64,000 bases of DNA from a virus (IMGVR_UViG_3300049740_002155), one strand, 5' to 3'. Positions 1 to 64,000 are shown, counted from the first letter of the stretch. Translations and numbers: made by a program. Notes: generated from the sequence alone by a model not told the origin.

Positions 1-28
1 CAACGCACTTGGCCACGGATCACATCCT

Positions 29-1228
29 ATGGCAGATGTAAAAGGACTTAAATACTTTAAAGTTGATTATCTTGTGGACATCGTTTCAAAGAACAAAAGC
101 AGACTTAGAGGTGATGTTAAAAAGCACGTTGCTAAAATACTAAAGAAACTTTCAGGTGCAATGGCAGAAGCAGAAATTGATGAAGGATCAAAGTGGTTAA
201 AGTATAGTGATTTGCTTTTGGCAAAAAGTCGTGCAGTTGAAAAGTTCGGACCCGAATCCAAGGAAGTTCAAAAAATTGATAAAGAAATCAAAAAAGAAAT
301 GAACAAACTTGGAATACACGAATCGTTGATAAACGAATCAAAAGATATTGCTTTCGTTTTAGACCAACTTGCAAATGCAGTTGATTTGTATCCAAAAGAT
401 GAATTTGCTAAACATATGGCAAAAAATACAAAGTACGATGAAAAGTCTTTTGAGAAGTTGTATGACGCATATTTCAAAATGAAAGCAATGGATCGTTTTC
501 ATATGGCAACGGACATTAGTAAGTCAAAGAGGTTTTTGAAGAAGTTTGGAATTAGTGAAACTGCTCAATCTGTAAACGAAGGAATGAGTGATTTAGACTT
601 TGTTATTGACCAAATTTCAAACTCAATGGAACATTATGACGAAAAAGATTTTGTTAAGGATTTGTCAAAAGAAACCAAATATAATGCAAACTCATTAAAG
701 AAGGTATTCAATGCATATTGGGATATGGGTGCAATGGAACGTCATAAGATGAGTATGAACACAAACGATACAAAGAAGTTTCTTAAGAAGTTTGGAATTA
801 AAGAAGAAGTTCAACCTATAAATGAAGGTTTGTGGACTGGATTAAAAAGAAGAGGAGACTCGAAGGGTATTAACGGTAAAAAAGGAATATGGGCAGAATG
901 GGGTTCTGGAACAAGTTTTCAGCAAATTCTGTGGAGAATTTCTCCCAAAAAGGGTTTCTTAGATAAAGACGCATTGGATAAAGATGGTAAACCTGAAATG
1001 GATAGTTACTGGACAGGTTGGCCTGGACCGGGAGAAGTGGGATTACTTCGTTTTTTTCAGCATAATGAATGGGAAGGTCTTGACATTGAAAAAGATTTTC
1101 CTTATGACGATGTTAATAAAATGAGAATAGCATATAACAAACTTCCTGTTAAGACAAAAGTTCAAATGGCACACGGAGATCATAAACTCGCAATGAGATT
1201 TTTGGCAAAATTTGGAATCAAACCTTGA
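29..1228 (+). CDS. Putative internal-head/virion polyprotein with two ~80-aa repeats; probably 5'-truncated (frame is open from the window start)
   Basis: Repeats 'NE..D..FV(L/I)DQ...K(R/K)FLKKFGI' joined by (I/V)NE junctions; a third copy is in ORF 2503..3246. Confidence 0.55.
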   Translation: MADVKGLKYFKVDYLVDIVSKNKSRLRGDVKKHVAKILKKLSGAMAEAEIDEGSKWLKYSDLLLAKSRAVEKFGPESKEVQKIDKEIKKEMNKLGIHESLINESKDIAFVLDQLANAVDLYPKDEFAKHMAKNTKYDEKSFEKLYDAYFKMKAMDRFHMATDISKSKRFLKKFGISETAQSVNEGMSDLDFVIDQISNSMEHYDEKDFVKDLSKETKYNANSLKKVFNAYWDMGAMERHKMSMNTNDTKKFLKKFGIKEEVQPINEGLWTGLKRRGDSKGINGKKGIWAEWGSGTSFQQILWRISPKKGFLDKDALDKDGKPEMDSYWTGWPGPGEVGLLRFFQHNEWEGLDIEKDFPYDDVNKMRIAYNKLPVKTKVQMAHGDHKLAMRFLAKFGIKP

Positions 1229-1233
1229 TTAAA

Positions 1234-1596
1234 ATGAAAATTACAAAAGAAAAACTTAAAGAAATGATTCAAGTAGAACTTGAACACATCAACGAAGGAA
1301 TGAGCAAACGAGAAGGTGCAGAAGTTATCAAGCAACTAGGTGGTGGTCGTTTCATCGCAATGACAGGTGCCAAAGACTTTTTTATTGGACCAAAAGGTGT
1401 TGTATTTAAAATCGGAAGAAATTCAAAAGGTGTAAATTATGTTCGCATTAATTTGAATAGCATGGACACTTACGATGTTGAGTATCTTTCAGTTAGAGCA
1501 TACAAAGAAAAAGTAAAAAGCACATCAAAAGGAATTTATGCGGATATGCTTCGTGATTCATTTGAAGCAAACACAGGACTTAGAACATCATTATGA
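1234..1596 (+). CDS. Conserved phage hypothetical protein with N-terminal MKITK..LKE motif
   Basis: MKITKEKLKEMIQVELEHINE then QLGGGRFIAMTGAK...TGLRTSL; ATG at 1234 (track start is TTG 1225). Confidence 0.65.
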   Translation: MKITKEKLKEMIQVELEHINEGMSKREGAEVIKQLGGGRFIAMTGAKDFFIGPKGVVFKIGRNSKGVNYVRINLNSMDTYDVEYLSVRAYKEKVKSTSKGIYADMLRDSFEANTGLRTSL

Positions 1597-1889
1597 AAAT
1601 TACAAAAAGCAGATTAAAAGAAATCGTTCGTGAAGAACTTAATGAAATGCGTCCTCATACTTCCAAGGATTTACCAACCCAAACTATTCTTGACACCATC
1701 AAAAAAGATTTAGATTGGGAAGATGAATATCTTGGTTCAAAAGGAATGAAACAACTTGAAAAAGATTTAAAAAGAAAAAAAAGAATGTCTGCAACTGATT
1801 TAAGCAAACTTCTTCCTGGGTACATTCCAAGTGACGAGATATTTGGAATATTCAAAAACCATTTAGCAATAGGACCCGATGACAAATGA
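1593..1889 (+). CDS. Putative internal-head protein
   Basis: MKITKSRLKEIVREELNE N-terminus; ATGA overlap with upstream gene. Confidence 0.6.
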   Translation: MKITKSRLKEIVREELNEMRPHTSKDLPTQTILDTIKKDLDWEDEYLGSKGMKQLEKDLKRKKRMSATDLSKLLPGYIPSDEIFGIFKNHLAIGPDDK

Positions 1890-2506
1890 AAAAAATAAAT
1901 GAAGTAAAAGTATCACCTGAACACAAAAAGCAGTTTTTAAAAGATGCACTTGTGATTCTTGATAATATGGAAAAAGCAAATCTTGTTGATAAAGACACGG
2001 ATTTTAAAACCGTTAATAATACTTTGCGTATGGTTTTTAGTAAAATTGCAGGTGGAAAAGATAGTTACAACAATCGTTTATTTCATAAAATTCTTCCAAA
2101 AAAACTTAATACAGATTTGTACGACAATGGAGATGGCAATACATACGATAGTGTATGGATGTCACAAAATGATACTCAACGTGATACAATTCTTAAAAAA
2201 GCAATTAAAGCAAAACTTAATATAAGTGAAGCAGATGTTGATGAAAATCGTGCATTGGATAATGCAATTGCTAATCGTGATGCTAATCGTGCAAATCGTA
2301 AAGGAATTGAACAATACCAAGATTTGTATTTTGGTTTACATAAACTAATAAGTAAAGTATCCAAAAACAATAAAGTAAAAGGATACGGTGGTGAATTAAC
2401 TCACGCATTCGTTGATTTACTTTGGGCAGTAGAAGATGATCGTCTTGCAGTTGGTGAAATATTTAATGCACTTAAAAAAGTAAAAAGTAAGATTTCCAAG
2501 AAGTGA
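1886..2506 (+). CDS. Hypothetical (putative virion) protein
   Basis: Coupled ORF starting MKKINE, internal LNISE junction. Confidence 0.55.
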   Translation: MKKINEVKVSPEHKKQFLKDALVILDNMEKANLVDKDTDFKTVNNTLRMVFSKIAGGKDSYNNRLFHKILPKKLNTDLYDNGDGNTYDSVWMSQNDTQRDTILKKAIKAKLNISEADVDENRALDNAIANRDANRANRKGIEQYQDLYFGLHKLISKVSKNNKVKGYGGELTHAFVDLLWAVEDDRLAVGEIFNALKKVKSKISKK

Positions 2507-3246
2507 AAATATCAAAACAACAACTCAAAGAAATTATTCGTGAGGAACTTGCAAGTTTAAATGAGCAATTAACTGATCTACAATTTATCATCAACCAGGT
2601 TTCATTCGATATGAGACGATATAGCAATGAAAAAAAATTCGTTGATCATTTGTCAAAAGAAACCTCGTATGATGCAGATAAACTTAAAAATGTTTTTAAA
2701 GCATATCAAAAGTTAAGTAATACCGAAAAATACAAAATGGAAACACCATATAGTGGTGCGATACTTGCAAAAAAGTTTCTTGCCAAACATGGAATTGTTC
2801 GTGAAGAACTTGCAAGTTTAAACGAAGATCAATACGGAGATGTTTCTTTTTCTCGTAGAAAACTCAAACTTGCGTGTGAAGACTCCGAAAGTATTCTTCA
2901 GTTGTTGGCAAATAAAGCAGAAGATGAGGAACTTCCAAACTGGTGGAAAGATAAAGTAAGCAAAGCAGCCGATTATCTTAATATTGCACGTGATTATCTT
3001 GCAACTGATTCTCATACTGATGCAATCCACGAAGAAACCGAAAAAGAATTTCCGATTTGGGGCATTCCACCAGGGAAAAACTCAGAGGAATTGTTATACA
3101 CAAAAGCACCTTCTCATTCGCAAGCAAAAGTTATTGCAAGAATTCTTCGTGATAAACATGGATGTAAAAAAGTTAGAATTCAAGTATTAGATTTAGCACA
3201 AAATCCTGCGGATATTTTTAACTCTGATAAATTATTTAACAAATAA
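2503..3246 (+). CDS. Putative internal-head polyprotein
   Basis: MKISKQQLKEIIREELASLNE; second REELASLNE at 2800-2826; contains module shared with ORF 29..1228 and a WWKDKVSKAADYL module. Confidence 0.6.
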   Translation: MKISKQQLKEIIREELASLNEQLTDLQFIINQVSFDMRRYSNEKKFVDHLSKETSYDADKLKNVFKAYQKLSNTEKYKMETPYSGAILAKKFLAKHGIVREELASLNEDQYGDVSFSRRKLKLACEDSESILQLLANKAEDEELPNWWKDKVSKAADYLNIARDYLATDSHTDAIHEETEKEFPIWGIPPGKNSEELLYTKAPSHSQAKVIARILRDKHGCKKVRIQVLDLAQNPADIFNSDKLFNK

Positions 3247-3251
3247 ATGTC

Positions 3252-3280
3252 TTGACTTTTTATAATAACTTTGATAGATT
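3252..3280 (+). promoter_or_regulatory. Early sigma70-like promoter (repeat family copy)
   Basis: TTGACT-ttttataataactttga(17)-TAGATT. Confidence 0.7.
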
Positions 3281-3289
3281 ATATAAAGA

Positions 3290-4354
3290 ATGAGGTACAT
3301 GAGAATAGTAAACGAGATAAGATTATCTCAAACGGTGGATGCTAAACACAAAGATTCAATTGAGTTTGTGCAAAAATGGAAACAGGGTCAAAAGATTCCA
3401 AATCCACAATTTCAGAAAATCAAAAGTGATGTATCAAGAGCATTTGATATTGCAACAAACAGCACAAAGTTGAAAGGTGCAAACGAGTTTACCGTTTGGG
3501 GACTACAAAAACAAGACGGAGAAACAGAAGAATACAAATATTCTTTTCCAAATAGTGTTCTTCACGTTTCGGGGTATCTTAAAAGAACTGCAAAGCAACT
3601 TAAAAGAACAATCAAAAGTCCCAAAGCAAGCAAGATTGTAAAAGACGCAATGACTGCGTGTGAACCTTGGGAAAAGATTGCGATTACTTTAAAAGCAATG
3701 AAAAATGATGTTGTTAAACGTCAGATTGGTGCAGGATCAAATAAACCAATGATACCCAAAGGTGCAATCAGCAAGGAAATTGAAGAAGAACTTGAAAAAA
3801 TCGGTAAAGGATTTGAAAAAGAGTTGCAAGAAAACTTTGAAGATTATTATGAAATGATCATTGATCAATATCAAAAAGATGCAAAAAAACACGGAATCAC
3901 AAGCACCTACGATTTATATAAGTCTCAGTCAAATTATCATTTGAATAAAATATTAAGTAGTTTTCTTGATAGCAAGTATGACCACAACGAACGTGGTGGA
4001 TATGCTTACACCCTTAAATCAGATTACAAAAAGATATTAAAAGATACTGCAAAACAAAATGCCAAAGAAGGTGTTGAGAAGTTTGTTTACAAAATGAAAA
4101 TGAAACTTAGTGTGATTGTTGGTGGTCGTGGCATCGGTGTTAATGTTGACGGAAATCATAATCGCAATACAATGTCTTTTGATTTTGAGGACGGAAGTCG
4201 TTTCACGGTTAAAAATGGAATTGTTTTAAGTTATAGTGTTTATGGAAAACCTTTTTATCGTTATCCAACCACTTTTCATGATGTAATTTTACCGAATGGT
4301 GACAAATTAAGAAATCCATCTGAGACAAAAATCAAAAAAGAGTTTGCAAAATAG
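3290..4354 (+). CDS. Conserved phage hypothetical protein
   Basis: 354-aa ORF behind early promoter; C-terminal YRYPTTFHDV.LPNG motif recalled from other phages. Confidence 0.6.
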   Translation: MRYMRIVNEIRLSQTVDAKHKDSIEFVQKWKQGQKIPNPQFQKIKSDVSRAFDIATNSTKLKGANEFTVWGLQKQDGETEEYKYSFPNSVLHVSGYLKRTAKQLKRTIKSPKASKIVKDAMTACEPWEKIAITLKAMKNDVVKRQIGAGSNKPMIPKGAISKEIEEELEKIGKGFEKELQENFEDYYEMIIDQYQKDAKKHGITSTYDLYKSQSNYHLNKILSSFLDSKYDHNERGGYAYTLKSDYKKILKDTAKQNAKEGVEKFVYKMKMKLSVIVGGRGIGVNVDGNHNRNTMSFDFEDGSRFTVKNGIVLSYSVYGKPFYRYPTTFHDVILPNGDKLRNPSETKIKKEFAK

Positions 4355-4389
4355 TCATATTTGTATATATTTAAGGTATTAGATATATC

Positions 4390-6519
4390 ATGAAAACCAT
4401 AGTTTATGTGCTTTTAGGGCTACTTGTGAGCTTGCCGGTGTGGTCTAATGAAACACCGCCGGAAAGAATTAATGCAGAGGAATTGCGTGAAATTTCTCAG
4501 AAAAGAAAAGTTGTTATTATCATCAACAAAGAAGGAAAACAACTTGAAGGAAAGGTTTTAGAATATGACGGTGAGTCTGTGCTATTTCAACGACAGAAAG
4601 ATTTACAATTATTTCGTTTTGATTTAACTGGTTTAGCACAACAATCGCAACGTATGATTAAAGACAATTATATGACTGCGAATTATAATGTGCCAAAATT
4701 ACAAAGACCACTTCAAGAAAATCAAATCAAGAAGTTCGCCGCATATGCAGACAATTTGGTGTTGGAAAAACTTCGTAGTGAAAAACAAAGACCAACCCGT
4801 GATGTAGATGATTATACTTTTATGCGTAGAGCATATCTTAAAATCATTGGTCGTATTCCAAACAAAGCAGAAATTGATGAATTCAAAAAAGAAATGCGTG
4901 GAAACAAACTGAAACTAATCAATAAGTTACTAGATAGTGAAGGTTACATTAATCATCAGTTGAATTATTATAGTGATATTCTTCGTATTCAGAATAAATT
5001 AAATAATACTAATATCAATAGTGGATTTCGTTATCGTGAATGGGTTCGCAATGAAATTCGTAATAATACTCCGTTTGACGAAATGGTACAAAAATTAATT
5101 GCATCAGAAGGTGCTTATTATGAACCAGGAAGTGAACCAATAGGTTTTTATTTGCGTGATCGTGGTATGCCATTAGATAATCTTGCAAACACGGTACAAG
5201 TGTTTTTAGGAACTCGTTTAGAATGTGCTATGTGTCACGATCATCCATTTGATAAATGGACACAAAAGCAGTTTTATGAAATGGCCGCATTTACCGATGG
5301 AGTAAGTCGTGTTCAATATCGTGAGAACTCTAAACTTGTTGGAGACTTCAATCGTATTGTTCGCAACGACAAAACAGAAGATGTCGGAACACTTAATCAA
5401 TATCGCAATTATATTCGTGACATTATGGGTTATGGATTAGATGATAATCTTGGTAAGGGTTCTATAAAACTTACAGATGCGTTTATGGAAGATGACGCAA
5501 AACCAGGAGATACTCTTCTTGCAAAAGCAATATTTGCTCCACCATTGGAAATTGAAAAAACTGACACACTTCCACAAAGTCGCAAACAATTTGCAGAATG
5601 GATTACCTCAGAAGCAAATCCAAGATTTACTACTGTTATTGTAAATCGTTTATGGAAACGAGCATTTGGAATTGGTTTGATTGAACCGGTTGATGATATG
5701 AACGATAACACTCAATCAAGCAATCCTCAGTTACTTGCGTATCTTGAAAAAATTATGGCATCTGTTGATTATGATGTTAAAGAATTTATGCGAGTATTAT
5801 ATAGTATGGACTTGTTTACACGTGATAGTGTTAAAGATGATCACAAAGGAGTAGAAACATTTTACTTTGCAGGACCACCTCTTCAACGAATGAAAGGTGA
5901 GCAAATATGGGATTCACTTGTAACATTGGTATACAACGATATTGATTCACCTGATCGTTTTCCGAGCAATTACGATGAAAAGTATCAAGCAGTTTATGAT
6001 CGTTACAAAGAATATACTGCTCAAGAAATTTATGATGAACTTAAAGAGTATCTTGCTAATACAGAAAAACCAAGTCGCAATCTTGCAGAAGTAGTTCAGC
6101 AATTAAACGAGTCAGAAGGAAGGTACAAATCAAAGCAACTTAAAGACAGAGATTTAATTCGTAGTAGTTATGTAGGTTATCCACCACCTGGTGGACATCT
6201 TATTCGCCAGTTTGGTGGAAGTGACAAAGCACTTATTGAAAACTCAAACTTTGAAGCAACAACACCACAAGTATTGAATATGTTGAATGGTTTCGTGGAA
6301 AAAAGAATTATCAATAATAAGAATGCTGATTTTATGAAGCAGATGGCACAAGAAAATCGTGAAACCGGAAAAATTGAGGACATCTTTATGAGCATTCTTA
6401 ATCGTAAACCAACTTCAACGGAGATGAAATTACTTAAAAAATATATCGATGAACCAAACGGTGCAAAACATATTGCGTGGATTCTTATGAACTCCCACGA
6501 ATTTATTTTCATTCGTTAA
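4390..6519 (+). CDS. DUF1549/DUF1553 (PSCyt2/PSD1) protein with signal peptide, SHD1-like N-domain and CxxCH heme-binding motif
   Basis: DDYTFMRRAYLKIIGRIP; VFLGTRLECAMCHDHPFDKW; VNRLWKRAFGIGLIEPVDD; WILMNSHEF; N-terminal hydrophobic signal. Confidence 0.9.
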   Translation: MKTIVYVLLGLLVSLPVWSNETPPERINAEELREISQKRKVVIIINKEGKQLEGKVLEYDGESVLFQRQKDLQLFRFDLTGLAQQSQRMIKDNYMTANYNVPKLQRPLQENQIKKFAAYADNLVLEKLRSEKQRPTRDVDDYTFMRRAYLKIIGRIPNKAEIDEFKKEMRGNKLKLINKLLDSEGYINHQLNYYSDILRIQNKLNNTNINSGFRYREWVRNEIRNNTPFDEMVQKLIASEGAYYEPGSEPIGFYLRDRGMPLDNLANTVQVFLGTRLECAMCHDHPFDKWTQKQFYEMAAFTDGVSRVQYRENSKLVGDFNRIVRNDKTEDVGTLNQYRNYIRDIMGYGLDDNLGKGSIKLTDAFMEDDAKPGDTLLAKAIFAPPLEIEKTDTLPQSRKQFAEWITSEANPRFTTVIVNRLWKRAFGIGLIEPVDDMNDNTQSSNPQLLAYLEKIMASVDYDVKEFMRVLYSMDLFTRDSVKDDHKGVETFYFAGPPLQRMKGEQIWDSLVTLVYNDIDSPDRFPSNYDEKYQAVYDRYKEYTAQEIYDELKEYLANTEKPSRNLAEVVQQLNESEGRYKSKQLKDRDLIRSSYVGYPPPGGHLIRQFGGSDKALIENSNFEATTPQVLNMLNGFVEKRIINNKNADFMKQMAQENRETGKIEDIFMSILNRKPTSTEMKLLKKYIDEPNGAKHIAWILMNSHEFIFIR

Positions 6520-6547
6520 TTTTAAACTAGAAAAGGAAAAAAATAAA

Positions 6548-7831
6548 ATGGAAAACCTATTAAAAGACGAACTCTCAAGAAGAGGATTCCTCACAGGCAT
6601 GGCAAAATCTTGTCTTGGTGTTAGTGCAATCTTAGGAGCAGAAGATTTGCTTGCGTATGAAATACCTGGTAAAACTGCATCTGCTCGTCACGTTATCTTT
6701 TTGTATATGGCAGGTGGAATGACTCATATTGATACATTTGATCCTAAACCTGAGAACAAAGATGTTATGGGTGAAACAACTGCTATCAACACATCTGCTG
6801 ATGGAATTCAGTTGGGTAATTGGTTACCAAATACTGCAAAGCAAATGCACAATGCGGCTTTGATTCGTAGTTTGACAAGTAATCAAGGAGCACACCAACA
6901 AGCAAACTATTTGCTTCATACTTCTTATCAACGCAGAGGAACTATCAAGCATCCTACATTGGGAAGTTGGGTAAGTCGTTTATCAGGTAAATTGAATCGC
7001 ACTCTTCCTGCTCACGTTCGTATCAACGGTGGAAGTGATGTATTGGGTGCTGGATTCTTAGAAAGCAAACACGGTCCTCTTCCATTGGGTAATCCAAGTA
7101 GTGGAATTCAGAATGTTAAGGCAGCCGGTTATCTTGAGCAATCATTATACACACAACGTCTTCATACTGCACAAGAATTTAACAAAATGTTTCTGAATGA
7201 ATACTCTCAAAAACAAGTACGTGCGTACACAGACTTATATAACGATGCAGTAAAGTTGATGAGCAGTAAAGATTTGGAAGCATTTGATCTTACAAAAGAA
7301 ACCGAAGAAACCCGTGAACTTTACGGAGAAAATAACTTTGGACAAGGATGTTTGCTTGCTCGTCGTTTAGTTGAAACTGGTGTTCGTTTTGTTGAAGTTC
7401 AACTTGGTGGTTGGGATATGCACAACGGAGTATTTGACGGAATGGCAACCCGTGGTGCTACACTTGACCAAGGTTTATCAGCATTGCTTTCTGATCTCGA
7501 AAGAACAGGTAAAATTGATGACACTATGGTTGTTGTTGCAAGTGAGTTCGGAAGAACACCTGAAGTTAAAGCAGGTCGTATCGGACGAGACCATCACCCA
7601 ACTGCTTTTAGTGCAATGCTTGCAGGTGGAGGAATCAAGGGTGGAACCGTTTATGGTAAGAGTGACGAACGAGCACACTATGTAGAAGAAGAAGGTTCAT
7701 CTGTAGAAGACCTCAATGCAACGGTTGCTCATGCTCTTGGTCTTAAACTTGAAGAAATACACTACTCACCAAGTGGACGTCCATTCAAGGTAGCACACGA
7801 TGGTAAAGTGCTTACCAAGTTGTTAGTGTAA
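6548..7831 (+). CDS. DUF1501 protein (sulfatase/alkaline-phosphatase-like), Tat-exported
   Basis: SRRGFL twin-arginine signal; GGMTHIDTFDPKP, GWDMH, SEFGRTP, RDHHP motifs; directly follows DUF1549/1553 as in PVC bacteria. Confidence 0.92.
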   Translation: MENLLKDELSRRGFLTGMAKSCLGVSAILGAEDLLAYEIPGKTASARHVIFLYMAGGMTHIDTFDPKPENKDVMGETTAINTSADGIQLGNWLPNTAKQMHNAALIRSLTSNQGAHQQANYLLHTSYQRRGTIKHPTLGSWVSRLSGKLNRTLPAHVRINGGSDVLGAGFLESKHGPLPLGNPSSGIQNVKAAGYLEQSLYTQRLHTAQEFNKMFLNEYSQKQVRAYTDLYNDAVKLMSSKDLEAFDLTKETEETRELYGENNFGQGCLLARRLVETGVRFVEVQLGGWDMHNGVFDGMATRGATLDQGLSALLSDLERTGKIDDTMVVVASEFGRTPEVKAGRIGRDHHPTAFSAMLAGGGIKGGTVYGKSDERAHYVEEEGSSVEDLNATVAHALGLKLEEIHYSPSGRPFKVAHDGKVLTKLLV

Positions 7832-7868
7832 TTTAAGTTAATTACTTACAGTTTAGTTAGTTTAGTGC

Positions 7869-7919
7869 TTGACTTTTTATAAAAAGTTTGGTAGTATTCT
7901 TGTATTGAGAGTGAGAAAG
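7869..7919 (+). promoter_or_regulatory. Early promoter cassette (full form with CTTGTATTGAGAGTGAGAAA leader)
   Basis: TTGACT-17-TAGTAT; spacer contains a perfect 16-bp palindrome ACTTTTTATAAAAAGT (7872-7887). Confidence 0.75.
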
Positions 7920-7943
7920 AACCAAACTAAAAAAGGAGAAAAT

Positions 7944-8114
7944 ATGAGTGAGTTCGTTAATAAAAGTGATATACTAGCAGAAAAGATTGCAAGAAGAACA
8001 GAAGTTACCAAGGAAATAAAGGAAATGAGGTCAGTTGGAAATTATGATGGTGCTGAGTTTTTATTGAATGAATTGAGAAATCTGAATCGGATGATCAAGA
8101 ATTTCAGCAAGTAA
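7944..8114 (+). CDS. Small hypothetical early protein
   Basis: AGGAG RBS before ATG 7944; the track's TTG start lies in the -35 box. Confidence 0.6.
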   Translation: MSEFVNKSDILAEKIARRTEVTKEIKEMRSVGNYDGAEFLLNELRNLNRMIKNFSK

Positions 8115-8126
8115 TGATTTTTTAGG

Positions 8127-8180
8127 TTGACTTTTTATAATAATTCTGATAGGATTACTGTATTGAAAGTGAGAGAAGAG
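8127..8180 (+). promoter_or_regulatory. Early promoter cassette
   Basis: TTGACT-ttttataataattctga-TAGGAT plus GTATTGAAAGTGAGAGAAGAG. Confidence 0.72.
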
Positions 8181-8191
8181 AAACAAAAAAT

Positions 8192-8539
8192 ATGAGAGAA
8201 ACTAAGTTTGATTTAACTACCCCACGTGGAATTTACGATGCTATGAAGCAACGCAAGATTGATCTTCACAACGATGCCAAGTCAACGGCAGAAATTTTTA
8301 GGAAGCATAATCTGTTTGTGCGAGTTGTGTATCGCAAGCATTATGATCCTTATGTAAGAATTTATGGTAGTGCTTGCAAGCAAGTTCACGGTGATCCCAA
8401 GTGGATTGATATTGCTAATACTGCAATGCAAGAAGCAATTGCAATGGGATATCAAAATGATGTCTTTTTTAGTCACGAAGGTGAATGTAGCACCGGTATC
8501 GGCAATAGTCTTCGTTGGAGAAATTGCCAAAGTGCTTAA
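8192..8539 (+). CDS. Hypothetical early protein
   Basis: 115-aa ORF behind promoter. Confidence 0.6.
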   Translation: MRETKFDLTTPRGIYDAMKQRKIDLHNDAKSTAEIFRKHNLFVRVVYRKHYDPYVRIYGSACKQVHGDPKWIDIANTAMQEAIAMGYQNDVFFSHEGECSTGIGNSLRWRNCQSA

Positions 8540-8565
8540 TACACAGAATTACAAAAATAACAATT

Positions 8566-8802
8566 ATGACACAAGCAGAAATTAGAAACAAAATCAAAGA
8601 AATCGTTAACGAAAATACTCGTTATGCTGATCCCAAGGATTCTATTAACACAAGTAAGTTTCACGGATGGGAAGCAAAGAAGTTTGCCGGAAAAGAAGGT
8701 TACTGCATTCAGTCAGCAGAAGAAGCACTTGATGATATCATACACGACTTGAAGTCTTTGCAAAGAGAAATTGCTACTTCACCATCACTTACAACAAGTT
8801 AA
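8566..8802 (+). CDS. Hypothetical protein
   Basis: Start moved to ATG 8566 (MTQAEIRNK). Confidence 0.55.
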   Translation: MTQAEIRNKIKEIVNENTRYADPKDSINTSKFHGWEAKKFAGKEGYCIQSAEEALDDIIHDLKSLQREIATSPSLTTS

Positions 8803-8809
8803 CAATATT

Positions 8810-9049
8810 ATGAGTATAAATCAGCATATAGAAGAATGTGCAACGGAAAGTGGAGTTGACCTTGAGGTTAGCAATTCCAACGAAGAAAACATTGAATACA
8901 AAAGTCACATCATTGAGGTATGGTACGATGAGAATTCCAGTTCACCTCTTGCATGGAATGCTTTTATCAAAGGATTTGGAACTTATTCAGAGTATGGACG
9001 TGATCGGGTTGTTCACGTCGCAAAACGAAAAATTGACGGACTATGCTAA
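8810..9049 (+). CDS. Hypothetical protein
   Basis: Start moved to ATG 8810 (MSINQH). Confidence 0.5.
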   Translation: MSINQHIEECATESGVDLEVSNSNEENIEYKSHIIEVWYDENSSSPLAWNAFIKGFGTYSEYGRDRVVHVAKRKIDGLC

Positions 9050-9202
9050 ATCTACTTAAAAACATTATTGGTATAGCAATTACTTTATACGGAACATTAC
9101 TGATTATCAATTTAGTGTATTGTATTATCGGAGAACTTGAATGGAATAGATTTTTTTATTTGTAATTGAGTCTAACTTACATCTATTCAATATATATTGA
9201 GT

Positions 9203-10474
9203 ATGGAAAAGTTAGACAAGGCAGATAAAGATATGCTAATAGAATGTGTATCTGGTGGTGTAAATAATCTTGAGTTTTTGTCTAAAAAATCATCAACAAG
9301 AATTAATGTGTATAAGATTCTTGCGAATGATCGTCCAAGTGCAAGAAGAAAAGTTCAAGCAAGACTTAGAAAAGAAAAAATACGATTCACCGAAAAGAAA
9401 ACTAATTTATCAAGTGAATCAATCACAGAATTCAATCGTGGACAACTTATAGTACGGATTTTGTATAAACCACTACGGGGTGGTATGACTGAAACTACAT
9501 TAAATTCTACGATTACTGAACTTGTGCCATGTTTAATGTTCCATAACAACATCAATACAAGTGATGTCAATAAACTACAAACCGAGTTATTTAAATTAAA
9601 ACATTCATCTCAAAAGTGCTATGTAGATGTCGCAGACTCGGTAAACGGTTTAAAATTTATTGAAAGATTTGAAACATCTTCAAAATACAATGAAAAAATG
9701 AAGAACGCAATGGCAGTATATAAGTTTTTATGTGAAACAAACAAAAAGAAACCCATAAAAACAGTCTATTGGACATATCGCAGAAAACCAGCAGGAGTTC
9801 CAAGTAATTCCCCTGCTGACATTGTAATTTGTTTTCAGGACAGAGAACTTTTGGGAGTGAGTCTTAAAGCAGGAACTAGTTCAAGTAAAGAACCTTTGCT
9901 TAACACTTATATAAATCCTATATTTGATTATTTTGATTCAAGTAAAACTTCTGCATTACGAAAGAAACTTTATACATCAGTATACAATAAAATAGAAAAT
10001 ATACCTTCAATAGAAAACTACGATAAGTCGCAAAAAAAGCAAACACTTGAACTTTTAGATTTACTTGAAAGAACCGACTTAAAAAGATACAATGACTTGT
10101 ACGATGATTCTCTTAAAATAATACGAGACAATCTTGTAAAAACTCTTGTAAGTGATAAAAAGAAGTTTTTAGATTACTTGAAGTATGCAGTCTTAAAAGA
10201 AAGTAATGTTCCTGTGATAATAATAAAAGCATCTGGTTCATCGTTTGAAGAAAAAAAAGATTCCAATAAACTTAAAAAACTTCTTCCACAAATAGTTTCA
10301 ATAGATGCAAAGATCACAAGTTCATCTAAACAAAATTTTTGTATACTATTAAAAGGGAAAACGGGAATTATTGGTAAAACGAATTGGTCCGTGAGAAGTA
10401 ATAAGGTGGGAGTCGACCATAAACTTGGCCAATTTTTTAATATGGCAGTCAAATACAATGGTTTAGATTATTAA
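9203..10474 (+). CDS. Putative PD-(D/E)xK endonuclease (restriction/homing-like)
   Basis: NSPADIV...GVSLKAG catalytic-type motif; ATG at 9203. Confidence 0.55.
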   Translation: MEKLDKADKDMLIECVSGGVNNLEFLSKKSSTRINVYKILANDRPSARRKVQARLRKEKIRFTEKKTNLSSESITEFNRGQLIVRILYKPLRGGMTETTLNSTITELVPCLMFHNNINTSDVNKLQTELFKLKHSSQKCYVDVADSVNGLKFIERFETSSKYNEKMKNAMAVYKFLCETNKKKPIKTVYWTYRRKPAGVPSNSPADIVICFQDRELLGVSLKAGTSSSKEPLLNTYINPIFDYFDSSKTSALRKKLYTSVYNKIENIPSIENYDKSQKKQTLELLDLLERTDLKRYNDLYDDSLKIIRDNLVKTLVSDKKKFLDYLKYAVLKESNVPVIIIKASGSSFEEKKDSNKLKKLLPQIVSIDAKITSSSKQNFCILLKGKTGIIGKTNWSVRSNKVGVDHKLGQFFNMAVKYNGLDY

Positions 10475-10866
10475 CCATTTTGTTTCCATTCTTCACCTTC
10501 ATCATCTCCAAAGTCCTCGATGTCTTCAACTTCATCAAAATCCGTATAGGCATCAAGGTATTTACTTTCATCAGATGTAAAGTGATTTATATCATGCAAA
10601 AACAAATGACCATCAAAAGTAGGATATTTTTCACGAAACTTCTTTTCAAACTCAACAAACTTTTCAAGTGTCAAAGTTTCATAAGGAAAATCAATACAGG
10701 CCTCAATGTCTTCTCCAAATGTACCACCTGCAGAACCTTTAAAAGATTCAACAAAATCTAAAATTTCATCTACACGGGCATCAATTTCAGCATCATTTAT
10801 ACCAACGAAACCATATTCTTTACCACGGATGGAGATACCGTGTTTTATGTCAAAAAGTCCTTCCAT
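10471..10866 (-). CDS. Acidic hypothetical protein
   Basis: Start at MEGLF (10866), preceded on - strand by ATATTTAT; acidic tail. Confidence 0.6.
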   Translation of the reverse strand: MEGLFDIKHGISIRGKEYGFVGINDAEIDARVDEILDFVESFKGSAGGTFGEDIEACIDFPYETLTLEKFVEFEKKFREKYPTFDGHLFLHDINHFTSDESKYLDAYTDFDEVEDIEDFGDDEGEEWKQNG

Positions 10867-10919
10867 GTTAAACATAAATATCAAAAAAAAATAGAAACAT
10901 ATATATATTCGCATTTTGC

Positions 10920-10948
10920 TTGACTTTTTATAGTTTTTTTAATAGTAT
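10920..10948 (+). promoter_or_regulatory. Early promoter (likely leaderless mRNA)
   Basis: TTGACT-17-TAGTAT, ATG 35 nt from -35 start. Confidence 0.7.
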
Positions 10949-10954
10949 TTAAAA

Positions 10955-11611
10955 ATGAGAGAATCTGTTATAGAAAAATATAATAAAGGTGTAATTCTGC
11001 ATTTTCATAAAAGTATGCATGATAATTGCAAGTGGGACAAAAACAATAGCACTTGGAATGTGCTTAAAAAGAGATATGATAATGGTCAACGTGACTCGCA
11101 AATGCAAAAACTTTATGATGCTGAGTATTCTTTAATTCCATGTTCTCCCAAAGATAATCTTAGTTTTGATGAATTGATTTACAAAATAAACGAGGTGGTC
11201 AATCATACTTGGTTTAGAAAAAAGTTCGGAAGACTTTTCTCGGACACAGTATTGAAAGTGGAAAATGCAAGTTCTCGTCAGAATATGGCATACGCATTTG
11301 GTACAGATTTGCTATCATTTCCACCTCACTTTTGTAATGTACCAATCATTTTACACGAATTAACACATATTATAGTAGATAGATTACATTTTGTGGTAAA
11401 CATGAACAAAAGTTATACTACTCACGGAAGAATGTTTGCTTTTATTTATCTTGAACTCGTTAAGAAATTTATGGGTGATCGTAGTTACACTATTCTTAAA
11501 ACTGGATACAAAAACTATAATGTTAAGTATCGTAATAGAATTCCACAAACTTCAGCAAAAAAGAAAATACTAAGAGAAAGATTAAAAGTTATAAAAAGTC
11601 AAAATGTATAA
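10955..11611 (+). CDS. HExxH zinc metallohydrolase (Rv0185/SprT-like)
   Basis: QRDSQMQKLYDAE, ILHELTH and HGRMFAFIYLELV motifs. Confidence 0.7.
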   Translation: MRESVIEKYNKGVILHFHKSMHDNCKWDKNNSTWNVLKKRYDNGQRDSQMQKLYDAEYSLIPCSPKDNLSFDELIYKINEVVNHTWFRKKFGRLFSDTVLKVENASSRQNMAYAFGTDLLSFPPHFCNVPIILHELTHIIVDRLHFVVNMNKSYTTHGRMFAFIYLELVKKFMGDRSYTILKTGYKNYNVKYRNRIPQTSAKKKILRERLKVIKSQNV

Positions 11612-11623
11612 TATTTATATTTT

Positions 11624-11767
11624 GTGTTAGACAAAATACTTGATAAACTTAGTTGGATAATTGCATATATGTGCTTACCTATAACATATCCTATTCATTA
11701 TTTCAGAATGAAAGAACTTGATAAAAAGATAGCAAACGAAAGAAAAGAACGAGAAGCACATCTTTGA
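11624..11767 (+). CDS. 47-aa microprotein (below track cutoff)
   Basis: GTG start 4 nt after ATATTTATA; MLDKILDKLSWIIAYMCLPITYPIHYFRMKELDKK... Confidence 0.45.
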   Translation: MLDKILDKLSWIIAYMCLPITYPIHYFRMKELDKKIANERKEREAHL

Positions 11768-12071
11768 AGATAAAATACTATAAAAGGGGTTGACACAATT
11801 AGTATTTTGTAATATATTTGTTACTTTATGAATATTTTAAAGAATAGCAAATGTAATCAGCAATGTGCTAATAATACATTTGAGGCGGACAACAATAATG
11901 TCATATATGGTGATGCTAACCATATCAGGGGTGTGGATAGAAAGTATAACTTTTTATAAAAACTCTTTAATTATAGTAAAAAAGCAAAACATTATTATAA
12001 TTATAATAAAGTCCTTCATAACGAAGGCACGTTTTCAATTAAGAAAACATAGAACATAAGGAAATAGCAAA

Positions 12072-12305
12072 ATGAAAGCAATATTCGAAAAAGTAAATGG
12101 ATTCGTTAAGGGCTTGACTGGTATTTTTCTCGGAGTTGTAGGACTCGGAGTTGCTGGTCAAATCGTTCTTGGTGATAAAGTTGGACTCGATGTTATCGGT
12201 AACCTTCAAGGTATCGTTGACGGGTTCGTTGGTGAAGGTGCAAGTCTTGCAGGTTTAATTACTCTGCTTGTAGTTTTAGCATTGATCGCTGGTGACGACA
12301 AGTAA
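12072..12305 (+). CDS. Small hydrophobic membrane protein (77 aa), paralog of C-terminal half of 63084..63572
   Basis: AAGGA RBS; Gly-rich hydrophobic helices; LGD..GLDVIGNLQGIVD...LAGLITLL. Confidence 0.8.
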   Translation: MKAIFEKVNGFVKGLTGIFLGVVGLGVAGQIVLGDKVGLDVIGNLQGIVDGFVGEGASLAGLITLLVVLALIAGDDK

Positions 12306-12355
12306 ACTATACTAGGTAACACCTAGAATATGTCTGAGCAATCAGGCTTTAGTTT

Positions 12356-12394
12356 TGTACCCCTTTCCTTATGGTCTGGGGTACATTTCTTTTA
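12356..12394 (+). terminator. Rho-independent terminator
   Basis: TGTACCCC/GGGGTACA stem followed by T-rich tract. Confidence 0.6.
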
Positions 12395-12437
12395 TAAAGG
12401 TATTGATAATCTGTATTGAATTTGTTAAAATACTTTT

Positions 12438-14192
12438 ATGCTTATTCTTCCAAAAAGTGTTTTGTCGTGCGTAGATAATTACGATGATCGTATTCGTGCT
12501 TTGTGCGAGCATTTTGTAAATGAAGTAACATGGAACGAAACTTACGAAAATCGTTTGTGCGAAGAATTTGATATTATTCAGCAAAAGAACTTTATTCAAT
12601 GCTTTGAACAAGTAACTTATATTGTGAGTTATATGCGTTCGCAGAATATTCCGCACGTTTTGCGTGGAAGTGGTGCGTGTAGTTTAGTTTGTTACTTGCT
12701 TGGTATTACTCATATTGATCCTGTGAAAGAGAATATGGCATTAGCACGATTTATGAACTTTCATAGAAACGATCAACCTGATATTGATTTGGATGTTCCA
12801 CATTATTATCGTGATGACATATTAAAGCATTTATATGAAAAGTATCCGAATCGTGTTGCAAGAATCAGCAACGATGTCAAGTATTCCGAGAAAACTGCGT
12901 TGCGAGAAGTTATGCGTAAATACGGATTTCGTAAACAACTTCCACGGAATTTTAAAGTGGAGCATTATTTTCTTGATCCAACTGATGTTGCCAAGATTTA
13001 TGCTGAAGCAGATAAATTAATCGGTGAACATAATCATTGGTCTTTGCATTGTGGTGGAATTATTGTGTATGATGATAAAGTGCCTGAAAAGGATATTCTC
13101 AAAGACAATCAAATAAAACTCACAAAATACGATGTAGAAGAACAAAATTTAATTAAAATAGATTTGCTTTGCAATCGTGGATTAAGTCAGTTGTGGGATA
13201 TAAATAAAAAATTGGTACATGAATATCCTGTTAACGATGAAAATGTAGAAGAGTTATTCAGAAACGGAGATGTTATCGGATTAACACAAGCAGAATCACG
13301 AACGATGCGTAAATGCGTTATGGCAATTCAACCTAAAAGTTACAAAGACCTTGCATTGTGTCTTGCTATAATTCGTCCTGCGGCTGCTGACAACAAACGC
13401 AAAAAGAATTACTTTGAAGATTATACATCAGGTAATAAAAATCATATGTTGATATATGACGATGATAGCATTTATTATATTGCAGAAGTTCTTGGATGTG
13501 ATTATGGAACTGCTGATGCTTATCGTAGAGCATTCAAACGAAACGAAACGACACGCATAGAAGATTTCCAAAATACTTACGACAACAAAATGCTGAATAG
13601 TACATCTTCTACATTCAACGACAAAACACAATACTCTCAGTTGCGTGAGTTGGACAAGTATTCGTTTTGCAAAGGTCATGCTCTTGCGTATGGTCAACTT
13701 GTATGGGCATTAGCATACAACAAGCATTATCACGCAGAAAAATTTTGGGAAAGCACTCTTAAAAACAATCAAAGCAGTTATCGTAAATGGGTTCATATTC
13801 GTGAAGCACAGATTGCAGGTGTATTTGTTCCAAACAAAAACCATTTTATGAGTAGCAAAGATCAATTTCTTAAACAAGGATGGTGGACAGGTGAAGAGTT
13901 TTTACCAGGATGCTTTCTTGAACCATACGAAGATGAACCGAATGTTTATATGTTTCGTGGTATAATTGCGAATAGTCGTACTTTACGAAAGTTCGGCAAA
14001 ACAACACGTATGATTACTATTGGATACGACAACGGAAAATTTTTGGACTTAATTGTTGAAGGAGATGTTTGGTGTGGTAATCATACAATTATTCAGGGTG
14101 TCGGGGAAATAACAACGCATTGTAATTGCGAAAGTATGAAAGTAATCAAGATGTGGAAAACTTGGTTTGACAAAAAGCATTATTCTTTCTAA
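12438..14192 (+). CDS. dnaE: Family C DNA polymerase (DnaE-like), truncated: lacks PHP domain
   Basis: LRGSGACSLVCYLLGITHIDP, QPDIDLD, HCGGII, KIDLL, YSFCKGHALAY; only 584 aa. Confidence 0.85.
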   Translation: MLILPKSVLSCVDNYDDRIRALCEHFVNEVTWNETYENRLCEEFDIIQQKNFIQCFEQVTYIVSYMRSQNIPHVLRGSGACSLVCYLLGITHIDPVKENMALARFMNFHRNDQPDIDLDVPHYYRDDILKHLYEKYPNRVARISNDVKYSEKTALREVMRKYGFRKQLPRNFKVEHYFLDPTDVAKIYAEADKLIGEHNHWSLHCGGIIVYDDKVPEKDILKDNQIKLTKYDVEEQNLIKIDLLCNRGLSQLWDINKKLVHEYPVNDENVEELFRNGDVIGLTQAESRTMRKCVMAIQPKSYKDLALCLAIIRPAAADNKRKKNYFEDYTSGNKNHMLIYDDDSIYYIAEVLGCDYGTADAYRRAFKRNETTRIEDFQNTYDNKMLNSTSSTFNDKTQYSQLRELDKYSFCKGHALAYGQLVWALAYNKHYHAEKFWESTLKNNQSSYRKWVHIREAQIAGVFVPNKNHFMSSKDQFLKQGWWTGEEFLPGCFLEPYEDEPNVYMFRGIIANSRTLRKFGKTTRMITIGYDNGKFLDLIVEGDVWCGNHTIIQGVGEITTHCNCESMKVIKMWKTWFDKKHYSF

Positions 14193-14447
14193 TTGATATT
14201 TATATTAATATGATACAATTACTTATTGATGATAGTTTAATAAATTACGAGTATGGACAAGAACTAGAAAGTCCTGTCAGAGCAAAGTTTTTAATTTCAG
14301 ATACAGAGATACCTGAAATAGAAGTTTTAATGGAACTTGCAGACGATGGAATTCTTGAAATTAACTTACCTTACACAACTACAATTGAGGGAAAGCATTA
14401 TTATTCACTTCCGTATAAATTATTTACCTCGATTGACTTAACAATTG
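14164..14447. repeat. Near-identical direct repeat of 17815-18088 (upstream region plus first ~79 codons)
   Basis: GGTTTGACAAAAAGCATTATTCTTTCTAATTGATATTTATATTAATATGATACAATTAC... shared; core also at 21413-21439. Confidence 0.95.
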
Positions 14448-17400
14448 AGGGACCTACTGAGAATAATATTTCGCAAAATAATTACAAAATTCCAACATTG
14501 GGTGGTAATCACAAAGCAGTTGGTATGTATTCTCGTTCAATTCACGCAAATGCTAATTTTCTATGGATTTCAAATGAATCTATGCCAACTGGACAAACTC
14601 CTATTTGGGATATTCGTGAAGATGGACCACCAAAATATTTAGGTTTGTTTGCTTCTTGGGGAACAGCTGAAGCACTTGTATCAAACAAAAATCCTATGCT
14701 GAATATAAGTAATACAAATATTTTTACTATAAATGATGCAAATGATGGAATATTTTATACATTTGATTTAACAAATTTCATGGAATATATTGATGATGAA
14801 GAAGATAATATAAATAATATTTGGGCATTTGATACCGATGGAATGAAAGTAGTTTATACATTTACTCATGCTAGACATCCATATAAAAAAGCAGAATACG
14901 AAGCACTTGGGGCAGGAACTATAAGTGGATATTCAGAAAACGGAGGTGGTTCTGGTATACCCGCCAATTCTGGTGGTTCTGATGGACAGGTAGGTTCACG
15001 TGCAAGTAATAGAGGATGTTGTTTGTATACAATCGATGATGTTACTTATGCGTATCAATGTGTAAGAAATAGTTGGTGGTCATATGATTATGGTCTTTTA
15101 ACTGTTGCAAGTATCAATAAAAACGATCCTACTATACACAATTGGACTACGCATGGTGAAAAACGAGCAATTGATTTAAACAATCCATCTGGTGATAATT
15201 TTATTTGCAAACAACCCATGATTGTAAAATCACCATATAATGATTCTGAAGACCGTGTGTATTTGTATATGATTTCAGAATCTTCACACGAAGCATTAAT
15301 TTATAGAATTGATGATGATCCAACTTTGAGTGGATATTTTGAGGGTACTAAGCAACCAATTCATACAGATAAGGTATTTGCACATGACATTGGAGTTAAC
15401 GAAAGAACTGATGAAACAAGTTTTATTGTTTCAAAAATACCAGAGGATGTTGATATGCCAACTGAATTTGATGATTTTGTAGAATCGTCACCTTCGTATT
15501 CTGGTGACACAACTCCTTCTTTTATAGTTACGGATGTAAGTGACCCTGAGAATCCAGTTTTAGCATCTGTTGTTTATATGAATATGTTTTCTACACCACC
15601 AAGTGATGAAGAATCAGAGTGGAACGAGAACACAAACTCTGCAATCGCAGAATTTAGTTTTACAACTGCAAAACACTGTTCTTCATGTAAGTCTTTAATA
15701 GTAACTGCGTGGAATTCAAATGAAGTATATAGTGTAGACATGGCAGACATATATGCACCAAAACCTGTGTGGAAATACTCTTTAAATAGGACATACCAAG
15801 ATTCTGTTGATAATCATGTAGAAAGATGTATTGTAAGAAGAACTCCTGGATCTGATATTTGGTGGGATCATGAAATATTTGTATTAGCAGGAAGTGATGG
15901 ATCAAACGATGAAATGGAAATAATTCATTTAACGAATGTGCCAGATGGTTACGGATCAGGACAACTTGTCCGTGATAATTTAGTCGATATAACCGACGAA
16001 GATATGGAGGGTAATTTCTTATGCTATTCTCCTGGAGTTAAAAACCATTCATTTACTGATATTGATTCATTTGTAAGTTTATCTAACGAACTGGAAACTG
16101 CGGAAAACGGAGAATACAATAAACTTAATATAAAATTTAGTGATGATTTTGATTTCAATACTCCTACTTTTACATCTAAAACACTTTTTAATAATATAAC
16201 TGAATCAGATAGAAGTGCTAATACATTTGTAAGTGGAGATGTTTCGTATTGTCATTTTGACGAAATTCCAACATCAGAGTTTTATGGATGGTGTCCATTA
16301 TCCAAGAATTCATCTTCTCAAATGAAGCAAGACGATGGAACATCGGGAATAAAATTTAACTTAAAGGGTAACCGAGATGCACAAGGAAATAATACTCAAG
16401 TGAATAATTTTGCGATAGTTTACGGTGCACCTTGGATTAAAGATGCGTCTGTTGTTGATAATACTATTATTGGTCTTGGTTATGGAGAAAATAAAGAATA
16501 CTATAAACCAGTTGGAGAAGGTGGAAGTGCTTCTTGGTACGACAAATGGGTGAAAAATAATTGGTCTGGTGCGGGTATTGCATTTGCAAGATATTCTGCT
16601 GGTTATAGTATTGAAAATCTTGATTTTAATGATATTAAAGTTAAATCTTCTTCTATGAGGACCTCTGTATTTGCATCTACTTGCTATGGAGATGTCAAAG
16701 TAAATAATTGTAGTTTTACAGGTTCGATGGAAACATTAAGTTATCATTGTTGGGATGCTGGTATATTTTTTAGTAATTCGTATGAAGATTCGTCTTCAAA
16801 CGGAACAATTACTATGAATAATGTAAATATTGACTTTTATATAAGAGGTGGTAAATATTCAGCAGGTATGATCGGTGGTGTATTAAGAAAACGGTCTACA
16901 CCTATTGTTCATCGTTTTTCTAATATTACAATCAATGGATATAATAATACTGAATATTGGGGTATTCGTAATTTTGTTGAAAATCCTTCGTTGCATATTG
17001 GGAACTTTTATCCATCTTGTTTTATGGCTGTAGTACAAGCAAATAATAATATGGTTTTAGATAATGTTACTATAAATGCAGACTTGTCTTCATATAAAGG
17101 AGATTCGGGAGGAAATTCAGGTGGCATTTTATTCGGTAGATTATTAGGTGATGCAAGTGGAACAACTGAAATAGTTTTAAAAAATGTTCATTTAAATGGA
17201 GATTTTCTTTATTCATCTGATATCGGACAAAGTGGTACATCGGCTGCTTGCTTCGTAAATGACGCAGAGAATAATAACAATCCTGCAAATAAAACTGGAC
17301 GTGGTTTGTATCCATATGATCCACTTGATTCAAATTTGACAGATACTCAAAAAGATGAATTGTCACCTTCACCATACGGAAATTATAATACCGATGAAGA

Positions 17401-17782
17401 TACTGAAAAAACTGAAAATGGTAGATCATGCTCATATTTAGGACATTATTTAATAGGTGGATATGTTCGCACAGGTTATTTAAAATTTAGTTTATATAAT
17501 TTTAATATAAAAGGTCAGCAAATATTTGCGAATGAATTCGTAAGTGCAAATTTAATGGATTGGAACTCATCCATTCATCATTATATCAACGATGAAGGAC
17601 CATTTTATGCTAAAGAAGAAGTTGCGAATGGTAATAGTAATAACGGACAATCAACAAAAGTAGCAGTTAATTCAGAGGGTTCGGATAAAACATTTCATTA
17701 TTGGAAACCAGATGATCCGACTTCAGATGCGTTGACCAAGAAATTTATGATAAACGATGTAGACGCAAGTTACAATATTTAA
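14210..17782 (+). CDS. Large adhesin/fibre-like virion protein 1: shared N-terminal domain, beta-propeller-like region, beta-helix-like region
   Basis: N-terminus nearly identical to 17851; IVTDVSDPENP-type propeller blades; C-terminal ~560 aa homologous to 17851. Confidence 0.6.
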   Translation: MIQLLIDDSLINYEYGQELESPVRAKFLISDTEIPEIEVLMELADDGILEINLPYTTTIEGKHYYSLPYKLFTSIDLTIEGPTENNISQNNYKIPTLGGNHKAVGMYSRSIHANANFLWISNESMPTGQTPIWDIREDGPPKYLGLFASWGTAEALVSNKNPMLNISNTNIFTINDANDGIFYTFDLTNFMEYIDDEEDNINNIWAFDTDGMKVVYTFTHARHPYKKAEYEALGAGTISGYSENGGGSGIPANSGGSDGQVGSRASNRGCCLYTIDDVTYAYQCVRNSWWSYDYGLLTVASINKNDPTIHNWTTHGEKRAIDLNNPSGDNFICKQPMIVKSPYNDSEDRVYLYMISESSHEALIYRIDDDPTLSGYFEGTKQPIHTDKVFAHDIGVNERTDETSFIVSKIPEDVDMPTEFDDFVESSPSYSGDTTPSFIVTDVSDPENPVLASVVYMNMFSTPPSDEESEWNENTNSAIAEFSFTTAKHCSSCKSLIVTAWNSNEVYSVDMADIYAPKPVWKYSLNRTYQDSVDNHVERCIVRRTPGSDIWWDHEIFVLAGSDGSNDEMEIIHLTNVPDGYGSGQLVRDNLVDITDEDMEGNFLCYSPGVKNHSFTDIDSFVSLSNELETAENGEYNKLNIKFSDDFDFNTPTFTSKTLFNNITESDRSANTFVSGDVSYCHFDEIPTSEFYGWCPLSKNSSSQMKQDDGTSGIKFNLKGNRDAQGNNTQVNNFAIVYGAPWIKDASVVDNTIIGLGYGENKEYYKPVGEGGSASWYDKWVKNNWSGAGIAFARYSAGYSIENLDFNDIKVKSSSMRTSVFASTCYGDVKVNNCSFTGSMETLSYHCWDAGIFFSNSYEDSSSNGTITMNNVNIDFYIRGGKYSAGMIGGVLRKRSTPIVHRFSNITINGYNNTEYWGIRNFVENPSLHIGNFYPSCFMAVVQANNNMVLDNVTINADLSSYKGDSGGNSGGILFGRLLGDASGTTEIVLKNVHLNGDFLYSSDIGQSGTSAACFVNDAENNNNPANKTGRGLYPYDPLDSNLTDTQKDELSPSPYGNYNTDEDTEKTENGRSCSYLGHYLIGGYVRTGYLKFSLYNFNIKGQQIFANEFVSANLMDWNSSIHHYINDEGPFYAKEEVANGNSNNGQSTKVAVNSEGSDKTFHYWKPDDPTSDALTKKFMINDVDASYNI

Positions 17783-17850
17783 TCAATTTATTCTTGGTTG
17801 AATTGGTTTGACAAAAAGCATTATTCTTTCTAATTGATATTTATATTAAT

Positions 17851-20800
17851 ATGATACAATTACTTATTGATGATAGTTTAATAAATTACGAGTATGGACA
17901 AGAACTAGAAAGCCCGAACCGTGCTAAGTTTTTAATTTCAGATACAGAGATACCTGAAATAGAGGTTATAATGGAACTTGCAGACGATGGAATTCTTGAA
18001 ATTAACTTGCCTTACACAACTACAATTGAGGGAAAGCATTATTATTCACTTCCGTATAAATTATTTACTTCTATTGACTTAACAATTGGTGGTACAGGTG
18101 GAGATAGTATTGTAACTGGAAGTTTTAGTACATTATCGTCTTTGATAACTGAGGTTATGGAAGTTGATGCAGAAAAATACATTATTAATATAGAAAACGA
18201 TATAAATTGTGCATCATTATCAGAAAGAACTATATTTGACACAGACAGGACCTCGTTGAGTCTCGATGAAACCACATTCACCACTACTATTGAGGGTGAA
18301 AGTGTTGTAATAAATCATTTTGATGAATTAGCAGATGGAGATAAATCTGGATGGACACCACTTGGTTGGTCACGTGAGAACGCAGAGGATGAAACAGTTG
18401 CTCCAACGCAACCTGACGGAACTACTGGTATTATTTTTGAAATCAAAGGAACTGGTGATACAAGAAAAACATTATCTAACTTTAAACTGAATTTAAAAGC
18501 ACCGTGGAAAGAAATTGGTGATTACAATAACACAACACTTGAAGGATTTGGAATAACAAAGTCAAAATATCCATGTGGTAGTGTATCCGACACTCAGTCA
18601 TTTATCAATGGACCAAGATTGGCATTTGCAAGACACTGTGCCGGATATAAATTAAATAATGTCAATTTTACAAACATCGATTTTAAATCATCTACACGTT
18701 CTCCTTCATTATTTGCGGTTAATGTTTATGGTGATATAAATGTTGACGGTGTTAATATTACAGGTGACTTTATGGCACAAGCAGTTAGTTGTTATGATAT
18801 GGGTTTATTTTTTGCATGGCACAACAGTGGAAATACCAGTATTAAAAATGTTAACATTGATGTACAAATGAGGTCAGGTAGATGGTCTTCGGCTATGATG
18901 GGAAGTAGTTATGCAACTGCAACTTCTCAACCTCGGTTTCATGTTTTTGAAAATATTGTTTTAAATGGTTATCATAATTCAGAATGGTGGCAGGAGTGTG
19001 ATCGTCTTGGTGGATCATCAACTGACGGTGGTGGCAAAGTAGGTGTGTTTATTGGTACAGTTCGTGCGGGTAATAATATAACTTGTAAAAATGTTGTAAT
19101 AAACGCAAATGTTACAACATATCGTGGTTATTGGTCAAATGAAAGTGGGTATATGTTTGGAATGGTGAAAGGTTCTGAAGATTTTTCAACCACAATTACT
19201 TTGGATAATGTAAAACTCAATGGAGATATGCTATGGTCATATGGTTCGGCTCATGCATCATGCTTTGATGATGATATAATGAATCCGAGTGGAAAAGAAG
19301 GATATGGAGTATATCCATATGATCCATTAGATTCATCTTTAAGTGAGCAAGATAAAATAGATTATAGACCACCGTACGTAACAAACAGACGAGCATCTGA
19401 GTTAAATGGTGAACGAACGGAAAGACCTTGTGGTTGGCATGGTTATTATTTAATCGGACATTCGTATCACTATGTCAATTTAAATTTAAAAGATTTTGAA
19501 ATTCAAGGAACTCAATATTATGCAAATGAAATTCTTGATTTAGGAATTATAAAACCGACTTATGAAACAGGATGGCCTTCTACCCATCATCCTATTCATG
19601 TTTATATAAACGGAGAAGGACCTTTTTATTACCACGAACCTTGGGCAAACAATAATAGTAAAGATGGAACATCGAATGTAGTAGAAGTTTCATCGGAACT
19701 TTCCGAAAAGAAATTTAAGTATTATTCACCGAACGATCCTACAGATGATGCTTTGAATAAAAGATTTAATATAAATGATATAAAACAAACTACTTCATTA
19801 TCCACATCCGTTTCTGCATCGTCCACCACATTGCAAGTAGTTACAACTGCCGATATGAGTGTTGGTGATAAAGTTATATTAGCACAAGGAACAGAAAAAG
19901 AAGAAGAAAATGAAATTGCGAGTTTCGGATCAATCGTTTTAAAATACCCGTTAACTTATGATCATGATTCAAATACAGAGATACAGATAATTGCAAAATC
20001 TGAAATTGAAGTAATTCCACTTACTAACAACTATAATCTTAGTCTTGATGGAGTAAATGGATATGCCAGTACCGAGTTAAGTGTTGCAGGAGCATCTGCT
20101 TTAACAGTTTCTGCTTGGGTTAAATTGGACTCTTTATCAGAAACAAGAGGATTTGTAACTCAATATGTTGCTGGTGATAATCGCACTTTTCGGTTGGCTT
20201 ATTTTCCTAATCTTCAAAGTATGTGGTTTGAGGTTTACGGTCCTAACTCTTATGCAGGATTCAAGGATGGGAATTTACTTGCTGATACATGGTATCATGT
20301 CGCAGGAGTGTACAATGGTACTAATACAGTGTGTTATGTCAACGGAGTTGCATCAACTACTACATCAGGTCTTCATGCATCGGGTACCGGTAACTTAGAT
20401 TCATGCACCGACAATATTGATATTGGACGAATGGCAAATGCTGAATACATGAAAGGTAATATTGATGAAGTGGGAATATGGACATCTGCATTATCTGCCT
20501 CTGATATTAACTCAATATTTAATGAGGGAGTACCTAATGATTTACCCCATTCACCTTTGGCATGGTATCGTATGGGAGATAATGACGATGGAGCAGGAAC
20601 TATTATTACAGACCAAGGAAGTGGTGAAAATAATGCAACTTTGCAAGGATCGGCAAAAATTTATCCACCAATTCCGTATAGTGTAGAATTCACAGGTTCA
20701 GCTGCTTATATGGATACTGGTTCTACATTTCAATCTACTTTTCAAAGTGATTTCTCTATATCATGTTGGTTTAAACAAAATTCGTCTTCGTCTTTTATGG

Positions 20801-21384
20801 GACTATTTGGAAGTAGAAAAACTTCTGATCCGAGAAATGCCGTACTTGCTTATATAACAAATACTAATGTTATTGTTTTCTGGGTGGAAGTTAATGGCAC
20901 TCCAAAAATACAATCATCATTCACTCATACATCAGATAATAATTGGCATCATTTTTGTGGAACTGTTAAACAAACTGAAGATAAAGTTGAAGTAAGATGT
21001 TATATAGACGGTGAATATAAATCGTTAGCATCTAATACTGTAACATTATCATCTTACGAAAACTCAGCACCACTTGCAATAGGTGCCCGTAATTATGCTT
21101 CATCCGATCCTGATCTCTATTTTGACGGAAAAATAGATGAAGTAGCAATATTTGATTCTGCTTTATCCGACGGTGGTGTATCACAATCCGAATCTGCAAG
21201 TGGAGAAATTGCCACATTGTATAACAATGGAATTGTTGGTGATTTAACATCTCTCAATCCAGTTTCTTGGTGGAAAATGGGTGACACCGAAAATGGAGCA
21301 GGAACCACGATTGCTGATGAGATTGGAGAAAACAATGGAACACTCATAGGTGAAATTAATTTCACAGCAGATGTGCCAAATTAA
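17851..21384 (+). CDS. Large adhesin/fibre-like virion protein 2: shared N-terminal domain, beta-helix-like region, two LamG/concanavalin-A-like domains
   Basis: LTVSAWVK...WYHVAGVY...GNIDEVGIW and FSISCWFK...WHHFCGT...GKIDEVAIF LamG signatures. Confidence 0.75.
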   Translation: MIQLLIDDSLINYEYGQELESPNRAKFLISDTEIPEIEVIMELADDGILEINLPYTTTIEGKHYYSLPYKLFTSIDLTIGGTGGDSIVTGSFSTLSSLITEVMEVDAEKYIINIENDINCASLSERTIFDTDRTSLSLDETTFTTTIEGESVVINHFDELADGDKSGWTPLGWSRENAEDETVAPTQPDGTTGIIFEIKGTGDTRKTLSNFKLNLKAPWKEIGDYNNTTLEGFGITKSKYPCGSVSDTQSFINGPRLAFARHCAGYKLNNVNFTNIDFKSSTRSPSLFAVNVYGDINVDGVNITGDFMAQAVSCYDMGLFFAWHNSGNTSIKNVNIDVQMRSGRWSSAMMGSSYATATSQPRFHVFENIVLNGYHNSEWWQECDRLGGSSTDGGGKVGVFIGTVRAGNNITCKNVVINANVTTYRGYWSNESGYMFGMVKGSEDFSTTITLDNVKLNGDMLWSYGSAHASCFDDDIMNPSGKEGYGVYPYDPLDSSLSEQDKIDYRPPYVTNRRASELNGERTERPCGWHGYYLIGHSYHYVNLNLKDFEIQGTQYYANEILDLGIIKPTYETGWPSTHHPIHVYINGEGPFYYHEPWANNNSKDGTSNVVEVSSELSEKKFKYYSPNDPTDDALNKRFNINDIKQTTSLSTSVSASSTTLQVVTTADMSVGDKVILAQGTEKEEENEIASFGSIVLKYPLTYDHDSNTEIQIIAKSEIEVIPLTNNYNLSLDGVNGYASTELSVAGASALTVSAWVKLDSLSETRGFVTQYVAGDNRTFRLAYFPNLQSMWFEVYGPNSYAGFKDGNLLADTWYHVAGVYNGTNTVCYVNGVASTTTSGLHASGTGNLDSCTDNIDIGRMANAEYMKGNIDEVGIWTSALSASDINSIFNEGVPNDLPHSPLAWYRMGDNDDGAGTIITDQGSGENNATLQGSAKIYPPIPYSVEFTGSAAYMDTGSTFQSTFQSDFSISCWFKQNSSSSFMGLFGSRKTSDPRNAVLAYITNTNVIVFWVEVNGTPKIQSSFTHTSDNNWHHFCGTVKQTEDKVEVRCYIDGEYKSLASNTVTLSSYENSAPLAIGARNYASSDPDLYFDGKIDEVAIFDSALSDGGVSQSESASGEIATLYNNGIVGDLTSLNPVSWWKMGDTENGAGTTIADEIGENNGTLIGEINFTADVPN

Positions 21385-21422
21385 ATAATTGATAATAGTT
21401 TGATCACACGTTGAAACTTGGT

Positions 21423-21451
21423 TTGACAAAAAGCATTATATGTTTTAGTAT
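21423..21451 (+). promoter_or_regulatory. sigma70-like promoter
   Basis: TTGACA-17-TAGTAT, ATG at 21459. Confidence 0.6.
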
Positions 21452-21458
21452 TATAATA

Positions 21459-21620
21459 ATGAATTTATATACAGAAGTATTAAATGCACTTAAAATTGTA
21501 AACGACCCACGTGAAGACTCGTTGGATAGAATGCTAAAGCACGAAGACCTTGTGAAGATCAAACGTCTTCTCGATGACCAACTTACAAGAAAGTTTCCTG
21601 CTGATGGAAATCAAGCCTAA
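21459..21620 (+). CDS. Small hypothetical protein
   Basis: Start moved to ATG 21459 (MNLYTEV). Confidence 0.5.
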   Translation: MNLYTEVLNALKIVNDPREDSLDRMLKHEDLVKIKRLLDDQLTRKFPADGNQA

Positions 21621-21843
21621 AAGATTTTTCTTTCACTACAACAAACCTGAAAGTCGTAGACAAGGTCGCAATGTGCTAACGGTGCATTGGAGAAATACTT
21701 GTATACCCGTGAATCATCTGAAAATTAATGTTCCAATAGAATCACATACTCAGAAATCACAACCACATTGTGTTATGCGTGGATTCGCAAATTCAGTGGA
21801 AATTTTGGAAGTAAAGCAAGAAAGAACTGCGATAATTAGTTAA
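21604..21843 (+). CDS. Conserved phage hypothetical protein
   Basis: RFFFHYNKP...TVHWRNTC...QPHCVMRG; likely start MEIK at 21604. Confidence 0.6.
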   Translation: MEIKPKRFFFHYNKPESRRQGRNVLTVHWRNTCIPVNHLKINVPIESHTQKSQPHCVMRGFANSVEILEVKQERTAIIS

Positions 21844-22156
21844 TTCATATTTTAGTTGTAAGAATATTTATATTCGTGGCAATATATTTTTATTCAAACA
21901 ATGAATTAGTATTATATGAACTTGGTGATATTCTTAATCCACCAATTCGTGCTGAATTTTTGGTGTCCGATGATTTAAATGAAACTTTAGAAGTTACAAT
22001 TGAATTTGCCGATGATGAAATTGAGGATCTAGTTTTGCCATTTGTTGCAACGATTGATGATAAACATTATTATTCGTTTTCACACAAATTAATAAAAAGT
22101 GTAGATAATACAATTCCAGGTGTAGACGAAGAAACTCCAACACCTACAATTACACC
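21815..22156. repeat. Near-identical direct repeat of 24433-24774
   Basis: Includes the 3' end of the 21604 gene, intergenic ATATTTATA and N-terminal ~94 codons; differs mainly in codons ~9-21. Confidence 0.95.
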
Positions 22157-24434
22157 TTCACCTACACATACACTAACACCAACTCAAACACCAACCCAAA
22201 CACCTACTCCAACACCTACAATTACTCCAAGTCAAACATCAAGTTCTTATCTTGAATGTACAGATGGAGGACCCTATGGAGTCTGTACATATAGGAACGG
22301 AGATCCTGCATGGGGTCCTGGTTGGGATGATACCGGTGGTAACACATACAATTTGACACCAATGCCTGCAATACCCTTGGAACTAAATGTAAAGTGGTTA
22401 GGTTACAACAAATATACAAACACTCCTGCCGGTACGAATAACACAAGTTTTACAGGTCCTGCCACCTTTACTAAAGTTGACAGTTCATGGAACTCATCGG
22501 CTCTTGGGGGTAGGGGTATTTATGAATTATTAGTTTCATCGTCTGGTGATGAACAACTCATATGGAATGGCACATCAAATCAGTATGATTTACATGGATA
22601 TTGTAAAACACCTACTTCCACACCTACAATTACACCTTCACCTACATCTACACCAACACCAACTCACACTCCAACAATAACAAATTATGAAGAAGAACCA
22701 ATCGATGAATATATTTATGATAGTATGGAAGCAGTAAGCATAACAGGTGGACCAGATGGAGGTTCTGAGGTTGGATACAATGACAGAAGTTTAACGACAA
22801 TTCAAGGTGTAAACGGAGTAACTGGGTTATCCATTGACAACAACATTGTCACGTTAACCGAAAGTGGACGATATTATTTAAAAGCACGAAGTGATGCGTA
22901 TATGTCGGAATATATTTTCACAAGCATTAAATTTTTAAGTGGAGATTATCAAGGTCAAAACTTCGATGGACCAACCCGTTGGTCAAACAACAATCATGGT
23001 GATATGGTTGTTTCCGAAAATAGTGTTGTGGTTGACATCACCCAAACAACAACATTTAAAATCCAGACAAACGTTACAGATGCCAAACCCACTTCTGGAT
23101 TAAACCACGGAGGAGCAACATTATTCGTTCAAAAACTTGCGAATGCAGACGGTGGTTCTTCTCCACAGAGTGGAGGAATTGGTGATTTACCAGAAATTAT
23201 TGCTCAAAGTAATTTTGATAGCAAAATACCGGATGAAATATTATTACACGCAAATAATATTTTGAAACCAAGATCATACACATTTTGGGGATTTGACAAT
23301 TCACTAACTCCACCGATCATTGTATATAGATTGAAAGGTGATGGTGGTTCATCTTTACAAATTGCATTTAAAAATGAAGGAGTTGGTGAATTGGTAAATA
23401 ATCATACTACCACCAGTCATAAAAGATACGATGGAGATACAACTCTTCAAAGTATAATTGATAATAATCATGCAATTTATTATGGTGGTGGTTCTTCAAG
23501 TGTGGCTGTTGATTCATCTTCAATTGAAAGTTTCACTACAAAAAGTTGTGGAACAATCAGTAAACGTTCAACTGATACGAATGCCTCGACAAATAATTAT
23601 TATCGTGTGCCAATTTCTGACCTAGCATTTGATGACCTAGTGGTTGGAGAAACTTATAGATTCAGTGTTAATGCTAAGGCAGTAAATTCTACAACTGACT
23701 TGGCTTGTCAGTTGAATATTTATAATCGCAACGAGTTTCACTCTGATAATAATCAAACTTTGACCGAAAACCAAGTTTGGGATTCAAGTAAAGATGCAGA
23801 CCCTATGATTATTACTATTGCAACAAGTGCAAATCATGATGTATATAGCAATTCTTATTTTCAAAGTAAAATATTTACTGCCACTGGTACGCATTTGGAA
23901 GCAATGGCATTTTCGGTCAGCAGTAAGTCTTACTTTACCAACATTGAAGTACAACTTGAAAAAATAGCAGTAGGGAGAACTTCATCAAGTGGTGGTTCTT
24001 CTGACTTAACTCTATTTGGAGCAAAAATAAGTATTACAAATAAAGTCGGAACGGTTTTGTCACAAACATCAGATTTTATAGAGTCAATAACACATTTTGG
24101 TGGAAATAGTAATAACTATTATATTACATTTAAAGATGGAATATTTACCGAAGCACCTATTGTAGCAACATCTACATTTAATACATCAGGAAGTTACGCA
24201 GAAACAATTTCAATAAATTCACCTGAAACCACAGATTATATAAATGGCAAAAAGGTGGTTATAAAATTTGAACTTGTAAGTAATGCATCGAATGACTTCA
24301 ATTCAAATACTGTAGGTACTTATATTGCGGATTTAATATTTATGAAGTCTAGTGCCTATTCAAGTGCGTCTTCTGCATCTTCACAAAATATTTCATCACC
24401 AAATCAAGATCAATTTAAAATAGACGATCTATAG
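21876..24434 (+). CDS. Modular fibre/adhesin-like virion protein 3 with Pro/Thr and Ser/Gly linkers
   Basis: GTG start; N-terminal domain homologous to the other three; PTPTITPSPT linkers; modules shared with 24494. Confidence 0.6.
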   Translation: MAIYFYSNNELVLYELGDILNPPIRAEFLVSDDLNETLEVTIEFADDEIEDLVLPFVATIDDKHYYSFSHKLIKSVDNTIPGVDEETPTPTITPSPTHTLTPTQTPTQTPTPTPTITPSQTSSSYLECTDGGPYGVCTYRNGDPAWGPGWDDTGGNTYNLTPMPAIPLELNVKWLGYNKYTNTPAGTNNTSFTGPATFTKVDSSWNSSALGGRGIYELLVSSSGDEQLIWNGTSNQYDLHGYCKTPTSTPTITPSPTSTPTPTHTPTITNYEEEPIDEYIYDSMEAVSITGGPDGGSEVGYNDRSLTTIQGVNGVTGLSIDNNIVTLTESGRYYLKARSDAYMSEYIFTSIKFLSGDYQGQNFDGPTRWSNNNHGDMVVSENSVVVDITQTTTFKIQTNVTDAKPTSGLNHGGATLFVQKLANADGGSSPQSGGIGDLPEIIAQSNFDSKIPDEILLHANNILKPRSYTFWGFDNSLTPPIIVYRLKGDGGSSLQIAFKNEGVGELVNNHTTTSHKRYDGDTTLQSIIDNNHAIYYGGGSSSVAVDSSSIESFTTKSCGTISKRSTDTNASTNNYYRVPISDLAFDDLVVGETYRFSVNAKAVNSTTDLACQLNIYNRNEFHSDNNQTLTENQVWDSSKDADPMIITIATSANHDVYSNSYFQSKIFTATGTHLEAMAFSVSSKSYFTNIEVQLEKIAVGRTSSSGGSSDLTLFGAKISITNKVGTVLSQTSDFIESITHFGGNSNNYYITFKDGIFTEAPIVATSTFNTSGSYAETISINSPETTDYINGKKVVIKFELVSNASNDFNSNTVGTYIADLIFMKSSAYSSASSASSQNISSPNQDQFKIDDL

Positions 24435-24493
24435 CAAGAAAGAACTGCGATAATTAGTTAATTCATATTTTAGTTGTAAGAATATTTATATTC

Positions 24494-27400
24494 GTGGCAA
24501 TATATTTTTATTCAAACAATGACTTAATAGATTATGATTTAGGTGATAATTTAACATCACCAATTCGTGCTGAATTTTTGGTGTCCGATGATTTAAATGA
24601 AACTTTAGAAGTTACAATTGAATTTGCCGATGATGAAATTGAAGATCTAGTTTTGCCATTTGTTGCAACGATTGATGATAAACATTATTATTCGTTTTCA
24701 CACAAATTAATAAAAAGTGTAGATAATACAATTCCAGGTGTAGACGAAGAAACTCCAACACCTACAATTACACCATCATTAAGTGAATGTGTTTCATCAC
24801 CAGTTACAATCACCGTTGAGTCGGAATATATAGGTCCTGGTAACTCAATCTATAAGTATATAACAAGTGATTCGTCTGAAGCAGGTGGGTTGTTTGGTTG
24901 TATAAATGCTGAACGTGGTTCTAGATTAACAATATTTGTTGATGGTGATGAACCGAATTTAGTTTTACATCCTATAAAAATAACTGAATTTCGTAATGAT
25001 GGTAACCACGGAACACCACGCACGGATGTAGTAAAAACAGACTTAACCGAAGGTCAAACCGAAGATCACACATACTCTTTAACATGGGTGGTACCGTGTG
25101 ACGAAACGATTGATAAGTATCAATACCAATGTGAAGAACACGCACATATGCGTGGTACAATCAATGTATTTGGAGAATGTGAACACACTCCAACACCAAG
25201 TCCAACTCACACTCCAACAATAACAAATTATGAAGAAGAACCAATCGATGAATATATTTATGATAGTATGGAAGCAGTTAGTATTATAGGTGGAGATATG
25301 GAAGGTCAATCTGTTGTCGGATATAACGACAGACAATTAACAACTTTTCAAGGTGTAAATGGAGTAACAGGTCTTACATTAGAAAACAACATTGTTACAC
25401 TCACAGAAACTGGAAGATATTATATCAAGGCAAGAACTTCTGCAAATAAGTCAGAAAGTACATATACTGCTATAAAATTTTTAAGTGGAGATTACGCAAA
25501 TGAAGAATTTTTAGGACCACGGAGATATGCAAGACAAAATATGAGTCAAATGGTAATATGCGAATGCTCTGTCGTTGTTGATATTACCCAAACAACTACT
25601 TTTAAAATACAAACAAAAGTTGGATATGCCGATGCACAAGGACTTAGTGTAGGTGAATCAAATTTATTCGTTCAGAAACTTGCGAGTGTAGATGGTGGTT
25701 CTTCTTCAAGTAACGGTTCTTCTTCAGGCAACGCAATAATCCAACAAGGAACTTACACTGGAAATAGCACAGAAAATAATGCTGAACAATTCATAAATCT
25801 TGGATTTACTCCGATTCGTGTGGAAATATTCGGAAGAAACGAATATAAGACACACGCAATATTACTAAAGGATAAAACGGATAACTTGGTTTCTTGGAGA
25901 GATACTGGTGGATCGCATGATGATCATAGAAGTTATTCTGCTACGTCAATAATAGTCGAGAATGGATTCAAAGTAGCAAATAATAATCCTGCAAATGCTT
26001 CACATTTAAACTATAATGATGTTGAATTTGATTATTATGTAACTGCTGAAGGAAATGATGCTTCTTCAAGTGGTGGTTCTTCTTCAAGTAATGGTTCTTC
26101 AACGACATCAGATGCAACACTTTCATTCAATGTATTTCCACGTGTAGATTCAACGGATTTATCAGAAATCACCATTAAATGTAAAAATGACTATTTAAAA
26201 TCAGTAGATCCTGTAAATAACAATATTATTACAAACATTACAAAGTTTGATGTTGTAGATACCACCGAGGCATCAAGTTTGACGTCCACAACTATTTCGC
26301 ATACAAATTTATTTTTTGTGATAAACGATACATTATATTACGTTACGGATGATGATGGTGCATCGGTTGCTTGCACAGTTGGTGAATTATCAAGCATAGA
26401 AATTTATACAGATTACAATCCAAGTACACCACAAATTATTAATTTTCTCGTTTCTGACATAGAAATAACATTCACAGGTAATCAAAATAATCCTGTGCTA
26501 GTAGAGCATATAAATGGATATAAAAGTTTTGTAAGAAACGGGACAACTTTGTCTGATGGTGGTTCTTCTCCACAGAGTGGTGGAATCGGAGATTTAGCAG
26601 AGGTGATTGCTCAAAGCAATTTTGATGGAATTTTACCAGACCGTATCATTTTAACCGACAATACTAATCAAATAGTTCCTTATACGTTGTCTTATGTTAA
26701 ATCTACCTATATTGAATATGCTTTCTCTGCCGACACAATCAATACTAATTTGCATATCAGATTTAATAATGATCCAAGTGGTACACTCAAAGAAAAAACG
26801 ACAGGACACGAATTGTACACAGGAGATACAACTCTTCAAGATATTATCGATAACGGTCACGCAATTTATTTGGGGGGTTCTTCAAGTGCATCTTCAACCT
26901 TCGCATCACTAACAGATACACCATCTGATCTTTCTGCCGGAAAATACATCAAAGTAAATGATGCAGGTGACGGAATTGAATTTGTTGATGCACCGAGTGG
27001 TTCATCTTCAAGTGGTGGTTCTTCTTCGTCTATTAACAATATTACTAGCATTCGTAATTTAACAAGTTTTAGTGGTGAGTTACCAGATGCAATTGTGGTT
27101 CAATTAAGATACCAAAGCGATGATACTGCAAAATATCCTCTTGTTTTACGATTGCTTTATGGAGAACCCGGAGGAATATATTATGGAAACGATAATAATT
27201 CATTCGGTAGTCACATCAACATAAAATTTAATTCTGATGCAACTGGAACCACAGAAACATCTCAAATCACTGGTAACTCAACTACATATAATGTACATCC
27301 TGATGATTACAGCACTTCACTTGCTGAATATGTATCACGGAATGATGCATTGTTTTATGGTTCTTCAGATGGTGGTTCATCTTCAAGTGGTGGAATTTCT

Positions 27401-30364
27401 GCATGGGGTGTTTTTGATGGAACTTCCAATTACGATGCTGATAATTATTTACCAATAAAAGCAAGTGAAAATGTAGAATCTATAAAGTATATTTCAACTG
27501 GAGTATACGAAGTTACATTAACAACTCCAATGCCAAATGAGCATTATTCAGTTTCAGTAAATTGTAATCCAAGTGGTTATGGAGGAGCATTTGGTGGTGT
27601 AATGGATTTTTATACATCTAGCACCTTTGATGGTTCTGCTGATGTTCCAACTGCATCTACATTTAAAATAGATGTAAGAACTGCTACTAATGCTCAAACA
27701 AATTCAAACAGAATAACATTTCATGTTGTCGCAGAAGTTTCTGATACAGGAAGTTCTAGTTCAAGTGGTGGTTCAAGTTCAAGTGGTGGTTCTTCAAGTG
27801 GTTCTTCAGGTGGTGGTTCGCAAATAATATTCCAAACCAAATATGGAGCAGAAAACCAAATCACTTCATATCCAAAGAATACTGATAACATAATAAATTT
27901 TACAAATATCGATACTGATAAATACAACACATACAACTCAGAAAATGGATACTTTGTTGCTCCGCATGATATGCAAATTGGTATAAATGCATATTCAAAC
28001 ATTTCATATAATGCAAGTGATGCAACCATACGTTCATATCTAGCAATACTTACAATTGATAGTGAAGGTGTAACAAAAATGTTGGCACGACAAAGTGATA
28101 TTCATGAAGTTAATGCTTATGGTGGTTCATTGAGTGCTTCTGCATATGTTTCATTGAAACAAGGAGAATCTATATATGCTTCATTTAAACATTTTGGAAC
28201 AACATCAAGTATAAATGTATCTACCGCAATGACAATCGTTGAATTGTCAAGTTCTTCTTCAAGTAATGGTTCATCTTCAAGTAATGGTGCTTCAACCTTC
28301 GCATCACTAACAGATACACCATCTGAACTTTCTGCCGGAAAATACATTAAAGTAAATGATGAAGGGAATGGAATTGAATTTGTTGATGCACCGAGTGGTT
28401 CATCTTCAAGTGGTGGAATGGGTAGTCTTGCGTATTTGAAAAATGAATACGGAACGGGTGACGTGAGAATGAGATTCTACACGGACCTTCCCGATGCGAT
28501 TGTGACTAAGGATGGAGATGGTGGGGGTGCTCTTTGGGATATGCGTCTTGAATTAACCGAGATAGCAATTTGGGATGGACAGTTACAGGCCTACTATATC
28601 AGAGCATCGGGAGGATATAATATAAGATTTGATTTAAATACGGCAGATGGAGACTATATTAATGATACTGAGGTGGACGAGGATGACGTTAGTGATGATG
28701 CAAGTCTGAAAGATTACATTGAAGGTGGACGAGCACTTTATTATGGTGGTTCTTCAAGTAATGGTTCTAGTTCAAGTGGTGCATCTAATATCGTAACAGG
28801 AAACTACACAGGAACTGGTGAGGCTTCACAACCAATTGAATTAGGTTTTCGTCCTGCAATGGTTCATGTAAAATGTACATCTGCTCCATATTACGGTGAA
28901 ATGACACAAATTGACGGACTCGAAGGAACTTCATTACGGTCATATCACACACTTAATAATTCCGATGACGGATTTAAAATTGAGATTACAGACACAGGAT
29001 TTATAGCAACTGGAAAAGACAACAATTCTACTTTTAATCACAATGAAAGTGCTTATTATTATTATGCAATTTCTTCTTCAAGTGGTGCTTCTTCTAGTGG
29101 TGCTTCTTCTTCAAGTGCAAGTTCTGTTACTATACCAGATTCTTGTTATGCTTTTATCAAAGAAGATGGAACAATTTCTCGTAAATCCGATAATTGGGAT
29201 GATTATGTACAAGAAGTTAAAATTTTAACCACCGATCCAAATGGTTATTACAGGATAATATATAAATCTGAATTTTTTAATTATGCACCAATTGTTATAG
29301 CAACTGCTGATCATAAAGATAATGCAAGTCAACCGCATATAATAGCACAAACTCAAGCAATGAACACGACACAAGCAGACATAGTAATTGGAGATGCAAA
29401 TGGTTTACAAACTCCGTCACAATTTAATGTTGTGATATATAGTCCACAAATAAAATCTACAATAGCATTGCAGACGACTTCTTCAAGTAATGGTTCATCT
29501 TCAAGTGGTAGTTCTTCAAGTGCAAGTTCTTCAATTGAGTTCAGTAAATGCTATTTTCAAGCAACAAGTGTGGGTCATGGCGGAAAAAATATTTCTTTGG
29601 ACGAAGCAACACTTGTTAATCAATCAAGTAATTGGATTTATGAGGACACAACAAATAATATAATTGGATTGCGTCCACCAAAAGACGGATTATATAATAT
29701 AAGTTCATATATTCATGTAAATGGTGTAGGTGCAAGATGGAATGATAGTGTAAGTTATTTGGATTTATCCGTAAACAAACGAAATATAACAACCGATGTC
29801 GTTGAACGTATCGGACTTGATACAGAAAATAAAGGTTCTGCTTCAGTTGGGGCATACATTGATAATTCTGTAAATGAAAATTTTGTTTATTTGACTACCA
29901 ATGAGTATATTTATGTGAGTTATGGAGGATGGGTATCATCTGCTGGTCAATCAACATTTCATCCGATTGCAACCGATAAAAGTTATTTGGAATTATCAAG
30001 TGTAAATGTTGCGTCTTCATCAAGTGATTCTTCTGATGGTGGTTTTTCTACCTCGGAATCTGATATTTTGGCAAATGGTACTATGAAGGTTAGCAGTCAA
30101 ATAAGTTCGTTAGAAAATTCAATAGGAATCTCGTCTGTGACAAGAACTGCACTTGGTACTTTTAAATTTACATTAACGACTCCAATTCAAGATGCAGAAT
30201 ATAATGTATTTGCAAATACTATAGGATCATCTATTTGCGTAGCATTCGTGATGTCCAAAACTGCAAATGATTTTACAATAGAAACACGTAGAATCGATCA
30301 TGCAAACAACATATCGATAGCAGATGTTGACGCAAATTTACAATTTGTGGTGATTGCAAAATAA
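24494..30364 (+). CDS. Very large modular fibre/adhesin-like virion protein 4 (1956 aa): cupredoxin-like, C1q-like and tail-fibre-like modules
   Basis: YQYQCEEHAHMRG copper-site motif; GTYTGN/GNYTGT..LGF.P modules; SAWGVFDG...TGVYEV; many SSSSGGSSSS linkers. Confidence 0.65.
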   Translation: MAIYFYSNNDLIDYDLGDNLTSPIRAEFLVSDDLNETLEVTIEFADDEIEDLVLPFVATIDDKHYYSFSHKLIKSVDNTIPGVDEETPTPTITPSLSECVSSPVTITVESEYIGPGNSIYKYITSDSSEAGGLFGCINAERGSRLTIFVDGDEPNLVLHPIKITEFRNDGNHGTPRTDVVKTDLTEGQTEDHTYSLTWVVPCDETIDKYQYQCEEHAHMRGTINVFGECEHTPTPSPTHTPTITNYEEEPIDEYIYDSMEAVSIIGGDMEGQSVVGYNDRQLTTFQGVNGVTGLTLENNIVTLTETGRYYIKARTSANKSESTYTAIKFLSGDYANEEFLGPRRYARQNMSQMVICECSVVVDITQTTTFKIQTKVGYADAQGLSVGESNLFVQKLASVDGGSSSSNGSSSGNAIIQQGTYTGNSTENNAEQFINLGFTPIRVEIFGRNEYKTHAILLKDKTDNLVSWRDTGGSHDDHRSYSATSIIVENGFKVANNNPANASHLNYNDVEFDYYVTAEGNDASSSGGSSSSNGSSTTSDATLSFNVFPRVDSTDLSEITIKCKNDYLKSVDPVNNNIITNITKFDVVDTTEASSLTSTTISHTNLFFVINDTLYYVTDDDGASVACTVGELSSIEIYTDYNPSTPQIINFLVSDIEITFTGNQNNPVLVEHINGYKSFVRNGTTLSDGGSSPQSGGIGDLAEVIAQSNFDGILPDRIILTDNTNQIVPYTLSYVKSTYIEYAFSADTINTNLHIRFNNDPSGTLKEKTTGHELYTGDTTLQDIIDNGHAIYLGGSSSASSTFASLTDTPSDLSAGKYIKVNDAGDGIEFVDAPSGSSSSGGSSSSINNITSIRNLTSFSGELPDAIVVQLRYQSDDTAKYPLVLRLLYGEPGGIYYGNDNNSFGSHINIKFNSDATGTTETSQITGNSTTYNVHPDDYSTSLAEYVSRNDALFYGSSDGGSSSSGGISAWGVFDGTSNYDADNYLPIKASENVESIKYISTGVYEVTLTTPMPNEHYSVSVNCNPSGYGGAFGGVMDFYTSSTFDGSADVPTASTFKIDVRTATNAQTNSNRITFHVVAEVSDTGSSSSSGGSSSSGGSSSGSSGGGSQIIFQTKYGAENQITSYPKNTDNIINFTNIDTDKYNTYNSENGYFVAPHDMQIGINAYSNISYNASDATIRSYLAILTIDSEGVTKMLARQSDIHEVNAYGGSLSASAYVSLKQGESIYASFKHFGTTSSINVSTAMTIVELSSSSSSNGSSSSNGASTFASLTDTPSELSAGKYIKVNDEGNGIEFVDAPSGSSSSGGMGSLAYLKNEYGTGDVRMRFYTDLPDAIVTKDGDGGGALWDMRLELTEIAIWDGQLQAYYIRASGGYNIRFDLNTADGDYINDTEVDEDDVSDDASLKDYIEGGRALYYGGSSSNGSSSSGASNIVTGNYTGTGEASQPIELGFRPAMVHVKCTSAPYYGEMTQIDGLEGTSLRSYHTLNNSDDGFKIEITDTGFIATGKDNNSTFNHNESAYYYYAISSSSGASSSGASSSSASSVTIPDSCYAFIKEDGTISRKSDNWDDYVQEVKILTTDPNGYYRIIYKSEFFNYAPIVIATADHKDNASQPHIIAQTQAMNTTQADIVIGDANGLQTPSQFNVVIYSPQIKSTIALQTTSSSNGSSSSGSSSSASSSIEFSKCYFQATSVGHGGKNISLDEATLVNQSSNWIYEDTTNNIIGLRPPKDGLYNISSYIHVNGVGARWNDSVSYLDLSVNKRNITTDVVERIGLDTENKGSASVGAYIDNSVNENFVYLTTNEYIYVSYGGWVSSAGQSTFHPIATDKSYLELSSVNVASSSSDSSDGGFSTSESDILANGTMKVSSQISSLENSIGISSVTRTALGTFKFTLTTPIQDAEYNVFANTIGSSICVAFVMSKTANDFTIETRRIDHANNISIADVDANLQFVVIAK
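26892..27018. repeat. 127-bp internal direct repeat (second copy 28290-28416)
   Basis: Both encode STFASLTDTPS(D/E)LSAGKYIKVND.G.GIEFVDAPSGSSSSGG. Confidence 0.95.
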
Positions 30365-30367
30365 TGC

Positions 30368-30396
30368 TTGACTTTTTATAATATCTATGATTGAAT
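30368..30396 (+). promoter_or_regulatory. Early promoter (repeat family copy)
   Basis: ATAATGC-TTGACTTTTTATAAT; -10 degenerate; ATG at 30403. Confidence 0.6.
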
Positions 30397-30402
30397 ATAG
30401 GT

Positions 30403-30723
30403 ATGCTTGAGAGAGAACGAGTATTAAAAAAGTTAAAATTTGCATATTCCCAAAAATGGGATTCCCACAAAACGGTTAGATGTCCACGACTTAAAACTCT
30501 TGCGAACATCATCAATGAATTTGTGGATGGATATACTGCCAAGGTTCGTAGTAGTTATCATACTTCAAGCACACTCACAGGAAGGTACTGCATTGATGGA
30601 GCAACTCGTTCTGCTACTATGCTAACAATCCAAGGAGAAAATGGGTATATTAAACGACACAATAGTGCAGAAGCATATCGTAGCAATTACGACATCGTAG
30701 ATTGGATTTTAAATCATATATGA
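30403..30723 (+). CDS. Hypothetical early protein
   Basis: Start moved to MLERER (30403). Confidence 0.55.
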   Translation: MLERERVLKKLKFAYSQKWDSHKTVRCPRLKTLANIINEFVDGYTAKVRSSYHTSSTLTGRYCIDGATRSATMLTIQGENGYIKRHNSAEAYRSNYDIVDWILNHI

Positions 30724-30968
30724 AACTACTACTTAGAAATCACAAAGCAAATGGTGGAAAATACAACAACGAAAACCACGGAAAATTACTCAAGATATTC
30801 AAAATCCTTGAAGCAGATTCACTTGGATTTGTTCAAGAATATTGGTCTGAAACATTTGAACCTATTCCAAATACCAAAGATTGGTTGCTTGAATTGAACA
30901 CAGAACCCGAATGGTATAAGTTAGAAAAAATTCTTGCATTAAAGAATGTTGAAGAATTTAGTGCTTGA
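30720..30968 (+). CDS. Hypothetical protein; its stop codon is the TGA inside the next -35 box
   Basis: ATGA overlap at 30720. Confidence 0.6.
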   Translation: MKLLLRNHKANGGKYNNENHGKLLKIFKILEADSLGFVQEYWSETFEPIPNTKDWLLELNTEPEWYKLEKILALKNVEEFSA

Positions 30969-31018
30969 CTTTTTATAATAATTCTGATAGATTACTTGTA
31001 TTGAGAGTGAGAAAAGAG
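30965..31018 (+). promoter_or_regulatory. Early promoter cassette (full form)
   Basis: TTGACT-ttttataataattctga-TAGATT-ACTTGTATTGAGAGTGAGAAAAGAG. Confidence 0.78.
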
Positions 31019-31021
31019 AAT

Positions 31022-31246
31022 ATGAAAATTACGATAAAACATTTTGTTCAGACCGGTAGTTCCACTTGGGTTCTTACGAACGAAAACAAAGAACTTATTT
31101 ATGATTCAAACGACAATGCTTTGTTTGGTTATACTCGTAAAGAAGCAGAAGCACTTGCACTTAGAGTTGCCGATGATATGAATTTCACCAATATTCAGAC
31201 CGAATATTTTTATGGTGGTCAACGCAAATATAAAATCATTAAATGA
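31022..31246 (+). CDS. Small hypothetical early protein
   Basis: ATG 31022 after AAGAG. Confidence 0.6.
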   Translation: MKITIKHFVQTGSSTWVLTNENKELIYDSNDNALFGYTRKEAEALALRVADDMNFTNIQTEYFYGGQRKYKIIK

Positions 31247-31452
31247 AAAAATCAGATGCAAGAGAACGAATTCGTTATCTTAAAAAGGTCATCCATAAAT
31301 CAACTGAAAGATTGACCGAAACTCTTGTTAATAATCATTACAAAACTGCCAATACCCATCTCATAATACTATCAGGTAATATGCGTGAGTTAAATGACAT
31401 TAGAAGCAAAATAAAAGCAAAAAAGAATGCGATTTCGCAAAATAATGCTTGA
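31243..31452 (+). CDS. Small hypothetical protein; stop inside next -35 box
   Basis: ATGA overlap. Confidence 0.55.
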   Translation: MKKSDARERIRYLKKVIHKSTERLTETLVNNHYKTANTHLIILSGNMRELNDIRSKIKAKKNAISQNNA

Positions 31453-31503
31453 CTTTTTATAATAATTTTGGTAGTATACTTGTATTGAGAGTGAGAAAAG
31501 AGA
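31449..31503 (+). promoter_or_regulatory. Early promoter cassette (full form)
   Basis: TTGACT-ttttataataattttgg-TAGTAT-ACTTGTATTGAGAGTGAGAAAAGAG. Confidence 0.78.
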
Positions 31504-31535
31504 ACATTAAAAATTTAAAAAAGGAGAGAAAAAAT

Positions 31536-31745
31536 ATGTTAGTTGCACAATATAATGTGGGTGATAATGTTAACGTCGATGGTCGTGATGCCATCATCAC
31601 TAAGGTTGAAACCGAGTCTTGGGTGACCGGTGGTAAGCAACCTTATTACTTCGTGGAACTACTTTCTGATGGAAGTAAGGAACTTCACGCAGAAGAAGAC
31701 ATCAACTCGGGTGAGTTGCTTTCTGTTATCACCTTCAATTCATAA
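31536..31745 (+). CDS. Small hypothetical protein (possibly SH3/KOW-like)
   Basis: AAGGAG RBS; YNVGDNV...AIITKV...YFVEL. Confidence 0.6.
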   Translation: MLVAQYNVGDNVNVDGRDAIITKVETESWVTGGKQPYYFVELLSDGSKELHAEEDINSGELLSVITFNS

Positions 31746-31766
31746 TCAACAAAGGAGAGAATTAAA

Positions 31767-32210
31767 ATGGCATATATAACACAAGAAGACAAAAAAGAAC
31801 TCGCAGTAGGAATCAAGAAGGTTCTTGCAAAGTATAACGTCAAAGGAACAATTGGAATTCACAATCATAGCACCATCGTTGTTAGATTAAAAAGTGGTGA
31901 TTTGGATATCCTCGGAAATTATTGGGAAAATTATACCAATAAAGTTGAAACCGGAAGAATCGAACAATGGAATCTACGCACCGAAAAACCCACGTCTATT
32001 TCAGTAAATAATCATTTCGTGGATAGCAGTTATTCCTCGGAAGTTGCAAACTTTCTAAATGAACTTATCGTGGAAATGAAAGGTGAAAGGTATTTTAATG
32101 ATACCGATATTATGACCGATTATTTTCATTGTTCTCATTATCTTGACATTGAAGTCGGTAATTGGGAAAAACCTTACATCTATAACCAAGAACTTGCTCA
32201 AGCAGCTTAA
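31767..32210 (+). CDS. Conserved phage protein (LPD29-like)
   Basis: AAGGAG RBS; MAYITQE...DTDIMTDYFH...DIEVG.W.KPY. Confidence 0.6.
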   Translation: MAYITQEDKKELAVGIKKVLAKYNVKGTIGIHNHSTIVVRLKSGDLDILGNYWENYTNKVETGRIEQWNLRTEKPTSISVNNHFVDSSYSSEVANFLNELIVEMKGERYFNDTDIMTDYFHCSHYLDIEVGNWEKPYIYNQELAQAA

Positions 32211-32212
32211 TT

Positions 32213-32446
32213 ATGAAACTAACAAACTACAACGGAACGAAGGCAAGTGAAAAGGCCTGCAATATTCAAGAAAGCATCGATTTGATTCAAAATGAAACGA
32301 TACCAAGATTACAAGAAAATTACTTTGATTTATCAGATGAAGAAAATGCCGAACGCATTACTAACCTGAAGAACTATCTTAAAAGATTGCAATATGATCT
32401 CGGTGTTGAACTCGGCAACAATGATGCGTTTGAGAATGTTGAATGA
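32213..32446 (+). CDS. Hypothetical protein
   Basis: In-operon ORF. Confidence 0.55.
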   Translation: MKLTNYNGTKASEKACNIQESIDLIQNETIPRLQENYFDLSDEENAERITNLKNYLKRLQYDLGVELGNNDAFENVE

Positions 32447-32449
32447 TAT

Positions 32450-32749
32450 ATGACACTTTACGATTACAATGTAGATAAACATCAAGTTTTTGATGGCAAC
32501 CCCAATCATCTGATCGTAGATGCTTCCAAGATAGGTCTTCCACCAGGATTCTTTCCAAATTGGATAAGTACAAATGATATTGGTAACGGAAATCCGTTTT
32601 ATTCAGATAAAATAATTCGTGAAATGGTCGGACAAACCGATAGTGAAATTGAAGATATTATGTACGGAGATGTTGAGTGTTATGTGTACAAGCAAAATGG
32701 TGGTGGCACCGTATTACTTGTAGTAAATGATTCATATAATGCAAAATAA
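32450..32749 (+). CDS. Hypothetical protein
   Basis: In-operon ORF. Confidence 0.55.
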   Translation: MTLYDYNVDKHQVFDGNPNHLIVDASKIGLPPGFFPNWISTNDIGNGNPFYSDKIIREMVGQTDSEIEDIMYGDVECYVYKQNGGGTVLLVVNDSYNAK

Positions 32750-32752
32750 TGC

Positions 32753-32790
32753 TTGACTTTTTATAATAATCGTGCTTTAGTAATAATTGA
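32753..32790 (+). promoter_or_regulatory. Early promoter (variant copy)
   Basis: AATAATGC-TTGACTTTTTATAATAAT, ATTGAGAGT remnant. Confidence 0.6.
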
Positions 32791-32814
32791 GAGTAAAAAA
32801 GTAAAAAGAGAAAA

Positions 32815-33558
32815 ATGAAATTAAACGAACTTAAAAATAAATTAAAAATCATCTCAAATAAGGGATATATACCAACACTTAGAAACGGAGATACCGGTGT
32901 TGGGCAAACACTTGAGCAAGAACTTGGTCTAACTGAAAATAATGACTCTGCACCTGACTTGGGAAGTTTGGGGGAATTGAAGGCAAGACGATCAAAACAA
33001 AATTCCTTAATATCTCTTGTTTCAATTAATAGGTGCATTGAGTGGGGAAGTCGTTGTGGATGCCTATATGATGCAATTACATATTTTGGAAAGGAACGAA
33101 CAGACGGAGAATTTGTTTTAAATTTGTCGTTAAACTTTAAAGGTAAAACTGAAATTGTAAATGAAGAAAGAGGTTTTACTGCGAAAATTTGGGGAAATAA
33201 AATAAGATTCTATGGCACAGAACAATGGATGCCTTCTGGATACTTTTTTAGTATAAACTTGAATAAAGCATATGAATTGTACGAAAACAAGTTTGGAAGT
33301 GGGTTAATTTCAGTTAATGCGGATACAATGGGAACTGGAGTTCACGAAAAATTTCATTACAAAAGTGCATATAGATATTCTTTTTTGAATCTTCAAAGAC
33401 TTGTAAATTTAGTAAAAAGTGGAATAATTAAGATTGATTTCAGATGTCGTACACAAAATGGTGGGTACGGAGTTCGTGATCGTGGTACGGTGCTTAGAAT
33501 TCATCCAAAGGATGTCGGTTGCTTATACAATCACACAGAAAATCTATTATCTGCATAA
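32815..33558 (+). CDS. MvaI/BcnI-family restriction-like endonuclease
   Basis: GDTGVGQTLEQELGLTENNDSAPDL...ELKARR; DFRC...RDRGT.LRI. Confidence 0.8.
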   Translation: MKLNELKNKLKIISNKGYIPTLRNGDTGVGQTLEQELGLTENNDSAPDLGSLGELKARRSKQNSLISLVSINRCIEWGSRCGCLYDAITYFGKERTDGEFVLNLSLNFKGKTEIVNEERGFTAKIWGNKIRFYGTEQWMPSGYFFSINLNKAYELYENKFGSGLISVNADTMGTGVHEKFHYKSAYRYSFLNLQRLVNLVKSGIIKIDFRCRTQNGGYGVRDRGTVLRIHPKDVGCLYNHTENLLSA

Positions 33559-33567
33559 AAATAATGC

Positions 33568-33621
33568 TTGACTTTTTATAATAATTGTGATAGATTACTT
33601 GTATTGAGAGTGAGAAAAGAG
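33568..33621 (+). promoter_or_regulatory. Early promoter cassette (full form)
   Basis: TTGACT-17-TAGATT-ACTTGTATTGAGAGTGAGAAAAGAG. Confidence 0.78.
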
Positions 33622-33633
33622 AAAGATACAAAA

Positions 33634-34017
33634 ATGACATTAGAATTAGTAGAAACACGCAAAGCATATGTAGTTCAATTTTGGGGAACGAGAACGCACG
33701 TTACGTCTCCTATTTTCAAAAGCAAGCAAGCAGCTGCCAACTATGTAGTTCGTGAAGGTTATAGGGTAGTTGAAGATTTGCAACTTCTTGAAATTGATTT
33801 GGACAAAATTGCCAATAATGAAAATGCGGTAGTTGAACAATATCACATTAGTACTGCAAAGGTGGGGTTTCGTATGAGTGAAGGTGATGATCCTCACGAA
33901 TTTGTGTTTGATTCAATCAGTCAATCAGAACGTCAAAAGAATTCATTGTATTCTTTGAATGCTTTTAGTATTCCTTTTCCGATGATTGCTAAGTTGACTA
34001 ATATGGCAAATGTCTAA
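33634..34017 (+). CDS. Hypothetical early protein
   Basis: ATG 33634; N-terminal region (SPIFKSKQAAANYV) resembles the next ORF. Confidence 0.6.
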   Translation: MTLELVETRKAYVVQFWGTRTHVTSPIFKSKQAAANYVVREGYRVVEDLQLLEIDLDKIANNENAVVEQYHISTAKVGFRMSEGDDPHEFVFDSISQSERQKNSLYSLNAFSIPFPMIAKLTNMANV

Positions 34018-34348
34018 TAAACTTTACAAAGCAACTTTTAAGGGGGTTCGCAAAACTGCGAAATCTCCTTTATACAGCAACAAAAATGCTTGTTTACGGT
34101 GGGTCGCAAATAATTCACATCGTGTGCTTGGAGAGTTGTTGGTATACGAACTTGATTCAGAAAAAGCAAAACAATCCGATGATCGTGTAGCAAGTGCATA
34201 CGAGTACCCTGAATTAAGACTTGATGATGAACAAACAATTTCGGTGGAAAATTTATTGAATGCAGAAAAATTTGCATTTGATTTAGGAAGAACCACATTA
34301 TTCGGAATATTAAATTTAACGGAAGAACTTAAACTTGGTATTGCATAA
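34010..34348 (+). CDS. Hypothetical protein
   Basis: SPLYSNKNACLRWV resembles the upstream ORF. Confidence 0.55.
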   Translation: MSNKLYKATFKGVRKTAKSPLYSNKNACLRWVANNSHRVLGELLVYELDSEKAKQSDDRVASAYEYPELRLDDEQTISVENLLNAEKFAFDLGRTTLFGILNLTEELKLGIA

Positions 34349-34375
34349 TTAATCCAAATTTGTAATAATAATAAT

Positions 34376-34594
34376 ATGACAAAAGTAACAATGATTGATC
34401 CCGATGGAGGGTGGAAATATGGATTTCCAAAGATGCTACCAAACGAACTTGAAGGTAAGGATGTTACCGAGTGGTTAATTGAAAAAGGTTATCCACGTGA
34501 GGTGATTGACAAATGGAAACAATCTGACTTGGGATATCTACCTTGCAGATACTGGGAAACGGAGATAATAAATGTCACACAAGAAAACAAGTAA
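34376..34594 (+). CDS. Conserved phage hypothetical protein
   Basis: MIDPDGGWKYGFPK...WLIEKGYP. Confidence 0.6.
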   Translation: MTKVTMIDPDGGWKYGFPKMLPNELEGKDVTEWLIEKGYPREVIDKWKQSDLGYLPCRYWETEIINVTQENK

Positions 34595-34737
34595 TTTTCA
34601 CCAGATACTTCGTAATTTGACAATCGAGTTGCGAAAAGGTGACCAAATTACGATTTGGCACGATGGATACCAAGTTTGTTTTAAAAATGTAGGAACAAGT
34701 AATTTCAAAATAGTAAAAAATCAAGATAATAATAAAA

Positions 34738-35907
34738 ATGCAAGCACTAACTACTCTATATAAATTAGATACAACTGGTAAAATCCGTCAATGGACGGTC
34801 AAGGTAAAGGACAATTCGTTTTGGACTGAGCAAGGTCAAGTGGATGGTAAGATTGTAATTAACAAACCTACAATTACCACTCCCAAGAACGAAGGACGTG
34901 CTAATGCTACAACTGCTGAAGAGCAAGCAATACTTGAAGCAAAAGCAAAATATACCAAGTATCTTGATAAAGGATATGTAGAAAACATTGAAGATGTTGA
35001 TAAAATCACTTTGTATAATCCTATGCTTGCTCAGAAGTTTGAAGACCGTGTAGATGGTCTTACGTTTCCTTTATACACTCAACCCAAGTTGGATGGAGTT
35101 CGTTGTATTGTGTATATGCAAGACGGAGAATTGGTTGCTAAGTCTCGTCAAGGAAAACCTATTGATACCGTTGTTCATATTCTTGAAGAATTGAAACCTT
35201 TTTTTGAGCAAAGTCCAAATGCAGTTCTTGATGGAGAACTTTACAATCACGATTACAAAAACGACTTTAACAAAATCATTTCACTTGTCCGCAAAATGAA
35301 ACCGGTTCGTAGTGAAAAAGATACCGACAAAACATTCGCAAAGAAACAGGAAAAGTTTGCGATTGCTCTTGAAGAAGCAAAATCTAAAATTCAGTATTGG
35401 ATTTATGATGTTCCACGTGATGGTAATCTAACAGAAGCAGATGATTTTCATCCTCGTTTTTTTGGTGTGGAAATTCCAGAAACGAATTCGTGTGTAATTG
35501 TTAAAACCGGCATCGTTAATGATATGAAACAACTTGATGAATATTATGACACTTACATGGAGTTTGGATACGAAGGACAAATCGTTCGTATAAATGGTCC
35601 TTACGAAAACAAACGAAGCAAACTTCTTCTTAAACGAAAAGACTTTACAGATGCTGAATATCTTGTTATTGGCATCAACGAAGGAGATGGTAATCGCACC
35701 GGTACTGCAAAAAACCTTGTATGCAAAGATGAAGCAACTGGTAAAATCTTTAATAGCAACATCAAGGGAACGCACGAATATCTTGCGGAAATTCTTGTGA
35801 ATAAAGAAAATTATATCGGAAAGCAAGCAACCATCAAGTTCTTTGAGTTAACACCTGATGGTATTCCACGTTTTCCTTATGCTATCGCATTTCGTGATTA
35901 CGAATAA
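34738..35907 (+). CDS. lig: ATP-dependent DNA ligase with N-terminal WGR-like region
   Basis: QPKLDGVRC (motif I), DGELY, GYEGQIVR, LLKRK, IPRFP. Confidence 0.93.
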   Translation: MQALTTLYKLDTTGKIRQWTVKVKDNSFWTEQGQVDGKIVINKPTITTPKNEGRANATTAEEQAILEAKAKYTKYLDKGYVENIEDVDKITLYNPMLAQKFEDRVDGLTFPLYTQPKLDGVRCIVYMQDGELVAKSRQGKPIDTVVHILEELKPFFEQSPNAVLDGELYNHDYKNDFNKIISLVRKMKPVRSEKDTDKTFAKKQEKFAIALEEAKSKIQYWIYDVPRDGNLTEADDFHPRFFGVEIPETNSCVIVKTGIVNDMKQLDEYYDTYMEFGYEGQIVRINGPYENKRSKLLLKRKDFTDAEYLVIGINEGDGNRTGTAKNLVCKDEATGKIFNSNIKGTHEYLAEILVNKENYIGKQATIKFFELTPDGIPRFPYAIAFRDYE

Positions 35908-35910
35908 TCC

Positions 35911-35939
35911 TTGACAATACAATACTAAAATTATATTAT
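35911..35939 (+). promoter_or_regulatory. sigma70-like promoter
   Basis: TTGACA-17-TATTAT. Confidence 0.65.
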
Positions 35940-35946
35940 ATAAATT

Positions 35947-36183
35947 ATGATTATACAAAGTGAAACAATAATGTCGGTTGTAAGTTCTCTTGAGAAAATC
36001 GCAGATCAATCTGATGATGTCGCAAGTAGATTTCTTGCAAATGCTCTTAAAACTGCATCTGAGGAGAATCGTACTGAACTTCTATATTCAGAGAAAAACG
36101 AGTATGAGGTGTTATCAGAACGTGCTGACGCATTAAAAGGAGCAGTTACAGAAATCAAATCACAATTACAAGATAATGAGTGA
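35947..36183 (+). CDS. Hypothetical protein
   Basis: ORF behind promoter. Confidence 0.55.
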   Translation: MIIQSETIMSVVSSLEKIADQSDDVASRFLANALKTASEENRTELLYSEKNEYEVLSERADALKGAVTEIKSQLQDNE

Positions 36184-36409
36184 AGAATTTCAAAAGTGTC
36201 CTGTTGTTCAAGAAACAATTTTGCGAGTAGCAGCCGATCCGTATTCAGAGAATGTTACTCATGGTGGGTTGCATCCAAGTTCTTTGGCAAAAATTGTAGA
36301 AAATGTTTTTTGGTCTGGTGACAAAAACTTTAATAGTGTTACTCTTGAAATAAAAAAAGAGTTGGATGATCATCATATATCAGTAAAAGTAGTAGAACGA
36401 GGTCACTAA
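36176..36409 (+). CDS. Hypothetical protein
   Basis: Coupled ORF. Confidence 0.55.
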   Translation: MSEEFQKCPVVQETILRVAADPYSENVTHGGLHPSSLAKIVENVFWSGDKNFNSVTLEIKKELDDHHISVKVVERGH

Positions 36410-36410
36410 T

Positions 36411-36439
36411 TTGACAATAACGATAGGTTGTGGTATAAT
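36411..36439 (+). promoter_or_regulatory. Consensus sigma70 promoter
   Basis: TTGACA-17-TATAAT with TGTGG upstream of -10. Confidence 0.85.
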
Positions 36440-36444
36440 ACAGT

Positions 36445-36720
36445 ATGAGCAATAAAAAAAGATATAGTGAAACTCCTATTCACGAATATCGTATTAAATA
36501 TTTGACGAAAGGAGCAACTGTACCTAATTATCACTATTATATGTGTGAAGATGCAGAACAGGCACTTGCATTTCAATTAGAAATGGCAAAACACAAAAAG
36601 TGGGAATTTGAAATTCTTAAAATAGAAAAATTTTTTAAATACGCAGATAAATGGGTAGATGAAAGTGATGTAATCACAGATGACAATAAATACATAACAA
36701 AGGATATGCATAATGAGTAA
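36445..36720 (+). CDS. Hypothetical protein
   Basis: ATG 5 nt after TATAAT (likely leaderless). Confidence 0.6.
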   Translation: MSNKKRYSETPIHEYRIKYLTKGATVPNYHYYMCEDAEQALAFQLEMAKHKKWEFEILKIEKFFKYADKWVDESDVITDDNKYITKDMHNE

Positions 36721-37012
36721 CTTATACGAAATTCCAATTCAAAAAGATGAAGAAACAGACGAATGTTTTTTTGAATTACCTGATGCTTTGCTAAATAATC
36801 TTGGGTGGAAACCTGGTGACGATTTAAAGTGGGAAGAAACAAATGAAGGAGTTCGTCTTAGAAAAGTAAAATATCAAACGGTTGAACTTGAACTTGACGA
36901 AGAAGATTATGTAAAGTATTTAAAGTATGCTCACGAAAACAATATGAGTTTCAATGAGTTGGCAGAAAACGCAGTAAAAGAAGCAATGGAGAAAAAAAAT
37001 GGAACAACTTGA
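36713..37012 (+). CDS. AbrB/MazE/SpoVT-like DNA-binding protein
   Basis: FFELPDALLNNLGWKPGDDLKW swapped-hairpin signature. Confidence 0.7.
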   Translation: MSNLYEIPIQKDEETDECFFELPDALLNNLGWKPGDDLKWEETNEGVRLRKVKYQTVELELDEEDYVKYLKYAHENNMSFNELAENAVKEAMEKKNGTT

Positions 37013-37220
37013 AGCAGATATGTCAGATACTTACAATATCTTCAATGAACTTGAAACAATATTGTACAAGGTAGGAGATGCTCCAACACAACCTACCGAA
37101 GATCAACTAATGAATATGCTCATCGGAGTAATTGATTTGCACAAAGTTCGTTACGAAAAAATGTGGGCATCTTGGAACGAATTTCAAAAACAAAATACCA
37201 AAGTTGATATTACGATATGA
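36999..37220 (+). CDS. Hypothetical protein
   Basis: Coupled ORF. Confidence 0.55.
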   Translation: MEQLEADMSDTYNIFNELETILYKVGDAPTQPTEDQLMNMLIGVIDLHKVRYEKMWASWNEFQKQNTKVDITI

Positions 37221-37420
37221 GTAAAAAACCTTCGTATGAAGAATTCACAAAAGATTGGTCTATCAGCCAGAAAATTAAATTTTATTACGAGGTTGATATA
37301 GATAATTTTGATGGAGATATAAATGAAGTCATACGACATATATCTCATGAGGTTACTCGCATTCAACAATTTGAATCAGAATTTAAACAATACCTAATAG
37401 AAAAAGAATACATACAATGA
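37217..37420 (+). CDS. Hypothetical protein
   Basis: Coupled ORF. Confidence 0.5.
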   Translation: MSKKPSYEEFTKDWSISQKIKFYYEVDIDNFDGDINEVIRHISHEVTRIQQFESEFKQYLIEKEYIQ

Positions 37421-37578
37421 GCGAAATAACAACTGGAGAAGAAGTAACAATTAAACTAAGTCACTATACCGATGAATTTGGTGGAACGCAATATGATTGG
37501 GATGCAATCATTGAAGAAGCAGAGCAACAAATAAAAGAAACCACAGGTCGTGATGTCGGTGTGTGGATGAGTGAGTAA
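37417..37578 (+). CDS. 53-aa hypothetical (below track cutoff)
   Basis: Fills gap with ATGA and TAATG overlaps: MSEITTGEEV...VWMSE. Confidence 0.55.
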   Translation: MSEITTGEEVTIKLSHYTDEFGGTQYDWDAIIEEAEQQIKETTGRDVGVWMSE

Positions 37579-37835
37579 TGAGTGAACAAATAACAGAAAG
37601 TGTATATTTTGATCGTGGGTACAATAAAGGATTTGTATCTGGTTTAAAAAGAGCATTTGAGTTGGTTGACCAACTTGGTGATTTTTATGAAAATGGAGTG
37701 GGTATATCAGAAAATGCAACAGATGAAGAAAAACTATTTCACGAAAATTCAAGAAAGAGTCAAGTGAATGCGTGTCGTTATGCCCAACACCTCATTCGCA
37801 AAAATTCATTTGGAGAAGAAGATTTACCTTGGTGA
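37578..37835 (+). CDS. Hypothetical protein
   Basis: Coupled ORF. Confidence 0.55.
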   Translation: MSEQITESVYFDRGYNKGFVSGLKRAFELVDQLGDFYENGVGISENATDEEKLFHENSRKSQVNACRYAQHLIRKNSFGEEDLPW

Positions 37836-37837
37836 TT

Positions 37838-38068
37838 ATGAATACAATTAAAGAAAAATATAAAACTACATTAAATCATCGTCTTGAGTGTATTCAAGAA
37901 GATTTGGCAGTATTAGTGGATTTCATTGAAAAGCAAAATCTAACAGAAGCATTCAAAAAAAGCACAGAGTTTGCTGAAGAAGCATGGCATCATATCAGTA
38001 ACATTGAAATTGCGTGTGATTTGAAAGATGATGCTCCTAACGAATGGAGTTGTGCTTCTTGTAAATGA
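37838..38068 (+). CDS. Hypothetical protein
   Basis: Start moved to MNTIKEK (37838). Confidence 0.55.
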   Translation: MNTIKEKYKTTLNHRLECIQEDLAVLVDFIEKQNLTEAFKKSTEFAEEAWHHISNIEIACDLKDDAPNEWSCASCK

Positions 38069-38223
38069 ATAAATTAGTTTCAATATTTGCGTGTATTTTA
38101 ATTTACGGATTGGGATTTTTACACGGCAATAGTTCAGATAGTAAACTAGTTGGTTATATCGTGTGTGGTATCATTGGTTATTTTGTTGGTACTGCAATTT
38201 ATCAATATTTTAAAAGAAGTTAA
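38065..38223 (+). CDS. 52-aa two-TM membrane microprotein (below track cutoff)
   Basis: MNKLVSIFACILIYGLGFLHG...YIVCGIIGYFVGTAIYQYFKRS. Confidence 0.55.
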   Translation: MNKLVSIFACILIYGLGFLHGNSSDSKLVGYIVCGIIGYFVGTAIYQYFKRS

Positions 38224-38225
38224 TT

Positions 38226-38486
38226 ATGAAAATTAAACTTGGAGTGCGTGGAAATTCCGATGCCGTAAAAGGGATTATCATAAAAATGGATGATCTTATG
38301 CTTGTTACTGCTGATAATATATTTTTTATTGGTGAGGAAAGTCGTAATAAGATGGGAAAGAACATTGTTGCTTTGCTTGATTCTTTGAGCAAAGAGCATG
38401 AAATAGAAATCGGAGAAAAGGTAGTACCTATGATAGAATCCGAATTAAACTTAAAAGAAGGAACATTTAACAAATATCGTAAATGA
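38226..38486 (+). CDS. Hypothetical protein
   Basis: In-operon ORF. Confidence 0.55.
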   Translation: MKIKLGVRGNSDAVKGIIIKMDDLMLVTADNIFFIGEESRNKMGKNIVALLDSLSKEHEIEIGEKVVPMIESELNLKEGTFNKYRK

Positions 38487-38498
38487 TAATAACTTCTT

Positions 38499-39026
38499 AT
38501 GAAGAATAAAAAAGAAATAGGATTTTTATATGGCAATCTACTTGATTTTCCATATGGAATAAATACGATAGCACATTGTTGCAATACTATGAATGTGATG
38601 GGTGCAGGTATTGCAAAATCAATTGCAGAAAGATACCCACAAGCAAAAGAAGCAGATGATGAATGTGCAAAAATTGGACAAAATGAATTAGGAGAAAGAA
38701 GTTTTGCGGAAGTTGAAATAGAAGATGCAAATACATTTCCACATCAGGAGTTCGGAAAAAATACACGCAAATGTAAAATCTATAATTTGTACACTCAGGA
38801 TGGTATAGGTTTTGGTCGTGAAGTAAATTATGAAGCATTGTATCGTAATCTGCATTTAATGCGAAATGCATTAAACAATGATCCTAATTGTGTTCTTGGT
38901 TTACCGTATCAAATGAGTAGTGGACTTGCAGGAGGAAGTTGGGAAATTGTAAATGCCATGATCAACACAATATTTGCATCTGATGCAACTTATTTTAAAA
39001 CTTATATAGTAAAATACGAACCATAA
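38499..39026 (+). CDS. Macro-domain (ADP-ribose binding/hydrolase) protein
   Basis: IAHCCNTMNVMGAGIAKSI; LYTQ; GLPY..SSGLAGGSW. Confidence 0.85.
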   Translation: MKNKKEIGFLYGNLLDFPYGINTIAHCCNTMNVMGAGIAKSIAERYPQAKEADDECAKIGQNELGERSFAEVEIEDANTFPHQEFGKNTRKCKIYNLYTQDGIGFGREVNYEALYRNLHLMRNALNNDPNCVLGLPYQMSSGLAGGSWEIVNAMINTIFASDATYFKTYIVKYEP

Positions 39027-39052
39027 GTTGATTTGCTAAATATATATATTTT

Positions 39053-39649
39053 ATGAAATTAAGTACACTTAAATCTATTGTTAAAGAGGAAGTTAAAAAT
39101 CTTCTTACAAGCAAACCAAAAATGTCAAAGCATCTTGAGTATCACATGGAAAATCACTCAACATTAGTTGAAGGGGTATTTCGTTATGGTTCTGACTCTT
39201 ATATTGATTTGTTTGAAGAAGCAAGAACTCTTCACGGAAAAAATAAAATTCAGTTAAGTGAGGTAGATCAGCATTTGATTGAGAATACAGATATTGGTAA
39301 ATGGGGTGAATATAATGAAATGCGTGTTCCATTGGATTGTCCGTTTCAAATTCATGAATCAGAATATCAAGGAAAAGATGTTGAACTCAACAAACCAAAA
39401 CGTGGTGGAAAAAAGAAGTTTTATGTTTATGTAAAAGACCCAAGTAGTGGAAACATCAAGAAAGTATCATTTGGTGATACCACGGGATTAAGTGTAAAGT
39501 TCAAAGATCCTGAAAAACGCAAAGCATTTGCTGATCGTCATAATTGTTCTACCAAGAAAGATAGAACCAAAGCAGGATATTGGTCTTGTAATCTTCCTCG
39601 TTATGCAAAGCAACTTGGAATGGGTGATAACCAAAATACCTATTGGTAA
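39053..39649 (+). CDS. Putative internal-head protein with basic C-terminal module (DUF6321-like)
   Basis: MKLSTLKSIVKEEV; VELNKPKRGGKKKFYVYVK...FADRHNC...AGYWSC. Confidence 0.65.
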   Translation: MKLSTLKSIVKEEVKNLLTSKPKMSKHLEYHMENHSTLVEGVFRYGSDSYIDLFEEARTLHGKNKIQLSEVDQHLIENTDIGKWGEYNEMRVPLDCPFQIHESEYQGKDVELNKPKRGGKKKFYVYVKDPSSGNIKKVSFGDTTGLSVKFKDPEKRKAFADRHNCSTKKDRTKAGYWSCNLPRYAKQLGMGDNQNTYW

Positions 39650-40174
39650 ATGAAACTTGGTAGTTTAGTTTCCGAAATACAATTAGAAAGCAAACTCGGT
39701 GATGAGTTTGCAGATATCGGTGACGAACTTGCACAAGAATTAAAAGACGAACTTGAAAACCAAGATGAATTAAACGAGGTGGTAATGAGCATCGTTGCTT
39801 ATGTAATGTTAAGCAACGGAATAATGGGACTTACAAGTAAACTCGTTAAAAGAATTAGCAAGAAATATAATTTTGGTAAGGGTCAAGTAGCCGCAGAGAA
39901 AATAGAAGCATTTGCAAAAGCAAACGATGATCGTTTTATGTATCCAATTCGTAAAGCAGTTTCATTGTTTACCAAAGATGAAAAGAAAATAAAAAAGGTC
40001 ACTCATATTCTATTTGCGATTGCTGTGCTAAGTATGGCATTAAACGCAGGTATGGAAGTATTTGATTTAATTAAAAATTCTGACTTTATGCAAAGTTCAG
40101 TTAACTCGTTGAGAACGGCTGTGGGTGGTACAAAAGTACACGCACTCGTTAGAACAATAGCAAAATTATTGTGA
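39650..40174 (+). CDS. Hypothetical virion protein
   Basis: Acidic N-terminus with QLE/LNE sites, hydrophobic segments. Confidence 0.55.
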   Translation: MKLGSLVSEIQLESKLGDEFADIGDELAQELKDELENQDELNEVVMSIVAYVMLSNGIMGLTSKLVKRISKKYNFGKGQVAAEKIEAFAKANDDRFMYPIRKAVSLFTKDEKKIKKVTHILFAIAVLSMALNAGMEVFDLIKNSDFMQSSVNSLRTAVGGTKVHALVRTIAKLL

Positions 40175-40434
40175 ACCCATACACTGAGCAAAAAATTTGG
40201 CACAACACTTATCTTCGCACTTTTTCTGCGGATACACCTGAAACCGATTTAATATGGCATCTTGATCGTGAGGACCGTGTTATAGAAGCAACTCATTATA
40301 CTGATTGGAAGTTTCAGTTTGATGATGAATTGCCGGTGTCTTTGAACAATTTAATTACTATCCCAAAAAATACATTCCATAGAATCATCAAAGGAACTGA
40401 TGATTGTACAATTAGAATTACGAAGTATGAATAA
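40171..40434 (+). CDS. Cupin-like conserved phage protein
   Basis: LIWHLDREDR...IPKNTFHRIIKG. Confidence 0.6.
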   Translation: MNPYTEQKIWHNTYLRTFSADTPETDLIWHLDREDRVIEATHYTDWKFQFDDELPVSLNNLITIPKNTFHRIIKGTDDCTIRITKYE

Positions 40435-41254
40435 AAAGTTAATTGAAATAAAAAACAAAATTACTGAGATGGTCAATAAAGGTGAACACGTAGATAAAGT
40501 AATTGAGAAAACAACTTTATATTTAAGCACGAAGGAAAAAATAGAACTAAAATTGCTATTTGAAGATGCCATGCGAACACATCGATTAAACGCAGAAAAT
40601 TGGACGCAAACAGATTTAATATTTCCATTAAGTGAGATATTGAAATCCAGATTGTTTGTATATCCAGAGTCAAGTGAACAATACTATGGATATGAACCAA
40701 GTCCACTTGAACAAAAAATACAAAGATGGAAAGAGTTGGAAAATGAAGAAGGTGGTTTGTACGCATTAATTTACAATGACATAGAAAAACGAAATAAAGC
40801 AATTTATGATTTAGCAGACAAAGTAGCAAGAAATAATCAATCCAATATTGACTTGGGAATTTTTATAAGTGAACTAGATAAGCATATTACAAGATACTCA
40901 AGTGATATAGATTTAATGTCAGGTTTACATCTTCGTTATAGTATTCCACAAAAAAATATATTAGTGTGGGATACTTTAACTTGTGCTGAAAATATAGGAG
41001 GAACAAATTCGCAAACTTTTGGTAGATACAAAATCTCTTGTAAGTTTCAATGGGAAATTCTCAATAGAACTCCTGAACCAGAGGTAGGTTATCTTCAAAT
41101 AGAAGAAAACGATGATGTCAAAAATTTAAGTGATTCGTTTAGTCCTATTTTTGTGGAAATGGTGGAAAACTTTTATGATCTTGATAAAAAATTAGATTTA
41201 CTATATAATATACTTAATGATATTAGACAAACAAACGATAGAGTCACAGACTGA
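40427..41254 (+). CDS. Hypothetical protein
   Basis: Start moved to MNKKL (40427). Confidence 0.55.
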   Translation: MNKKLIEIKNKITEMVNKGEHVDKVIEKTTLYLSTKEKIELKLLFEDAMRTHRLNAENWTQTDLIFPLSEILKSRLFVYPESSEQYYGYEPSPLEQKIQRWKELENEEGGLYALIYNDIEKRNKAIYDLADKVARNNQSNIDLGIFISELDKHITRYSSDIDLMSGLHLRYSIPQKNILVWDTLTCAENIGGTNSQTFGRYKISCKFQWEILNRTPEPEVGYLQIEENDDVKNLSDSFSPIFVEMVENFYDLDKKLDLLYNILNDIRQTNDRVTD

Positions 41255-42227
41255 ATATTTTCTATCAGAATTTGAAAGATTACTTGTTTGTGAAATAGAA
41301 TCTTTAGACAAACGAGTTCAGTATCTTGTAGACTTCGTATTAAAAAATAAAGGAAAACGACTTAGACCTTTGTTGGTTCATAGTTGTTGTGATATTAAAA
41401 CCAAGCATACATTTGATGATGCAATAAAAGCAAGTATTATTGTTGAACTAATTCACATCGCAACATTGATTCACGATGATGTAATTGATAACGCAAATGT
41501 TCGTAGAAATCAAGCAACACTTCACAGCATCACTAAAGCAAATGAAGCAATTTTGGTAGGAGACATTTTATTTTCACACGCACTTGAAATGGCATCTTCG
41601 TTTCCTGATACAATGGTATGTCGTGAAGTAGCATCGGCAGTTAAGTTGACCTGCATGGGTGAAGTAAGTCAATCATTTGCTCAATGCAACTATGACACTA
41701 CACTTGAAGAATACGAAGATATTCTGATTGGTAAAACAGGTAAACTATTTGCGTGTGCGTGTCGGTTGGGAGCAAGATTAAGTAATCAAAAAATAAATGT
41801 CGTTGGAAGTGTAGAACGATTCGCAGAAAATCTCGGACTTGCTTATCAATTATACGATGACACAGTTGATGTATTTGGTTCAGAAAGTAATGCTCATAAA
41901 ACATTAAAGACCGATTTGAAAACAGGTAAAGTAACATTGCCTGTTATATTACTTTTGCAAAGTTGTTGCGAAGAAGAAAGAAAACCAATCATAGATTTAT
42001 TTCAAAATTATGATGTGTGCAATATAGGTGACTTTGACGATAATGCAAATAAACTTAATGAACTATTTGAAGCATATTCTATCAAACAAAAATGTTGCGA
42101 CATCATTGCGAACAAAATAAACGAAATCAAAAACTGTATTGCTAACATTAGTTATTTACCAATATCAGATAGAATGAAATCTATATCAGAAAATGTTTGC
42201 AATAAAATCCAAAACACTATAGTATAA
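41217..42227 (+). CDS. ispB: Trans-polyprenyl diphosphate synthase (IspB-like)
   Basis: GKRLRP, HDDVID...RR (first DDxxD), AILVGD, GKTG.LF, YQLYDDTVD (second DDxxD), DLKTGK.TLP. Confidence 0.9.
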   Translation: MILDKQTIESQTEYFLSEFERLLVCEIESLDKRVQYLVDFVLKNKGKRLRPLLVHSCCDIKTKHTFDDAIKASIIVELIHIATLIHDDVIDNANVRRNQATLHSITKANEAILVGDILFSHALEMASSFPDTMVCREVASAVKLTCMGEVSQSFAQCNYDTTLEEYEDILIGKTGKLFACACRLGARLSNQKINVVGSVERFAENLGLAYQLYDDTVDVFGSESNAHKTLKTDLKTGKVTLPVILLLQSCCEEERKPIIDLFQNYDVCNIGDFDDNANKLNELFEAYSIKQKCCDIIANKINEIKNCIANISYLPISDRMKSISENVCNKIQNTIV

Positions 42228-42234
42228 TATTATT

Positions 42235-42666
42235 ATGACAACAGGAACTATTAAAACAAATGCTGGCTCAATGAAGATTGAGTTTTATGATAACGATGCA
42301 CCTAACACAGTGAAGAACTTTTGTGATTTGGCAAATAAAGGATTTTATGAAGGATTGAATTTTCATAGAGTGATACCTGGATTTGTGGCACAGGGTGGTT
42401 GTCCAGACGGAACTGGTGCAGGTGGACCGGGTTATACAATTGATTGTGAAACGCAAGGTGGTAATCAATATCACGATAAAGGAGTATTGAGCATGGCACA
42501 CGCAGGACCTAACACAGGAGGTTCTCAATTCTTTTTAGTCCACACTCGTCAAGCAACGCAACATCTTGATGGTGGTCACACCTGCTTTGGTAAGGTTACA
42601 GTGGGTTTAGAAGTTATTGATCAAATTCGTCAAGGTGATACTTTTAGTGTAACCATAGACGAATAA
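42235..42666 (+). CDS. ppiB: Cyclophilin-type peptidyl-prolyl isomerase
   Basis: FHRVIPGFVAQGG, SMAHAG..TGGSQFF, HTCFGKV. Confidence 0.95.
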   Translation: MTTGTIKTNAGSMKIEFYDNDAPNTVKNFCDLANKGFYEGLNFHRVIPGFVAQGGCPDGTGAGGPGYTIDCETQGGNQYHDKGVLSMAHAGPNTGGSQFFLVHTRQATQHLDGGHTCFGKVTVGLEVIDQIRQGDTFSVTIDE

Positions 42667-42761
42667 TGTTGCACGAAGCATTTTGGTATATAGGAATTGC
42701 TTTTACTTTTCTTATATTTTTGGTAGCAATTCTTCATTATTTTGATGATGAAGATGAATGA
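42666..42761 (+). CDS. 31-aa single-TM microprotein
   Basis: TAATG overlap; MLHEAFWYIGIAFTFLIFLVAILHYFDDEDE. Confidence 0.45.
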   Translation: MLHEAFWYIGIAFTFLIFLVAILHYFDDEDE

Positions 42762-42792
42762 TTTTTTTTGAACTTTATATATATTTATCGTT

Positions 42793-43089
42793 ATGGATAT
42801 AAATGAACAATTCAAATCACTAATGGAAAATTCCACGGAAATCAATGAAGCAGAAGAGGTTGACATCAACTATATGGAAAGAAAACCTCGTCTTTCTATT
42901 AAATATTGGGAAAAACTTTTCAAAGGAAAAGCAGAAACTGCGTTTGATGGAATTCATGGGTATATAGTTTTCATAAAAGTATCTGCAATACAAAAAAGAC
43001 ATGAGTCCACAACATTTGAATACTTGACAAAAGGTCCTGAGTATCGTTGGATTGAATTTGATGTCAGACACATTAAGATTGGATTCTAA
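42793..43089 (+). CDS. Hypothetical (putative virion) protein
   Basis: ATATTTAT upstream; INE sites near N-terminus. Confidence 0.55.
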   Translation: MDINEQFKSLMENSTEINEAEEVDINYMERKPRLSIKYWEKLFKGKAETAFDGIHGYIVFIKVSAIQKRHESTTFEYLTKGPEYRWIEFDVRHIKIGF

Positions 43090-43421
43090 TGAATAAAACA
43101 CAATTAAAGCAAGTTATAGAAGAAGAGTTCCAAAAACTTCTTAAAGAATACAAATACGAATTGTATCATAAGTCTTTTACTGCGGCTGCTCAAGAAGCAC
43201 GTAAAGTTGCAGAAAAGAAAGGATTTGAAATAGACGAAGAAAATTGGACAACTGAAGTTGCATTTGGTGGAAAGTATAAACGAGCAAGACCAAGTGTTGG
43301 AAAAAGTAATTCATTTACTGTCGCATTAATCAAGAACGGAAAACCACAACGCAAGCATTTACACTTTCAGGTATACGGAATGGAAAGTGGAAACTTTGAA
43401 TTAAACGCATACGTTTCTTAA
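43089..43421 (+). CDS. Putative internal-head protein
   Basis: MNKTQLKQVIEEEFQKLLKE; QVYGMESGNFELNAY. Confidence 0.6.
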   Translation: MNKTQLKQVIEEEFQKLLKEYKYELYHKSFTAAAQEARKVAEKKGFEIDEENWTTEVAFGGKYKRARPSVGKSNSFTVALIKNGKPQRKHLHFQVYGMESGNFELNAYVS

Positions 43422-43636
43422 TGTCTAAACGATGCAAAGCAAGAAATCAAGTAATTGCTGAACTTGATTTTATTGAAGGACTTACTCACAATCTTCGTGA
43501 AGTAGTAGATAATGCAGATTGGCCAAAAGAAGTTTGGGAAGCAAAAGCAAAAGTATTAAAAGACGTTCAGAATACAATCGTAGACTTTTTAAAAGATATT
43601 GACGAAGAAAACGAAAAAAAAAATAAAAAAAGTTGA
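43421..43636 (+). CDS. Hypothetical protein
   Basis: Coupled ORF. Confidence 0.55.
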   Translation: MSKRCKARNQVIAELDFIEGLTHNLREVVDNADWPKEVWEAKAKVLKDVQNTIVDFLKDIDEENEKKNKKS

Positions 43637-43697
43637 CTTTTTTTGAAATAAAGTCATAATATACATATATATATCTTATATATCACCATCATCTCCC

Positions 43698-43738
43698 AGA
43701 GTTGCCATTGAAATTCGTTTTAGTGGCAACTCTTTTTT
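43698..43738 (+). terminator. Strong hairpin terminator (16-bp stem, TTCG loop, T tract)
   Basis: AGAGTTGCCATTGAAA-TTCG-TTTTAGTGGCAACTCT-TTTTT. Confidence 0.85.
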
Positions 43739-43799
43739 ATAAACAAAATTAGTGTTAAATGTATTGATAATTTGTTTATATTCATATATATTTATTGGT

Positions 43800-44294
43800 A
43801 TGAATAAAAGTAAACTGGTTGAAATAATTCGTGGTATTGTCGCAGAAGAATGGGACAAAGATGTTGAAGTAAAATCAACAGGTGAACACGCAGACAAAAC
43901 CATAACACAAATCAAAAAAGAAATGGAAGCATTGAAAGGCAAAAAACCTTTTAATCGTGAACAATTTTCAGAACTAATGTTTGCTCTTCGTGCAAAGCAA
44001 GGATGGAAAAAAGGCAAAGGTGCAACAGGAACAACAGAAGGTATTACAATGAAGAAATCAGAATTAAAAGAACTCGTCAAAGAAGAACTCAATAAAATTC
44101 AAGAAAACAAAGCATTAAGTGTTGAAGATGCATACTATAAGTTTTCTGATGGAGTGTATGGTTTGTTAAATATGGAACATGAAAATGGTGGATACGATAA
44201 CGATAAGTTCATTAAAAAGACGTTTCGTTCTGCAAAAAAATTGTTGATGGACTTAGAAATGCATCTAAATAAAAACTACGAAGGGTGGGAGTAA
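43800..44294 (+). CDS. Putative internal-head polyprotein with two targeting-like motifs
   Basis: MNKSKLVEIIRGIVAEE and internal MKKSELKELVKEELNKIQE; ATG 43800 after ATATTTAT. Confidence 0.6.
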   Translation: MNKSKLVEIIRGIVAEEWDKDVEVKSTGEHADKTITQIKKEMEALKGKKPFNREQFSELMFALRAKQGWKKGKGATGTTEGITMKKSELKELVKEELNKIQENKALSVEDAYYKFSDGVYGLLNMEHENGGYDNDKFIKKTFRSAKKLLMDLEMHLNKNYEGWE

Positions 44295-45346
44295 TGAAAA
44301 AATCGGATATTAAACAAGTGATAAGAACAGAACTTTCTGAACTTTTATCAGAAAACACAAACTCGTTAAATCAAGCATATGTGGTTTACACAAAAGCATT
44401 AAAGTCATTTGAACAAAATGCAAATGAATTAAAAGACAAAGTAATGCTCAAAATCTATAAAGAGTTTGATAAACTTCATTTGAAAATTACTCAACATCTT
44501 GATGCTAATTATGAAGGATCACTTGATGAATCGTATGCGGATACAATGCAAGCAAATTTACCAAGAGCATCATTTGCCGAACTTGATGAAGCAGGTGATG
44601 CGTTAAAGTCTTTGTTAAAGAATACGAGAAATGATCGTGAATTGCTTAAATTATACAAAGCACACATAAAATTGACTAAAGTATTTCAAAAGCATTTGGA
44701 CAAAAATTATCCTGATTGGGATAAACGAATGGAAGAAGATGTCAAAACTATTAATGTACGACATAAAACAACCAAAAAAAAGTTGGATATTCCGGATGAC
44801 CCAGATACCATTAAAAAGTATAAGAAGTTGGGGTATACATTGTGGATTGGTTCCCGAGGAAAAAATGAATCGGTGGATGAAAGAACGATTCAAGAACACG
44901 ATAAAGCAAAAGTGTTGCAAGCAATGCTGAAAGCAGGATCAAACAAAGCAGAAGCACACGCACTTCTTAAAAAGCATTATGCGTATGTTGATAAAAAGTA
45001 TCGTGATGTTCCTGCAAGCAAAAAAGCAGAAATCATTGTAACACTTGCGGGTACTACATCCGAAGCAAAAATAAACGAAAGATCAGAATCATACCGTGAA
45101 GCAGAATTAAAAAAGGTTGCACAATTTACTGATCGCAATCAACATTTGGAAGCAAGGCATTTTGTTGCAAGAAAAGGTGGTTATGAAAAACACCGTAAAG
45201 CATATCTTGCTTTAATTGATTTACAAGATGCGTTGGGTCACACACCAAGAGGAGCAGATCAGGTTCGTTCAGATTTAGACAAAGACCTTAAAAAGTATTT
45301 ATCAAAAGATGTTGATAATTGGGAAGAAGTTTGGGGAAATCTTTAA
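44294..45346 (+). CDS. Putative internal-head polyprotein
   Basis: MKKSDIKQVIRTELSELLSE; repeated HL(D/N).NY modules; LDE/VDE/INE junctions. Confidence 0.6.
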   Translation: MKKSDIKQVIRTELSELLSENTNSLNQAYVVYTKALKSFEQNANELKDKVMLKIYKEFDKLHLKITQHLDANYEGSLDESYADTMQANLPRASFAELDEAGDALKSLLKNTRNDRELLKLYKAHIKLTKVFQKHLDKNYPDWDKRMEEDVKTINVRHKTTKKKLDIPDDPDTIKKYKKLGYTLWIGSRGKNESVDERTIQEHDKAKVLQAMLKAGSNKAEAHALLKKHYAYVDKKYRDVPASKKAEIIVTLAGTTSEAKINERSESYREAELKKVAQFTDRNQHLEARHFVARKGGYEKHRKAYLALIDLQDALGHTPRGADQVRSDLDKDLKKYLSKDVDNWEEVWGNL

Positions 45347-45693
45347 TGAAGAAATCAGAATTAAAGCAAATGATCCGTGAAATTCTTGAAGAAGATTTGC
45401 GTAACTGGTTTAAAAAGAAATGGGTCAACATTGGTAAAAAAGACAAAGATGGAAAACATCCTCCGTGTGGTACAAGTGGAGACAAACGAGGATATGCTAA
45501 ATGCGTTCCTCAAGCAACTGCCAACAAAATGACCGACAAAGAAAAAGAAAGTGCAACTCGCAGAAAACGGTCTGCCCAAAATGATGCAAATCGTGGTGGA
45601 AGAGAATCAGCAGGTCAAGGAAAGAAACCAATTAATGTCAGCACTTACACAAAACGAAGTGGAAAAAAAAGTGGAACAGGCAAAGGATCATGA
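45346..45693 (+). CDS. Basic putative internal-head protein
   Basis: MKKSELKQMIREILEE; WFKKKWVNI...PCG...AKCVP module. Confidence 0.6.
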   Translation: MKKSELKQMIREILEEDLRNWFKKKWVNIGKKDKDGKHPPCGTSGDKRGYAKCVPQATANKMTDKEKESATRRKRSAQNDANRGGRESAGQGKKPINVSTYTKRSGKKSGTGKGS

Positions 45694-46028
45694 ACGAAGA
45701 GTGGAGCAACGACTACAAAAAGAAAATAGATTGTAGTAATCCCAAAGGATTTAGTCAAAAAGCACATTGTGCAGGTCGTAAAAAACGACAAGCAGGAAAA
45801 CAAACCAAATCAAAACCTGTGAAAGAATTTATGGAAAAGAAAACAATAGAAGAAAGATTACAATTATTTTTAGAAAAGAACGTTCCCACTTCTCCAAGCA
45901 AGTGGTCATATTGGGTAGGCCAAGCAAAAAAGAAATTTGATGTTTATCCTTCAGCCTACGCAAACGGATGGGCAGCCAAGATGTATAAAGATGCAGGCGG
46001 TAAGTGGAAAACTGAAAAGAAGAAGTGA
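45690..46028 (+). CDS. Basic two-module putative virion protein
   Basis: IDCSNPKGFSQKAHC and KFDVYPSAYANGW modules. Confidence 0.6.
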   Translation: MNEEWSNDYKKKIDCSNPKGFSQKAHCAGRKKRQAGKQTKSKPVKEFMEKKTIEERLQLFLEKNVPTSPSKWSYWVGQAKKKFDVYPSAYANGWAAKMYKDAGGKWKTEKKK

Positions 46029-46216
46029 AGAAACTTTGGCTCATTTGGGCAAGAACCGTTGATCATCGTGTCGGTAAAACTGATGATGACGAACCAGATA
46101 TTCCTATATTAACTCAGAAGCAAGCAAGAGTTAGTTTAATGCTTCGGACATTCATTATTTTGTTGAATGTTATCACTTGTTTCTTTATAATTGCTAATGC
46201 AATAAGACATTGGTAA
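46025..46216 (+). CDS. Small membrane protein
   Basis: C-terminal hydrophobic helix; coupled. Confidence 0.55.
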   Translation: MKKLWLIWARTVDHRVGKTDDDEPDIPILTQKQARVSLMLRTFIILLNVITCFFIIANAIRHW

Positions 46217-46623
46217 TGACAGACGAAGAAAAAAAGATTCCTGATAATGTAGTTCCACATCCGAATGCACTTCCGTATGCAAGTGATTTGGCTGCACCTG
46301 TAATTAAACCTGATCACTCGTTAACCGGTTGGAAACACGGAGCAGTTCATTCAGCAAACAAACATTATACAGACAAATTTGATGCTCTTAAAAAGCAATT
46401 TGAAGAACTTGCGGAAGATTTCAAATGGAATGATATTATGTTCAACGCAGAGTTTCGTTTGAAACCTGTTATAGGCAATGAGTATCATTTATACACCAAG
46501 AGCAATGCAACACATAAGCATACTATTTCATTGTTTGCTCCTAATGAACGAATAGGTGGATACGACAATTATGTAGGAACATTTCGTTTGAACTACGATA
46601 ATCGTTGGGAAAAGATAAAATAA
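46210..46623 (+). CDS. DUF2452-like protein
   Basis: PNALPYASDLAAPVIKP...FKWNDIMFNAEF..KPVIG..YHLY. Confidence 0.7.
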   Translation: MVMTDEEKKIPDNVVPHPNALPYASDLAAPVIKPDHSLTGWKHGAVHSANKHYTDKFDALKKQFEELAEDFKWNDIMFNAEFRLKPVIGNEYHLYTKSNATHKHTISLFAPNERIGGYDNYVGTFRLNYDNRWEKIK

Positions 46624-46626
46624 GAC

Positions 46627-46655
46627 TTGACTTTTTATAAGATTTTTGGTAGTAT
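46627..46655 (+). promoter_or_regulatory. Early promoter (repeat family copy)
   Basis: TTGACT-ttttataagatttttgg-TAGTAT; followed by 37-aa ORF 46665..46778. Confidence 0.7.
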
Positions 46656-46790
46656 ATAAACATAATGAGAGATACAAATACTACTATAAAACCAAAAGTA
46701 AAATTAACCGAGAGAGAAAAAATCATTTTCTATTTCAAGTTCGGACCTGGTAGGTTCAAGCAAGTGTTTAATGCCTAATCAACTATTATT

Positions 46791-47003
46791 ATGGAAAACA
46801 TCAAAGAATTTATTGAATACTGCAAAGATTTCTATTTCGGTAGCAAAGCAGTTTATCCTTTACAAAATGTATCGCATCTTGATTTCGTTTATGCGTGTAA
46901 TTTAGTCGCACGAAGAACAGATATAGAGTTCGCAGCCGATTCTATTGATCGTGAACGAGTTCGTGATATTCTTGAATCAGTAGGATTCAAGCAAGTAAAC
47001 TAA
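46791..47003 (+). CDS. Conserved phage hypothetical protein
   Basis: FIEYCKDFY...DSIDRERVRDI. Confidence 0.6.
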   Translation: MENIKEFIEYCKDFYFGSKAVYPLQNVSHLDFVYACNLVARRTDIEFAADSIDRERVRDILESVGFKQVN

Positions 47004-47017
47004 TTTACATACACTAT

Positions 47018-48436
47018 TTATTTTTGTGGGGTGTCCGCTGAGTATTCGGAGTTCACCCCCTTTTTTGTGTCTATTTGCTGACCTTGCTTTCCCCACTTTT
47101 TCTGAAGATACTTACGTTCTTCTTTCCAATCTTTAAAAGGTTTTCCACGCATCGCAAGCAATTCGTCGAGACTAACATCGTTTTTAGGATTACCGTGTTT
47201 TATAGGTTCAGGTAAATCTGCATACTTTTTCATTGAATTGAATAATTCTGTGAAGTCTTTATCGTCTACATTACCAATCAAACAATCAGTAAGCAATCCA
47301 CGAAGTTTTTCATTTTGTTTTACAACATCTGCGAAACTGAAATTTTCATCGTAAAACGCATAAACAATTTTTCGCATAATTTCTATGGAGTTGTTCATTT
47401 GATCGGAATAATTTTGAAATGAAGATGATGAAAAATTTTTGGAAGAACATAATATTGAATCTATATCATCTGCCAAAAGACTTCCACTTTTTAATGCAAG
47501 AAACACTCCACTTGAAAACACAGGATCAAGAAATCCAAAAGCATCTCCTCCAAGCACCAATCCATTTTCAGCACTAAATCGATTACGATACGAGTATTCA
47601 CCGGTTACACGATACTCACCAATTTGAGTAGCATCTTTAAGATGATCCTGAATCCAAGCATTGTTTTTAATTTCACGATCAAAGATTTCAGAATGATCAC
47701 GGGTTGTTCCATTGAAAAGATATTTGTTTTCTGCTACGATACCAACACTTACTTTATTGTTTTTAAGTGGAATATACCAAAACCATCCTTTGTTGGGAAG
47801 ATACGCAATGGTAGTTGCTCCTTCATTTAAACCAGGATCACGTTTAGCATTTTCATAGTATGTCCACATCGCAATCTTTTTTAATTTAGGATCACGTTCC
47901 ATCCAACGATTTTTCAAACTTGCAAAGCAATCACGACCTGACGCATCTACAACAACATCAGCAGATACAGATTGTTTACCAAATTGCTGACTATCAATTT
48001 CAATGCCAATCACCTTATTATTTTCCTTGATAAGATTCGTTGCTTTGGTTGATTGCAAAACATTTGCTCCGTTGTCAATCGCACGATTCAAAATCATTTC
48101 ATCAAACTCACTTCGTTCAATTTGCCAAGTTGTTGATGATGGATGATCAAAGTGTTGAAAGAAATAAAAGGGTTGTGATCCTTCTCCGTTTTCTTTTACG
48201 AACTGAACACAATACTTTTTAGGATTTGCACTTTGCATTAAAGTATCTACAAGTTTAAGTCGTTCCAACGGAAAATAACAAAAAGGCATCAACGACTCAC
48301 CAACATGGTATCGTGGGAATTGCTCTTTTTCAACAATCAATACATTGTGATTATTTTCAGCAAGTAACGCACCTGTGGTTGATCCACACGGTCCTGCTCC
48401 AACTATTGCAACATCAAACTTTTGTGCGAAATTCAT
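47018..48436 (-). CDS. Flavin-dependent halogenase-like FAD oxidoreductase
   Basis: GAGPCG (GxGxxG), PRYHVGESL, GWFWYIPL (WxWxIP), GDAFGFLDPVFSSGV. Confidence 0.85.
   Translation of the reverse strand: MNFAQKFDVAIVGAGPCGSTTGALLAENNHNVLIVEKEQFPRYHVGESLMPFCYFPLERLKLVDTLMQSANPKKYCVQFVKENGEGSQPFYFFQHFDHPSSTTWQIERSEFDEMILNRAIDNGANVLQSTKATNLIKENNKVIGIEIDSQQFGKQSVSADVVVDASGRDCFASLKNRWMERDPKLKKIAMWTYYENAKRDPGLNEGATTIAYLPNKGWFWYIPLKNNKVSVGIVAENKYLFNGTTRDHSEIFDREIKNNAWIQDHLKDATQIGEYRVTGEYSYRNRFSAENGLVLGGDAFGFLDPVFSSGVFLALKSGSLLADDIDSILCSSKNFSSSSFQNYSDQMNNSIEIMRKIVYAFYDENFSFADVVKQNEKLRGLLTDCLIGNVDDKDFTELFNSMKKYADLPEPIKHGNPKNDVSLDELLAMRGKPFKDWKEERKYLQKKWGKQGQQIDTKKGVNSEYSADTPQK
47028..47066 (+). terminator. 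Possible terminator for + strand genes, overlapping the halogenase 3' end
   Basis: GGGGTG...CACCCC stem with T6 tract. Confidence 0.45.
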
Positions 48437-48528
48437 TCAAATACTATAAAGTATATAATAAGCACCTGCAACAATTAAACAGATTGTTATTAATAATGAA
48501 ATGATGCAATTTAAACTCACATAAATAA

Positions 48529-48720
48529 TTACTTGTTAGAGCAAGGAAATCTTCCATAATTTCCCATTCCGTCATAGTCCATGACGTCTCCTTTATACTC
48601 ATTCAGAGTTTCATAGGTAATTGGTTTTGGTTGCTCCTTCTGTTTCTTTGGACTTTTTTTACGACCAATGAGGTTCAGAAGTTTCGTTGTGATATTGATT
48701 GATAATTCGAACGGGTACAT
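48529..48720 (-). CDS. Small hypothetical protein
   Basis: 63-aa ORF; YDGMGNYGRFP tail. Confidence 0.5.
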   Translation of the reverse strand: MYPFELSINITTKLLNLIGRKKSPKKQKEQPKPITYETLNEYKGDVMDYDGMGNYGRFPCSNK

Positions 48721-48748
48721 AATTTATATTTCTATTGTTAAAGGAGAA

Positions 48749-48779
48749 GACGGGAGAAGTCTTAACCACTTCTCCCGTC
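48749..48779. terminator. Perfect 12-bp hairpin (probable - strand terminator/processing site)
   Basis: GACGGGAGAAGT-cttaacc-ACTTCTCCCGTC. Confidence 0.65.
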
Positions 48780-48799
48780 CTAAACCACTTTGTTACCAA

Positions 48800-48898
48800 T
48801 CAAATACTAAAAATGTAAAATGCACCGCTGGAAATAGCAAGTAACATAACCGATACCATAAGTTGTACGATACGAAAACATTGTTTGTCTGTTAGCAT
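48800..48898 (-). CDS. 32-aa hydrophobic microprotein
   Basis: MLTDKQCFRIVQLMVSVMLLAISSGAFYIFSI with AGGAAG RBS. Confidence 0.45.
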   Translation of the reverse strand: MLTDKQCFRIVQLMVSVMLLAISSGAFYIFSI

Positions 48899-49023
48899 TT
48901 TAGTGATTCTTCCTATTGTTATTTGTTGTGGATTTACGAAGTTGAAACAGAAGTGCTTCAACATAATATATAACGATGCAACTTTGCATTTGGTTCACAA
49001 AAAATATATACTTTTTTTCATAG

Positions 49024-49052
49024 TTGACGTAATTTATTGATTGCCATATAAT
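49024..49052 (+). promoter_or_regulatory. sigma70-like promoter
   Basis: TTGACG-17-TATAAT; ATG at 49059. Confidence 0.7.
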
Positions 49053-49058
49053 TGCGAT

Positions 49059-49583
49059 ATGAAAAAAATTTTAATAATGTTGATTCCCTGCATTGCAATT
49101 GCAAATAGTTCTCCTTTACTGACAATTCCTGAACCAGAGTATCATTTTCCTGCGAAGACTTCATTTGATATTCAACGAGAAATACAACCTGACTTTAATA
49201 ATAAAGTTCCATCAGTTACATTAGATAGACATTTTGTGGGAGTCAAATATTCTTACTTTGAAAAATTTAATGTTTGGTACAAAGAAACCACGAACGGAAT
49301 CAACAACAAACAAAACAATGAATCATTTGATTGTGACAATCACGCATTGTTATATAAATCTTTATTCAGCATTTCTACTTTGAGAAAAGATGTGAAACGA
49401 GAAATCTTGGTTGGTGTAATTCTCGTAGAGCAATCAGAACAATTTCTTGGAATACCTGCAACTAATCGTCACGCACTCAATGTAGTGTTTACCGATAAAG
49501 GTTGGGTGGTGTATGAACCTCAGACTAATATGCTTTGTATGTTGGCAGATTATCCTCTTGCAATTAAAGCATTTGTATTTTAG
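49059..49583 (+). CDS. Secreted papain/transglutaminase-like (Cys-His-Glu) protein, agglutinin-C-like
   Basis: Signal peptide; FDCDNHA, RHALNVV, YEPQT; paralog of 55879..56550. Confidence 0.65.
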   Translation: MKKILIMLIPCIAIANSSPLLTIPEPEYHFPAKTSFDIQREIQPDFNNKVPSVTLDRHFVGVKYSYFEKFNVWYKETTNGINNKQNNESFDCDNHALLYKSLFSISTLRKDVKREILVGVILVEQSEQFLGIPATNRHALNVVFTDKGWVVYEPQTNMLCMLADYPLAIKAFVF

Positions 49584-49594
49584 TATTAAAAATT

Positions 49595-49873
49595 ATGCCT
49601 TATATAGATAAAGAAGATCAAGCAAAATACAATGCCAATAAACTTGAGCATTGTGGAATTTTAAATTATGCCATCAATCAGTTGGTTAACGATTACATTG
49701 AACAAAATGGTAAATGCTACCAAACTTTCAATGATGTAACAGGAGCATTGGAAAATGCCAAGTTAGAAATTTATCGTAGAATGGTTGCTCCATACGAAGA
49801 TGAAAAAATTATTGAAAATGGAGATGTGCTTCCTTATACTCAATACGATGATTTCAAGACAAAGAAGTATTGA
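49595..49873 (+). CDS. DUF6899-like conserved phage protein
   Basis: MPYI...G.LNYAI...GALENAKLEIYRRMVAPYEDEKI.ENGDV. Confidence 0.7.
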   Translation: MPYIDKEDQAKYNANKLEHCGILNYAINQLVNDYIEQNGKCYQTFNDVTGALENAKLEIYRRMVAPYEDEKIIENGDVLPYTQYDDFKTKKY

Positions 49874-50304
49874 TGATGTGTTGTAGTTCAACCGGTGGAA
49901 CTCCAAATTTAGAAAATGCAACATTTTTACACCGTAAGTTTCTGACTAAACAACAGATATTTGACTTAATTTCAGAATACGATGGCCAGATATATGGTGA
50001 ACATAACCCCAATACCACAGAAAACTATTATAAAATTGTACCATATTATGATAAAGTTCTGAATAATGTCCGTAAAGGCATTAAAAACGACTTGATTACC
50101 GATAATGTCACTAAGTTAGCATACAAACTTAAAGACAATCCTAGTACCCTTCTTGACCTTGCACCGATACTTATAGTAAATGGGGGATTCTGTGATGGTT
50201 CGCATAGGTTGTCTGCTTTACATTTATTGTCGGAACATCTTGATAAAGAGAATTTTAGATGGAACAAGATCAAATTAAACGTTCATTTTTATTCTCAGAC
50301 TTAA
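49870..50304 (+). CDS. ParB/Srx-like domain protein
   Basis: PILIVNG..CDGSHRLSAL. Confidence 0.5.
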   Translation: MMMCCSSTGGTPNLENATFLHRKFLTKQQIFDLISEYDGQIYGEHNPNTTENYYKIVPYYDKVLNNVRKGIKNDLITDNVTKLAYKLKDNPSTLLDLAPILIVNGGFCDGSHRLSALHLLSEHLDKENFRWNKIKLNVHFYSQT

Positions 50305-50312
50305 AATAATGC

Positions 50313-50341
50313 TTGACTTTTTATAATAATTTTGGTAGGTT
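50313..50341 (+). promoter_or_regulatory. Early promoter (repeat family copy)
   Basis: TTGACT-ttttataataattttgg-TAGGTT. Confidence 0.72.
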
Positions 50342-50347
50342 ATTACC

Positions 50348-50656
50348 ATGATGATGATTAAAAGTAAATTCGCAATTACATTAACGATGTTGCTCGGATC
50401 AATTTTTGCTGAAGCAAGTTCCATTATGGATAGATTCAACTCAGGTGAAGGTAGACCCAAGTTGAGACAGATGAAACGGACTAGTGTAGTAGAAATTTAC
50501 ACAGGTAGTCATCATGCAAGGGCATTGGAAGCACAAAAACGTGCGTATCGTAACTCTGCCCGTGAAAATGAACGAGTGTTTGGAAGAGGTACAACTACGA
50601 GTAGGAGAAGGTATTCTCCTTACATCATATATAACAAAACTTTTCCCAATTTGTGA
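50348..50656 (+). CDS. Hypothetical exported protein
   Basis: Signal-peptide-like N-terminus (FAITLTMLLGSIFAEA). Confidence 0.55.
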   Translation: MMMIKSKFAITLTMLLGSIFAEASSIMDRFNSGEGRPKLRQMKRTSVVEIYTGSHHARALEAQKRAYRNSARENERVFGRGTTTSRRRYSPYIIYNKTFPNL

Positions 50657-50666
50657 TATTTTATTG

Positions 50667-50695
50667 TTGACTTTTTATAATAATTTTGGTAGTTT
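50667..50695 (+). promoter_or_regulatory. Early promoter (repeat family copy)
   Basis: TTGACT-ttttataataattttgg-TAGTTT. Confidence 0.7.
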
Positions 50696-50891
50696 ATATA
50701 TGTAATGATGATTAAGAGAGAAATTCAAAAAAGGAGTTACCAAGTCTAAGTGGCACGTCCTGATCAAGTCAAGTTCCACATCCTTTGCATATTTCGTCAC
50801 ATCAAATTACATCACTTCAAAAAGATTTCATTCCACTTAAAAGGAATTTACAGAGCAATATTCAACATTAAAAATCAATAATCAAAATAAG

Positions 50892-51155
50892 ATGTATCAT
50901 TCATACGAGCAATATCAGGAACACATGGATCACGAATTTGGAGCACAATACGATGACACCCGTGAAAGGTATTCAGCAGAAATACAAGAAGCACAAAATG
51001 AATATGAACTCCAGCAATGGTACGATGAGTATATGACTAAGGTATATGAAGCAGGATTTGGTGATGATTCAGACGCATACGAAGCATCTTGGAGAAGAAC
51101 CTTTGAGTATGCTAAAAGTGGTGCAATTGATGATTTACTTGAAAATAATGCTTGA
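50892..51155 (+). CDS. Acidic hypothetical protein; stop inside next -35 box
   Basis: Ends ...LLENNA-TGA in TTGACT. Confidence 0.55.
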   Translation: MYHSYEQYQEHMDHEFGAQYDDTRERYSAEIQEAQNEYELQQWYDEYMTKVYEAGFGDDSDAYEASWRRTFEYAKSGAIDDLLENNA

Positions 51156-51205
51156 CTTTTTATAATACTTGTGGTAAAGTACTTGTATTGAGAGTGAGAA
51201 AAGAG
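51152..51205 (+). promoter_or_regulatory. Early promoter cassette (full form)
   Basis: TTGACT-17-TAAAGT-ACTTGTATTGAGAGTGAGAAAAGAG. Confidence 0.75.
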
Positions 51206-51226
51206 AAAAACAAAAACGAGAGAAAA

Positions 51227-51712
51227 ATGAAATTTACAAAAACAAGAAAATCCGAGTGGTTCACTAATCCTACAATGTGTGGGGAAATTTGGTCGCAAGA
51301 AACAGTTGCTACTGCTGAAGCAATCATCACCAAGTATGCAAAAACAAAACGGACCAAGGCACTTGCTAATTATGTTATTCGTGACATACCCGAGTGGCAT
51401 TATTGGAACAACATTTCCAAAAAGGAATTGAATATGCTTCGTTTCGTGTTGCGTAGATTGGATAAGGCATTTTCAGAAAAGGGTGGTCTTACTCGTTTGC
51501 TCGCAATGTATCAGAACCGTACCGGTTGTCTTAAAGGACATTTGGATTGGGTTCTTGAACATCTTGCTTTTACTTTTGATAAGTCAGCACGTGTAAAAGA
51601 TTACACTCGTAATATGGGATTTTGGGGAATGACCAAAAAAGAAGCAACCAATAGATTGACTGAGTATCATAAAAACTTAATCAATAAACACGAAGTGGAA
51701 AGTGTAGCATAA
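51227..51712 (+). CDS. Hypothetical early protein
   Basis: ATG 51227. Confidence 0.6.
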   Translation: MKFTKTRKSEWFTNPTMCGEIWSQETVATAEAIITKYAKTKRTKALANYVIRDIPEWHYWNNISKKELNMLRFVLRRLDKAFSEKGGLTRLLAMYQNRTGCLKGHLDWVLEHLAFTFDKSARVKDYTRNMGFWGMTKKEATNRLTEYHKNLINKHEVESVA

Positions 51713-51919
51713 ATGAGGGAAACAAGAAAATTTGATATTACTATTGACGATCACCGATTCGTTGGAGAAGAAGAATACGGTGGACACATTTACATCAATC
51801 AAGTATTCATAAACCACAAAGAAATTGGTCTTTGGAATAAACGAATTGGATACGCACTTTCTGCGAAGAGATTAGAAGGTTGGGAAACCCAAGTTCAAAA
51901 CTATTTTAAGAATCATTAA
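51713..51919 (+). CDS. Hypothetical protein
   Basis: Abutting ORF. Confidence 0.55.
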   Translation: MRETRKFDITIDDHRFVGEEEYGGHIYINQVFINHKEIGLWNKRIGYALSAKRLEGWETQVQNYFKNH

Positions 51920-51988
51920 GACTATGCAACTATCAACTTATTTATTTCTTGTAACTTATTCAACCATTTTTATTTCACTTGGAACAAT

Positions 51989-52246
51989 TTGTTACATACT
52001 ATCCAACTCGATATAATGGACATCGGAGAAAAAAGTCAAATGTTTGTTGCCTGGCACATGATAAACACATTTGCCGAACTATTCTCAAAACGTGAAACTA
52101 TGATAGGATTATGGCATGAAGTTTCAGGTGAAATTCGTTACGAAGCAATTTTGACTCAAACTCGTAAAGAAAAAAAAAATGAAGAAACACCGATCAGTAT
52201 TCTGTTTCCTCCATTTAATCCAGACGAGGATTATTACCTTGACTAA
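51989..52246 (+). CDS. Hypothetical protein
   Basis: TTG start, uncertain. Confidence 0.4.
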   Translation: MLHTIQLDIMDIGEKSQMFVAWHMINTFAELFSKRETMIGLWHEVSGEIRYEAILTQTRKEKKNEETPISILFPPFNPDEDYYLD

Positions 52247-52272
52247 TAAGTAGGAAAACATTAATATGTTGC

Positions 52273-53001
52273 ATGATTGTCGTAGACTCACATAAAAACC
52301 ACTCAATCAAAATTGCGAAAAGCATTGCAGAGGAAATTCGTCTTAGACAAAGATTTGATGAAAATATTGTTCTTGGTCTTGCTACTGGGTCAACACCGAT
52401 ATTATTATACAATGAATTGGTTCGTCTTCATATAGAGGAAAATTTATCATTTAAAAATGTTTTAACATTTAACTTGGATGAATATTGTGGATTGTGTACT
52501 GAAGATGATAACTCTTATTATCATTTTATGCAAAAGTATTTATTCAATCATATTGATATTCCAAATGAAAATACTTTTATTCCAAGTGGTCAAGTAGAAC
52601 CATTATTTGAAAGAGATTATTGCGAAGGTTATGAGCAAACTATAAAAGATTTGGGTGGAATAGATATACAAATTTTAGGAATTGGTAGAAGTGGACATAT
52701 TGGATTTAATGAACCAGGAAGTGATGTCAACTCTATCACACGGATGGTAAAGTTGCATGATATTACAAGAAGTGATGCTTCGGAAGATTTTAATGGACTT
52801 GAAAATACTCCAACTCATGCCATTACAATGGGTATGCAAACCATTATGAATGCAAGGAAAATATTCTTTATGGCATTTGGTGAGTCAAAAAAAGAAATTA
52901 CACAAAAAGCATTTATGGGTGAAATCACAAATGATATACCTGCAAGTCATTTACAAAAACATAAACACACAACGATCTGCTTAGATTTTAATATAAGATA
53001 A
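52273..53001 (+). CDS. nagB: Glucosamine-6-phosphate deaminase
   Basis: VLGLATGSTP, TFNLDEYCG, DIQILGIGRSGHIGFNEPG, AITMGM, PASHLQKH. Confidence 0.95.
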   Translation: MIVVDSHKNHSIKIAKSIAEEIRLRQRFDENIVLGLATGSTPILLYNELVRLHIEENLSFKNVLTFNLDEYCGLCTEDDNSYYHFMQKYLFNHIDIPNENTFIPSGQVEPLFERDYCEGYEQTIKDLGGIDIQILGIGRSGHIGFNEPGSDVNSITRMVKLHDITRSDASEDFNGLENTPTHAITMGMQTIMNARKIFFMAFGESKKEITQKAFMGEITNDIPASHLQKHKHTTICLDFNIR

Positions 53002-53012
53002 GGAACACAAAA

Positions 53013-53246
53013 ATGAAATTATTCAAAGATAAAAAGAAATATAAACTTGTAACACACGACACATGGGGAAATTACACTGAAAATGTTGAACTCGTTCTCA
53101 AAGGAACAAAACTAGAAATTGAATCTTATGCAGAAAAAAATGGTTTAACATGGGTAAAAGATAAAAATGAACAAAATGGTGGTTTCTATCAAAAATCAAT
53201 TGATGGTTATCGTTCGCAGAAATTCAAAATTATTGAAGTTGTATAA
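53013..53246 (+). CDS. Hypothetical protein
   Basis: AAGGA RBS. Confidence 0.55.
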   Translation: MKLFKDKKKYKLVTHDTWGNYTENVELVLKGTKLEIESYAEKNGLTWVKDKNEQNGGFYQKSIDGYRSQKFKIIEVV

Positions 53247-53579
53247 ATGCTAAGTGTTCGCATAGAACGTCATATGACTCCGTTCGGTGACCCGGATGAA
53301 GATTGCAATCATGCAGATTTCTTTTTCAGTGATGGTTATATGGCAACTGCTTATCATAACGAAGAGCATATGATAACCGAATATTACAAATCACCGATTG
53401 ACAAAGAATTATTACAAGAAGGAAAAGAAGAAGAATTGTATGATATGCTAAGTTACACTCCAATGTCAAATAAGGACTGGCCTAACAAGCAAGTAGTTGA
53501 TGAAGAAATAATCACGGACATTCTTGATTATTATGCAGAGGGTGAACTTGTAAAAGTTGAAGAAAATTACTATGAATAA
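53247..53579 (+). CDS. Acidic hypothetical protein
   Basis: Abutting ORF. Confidence 0.55.
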   Translation: MLSVRIERHMTPFGDPDEDCNHADFFFSDGYMATAYHNEEHMITEYYKSPIDKELLQEGKEEELYDMLSYTPMSNKDWPNKQVVDEEIITDILDYYAEGELVKVEENYYE

Positions 53580-53988
53580 AGCAATAGCAATATTATCGTG
53601 TGCGTTACTAATTGGATGTAATAGCACAAAACAACAACGCATTCAAACTACTGAGAGTTTTGATTTAAAACAAATTGGTCAGTTTTATTATCAAGCATAT
53701 GATCACAAATGGAGAACTGATCCAACAATCAACCCTGCGTTTGATACAAAACAAGAAGCATACGAGTATGCGAATATGTTCAACGAAAACAACGCACATT
53801 TGTATATTGTCAGAATGATAAACTATCGTTATGAAATTCGTATCGTGAATCCTAATCAGAACGAGTTGATGTATACAACCAACGATCTTAATGATGCGGT
53901 TGATTATATTGATTCTTATTCACCTGCTCACGATGACTTGGTGCTTTACGATTTAAAGACCGGAGAGTTTTACGAAGGAGATTTGTAA
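53572..53988 (+). CDS. Putative lipoprotein
   Basis: MNKAIAILSCALLIG-C lipobox. Confidence 0.6.
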   Translation: MNKAIAILSCALLIGCNSTKQQRIQTTESFDLKQIGQFYYQAYDHKWRTDPTINPAFDTKQEAYEYANMFNENNAHLYIVRMINYRYEIRIVNPNQNELMYTTNDLNDAVDYIDSYSPAHDDLVLYDLKTGEFYEGDL

Positions 53989-54383
53989 TGGGTTGTAAAG
54001 CAGGAATATCCGTTCAGTTTAAAAAAACTGATAAAACTTCTGATTCTTTAGATGTATTGTTGCATAGATTCAAACGATATATTCAAACCAAAAGCAGTGC
54101 AAGACCATACATTGATTGGTATTTAAATTTTGAGTATCACGAACATGGTGATATGATTGAGTATTATTACAAGAATTTTAAACCTGCTGATTGGTTGAAA
54201 GAAAATGAATTTGAATTCAAATTCACCATTTGGGATGACAACGAAGAAACTGCAAAAGAAATTTATGCTGATACTAAATGGTGCTACAAAACCAATTCTG
54301 AGGTAACACACGAAACGAGTGTAATTACTCTTTCCAAGGATTTTGCAAAAAGAAACAATTTGGAATTTTTACACGTTAACTGA
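53988..54383 (+). CDS. Hypothetical protein
   Basis: TAATG overlap. Confidence 0.55.
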   Translation: MGCKAGISVQFKKTDKTSDSLDVLLHRFKRYIQTKSSARPYIDWYLNFEYHEHGDMIEYYYKNFKPADWLKENEFEFKFTIWDDNEETAKEIYADTKWCYKTNSEVTHETSVITLSKDFAKRNNLEFLHVN

Positions 54384-54388
54384 CACGT

Positions 54389-55336
54389 TTAATTGGGAAA
54401 AAATTTATTTAGTTGGTTAGTTAGAAACTCTGTATTTGCAGTTCTTTGATCGTCAGAAATAATCTTGTCAGTAAATGGCAATTTTAATTTATTTACATTG
54501 TTTCTGATACAACAATCACGATATCTAAAGTGATCAAGGTAGAAATTTTCTTTTAATCGTTTTCCATTGGAATGCTTGAATTCGTGGATGTAATAATTGG
54601 TGCTAGTTGAAATGTATTTTTTTGCTGATAAATAAGGTTGTAGAACAACAAATCTTTCTTTCATATTATACAAATTATTTACACGAAATGAAATCTGAGT
54701 TTCAGCATGAGTTGCTATCACTCCGGCTACTTGATTATATGATCCATATAAAATACTAGCAAATCCATTCATATTGTCACCCACAAAAACTACTCTGGTA
54801 TAAGGTTCAATCATTTTTTTGATGTATCTTGATGTTTCAAGAAATGTATCACCAATTTGGTTTATCTTGTTTAAAAACCAACCATTATTGGGGTCTCTTA
54901 TTGTAATGATATCTGCATTTGGAAATTTTGATTTTGTGGGAATTCTTGAATCAAATACATTAGGTTCTCTATCAAGAAGTCTTTCAATTTCAGATACATT
55001 TATATAAACAGAATACTCGTTTAGTGTATGATCGTAATTAGCAAGATAATCAAGTAAACTTTGATTGAATTCATCATAAGACTGATGATAATATTTTGAG
55101 TATGACTCTGAATACCAATTATTTTCAACTGCAACATCGTAATTTTCTTTGTTCTTGGGAGCATAATCCTCTTTTAACTTAGAAATTCCATTATCAAGAA
55201 TTGTTTTTTCATCCTGAGTATACAACAACTCAATTTCATTAAACGTAGTGTTCGGAATGTTGTTTTTAAATAACACTATCAAATTTTTAGGAGTTCTATT
55301 TTTACACAATTTGACTACATTTATATGCTCTTCCAT
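54389..55336 (-). CDS. Degenerate alpha/beta-hydrolase-like protein, paralog of 61572..62279
   Basis: VVFVGDNMNGFASILYG aligns to VCCVGNSAGGFASLLFG; ATATTTATA upstream on - strand. Confidence 0.6.
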   Translation of the reverse strand: MEEHINVVKLCKNRTPKNLIVLFKNNIPNTTFNEIELLYTQDEKTILDNGISKLKEDYAPKNKENYDVAVENNWYSESYSKYYHQSYDEFNQSLLDYLANYDHTLNEYSVYINVSEIERLLDREPNVFDSRIPTKSKFPNADIITIRDPNNGWFLNKINQIGDTFLETSRYIKKMIEPYTRVVFVGDNMNGFASILYGSYNQVAGVIATHAETQISFRVNNLYNMKERFVVLQPYLSAKKYISTSTNYYIHEFKHSNGKRLKENFYLDHFRYRDCCIRNNVNKLKLPFTDKIISDDQRTANTEFLTNQLNKFFPN

Positions 55337-55419
55337 TTATATAAATATCATTTTTGTTGCAAATCATATAAAAACAAATTAATATAATATTATAAAATAA
55401 ATTTAACAAAGGAAAAAAC

Positions 55420-55878
55420 ATGGGATTAGATCAATGGGCATATTGCAGACCTCCAAGAAAACGAAACGCAGATGATGATGAGCATTTAGAAGAATGGAGA
55501 AAACACAATAGACTTCAAGGCTGGATGGAGCAACTATGGGAAGAAAAAGGTTGTCCTGTTGCTGAAACATCCTACGAAGAAGATGATGAGGAAGATGAAG
55601 ATGATTACGATGATTATGGTAGTGGATTCAACGGAATTGAACTACAACTAGATTCATCGGATATCGAGTATCTTGAGGAAGCAATTAAGAACCAAGAGTT
55701 ACCTGAGGCATCAGGATTCTTCTTCGGAAGTGATTCGTACACTTGGAATCAAGAAGGATACGCAGAGGACGATATCCAAGAAAACTATTTCTATAAAGAA
55801 AACGATCTTCAGTTTATAGAAAGTGCGAAAGAAGCATTAAAGAAAAAGTATAGGGTTTACTATAATTGCAGTTGGTGA
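55420..55878 (+). CDS. Conserved phage hypothetical protein (MGLDQ family)
   Basis: MGLDQWAY...WRKHNRLQGWM...GFFFG...VYYNCSW; AAGGA RBS. Confidence 0.7.
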   Translation: MGLDQWAYCRPPRKRNADDDEHLEEWRKHNRLQGWMEQLWEEKGCPVAETSYEEDDEEDEDDYDDYGSGFNGIELQLDSSDIEYLEEAIKNQELPEASGFFFGSDSYTWNQEGYAEDDIQENYFYKENDLQFIESAKEALKKKYRVYYNCSW

Positions 55879-56550
55879 TTAAAGAATCATATATTGAACA
55901 TACTCTTGATTAGGATAATTTTCAAGTTCAATATATTTCCCTGTTTGTGGTTCAAATATTAACCACTTACCGGGTGTAAACACAAGATTAACCATGTGAA
56001 GTCCACCGGTGCCTGGTATTCCACCAAATTCATTAACTTGACGAACAACAACAACTGCTACTCCCATTTCAAGTTTATCACCACTTTTATATGCACTTAC
56101 ACCCATAAGTGATTTGTATAGCATTGCGAAGTTATCACAATCTAATGCTTGGTGATTACTTACTATGCCTGGTTGAATTCCTGCTTCAAACATAAGTTTT
56201 TTAAACCAATTGTTAAATTTGCGAAAATGAAAATAATCAACTTGACGATAACGAGTATCAAGCATCACAACTTTAAAGTCAGTAGGAACTTTAGTTGGAA
56301 CCCAGTTTGCTGATTTTTGCATTGAAAAGTGCTGACCAATAGTATGACGATCAATATAATTTTTAGGTTTAAACGAATTTTCAATTTTTTCACCTTGCAT
56401 AACTGGTATGTCAATTAACTCACGCATATCAGTTTTTGTTTTACAACTCGAACCTGCCATAAAAACAATCGTTACCCCTATCACTACAAATGCTAAACAA
56501 CTCCAACAAATACTTTTTAATTTATTAGTAATATTATATTTCATCATCAA
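55879..56550 (-). CDS. Membrane-anchored/lipoprotein papain/transglutaminase-like protein
   Basis: LDCDNFA, LHMVNLV, FEPQTG; GGAG RBS; ATATTTATA upstream. Confidence 0.65.
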   Translation of the reverse strand: MMMKYNITNKLKSICWSCLAFVVIGVTIVFMAGSSCKTKTDMRELIDIPVMQGEKIENSFKPKNYIDRHTIGQHFSMQKSANWVPTKVPTDFKVVMLDTRYRQVDYFHFRKFNNWFKKLMFEAGIQPGIVSNHQALDCDNFAMLYKSLMGVSAYKSGDKLEMGVAVVVVRQVNEFGGIPGTGGLHMVNLVFTPGKWLIFEPQTGKYIELENYPNQEYVQYMIL

Positions 56551-56627
56551 ATCTCCTCTTATATAAATATGAGTTTTTATAATATTTTATAGTTGCGGTA
56601 TCAGTTTACTTACTTTAGTATAAGAAA

Positions 56628-57071
56628 ATGTACGATGATATTGTAATATGTGAGATTTTACACGAAGACCCTGATGAAGAGGAGGGTTGCAATCCACATC
56701 AAATCATAGTTGGAAACTCAAGCACCGAAGGTATACTTGTTACAATGTTATTCAAGGAGGACGATAGAAAGTCTGCGATTTCACCAAGATTTCGTGATCT
56801 TGGCATTGATATTTTTGCGGAAGTAATAGATAGTGATAAAACAGAGTATCAAGATAAATATGACATACAAACAGGAGTTGAATTTACAATTACAAATAAA
56901 AATGAAAAGTACAAGATGCTAATTGGAAGCAACGGAGAGCATTTTCACTATTTTACAAATATTCCTGCGATTAACAATACAACTGATTTTGGTAATACTA
57001 TATTTTTAAGTTTTCCACATACAGTTGAGGGATTTACCTATAAAGATTCAAACTACAAAACTTTTCAATGA
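56628..57071 (+). CDS. Hypothetical protein
   Basis: In-operon ORF. Confidence 0.55.
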   Translation: MYDDIVICEILHEDPDEEEGCNPHQIIVGNSSTEGILVTMLFKEDDRKSAISPRFRDLGIDIFAEVIDSDKTEYQDKYDIQTGVEFTITNKNEKYKMLIGSNGEHFHYFTNIPAINNTTDFGNTIFLSFPHTVEGFTYKDSNYKTFQ

Positions 57072-57562
57072 ACTTACCAAAATATTCACTAATAGCTGCT
57101 ATGGACAATAATCGTATTATTGGACATAAGAACAAAATACCTTGGAAAGCAAAAGGAGAACAAGCATTATTTAAACGCATTACATTAAACTCGGTTGTGA
57201 TAATGGGACGAAATACTTTTGAGTCGTTACCAAATGGAGCATTATCAGAACGATACAATGCGGTTTTAAGTAGAGATCCATATTTTGAAGCACTTGGATG
57301 TTTTAAATTTTCAAGTTTTGAAAAAGCACTTGTGAGTATGCACGAAGAATTTCCTACTTGCGAAATATTTGTTATTGGAGGTGCTTCATTATATGAACAA
57401 ACTATTGAAAATGCTAATGAGTTGCATATTACTCGCATTGAAAGAAGTTATGAGGGTGATGCGTATTTTCCAAAATACGATAACGACAAATTTAATTTAA
57501 AAAATATTGAATGGTTTGATACTAATATGCGTTATATCTATTATCACTATATACGCAAATGA
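57068..57562 (+). CDS. folA: Dihydrofolate reductase (DfrA-like GEQ motif)
   Basis: IGHKNKIPWKAKGEQALFKRIT, IMGRNTFESL, VIGGASLY, EGDAYFP. Confidence 0.95.
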   Translation: MNLPKYSLIAAMDNNRIIGHKNKIPWKAKGEQALFKRITLNSVVIMGRNTFESLPNGALSERYNAVLSRDPYFEALGCFKFSSFEKALVSMHEEFPTCEIFVIGGASLYEQTIENANELHITRIERSYEGDAYFPKYDNDKFNLKNIEWFDTNMRYIYYHYIRK

Positions 57563-59250
57563 AATACTTACTACTATTATTTATGTCCGCAACATTATTT
57601 GCGGAAGAACCAATTAGAACATTTACGGCTAAAGGTGCAACTATTCAAGCACGTGCAGTTGAGTATAAAGGAAAACTAATTGTATTAGAAAACGCACAAG
57701 GACAAAGATTTCAAGTTACTTATGACATTCTTAGTTCAGCAGATCAAGATTATATGCTAAAAGTTGTTATGGAGAAAAGAATTCCTGAGCAAGGAACACC
57801 GAGTCAAATAAAACCACAACCTAAAGTAGAACAACCGAAAATACAAGAAACCAAGCAACTCGTTTTACAACCAATCAAAAAAGAAACATTTCGTGAAGGA
57901 TCATTTTTTAGTCATCCACCAATTTTATTAGGAGAAGACCCAAAAGTAAAAAAGAATCCGTTGGAAGATTCATTGCCGATAGAAGGAGAGCCCATTGATT
58001 TCAATAAGCATCTGTTACCGATACTAAATGCAAAATGCAATGATTGTCATGCAGCCCCATATATGAAAGGTGATCGTAAGATTGCTCCAAAAGCAGGATT
58101 GCAATTAGATAATTATGAAATGGTAATGAAAGGCAATTTAAACGGAGAAGTCGTTTCGGCCGGAAAACCTGAAGAAAGTTATTTGTATGAAGTAGTAACA
58201 TTACCAACAGACGATGAAATGTTTATGCCACCAAAAGGAACTGCTATGACTCCAACAGAGATTGATATTCTTAAAAGATGGATAGCAGAAGGAGCAAGAA
58301 AAACTGCATCATCAGAAGCATTATCAGAAATGCCAAAAATACCAAATGCTGATCAACCGGTTAGTTATGTTCATCACATTGCTCCAATTTTTGCGGAAAA
58401 CTGTATTGACTGTCATAAAGAACCTTATGTTAAAAATGGAAGAACTATTCGTCCTAAGGCTGCTCTTCAATTAGATACATACGAAATGGTAATGAAAGGA
58501 AATCTTGATGGTACTATAATAGAACCATTCAAACCAGAGGTTAGTAGTTTATATCATGTTGTTACATTACCAGTAGATGATTCTGAGATAATGCCACCAA
58601 AAGGTGATCCACTATCTAAAGAGCAAACTGATACTATCAAACGATGGATACTTGAAGGAGCAGGAAAAGAACCTGCAAAGCAAGTTGCTGATTTAAATGC
58701 TAAACCGGTCATTCAAGAAATTGAAACTCCGATAGTATCCAATGATAATCTCAAGAAAGTAGATATTTTAGGAAAACGACTAAGACCCATTGGAAAAGCA
58801 ATGTTAGAATCAGCAAGTAAAACACGAGCATTAGTAACTCCATTATCAACTCGGCATAGTATGATCCGTGTAGAATTTCCATCAGGACCCAATCTTATAG
58901 AAGATTCTGCGTTATCTGCGTTATCAAGTATCAAGAATAATATATCTCATATCAATTTTACATCCACGAACATAACCGACAAATCAATGTCGTTTGTTGC
59001 AGGAACTCCTAATTTGGTTTATTTAAATTTGCGGAATACAAAAATAACGGATCGTGGAATACAAGCAATAAGCAAATTGGAACATTTGGAATATCTTAAT
59101 ATAGTAGGAACAGAAATAACCGACAAAAGCATAAAGACGATAATGATGCTTCCTAATTTGAAAAGTCTGTATACTTGGAATTCTAAAATAACAGAAGAAG
59201 GAATAAAACTTATTCAATCAAGATTGCCTAATACAAAAATAGTTTATTGA
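57559..59250 (+). CDS. Exported di-heme planctomycete-type cytochrome c (2x PSCyt1) with SHD1-like N-domain and C-terminal leucine-rich repeats
   Basis: CNDCH and CIDCH, each with GKPEES/MPP.G...I..WI.EGA; LVYLNLRNTKITD-type LRRs; signal peptide. Confidence 0.88.
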   Translation: MKYLLLLFMSATLFAEEPIRTFTAKGATIQARAVEYKGKLIVLENAQGQRFQVTYDILSSADQDYMLKVVMEKRIPEQGTPSQIKPQPKVEQPKIQETKQLVLQPIKKETFREGSFFSHPPILLGEDPKVKKNPLEDSLPIEGEPIDFNKHLLPILNAKCNDCHAAPYMKGDRKIAPKAGLQLDNYEMVMKGNLNGEVVSAGKPEESYLYEVVTLPTDDEMFMPPKGTAMTPTEIDILKRWIAEGARKTASSEALSEMPKIPNADQPVSYVHHIAPIFAENCIDCHKEPYVKNGRTIRPKAALQLDTYEMVMKGNLDGTIIEPFKPEVSSLYHVVTLPVDDSEIMPPKGDPLSKEQTDTIKRWILEGAGKEPAKQVADLNAKPVIQEIETPIVSNDNLKKVDILGKRLRPIGKAMLESASKTRALVTPLSTRHSMIRVEFPSGPNLIEDSALSALSSIKNNISHINFTSTNITDKSMSFVAGTPNLVYLNLRNTKITDRGIQAISKLEHLEYLNIVGTEITDKSIKTIMMLPNLKSLYTWNSKITEEGIKLIQSRLPNTKIVY

Positions 59251-59351
59251 TTTTAAAAAGTGCTTGACTTATTATACTTTTAGTATAAGGTTAATTTCAG
59301 TAGACCTCATAAGATGTGTGGTAAACTAAACAAATCTAAATATAAAATAAA

Positions 59352-59678
59352 ATGTATTATAGAATTGAAGATAATGACGGAAATTACCGTTACAATAATA
59401 AATCAGATGAGATTATCAACAATCCGTCTGCAAGTGCAGAGGAAGTTCTTTGTTCAGATGCTTATTGGAACAATCGTGAAGAGATTGCCGATGAAGAGAA
59501 TCGTTTATTAATTGGTTGCGTTTTGGATATGCTTGCAGGAGGTAACGGAGATCCTGCACGGAAAGACTTCCTTTGTGAGTGTCCTGTCCCTTCATCAGAA
59601 GATATGAGTGAACTTCTTGGGAAAATGGAAGAAGCAAGAATGGAGGTTATTGCAGATTGGTTTGAGTCTGTTTCATAG
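59352..59678 (+). CDS. Hypothetical protein
   Basis: Acidic 108-aa ORF. Confidence 0.55.
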   Translation: MYYRIEDNDGNYRYNNKSDEIINNPSASAEEVLCSDAYWNNREEIADEENRLLIGCVLDMLAGGNGDPARKDFLCECPVPSSEDMSELLGKMEEARMEVIADWFESVS

Positions 59679-59704
59679 TTGTAATTTATTATTACTCATT
59701 ACGA

Positions 59705-59734
59705 GGGGAGCAGATAATCTGCTCCCCTTTTTTT
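59705..59734 (+). terminator. Rho-independent terminator
   Basis: GGGGAGCAGA-taa-TCTGCTCCCC-T7. Confidence 0.85.
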
Positions 59735-59842
59735 ATATTAGATATTTATATTGTATGAATTGCTTTGATGATGCTATTGATTACATTGAATAAAACATTG
59801 AATCTTTGTTGATTCAAATACAAACTTGATATATATTATTAT

Positions 59843-60451
59843 ATGTCGAGCAAAATTTTTTTGATATGCACTGGTTTATTGATTGTATGTAATTTATTTG
59901 CTAATCGGTACTACCCGCAAATCTCAGATTTTCTCTGCGGATGTAAATATTGCGAGAGTGTTAATAAACACGAACCACTAGATATTGGTATTCATTTCTC
60001 AAGATGTTTATCTCGTAACAAACAATTTCAGAAAACAATGAATATCTTGAATGAAAGCAAACCCGATCCATTTGGCATTCCAGCAAGAGATATGTTACCC
60101 GATCCTTCGAGGAAAAATTTTTCGGAAGAACCTAAAAATGTTCATAAGGTAGATACTACTATTAAAGAACCTAAACTTAGTATTATTGACGATCCATACA
60201 ATGACTATGAATGGAGATATATTGATAATCACGGATGGACTTATTCAACTACTATTCAAAGTTCCACTCATGATACATGGATATATCGTGAAGATTTGGG
60301 ATGGGTATTCAGTTTCGGTTTCGAGCAAAATTTTTTATATAGTGAAGAACACGGATGGTTTTATTCAATGCGATATAATGACCGTTATATACTATATTGG
60401 TATGACCGTAAATATTGGTTATATGCCCACGATTTTTGGTGGAAGAAATAG
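59843..60451 (+). CDS. Exported protein with Trp/Tyr-rich C-terminal repeats
   Basis: N-terminal hydrophobic segment; HGWTY, WIYREDLGWVF, EHGWFY repeats. Confidence 0.55.
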   Translation: MSSKIFLICTGLLIVCNLFANRYYPQISDFLCGCKYCESVNKHEPLDIGIHFSRCLSRNKQFQKTMNILNESKPDPFGIPARDMLPDPSRKNFSEEPKNVHKVDTTIKEPKLSIIDDPYNDYEWRYIDNHGWTYSTTIQSSTHDTWIYREDLGWVFSFGFEQNFLYSEEHGWFYSMRYNDRYILYWYDRKYWLYAHDFWWKK

Positions 60452-60539
60452 TATACAATGATTCACTCAAAAGAAATAAATGCTTGCTTTCGCAACCATT
60501 TGATTTCTTCTTCTTTCATCATATTATATAGCCGTGTTT

Positions 60540-61520
60540 TTTGCCCCACCCAATTACCCATAAAATGCGACTAGATATGGCCTGAAAAAGTTATATAAAT
60601 TTTTGCGGAAATAATGTATAATAGTAATAGTAATAGCTATACAAGTAATAGTAATGATAAAGTAGATAATATACGCATAATGCATAATAGTATAGGTAAT
60701 AGTAATATAGGTAATATAAACAAAATAGTAATAGTATCGTCTAACCTGTCTATAAATGCTAAATGCGTATAACATCAGGCTAGTTGCCCCCACGCATCAA
60801 CTGAGTATAATATTCATTATCATTCATATCATCAACTAACATCAATTATCATATACTTTGAATAACCTGATATAATAGTAATAATACGAGTATAGGTAAT
60901 AGACGAACAAGACTTTATTTAGGTAGGGTTATATGTCCCCAAAAATACCTTTTAACCTTGTATGCATGATAAACCTTGTATTATAGGTGTCAAATGCGTT
61001 CTTGGTGTCAAGGTGTATGTATTGATAGGTATATACATTTATTTATGTATAATATAATAGCTTACTGCTTACAAGAGGTGACAGCCTGCCATGCCCCCAA
61101 AAACAGCAAGGGGTTTCTCGCAGAGGCAACCAAATTATGCCATAGCTACTCATAGCAAAAAACACTATTGCTGTCAAGCCATTTCATACACATCCCTTAT
61201 TACTATTACTATTACTAATGATAATATGCATTGCCCCCACTAGCAACGGCCTGTATAAAGCAATTAGCACCTACGAAAAATAATTGCTGATATTCATTAC
61301 CTACACAAAATACTGAATACTAGCAACTTACACAAGGCCGTTAAATATTTTTTCTAGGTGCATATTATTTGCAGTAGGTGCTGGTTGCTATTATACTATA
61401 CTATTACTATGATGTACTTCATTACTATTACTATTACTTATAGCTTTACTATTATCATTATTATGAGTTGACTTTTCGCAAAAAATTTGGTACAATCATG
61501 GGATTGTGGGAGGGGCCAAA
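60540..61520. other. Non-coding low-complexity element with degenerate inverted arms (candidate replication origin/genome-end region)
   Basis: (AGTAAT)n on left, (ATTACT)n on right; repeated TGCCCC(C)A motifs; no credible ORF. Confidence 0.45.
61468..61496 (+). promoter_or_regulatory. sigma70-like promoter
   Basis: TTGACT-17-TACAAT. Confidence 0.65.
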
Positions 61521-61571
61521 GCTACACCCAAAATAGACTTCATTTTTCTTGATAAATTTATATTTATAAAA

Positions 61572-62279
61572 ATGGACAATTACGAAAATGCAATGCAATA
61601 TATTAACGAACAAGAAGCAACTGATATATCATATGTTAAAGTAGGTGATAATAACAAAAAACTGATCGTTTCCTTTGCAAGCAATGAACATCGTGGATTT
61701 GAAAGAAAAACCTCATTGATGACCTTGAAATACGAACACAATAACTTTGATGTATTGTATTTAAGAAATCAGTTTAAATGGTATCTCGATGGTTTAAACG
61801 GAATTGGAAAAAACATTAATTGTACCATTGAGTTTCTTAAAAAAGAATTTAGTAAATACGATAAAGTTTGTTGTGTAGGTAATAGTGCAGGAGGTTTTGC
61901 AAGTTTATTATTTGGAAGTTTGCTGAATGCAAATAAAGTAATTACTGTTAGTGCTCAAACTGATGTGCAATATTGTGCTGATAATTTACCCAATGATGCA
62001 TTCGGTAAAAGTAACTTAATTAAAATATCCGAGAAATGTCCGATTACTTGGAATAAATACAATAAAATAGCAAGTGTATTAAACAATGCTATTACATATC
62101 ATGTATATTATAGAGGTGATGCGTTTTGGAATAAACGGAATGAATTGAGAAATAGTCCTGAGCCTAAGGTTCTTCACGGAGACTATCACTACGACCTAAT
62201 CAAACATTGTCCGAGTGTAAGTAAATTTGATTCGAAGCCGGATGTTCATCCACTTATAGAAAAGTTCCTCGAAGAATAA
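61572..62279 (+). CDS. Alpha/beta-hydrolase-like protein
   Basis: GNSAGG nucleophile elbow; ATG 61572 after ATATTTATA. Confidence 0.65.
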   Translation: MDNYENAMQYINEQEATDISYVKVGDNNKKLIVSFASNEHRGFERKTSLMTLKYEHNNFDVLYLRNQFKWYLDGLNGIGKNINCTIEFLKKEFSKYDKVCCVGNSAGGFASLLFGSLLNANKVITVSAQTDVQYCADNLPNDAFGKSNLIKISEKCPITWNKYNKIASVLNNAITYHVYYRGDAFWNKRNELRNSPEPKVLHGDYHYDLIKHCPSVSKFDSKPDVHPLIEKFLEE

Positions 62280-62619
62280 AGTTTTTATAATAATCTTGAC
62301 AAATTATAAAAACAACGTTACACTCTAAGGAGTGGGAGGGTGGGTTACATATAAGTTATTCGGAAGTCAAAAAAAGTACCAAATGTTTTTGCAATGAATA
62401 CGACAGTTGAAAATCATCGCAAAGCATAACCATGTACTATATTACGCAAACTGGTGCATACGCACATTGTGAATTAAATTTTCAAATTAGAAATTATATT
62501 CTGGTTATTATACTGGTTATAGCTCATATTCAAAATTGAAATTAAAAATGCTGTTGTGCTTCGTGTGCTCTGCATAAAGTATTTGACTAATACCAATTTA
62601 TATTATAATATATAGTAAT

Positions 62620-62817
62620 ATGAAAAATGTGATATTAAATGTTTTAAAGAAATACTCGGATATGCAACTCAATTTAGAAAGCAAGGCTGCTCAACAGTTT
62701 CTGGCAAACAAAATAAATGAAGCACTATTAACTGAGATTAGAAAACAAAAACCTAAAGAGTGTAATGTTGCTGATATAAACCATGAATCGTTAACGGATA
62801 TGTTTCATCGTTCATGA
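62620..62817 (+). CDS. Conserved small phage protein
   Basis: LKKYSDMQLNLESKAAQQFLA; TTGACT at 62583. Confidence 0.55.
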   Translation: MKNVILNVLKKYSDMQLNLESKAAQQFLANKINEALLTEIRKQKPKECNVADINHESLTDMFHRS

Positions 62818-62883
62818 TAACCTATTTTGCTATTGCTATGTGTGCTTTGATGTTGTGTTGTTTGGTGTACGATTTGTTTTTTC

Positions 62884-63051
62884 ATGATTGATTTTAGTGA
62901 TCCGGTATTTTACTGCATTATATTGCTGATGTGTGTGTATGCTTATATCGGAGGAAAATGGTTGGACAACCGTAATAAGATACATAACGATAAATTGAAA
63001 GAAGAAGAACGTAAAAATCGCATAAAAGAATTTAAGTCGGAAAAAATATAA
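62884..63051 (+). CDS. 55-aa single-TM microprotein
   Basis: MIDFSDPVFYCIILLMCVYAYIGGKW... Confidence 0.45.
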   Translation: MIDFSDPVFYCIILLMCVYAYIGGKWLDNRNKIHNDKLKEEERKNRIKEFKSEKI

Positions 63052-63083
63052 AGTACTGATAATACGCAACTTACGAAAAAAAC

Positions 63084-63572
63084 GTGAATTCTCCAAAAAA
63101 ATTAAAAACGTATAATATCACATATCGTGAACATGAACATAATCCAATTAGTAACAAAACGGTTACCTATAAAGCAAATACTGCACAAGAAGCAGAAGAA
63201 CTTTTTTATGCTGATTATCCTGAACAAAAAGAACGCACTTATATAGAAATACATTCTCCACTAAGCAATTACCAAATTGACCACGACAATGAAAAAATTG
63301 CGGAAATACCAAAAGATACTAACATGAAAAAAATTAATATACTAAACGTATTCAAAACTGTAAATGAGTATGTACAACAAATAACAATGCTTATTATAGG
63401 ACTTATACCATTGCTATTATTAGGAGTCGTTATATTCGGTGATAATTTCTTTTTAGGCAATGTAGTAGTATATAACATACAGAACATACTAGATAGCATG
63501 GCTGGATTTGTAGGGTTAGTCACACTTATACTCATTGTATACTTTTATAGTCGCACTACCTCAAGCAAATAA
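63084..63572 (+). CDS. Hypothetical protein; C-terminal half (from ATG 63324) is a membrane protein paralogous to 12072..12305
   Basis: VFKTVNEYVQQIT...FGDNFFLGNVVVYNIQNILD...FVGLVTLILI. Confidence 0.55.
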   Translation: MNSPKKLKTYNITYREHEHNPISNKTVTYKANTAQEAEELFYADYPEQKERTYIEIHSPLSNYQIDHDNEKIAEIPKDTNMKKINILNVFKTVNEYVQQITMLIIGLIPLLLLGVVIFGDNFFLGNVVVYNIQNILDSMAGFVGLVTLILIVYFYSRTTSSK

Positions 63573-64000
63573 TCTCGCATACTCTTCCCACAAAATAAGT
63601 TATTATAATATTTATAATAACAAGGTCATATACGGCCTGTTATTTGTGGGAGAAAAAATGTGGAAGATCTAAAAGATACTTTAATAGGTATAGCTATATT
63701 CGTAGTAGGAATACTAATCATCAATTATGTAGTTAAGTTCATAGGATTATTTATGTGCAACTAATCATTAGTATATATAATAGTATAATTTCTAGTAAAA
63801 TTAGTTTTTATAATATTTATAGGTATGCGTAACTATATAACACCAGTACAACAGCCATTACTAAATAAAAAAACACTAAAAGTAAGTAAAAAAGCACTAT
63901 TAATAACAAGTGTACTAGTAGTAGCAGTATTGTGTAGTGGATAATATAGGTATAATACTACTTAATACGATACTAATTTTTATTTTGCTTTATTCGGTTA

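Follow-up and report, generated by a model that had tools for sequence, protein, structure and literature searches.

The DUF1501 module of PVC bacteria and its counterpart in a phage

DUF1501 and PSCyt/PSD1 proteins belong to the gene families that have expanded most in Planctomycetota and Verrucomicrobiota, Rhodopirellula baltica having ∼40 copies; their definition dates from 2004–2012, and no function has been assigned to them since. In Planctomycetes, Verrucomicrobia and Lentisphaerae, DUF1501 forms a “conserved genetic module” with PSCyt1, PSCyt2 and PSD1, for which electron transport has been proposed (Kamneva et al., 2012, PMC3542564). “Group” architectures of the same families have also been described (He et al., 2017, PMC5615132), and there the PSCyt genes are linked with sulfatases and carbohydrate-binding modules. 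The first-pass annotation of the sequence studied here regarded this pair as expanded in PVC bacteria and without known function, as both papers report. It also regarded the module as undescribed in phages, and a literature search found no published account of it in a phage or as an auxiliary metabolic gene.

The DNA analyzed here (hereafter the window) is a stretch of 64,000 nucleotides from the virus IMGVR_UViG_3300049740_002155. Two intact open reading frames, on the same + strand and 28 nt apart, are found exactly where the first-pass annotation had placed two adjacent genes, with the motifs that it had listed, and PSCyt2, PSD1 and DUF1501 are all matched by Pfam. In the cellular loci, the PSCyt2-PSD1 gene is likewise directly upstream of the DUF1501 gene in ∼70 of 80 cases. 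The features of the locus, and of a third gene located outside the coordinates of the pair, are as follows:

4343–4371, + strand: weak match to a sigma-70-like promoter (TTGCAA-16-TATATT), 19 nt ahead of the start of gene 1; a consensus match only, in AT-rich DNA with 36 such matches found against 24 expected
4390–6519, + strand: gene 1, exported SHD1-like/PSCyt2 (DUF1549)/PSD1 (DUF1553) protein, 709 amino acids, from Pfam
4390–4446, + strand: gene 1 Sec-type signal peptide, residues 1–19, by inspection and from low pLDDT at the N-terminus
4504–4677, + strand: gene 1 SHD1-like small beta-barrel, residues 39–96, from structure match and hhalign
4750–5301, + strand: gene 1 PSCyt2/DUF1549 domain (PF07583), residues 121–304, Pfam 2.6e-40, 139 bits
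5224–5238, + strand: gene 1 haem-c attachment motif CAMCH, residues 279–283, from sequence motif
5581–6444, + strand: gene 1 PSD1/DUF1553 domain (PF07587), residues 398–685, Pfam 3.7e-37, 128.5 bits
6520–6547, + strand: spacer of 28 nt with an AAGGA ribosome-binding site and no terminator, from sequence
6548–7831, + strand: gene 2, Tat-signal DUF1501 protein with alkaline-phosphatase-superfamily fold, 427 amino acids
6575–6592, + strand: gene 2 twin-arginine motif SRRGFL, residues 10–15, from sequence motif
7106–7261, + strand: gene 2 helical insert, residues 187–238, predicted PSD1 clamp, from secondary structure and complex model
57559–59250, + strand: gene 3, exported SHD1-like/2x PSCyt1/LRR protein, 563 amino acids

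The pair is resident in phage genomes

The GC content is ∼0.33 and flat along the whole window. The GC3 of genes 1 and 2 (0.23 and 0.25) is that of the neighboring phage genes (0.22–0.28), and is higher in the nearest cellular orthologues (0.31–0.35). The flanking genes match phrog_2496, a phage-only family, as well as phage DnaE, ligase and tail-fibre families, and four large fibre/adhesin genes are also present in the window; the phage-like composition and setting noted in the first-pass annotation are therefore both confirmed. The nearest DnaE belongs to an uncultured 484-kb phage with a T4 Gp23-type capsid gene. A 566-kb long-read contig is collinear with positions 2793–7833 (93.8%), as are two other assemblies. 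The pair had been implied to be rare in phages, but it occurs together on at least 12 IMG/VR viral contigs, including a 222-kb phage that is 100% complete according to CheckV and carries Gp23 and terminase, and identity reaches 70% or more in over 100 metagenomic protein clusters.

It could be argued that host DNA was mis-assembled onto phage DNA, or that the pair is recent neutral cargo, since a GenBank protein labeled “Flavobacteriaceae bacterium TMED42” is 93% identical, and the 3′ junction varies between strains. However, the TMED42 match is on a 12.9-kb contig within a bin, most simply a mis-binned phage contig, and at the 3′ junction the strains differ cleanly by the presence or absence of a single HtrL_YibB gene between unchanged flanks. 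The 566-kb long-read contig and other assemblies show the same 5′ junction and the same two flanks, with no sign of a chimeric join. The phage-like GC3 and the divergence from the closest cellular copy, which is just 56% identical, also contradict this explanation, as does selection: dN/dS is 0.04–0.07 for gene 1 and 0.02–0.05 for gene 2 (0.02–0.07 over the two) between well-diverged phage copies, differing by up to 30–50%, 14 of 14 other phage copies are intact, and nothing in them indicates that selection was relaxed or shifted. I therefore consider an artefact or passenger extremely improbable, and the evidence strongly supports a genuine phage-resident copy of the PVC periplasmic PSCyt2-PSD1 and DUF1501 module. 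Contigs from RNA libraries of four studies, 95–98% identical, cover both genes, and two bridge the intergenic gap, which hints at transcription of the pair, with the caveat that such libraries may contain DNA and that the runs were chosen for holding the query.

A three-gene cassette of Opitutae origin

The 22 viral DUF1501 sequences form a single clade (SH-aLRT 100), nested among sequences of Verrucomicrobiota and Planctomycetota. Its sister is a pair of marine Opitutia sequences (SH-aLRT 96), from Opitutia bacterium SI034_bin59 (G008) and an uncultured Puniceicoccaceae (G009), so that the derivation from PVC bacteria is upheld. Both of these genomes possess a contiguous cluster, PSCyt2/PSD1 – DUF1501 – SHD1/2xPSCyt1/LRR, whose proteins are 40–41%, 55–56% and 45–49% identical to those of phage genes 1, 2 and 3, respectively. 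Gene 3 is orthologous to the third member of this cluster, and because it is present in the same window (57559–59250), the module consists of three parts and not of the two proteins initially described. In the phage, gene 3 has DHFR as its neighbor, and this context recurs in an independent assembly. IMG/VR phages of 180–222 kb possess the pair without gene 3, suggesting that it is perhaps dispensable.

Taken together, it is strongly supported that the donor-type cluster has three genes, all of which are in the examined phage, that the cassette was captured once by a phage lineage from a marine Opitutae-like verrucomicrobium, and that a wide range of large marine phages came to carry it afterwards, by spread or by inheritance, with strong purifying selection acting on it. 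Phage-to-phage transfer is likely, rather than one vertical history, since DnaE is just 23–25% identical between viruses whose DUF1501 proteins are 67–72% identical. Marine Opitutae are the nearest cellular relatives of four separate phage genes, which supports, from sequence relationships, the PVC host that the first-pass annotation had proposed. An S1 sulfatase gene is located 2 kb from the Opitutia cluster, a slight hint of a catabolic context for the module.

Haem-motif proteins and a possible role in electron transfer

The N-terminus of gene 1 (MKTIVYVLLGLLVSLPVWS) resembles a Sec signal by inspection. In residues 1–125, Pfam SHD1 (PF03983) gives no match even at E 10, and the sole weak Pfam match of the N-terminal part is to Hfq (0.008). 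The top PDB match for the model of residues 39–96 is the SHD1 domain of Sla1 (2hbp; Z 7.5, rmsd 2.2, over 57/66 residues). Three cellular orthologues (L057, L062 and L077) pass the Pfam SHD1 threshold (25.7–36.9 bits), and in hhalign profile comparison the gene 1 N-terminus matches SHD1-bearing orthologue N-termini with E 1.4e-5, and the domain of the Opitutia orthologue with E 5.5e-14 (98%). Both the predicted fold and the homology to profile-matching domains thus support an SHD1-like assignment. For residues 105–709, the model has no PDB match at Z ≥ 5.5 (pLDDT is < 50 at residues 282–286), and at this cut-off the PSCyt2-PSD1 body shows no likeness to known cytochromes. The CxxCH motif is present in 42/42 homologues, with C279, C282 and H283 invariant, and the two cysteines of CAMCH are the only ones in the protein. 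No membrane anchor or lipobox is present in the gene 1 or gene 2 sequences.

In gene 3, the haem motifs CNDCH (residue 160) and CIDCH (residue 282) contain all four cysteines. The PSCyt1 match scores 63 bits, with sub-threshold matches to the class-I cytochrome c families Cytochrome_CBB3 and PccH, and the N-terminus matches SHD1-bearing N-termini with an hhalign E of 2.3e-7.

These motifs argue for a periplasmic oxidoreductase, with which the phage would raise energy supply. DUF1501 would oxidize or reduce a substrate, and the haem of PSCyt2 together with the two of PSCyt1 in gene 3 would relay electrons between it and the respiratory chain of the host, in either direction. Tat export, which suggests cofactor loading in the cytoplasm, is in line with this, as is the earlier proposal of electron transport (Kamneva et al., 2012, PMC3542564). 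On the other hand, the model of the PSCyt2-PSD1 body matches no known cytochrome at Z ≥ 5.5, gene 3 is missing from the smaller phages, and the DUF1501 fold, described below, is that of a hydrolase or transferase. I consider such an electron-transfer role unlikely.

Gene 2 has an alkaline-phosphatase-superfamily fold

The Pfam match of gene 2 to DUF1501 (PF07394) covers profile positions 1–390 of 390 (1.5e-114, 383.6 bits, for a cut-off of 27). A hydrophobic stretch comes after SRRGFL, and at least 90% of 50 homologues retain R11 and R12; the Tat signal is judged by this motif. The gene 2 model is most similar to ENPP6 (VIA-align Z 20.3) and PafA (Z 19.9), followed by sulfatases (Z 18–19, rmsd 3.4–3.8 over ∼250 aligned residues, Foldseek E 5.5e-9) and by the envelope-modifying transferases LtaS, EptA and YejM (Z 16–17). 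Residues H116, D290, H292, E333, R336, R347, H349 and R411 are invariant, and position 59 is Ser or Thr in 50/50 sequences. E333 aligns with the metal-binding Asp of sulfatases, in the region of their “DHG” motif.

An assignment as an S1 formylglycine-dependent sulfatase was considered, as the core fold fits, but the C/S-x-P-x-R (CxPxR) motif is absent: [CS]x[PA]xR occurs nowhere in the gene 2 protein, and in just 3 of 50 homologues, at unaligned places. No redox-cofactor domain was detected in gene 2 either. By its fold and conserved residues, DUF1501 looks more like a hydrolase or transferase of anionic esters than like a redox enzyme, at variance with the redox remodeling suggested in the first-pass annotation. 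Because no family member has a known substrate, cofactor or activity, the chemistry is read from fold and conserved residues.

The proteins of genes 1 and 2 are predicted to form a complex, as its modeling yielded an ipSAE of 0.87, 0.88 and 0.87 in three runs and 0.00 for the best control, a mark reached by 58/80 solved complexes against 2/110 mismatched pairs. At least 95% of the contacts are common to the three runs, and the pLDDT of the partners is at least 87. The DUF1501 helical cap is placed on the PSD1 C-terminus, where the gene 1 interface encompasses residues 480–500, 601–638 and 678–707, including the invariant PSD1 residues R500, G609, Q627, N633 and F707. Since PSD1 has no solved relative, the score is not the memory of a known complex. 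The model thus supports a heterodimer joined through this cap and the C-terminal part of PSD1.

A proposed mechanism

The explanation that I favor, with a probability of about 0.6, is that of a phage-resident, Opitutae-derived module forming a heterodimer and acting as an auxiliary gene set for ester processing. Gene 1 would be exported via Sec, with haem presumably attached at the single CxxCH, and DUF1501 via Tat, already folded and metal-loaded; the DUF1501 cap and the PSD1 C-terminal region would then associate. DUF1501 would be the catalytic subunit, a metalloenzyme of the alkaline-phosphatase superfamily with Ser/Thr-59 as putative nucleophile and D62/D290/H292/E333/H349 as candidate metal ligands, these being assigned by sequence position and not by geometry. 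Several invariant arginines may bind the anionic group of the substrate, which would be a sulfate or phosphate ester, while the haem-motif partners, with their SHD1 and LRR domains, could position, regulate or electronically link the enzyme. The phage copy may in this way keep or raise host periplasmic processing of organic esters, plausibly from algal sulfated glycans, during a long jumbo-phage infection. The module is host-derived, found in bona fide viral genomes and under purifying selection, and I infer that it is an auxiliary metabolic gene set.

It is also conceivable that the module was repurposed to act on the host envelope, for example on glycans or lipids of the surface whose phospho or sulfo groups it would remove or transfer, so as to block superinfection or aid release. 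Every part of the module is exported, LtaS, EptA and YejM belong to the same superfamily, SHD1 and LRR are protein-binding modules, and the four large fibre/adhesin genes share the window. However, architecture, partner and invariant residues are the same as in the cellular modules, which are present in many copies per genome and in catabolic neighborhoods (PMC5615132), no relaxation or shift of selection is seen, and genes 1 and 2 are devoid of membrane anchor and lipobox. The envelope chemistry or superinfection exclusion raised in the first-pass annotation is not directly borne out here, and I regard it as improbable.

A bolder reading is that the three phage proteins represent a new class of periplasmic enzyme complex, coupling cleavage of a sulfate or phosphate ester to electron transfer. 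In it, the catalytic subunit of alkaline-phosphatase fold would clamp onto a haem-c partner whose fold has no solved relative, the dihaem PSCyt1 protein would serve this enzyme-haem complex, and its users would be jumbo phages of marine Opitutae, redirecting their host’s harvest of algal organic matter. This is speculative, and I would count it as rather unlikely. If true, the phage set would be the minimal, single-copy version from which the function of the whole PVC family could be solved.

Irrespective of the exact chemistry, with its single enzyme, PSD1 partner and PSCyt1 protein the phage set is a minimal and well-defined target for biochemistry, for which there are already a heterodimer model, confident and open to testing, and a few candidate catalytic residues. 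Very few verrucomicrobial phages are known; through the module and three other Opitutae-like genes, a widespread family of jumbo phages from the sea, with contigs of up to 566 kb, is tied to marine Verrucomicrobia, bacteria with an important part in the breakdown of algal sulfated polysaccharides. If it is indeed an auxiliary metabolic gene set, it would be a new item in the viral reprogramming of carbon and of sulfur/phosphorus turnover in the ocean.

Comparison with known systems

With the alkaline-phosphatase superfamily (NPP/ENPP phosphodiesterases, PafA and S1 sulfatases), DUF1501 shares the core fold, over ∼245–280 aligned residues, and acidic and His residues at the ends of the same strands. 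In contrast, identity is just 10–18%, and DUF1501 has its own signature, GGM[ST]HxDTFDPKP, and its own 80-residue helical cap, the predicted partner-binding surface. No superfamily member is known to work with a haem-motif partner, and why a hydrolase would need such partners is left unexplained by the ester-processing reading.

Marine phages carry auxiliary metabolic genes for nutrient acquisition, such as pstS, phoA and phoH of cyanophages. Like these, the module is host-derived, under purifying selection and outside the replication machinery, but it differs from them in being multi-subunit and exported.

The Opitutia cluster and the phage set have the same domain order in all three proteins, including the N-terminal SHD1-like domain. 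However, gene 1 is 842 amino acids long in Opitutia, with a large PSD1 insert, against 709 in the phage, the GC content is 0.40–0.44 against 0.34–0.41, and the contiguous Opitutia genes are split in the phage, gene 3 being 50 kb from the pair.

Finally, the phage pair and the PVC module (Kamneva et al., 2012) consist of the same Pfam families in the same gene order, the DUF1501 protein having a Tat motif and its partner a signal peptide and an invariant CxxCH, and the phage genes are orthologues nested inside the PVC family. What differs is the carrier, phages, with phage composition; the position of PSCyt1, on a separate protein moved 50 kb away; and the copy number, a single one per phage genome versus dozens in PVC genomes. 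That this single viral copy is under strong purifying selection shows that one module by itself confers a fitness benefit during infection.

The gene pair and a third gene of the same type

The first-pass annotation described a two-protein module, and its two adjacent open reading frames are indeed intact on the + strand, but the donor-type cluster comprises three genes, the third of which was located when the remainder of the window was searched against Pfam. The three genes are:

4390–6519, + strand: gene 1, SHD1-like/PSCyt2 (DUF1549)/PSD1 (DUF1553) protein, 709 aa
6548–7831, + strand: gene 2, DUF1501 protein, 427 aa
57559–59250: gene 3, PVC-type (Planctomycetes/Verrucomicrobia group) gene, SHD1-like/PSCyt1/LRR protein, 563 aa

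Gene 1 matches the Pfam families PSCyt2 (2.6e-40) and PSD1 (3.7e-37), and the proposed haem c motif, CAMCH, lies at residues 279–283. It contains the only two cysteines of the protein, and CxxCH is kept in all 42 aligned homologues. The SHD1-like domain claimed for the N-terminus receives no Pfam SHD1 call in the phage protein. However, the AlphaFold model (pLDDT 84) predicts a small beta-barrel for residues 39–96, whose best match in the PDB is the SHD1 domain of Sla1 (Z 7.5, rmsd 2.2, 57 residues), several cellular orthologues possess a Pfam-significant SHD1 at the equivalent position, and the phage N-termini align with those of SHD1-bearing orthologues in a profile comparison (E 1.4e-5). 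The name SHD1-like is therefore retained. The PSCyt2-PSD1 body is predicted to be mainly helical and has no solved relative; since a Foldseek search of gene 1 against the PDB gave no match at E 1e-3 or better, it may represent a new fold, or merely an unsolved one. NCBIfam holds no model for either protein of the pair.

The gene 2 protein matches DUF1501 across the full profile (1.5e-114), and opens with SRRGFL, after which comes a hydrophobic stretch, as expected for the Tat signal attributed to it. The spacer between genes 1 and 2 is 28 nt, with an AAGGA ribosome-binding site and no terminator-like element. A promoter and terminator scan was uninformative because the DNA is AT-rich.

The gene 3 protein has a signal peptide followed by an SHD1-like domain, which hhalign matches to the SHD1-bearing N-termini at E 2.3e-7, by two PSCyt1 domains with one CxxCH each, and by an LRR tail; its four cysteines all belong to these two motifs. 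In many PVC proteins PSCyt1 is fused to PSCyt2-PSD1 (PMC3542564), which ties gene 3 functionally to the pair, although it now lies 50 kb away. The stop of a phage DHFR gene (57068–57562) overlaps the start of gene 3 by 4 nt, so that the captured cytochrome gene sits inside a nucleotide-metabolism operon, and the same context is repeated in an independent assembly. A pattern scan of IMG/VR turned up no gene 3, nor was it seen in genomes G001–G004, and the smaller IMG/VR phages lack it.

Residence in phages

GC content is flat across the window (∼0.33), and the GC3 of genes 1 and 2 (0.23 and 0.25) equals that of the neighbouring phage genes, in agreement with the phage-like codon use noted earlier. 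One neighbour of the pair belongs to phrog_2496, which has GenBank relatives in 81 T4-like cyanophages only; a second encodes a DnaE-type polymerase, matched best in GenBank (43%) by an uncultured phage of 484 kb whose capsid gene is of the T4 Gp23 type, and further neighbours are a phage-type ligase and fibre-like giants.

The junctions at 4354–4390 and 7831–7869 are reproduced independently, save for one gene on the 3′ side. A 566-kb ENA contig (L094), assembled from long reads and polished with Pilon, is collinear with window positions 2793–7833 at 93.8%, as are two more assemblies. At the 3′ end, those strains possess one additional HtrL_YibB gene, placed after DUF1501 and before the same 81-aa open reading frame, a clean strain-level insertion/deletion. 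This 260-aa gene follows DUF1501 directly (L094 11291–12073; L095 3752–4534), and is absent from the window strain (7832–7868).

Both genes also occur on 12 IMG/VR contigs, at 47–51% (gene 1) and 67–72% (gene 2) identity. One of them, a genome of 222 kb with a completeness rating of 100%, carries Gp23 and a large terminase, and in it the pair is surrounded by primase, PD-(D/E)XK nuclease, NUDIX, Hsp20, ribonucleotide reductase and DnaE genes; Gp23 and Terminase_6C were seen in one of four IMG/VR records, which is uninformative as to the other three. The DUF1501 protein also has more than 100 metagenomic protein clusters at 70% identity or above. The 14 other phage copies extracted are each intact, with pairwise dN/dS among phage copies of 0.04–0.07 for gene 1 and 0.02–0.05 for gene 2. 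That the pair is an artefact or neutral cargo, for which the differing 3′ junction might be cited, would have to be squared with these values and with the independent assemblies, and is very improbable.

Contigs from RNA libraries of four metatranscriptome studies, 95–98% identical, cover both genes, and two span the intergenic gap. This hints that the pair is transcribed, with the caveat that the runs were picked for holding the query and that RNA libraries can contain DNA.

Some loci differ in arrangement. IMG/VR 3300023084_000012 (L009) has tandem DUF1501 genes (8709–9986 and 10001–11272; 425 and 423 aa) with one PSCyt2/PSD1 gene upstream. A DUF5824-family gene of variable length (192–502 aa) adjoins the pair in 10 of 14 phage loci (L002–L011), between the genes, just after them or upstream, which suggests that it is mobile or often rearranged; it is possibly accessory. 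The DnaE-like open reading frame of the window (12438–14192, 584 aa) is only 23–25% identical to the 858–864-aa DnaE of the pair-bearing IMG/VR phages (L002–L011). Set against the 67–72% identity of DUF1501 in phages sharing the pair, this indicates that the module may have moved between distantly related phage lineages.

A marine Opitutia donor and a probable host

When 185,579 species-representative genomes were scanned by pattern, the nearest cellular DUF1501 genes, at 45–55% identity, were overwhelmingly those of Verrucomicrobiota, with some of Planctomycetota. Of 80 such loci, ∼70 have a PSCyt2/PSD1 gene just upstream in the same orientation, and the GC content of the loci is 0.40–0.67. 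In the maximum-likelihood tree, the 22 viral and metagenomic DUF1501 sequences all fall into one clade (SH-aLRT 100) inside PVC diversity. A first tree put this clade weakly beside an SHD1-bearing Verrucomicrobiia/Planctomycetota group, a placement superseded once Opitutia paralogues were added.

Among cellular pairs, those of two marine Opitutia genomes, Opitutia bacterium SI034_bin59 (G008) and an uncultured Puniceicoccaceae (G009), match the phage pair best (40–41% and 55–56% identity). Their gene 1 N-terminal domain is evidently homologous to that of the phage (98% probability, E 5.5e-14), and their DUF1501 sequences, when added to the tree, are sister to the viral clade (SH-aLRT 96). A 201-genome sample of the class of SI034_bin59 contained nothing nearer than that genome itself (56%). 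Among five genomes searched, full-length matches to gene 3 (47–49%) occur in these two only, at ∼40% GC, and in both directly 3′ of the PSCyt2/PSD1–DUF1501 pair. From the sister placement and this contiguity it follows that the donor-type cluster has three genes, all present in the phage. In a database-wide search with gene 3, a phage group at 76–96% identity is followed by a fall to 50% or less, and the named proteins of this lower group are all from Opitutae, Opitutales or Verrucomicrobiota.

Other genes of the window bear on the host, the last three below being further host-like cargo:

47018–48436, − strand: FAD-dependent tryptophan-halogenase-like gene, 472 aa
41217–42227: polyprenyl synthase
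42235–42666: cyclophilin-type PPIase
52273–53001: NagB-like glucosamine-6-phosphate deaminase

The halogenase-like gene is the nearest phage-to-cell match seen in the window: its identity to genes of the two Opitutia genomes is 67–68%, and the other genomes tested have a 26%-identical counterpart or none. In Opitutia the gene is found on long cellular contigs (94 and 144 kb), with the other DUF1501 pair of these genomes. The 566-kb relative has a second Trp_halogenase-family gene near the pair (L094 15821–16945). The polyprenyl synthase is closest to SI034_bin59 (42%) and the NagB-like protein to Oceaniferula (53%), giving mixed host signals only, and as the window contains no tRNA genes, none came from these.

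The module genes and the halogenase-like gene thus point to a marine Opitutae host, in line with the PVC host suggested at first pass. The support is moderate, as few genomes were directly compared and shared genes speak of exchange, not infection, but this host is rather probable, and the donor clade is probably the host clade too.

A 93%-identical DUF1501 protein (GenBank cluster P0022) bears the label 'Flavobacteriaceae bacterium TMED42'. Its contig, of 12.9 kb, probably belongs to a phage and was put into a bacterial MAG by binning. A Flavobacteriaceae host, as this label and the low GC content would suggest, was rejected as the main candidate because only domain-level matches came from the one Bacteroidota genome tested, and because the named relatives of gene 3 are all from Opitutae or Verrucomicrobiota.

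Candidate chemistry and predicted complex

The DUF1501 model (pLDDT 86) has a predicted core of the alkaline-phosphatase superfamily, and resembles NPP-type phosphodiesterases and PafA (Z 19.4–20.3) as closely as it does S1 sulfatases (Z 18–19). A search of PDB sequences by HMM yielded nothing beyond marginal matches (E 0.002 or weaker), to the C-terminus of sulfatases. The protein is not classed as a sulfatase, since the C/S-x-P-x-R motif is absent from it.

Across 50 homologues, including paralogues of 30% identity, H116, D290, H292, E333, R336, R347, H349 and R411 are invariant, D62 and D65 almost so, and position 59, part of the signature GGM[ST]HxDTFDPKP, is always Ser or Thr. The conservation of the putative metal ligands reported earlier is borne out, D290, H292, E333 and H349 being among the invariant residues, and E333 aligns with a metal-binding Asp of sulfatases. 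A metal-dependent hydrolase or transferase that attacks an anionic ester via a Ser/Thr nucleophile would fit this pattern, a reading drawn from sequence positions.

Structure prediction of the complex used residues 105–709 of gene 1 and 42–427 of gene 2, in three runs with three controls. The heterodimer is confidently predicted (ipSAE 0.87, 0.88 and 0.87, against 0.00 for the best control), this being the model's confidence rather than a measurement; 58 of 80 solved complexes attained that ipSAE mark, as did 2 of 110 mismatched pairs. At least 95% of contacts are common to the three runs, with partner pLDDT at least 87. On the PSD1 side the predicted interface involves the C-terminal part (residues 480–500, 601–638 and 678–707), including the invariant R500, G609, Q627, N633 and F707, and on the DUF1501 side an 80-residue helical cap (residues 187–238). 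As no similar complex has been solved, the prediction is not recall.

Proposed role and comparison with known systems

The overall picture that I favor, with a probability of about 0.6, is that of a phage-borne auxiliary metabolic module. It would keep a host-type periplasmic processing step going through a long jumbo-phage infection, with sulfated or phosphorylated compounds from algal glycans as plausible substrates. Ester-hydrolase chemistry is a tentative part of this picture; an S1 sulfatase gene 2 kb from the Opitutia cluster, and a published link of PSCyt genes to sulfatases and to carbohydrate-binding modules (PMC5615132), lend it weak context. The CxxCH motifs of genes 1 and 3 might instead suggest a redox enzyme, which, set against the hydrolase/transferase pattern of DUF1501, seems unlikely. 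Envelope modification or superinfection exclusion, also raised at first pass for this exported pair, is more doubtful still.

The first-pass observation is thus confirmed, and its interpretation supported in part. The main additions are the three-gene module, its marine Opitutia donor, the wide spread among ocean phages, strong selection and the confident heterodimer model. The module also appears to be undescribed in phages: full-text literature searches combining the family names and Pfam accessions with phage or virus returned no report of it in a virus, and tblastn of the gene 2 protein (P0002) against 50,697 GenBank phage records found none with a DUF1501 gene, so that, at that sensitivity, the module is absent from cultured and deposited phages.

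The phage module offers a tractable way into a long-standing puzzle of PVC biology. The DUF1501/PSCyt/PSD1 module itself was already described in 2012 by comparative genomics, and the phage genes are orthologous members of it with the same architecture. It is therefore not a new kind of system, but an unreported and widespread viral auxiliary module.
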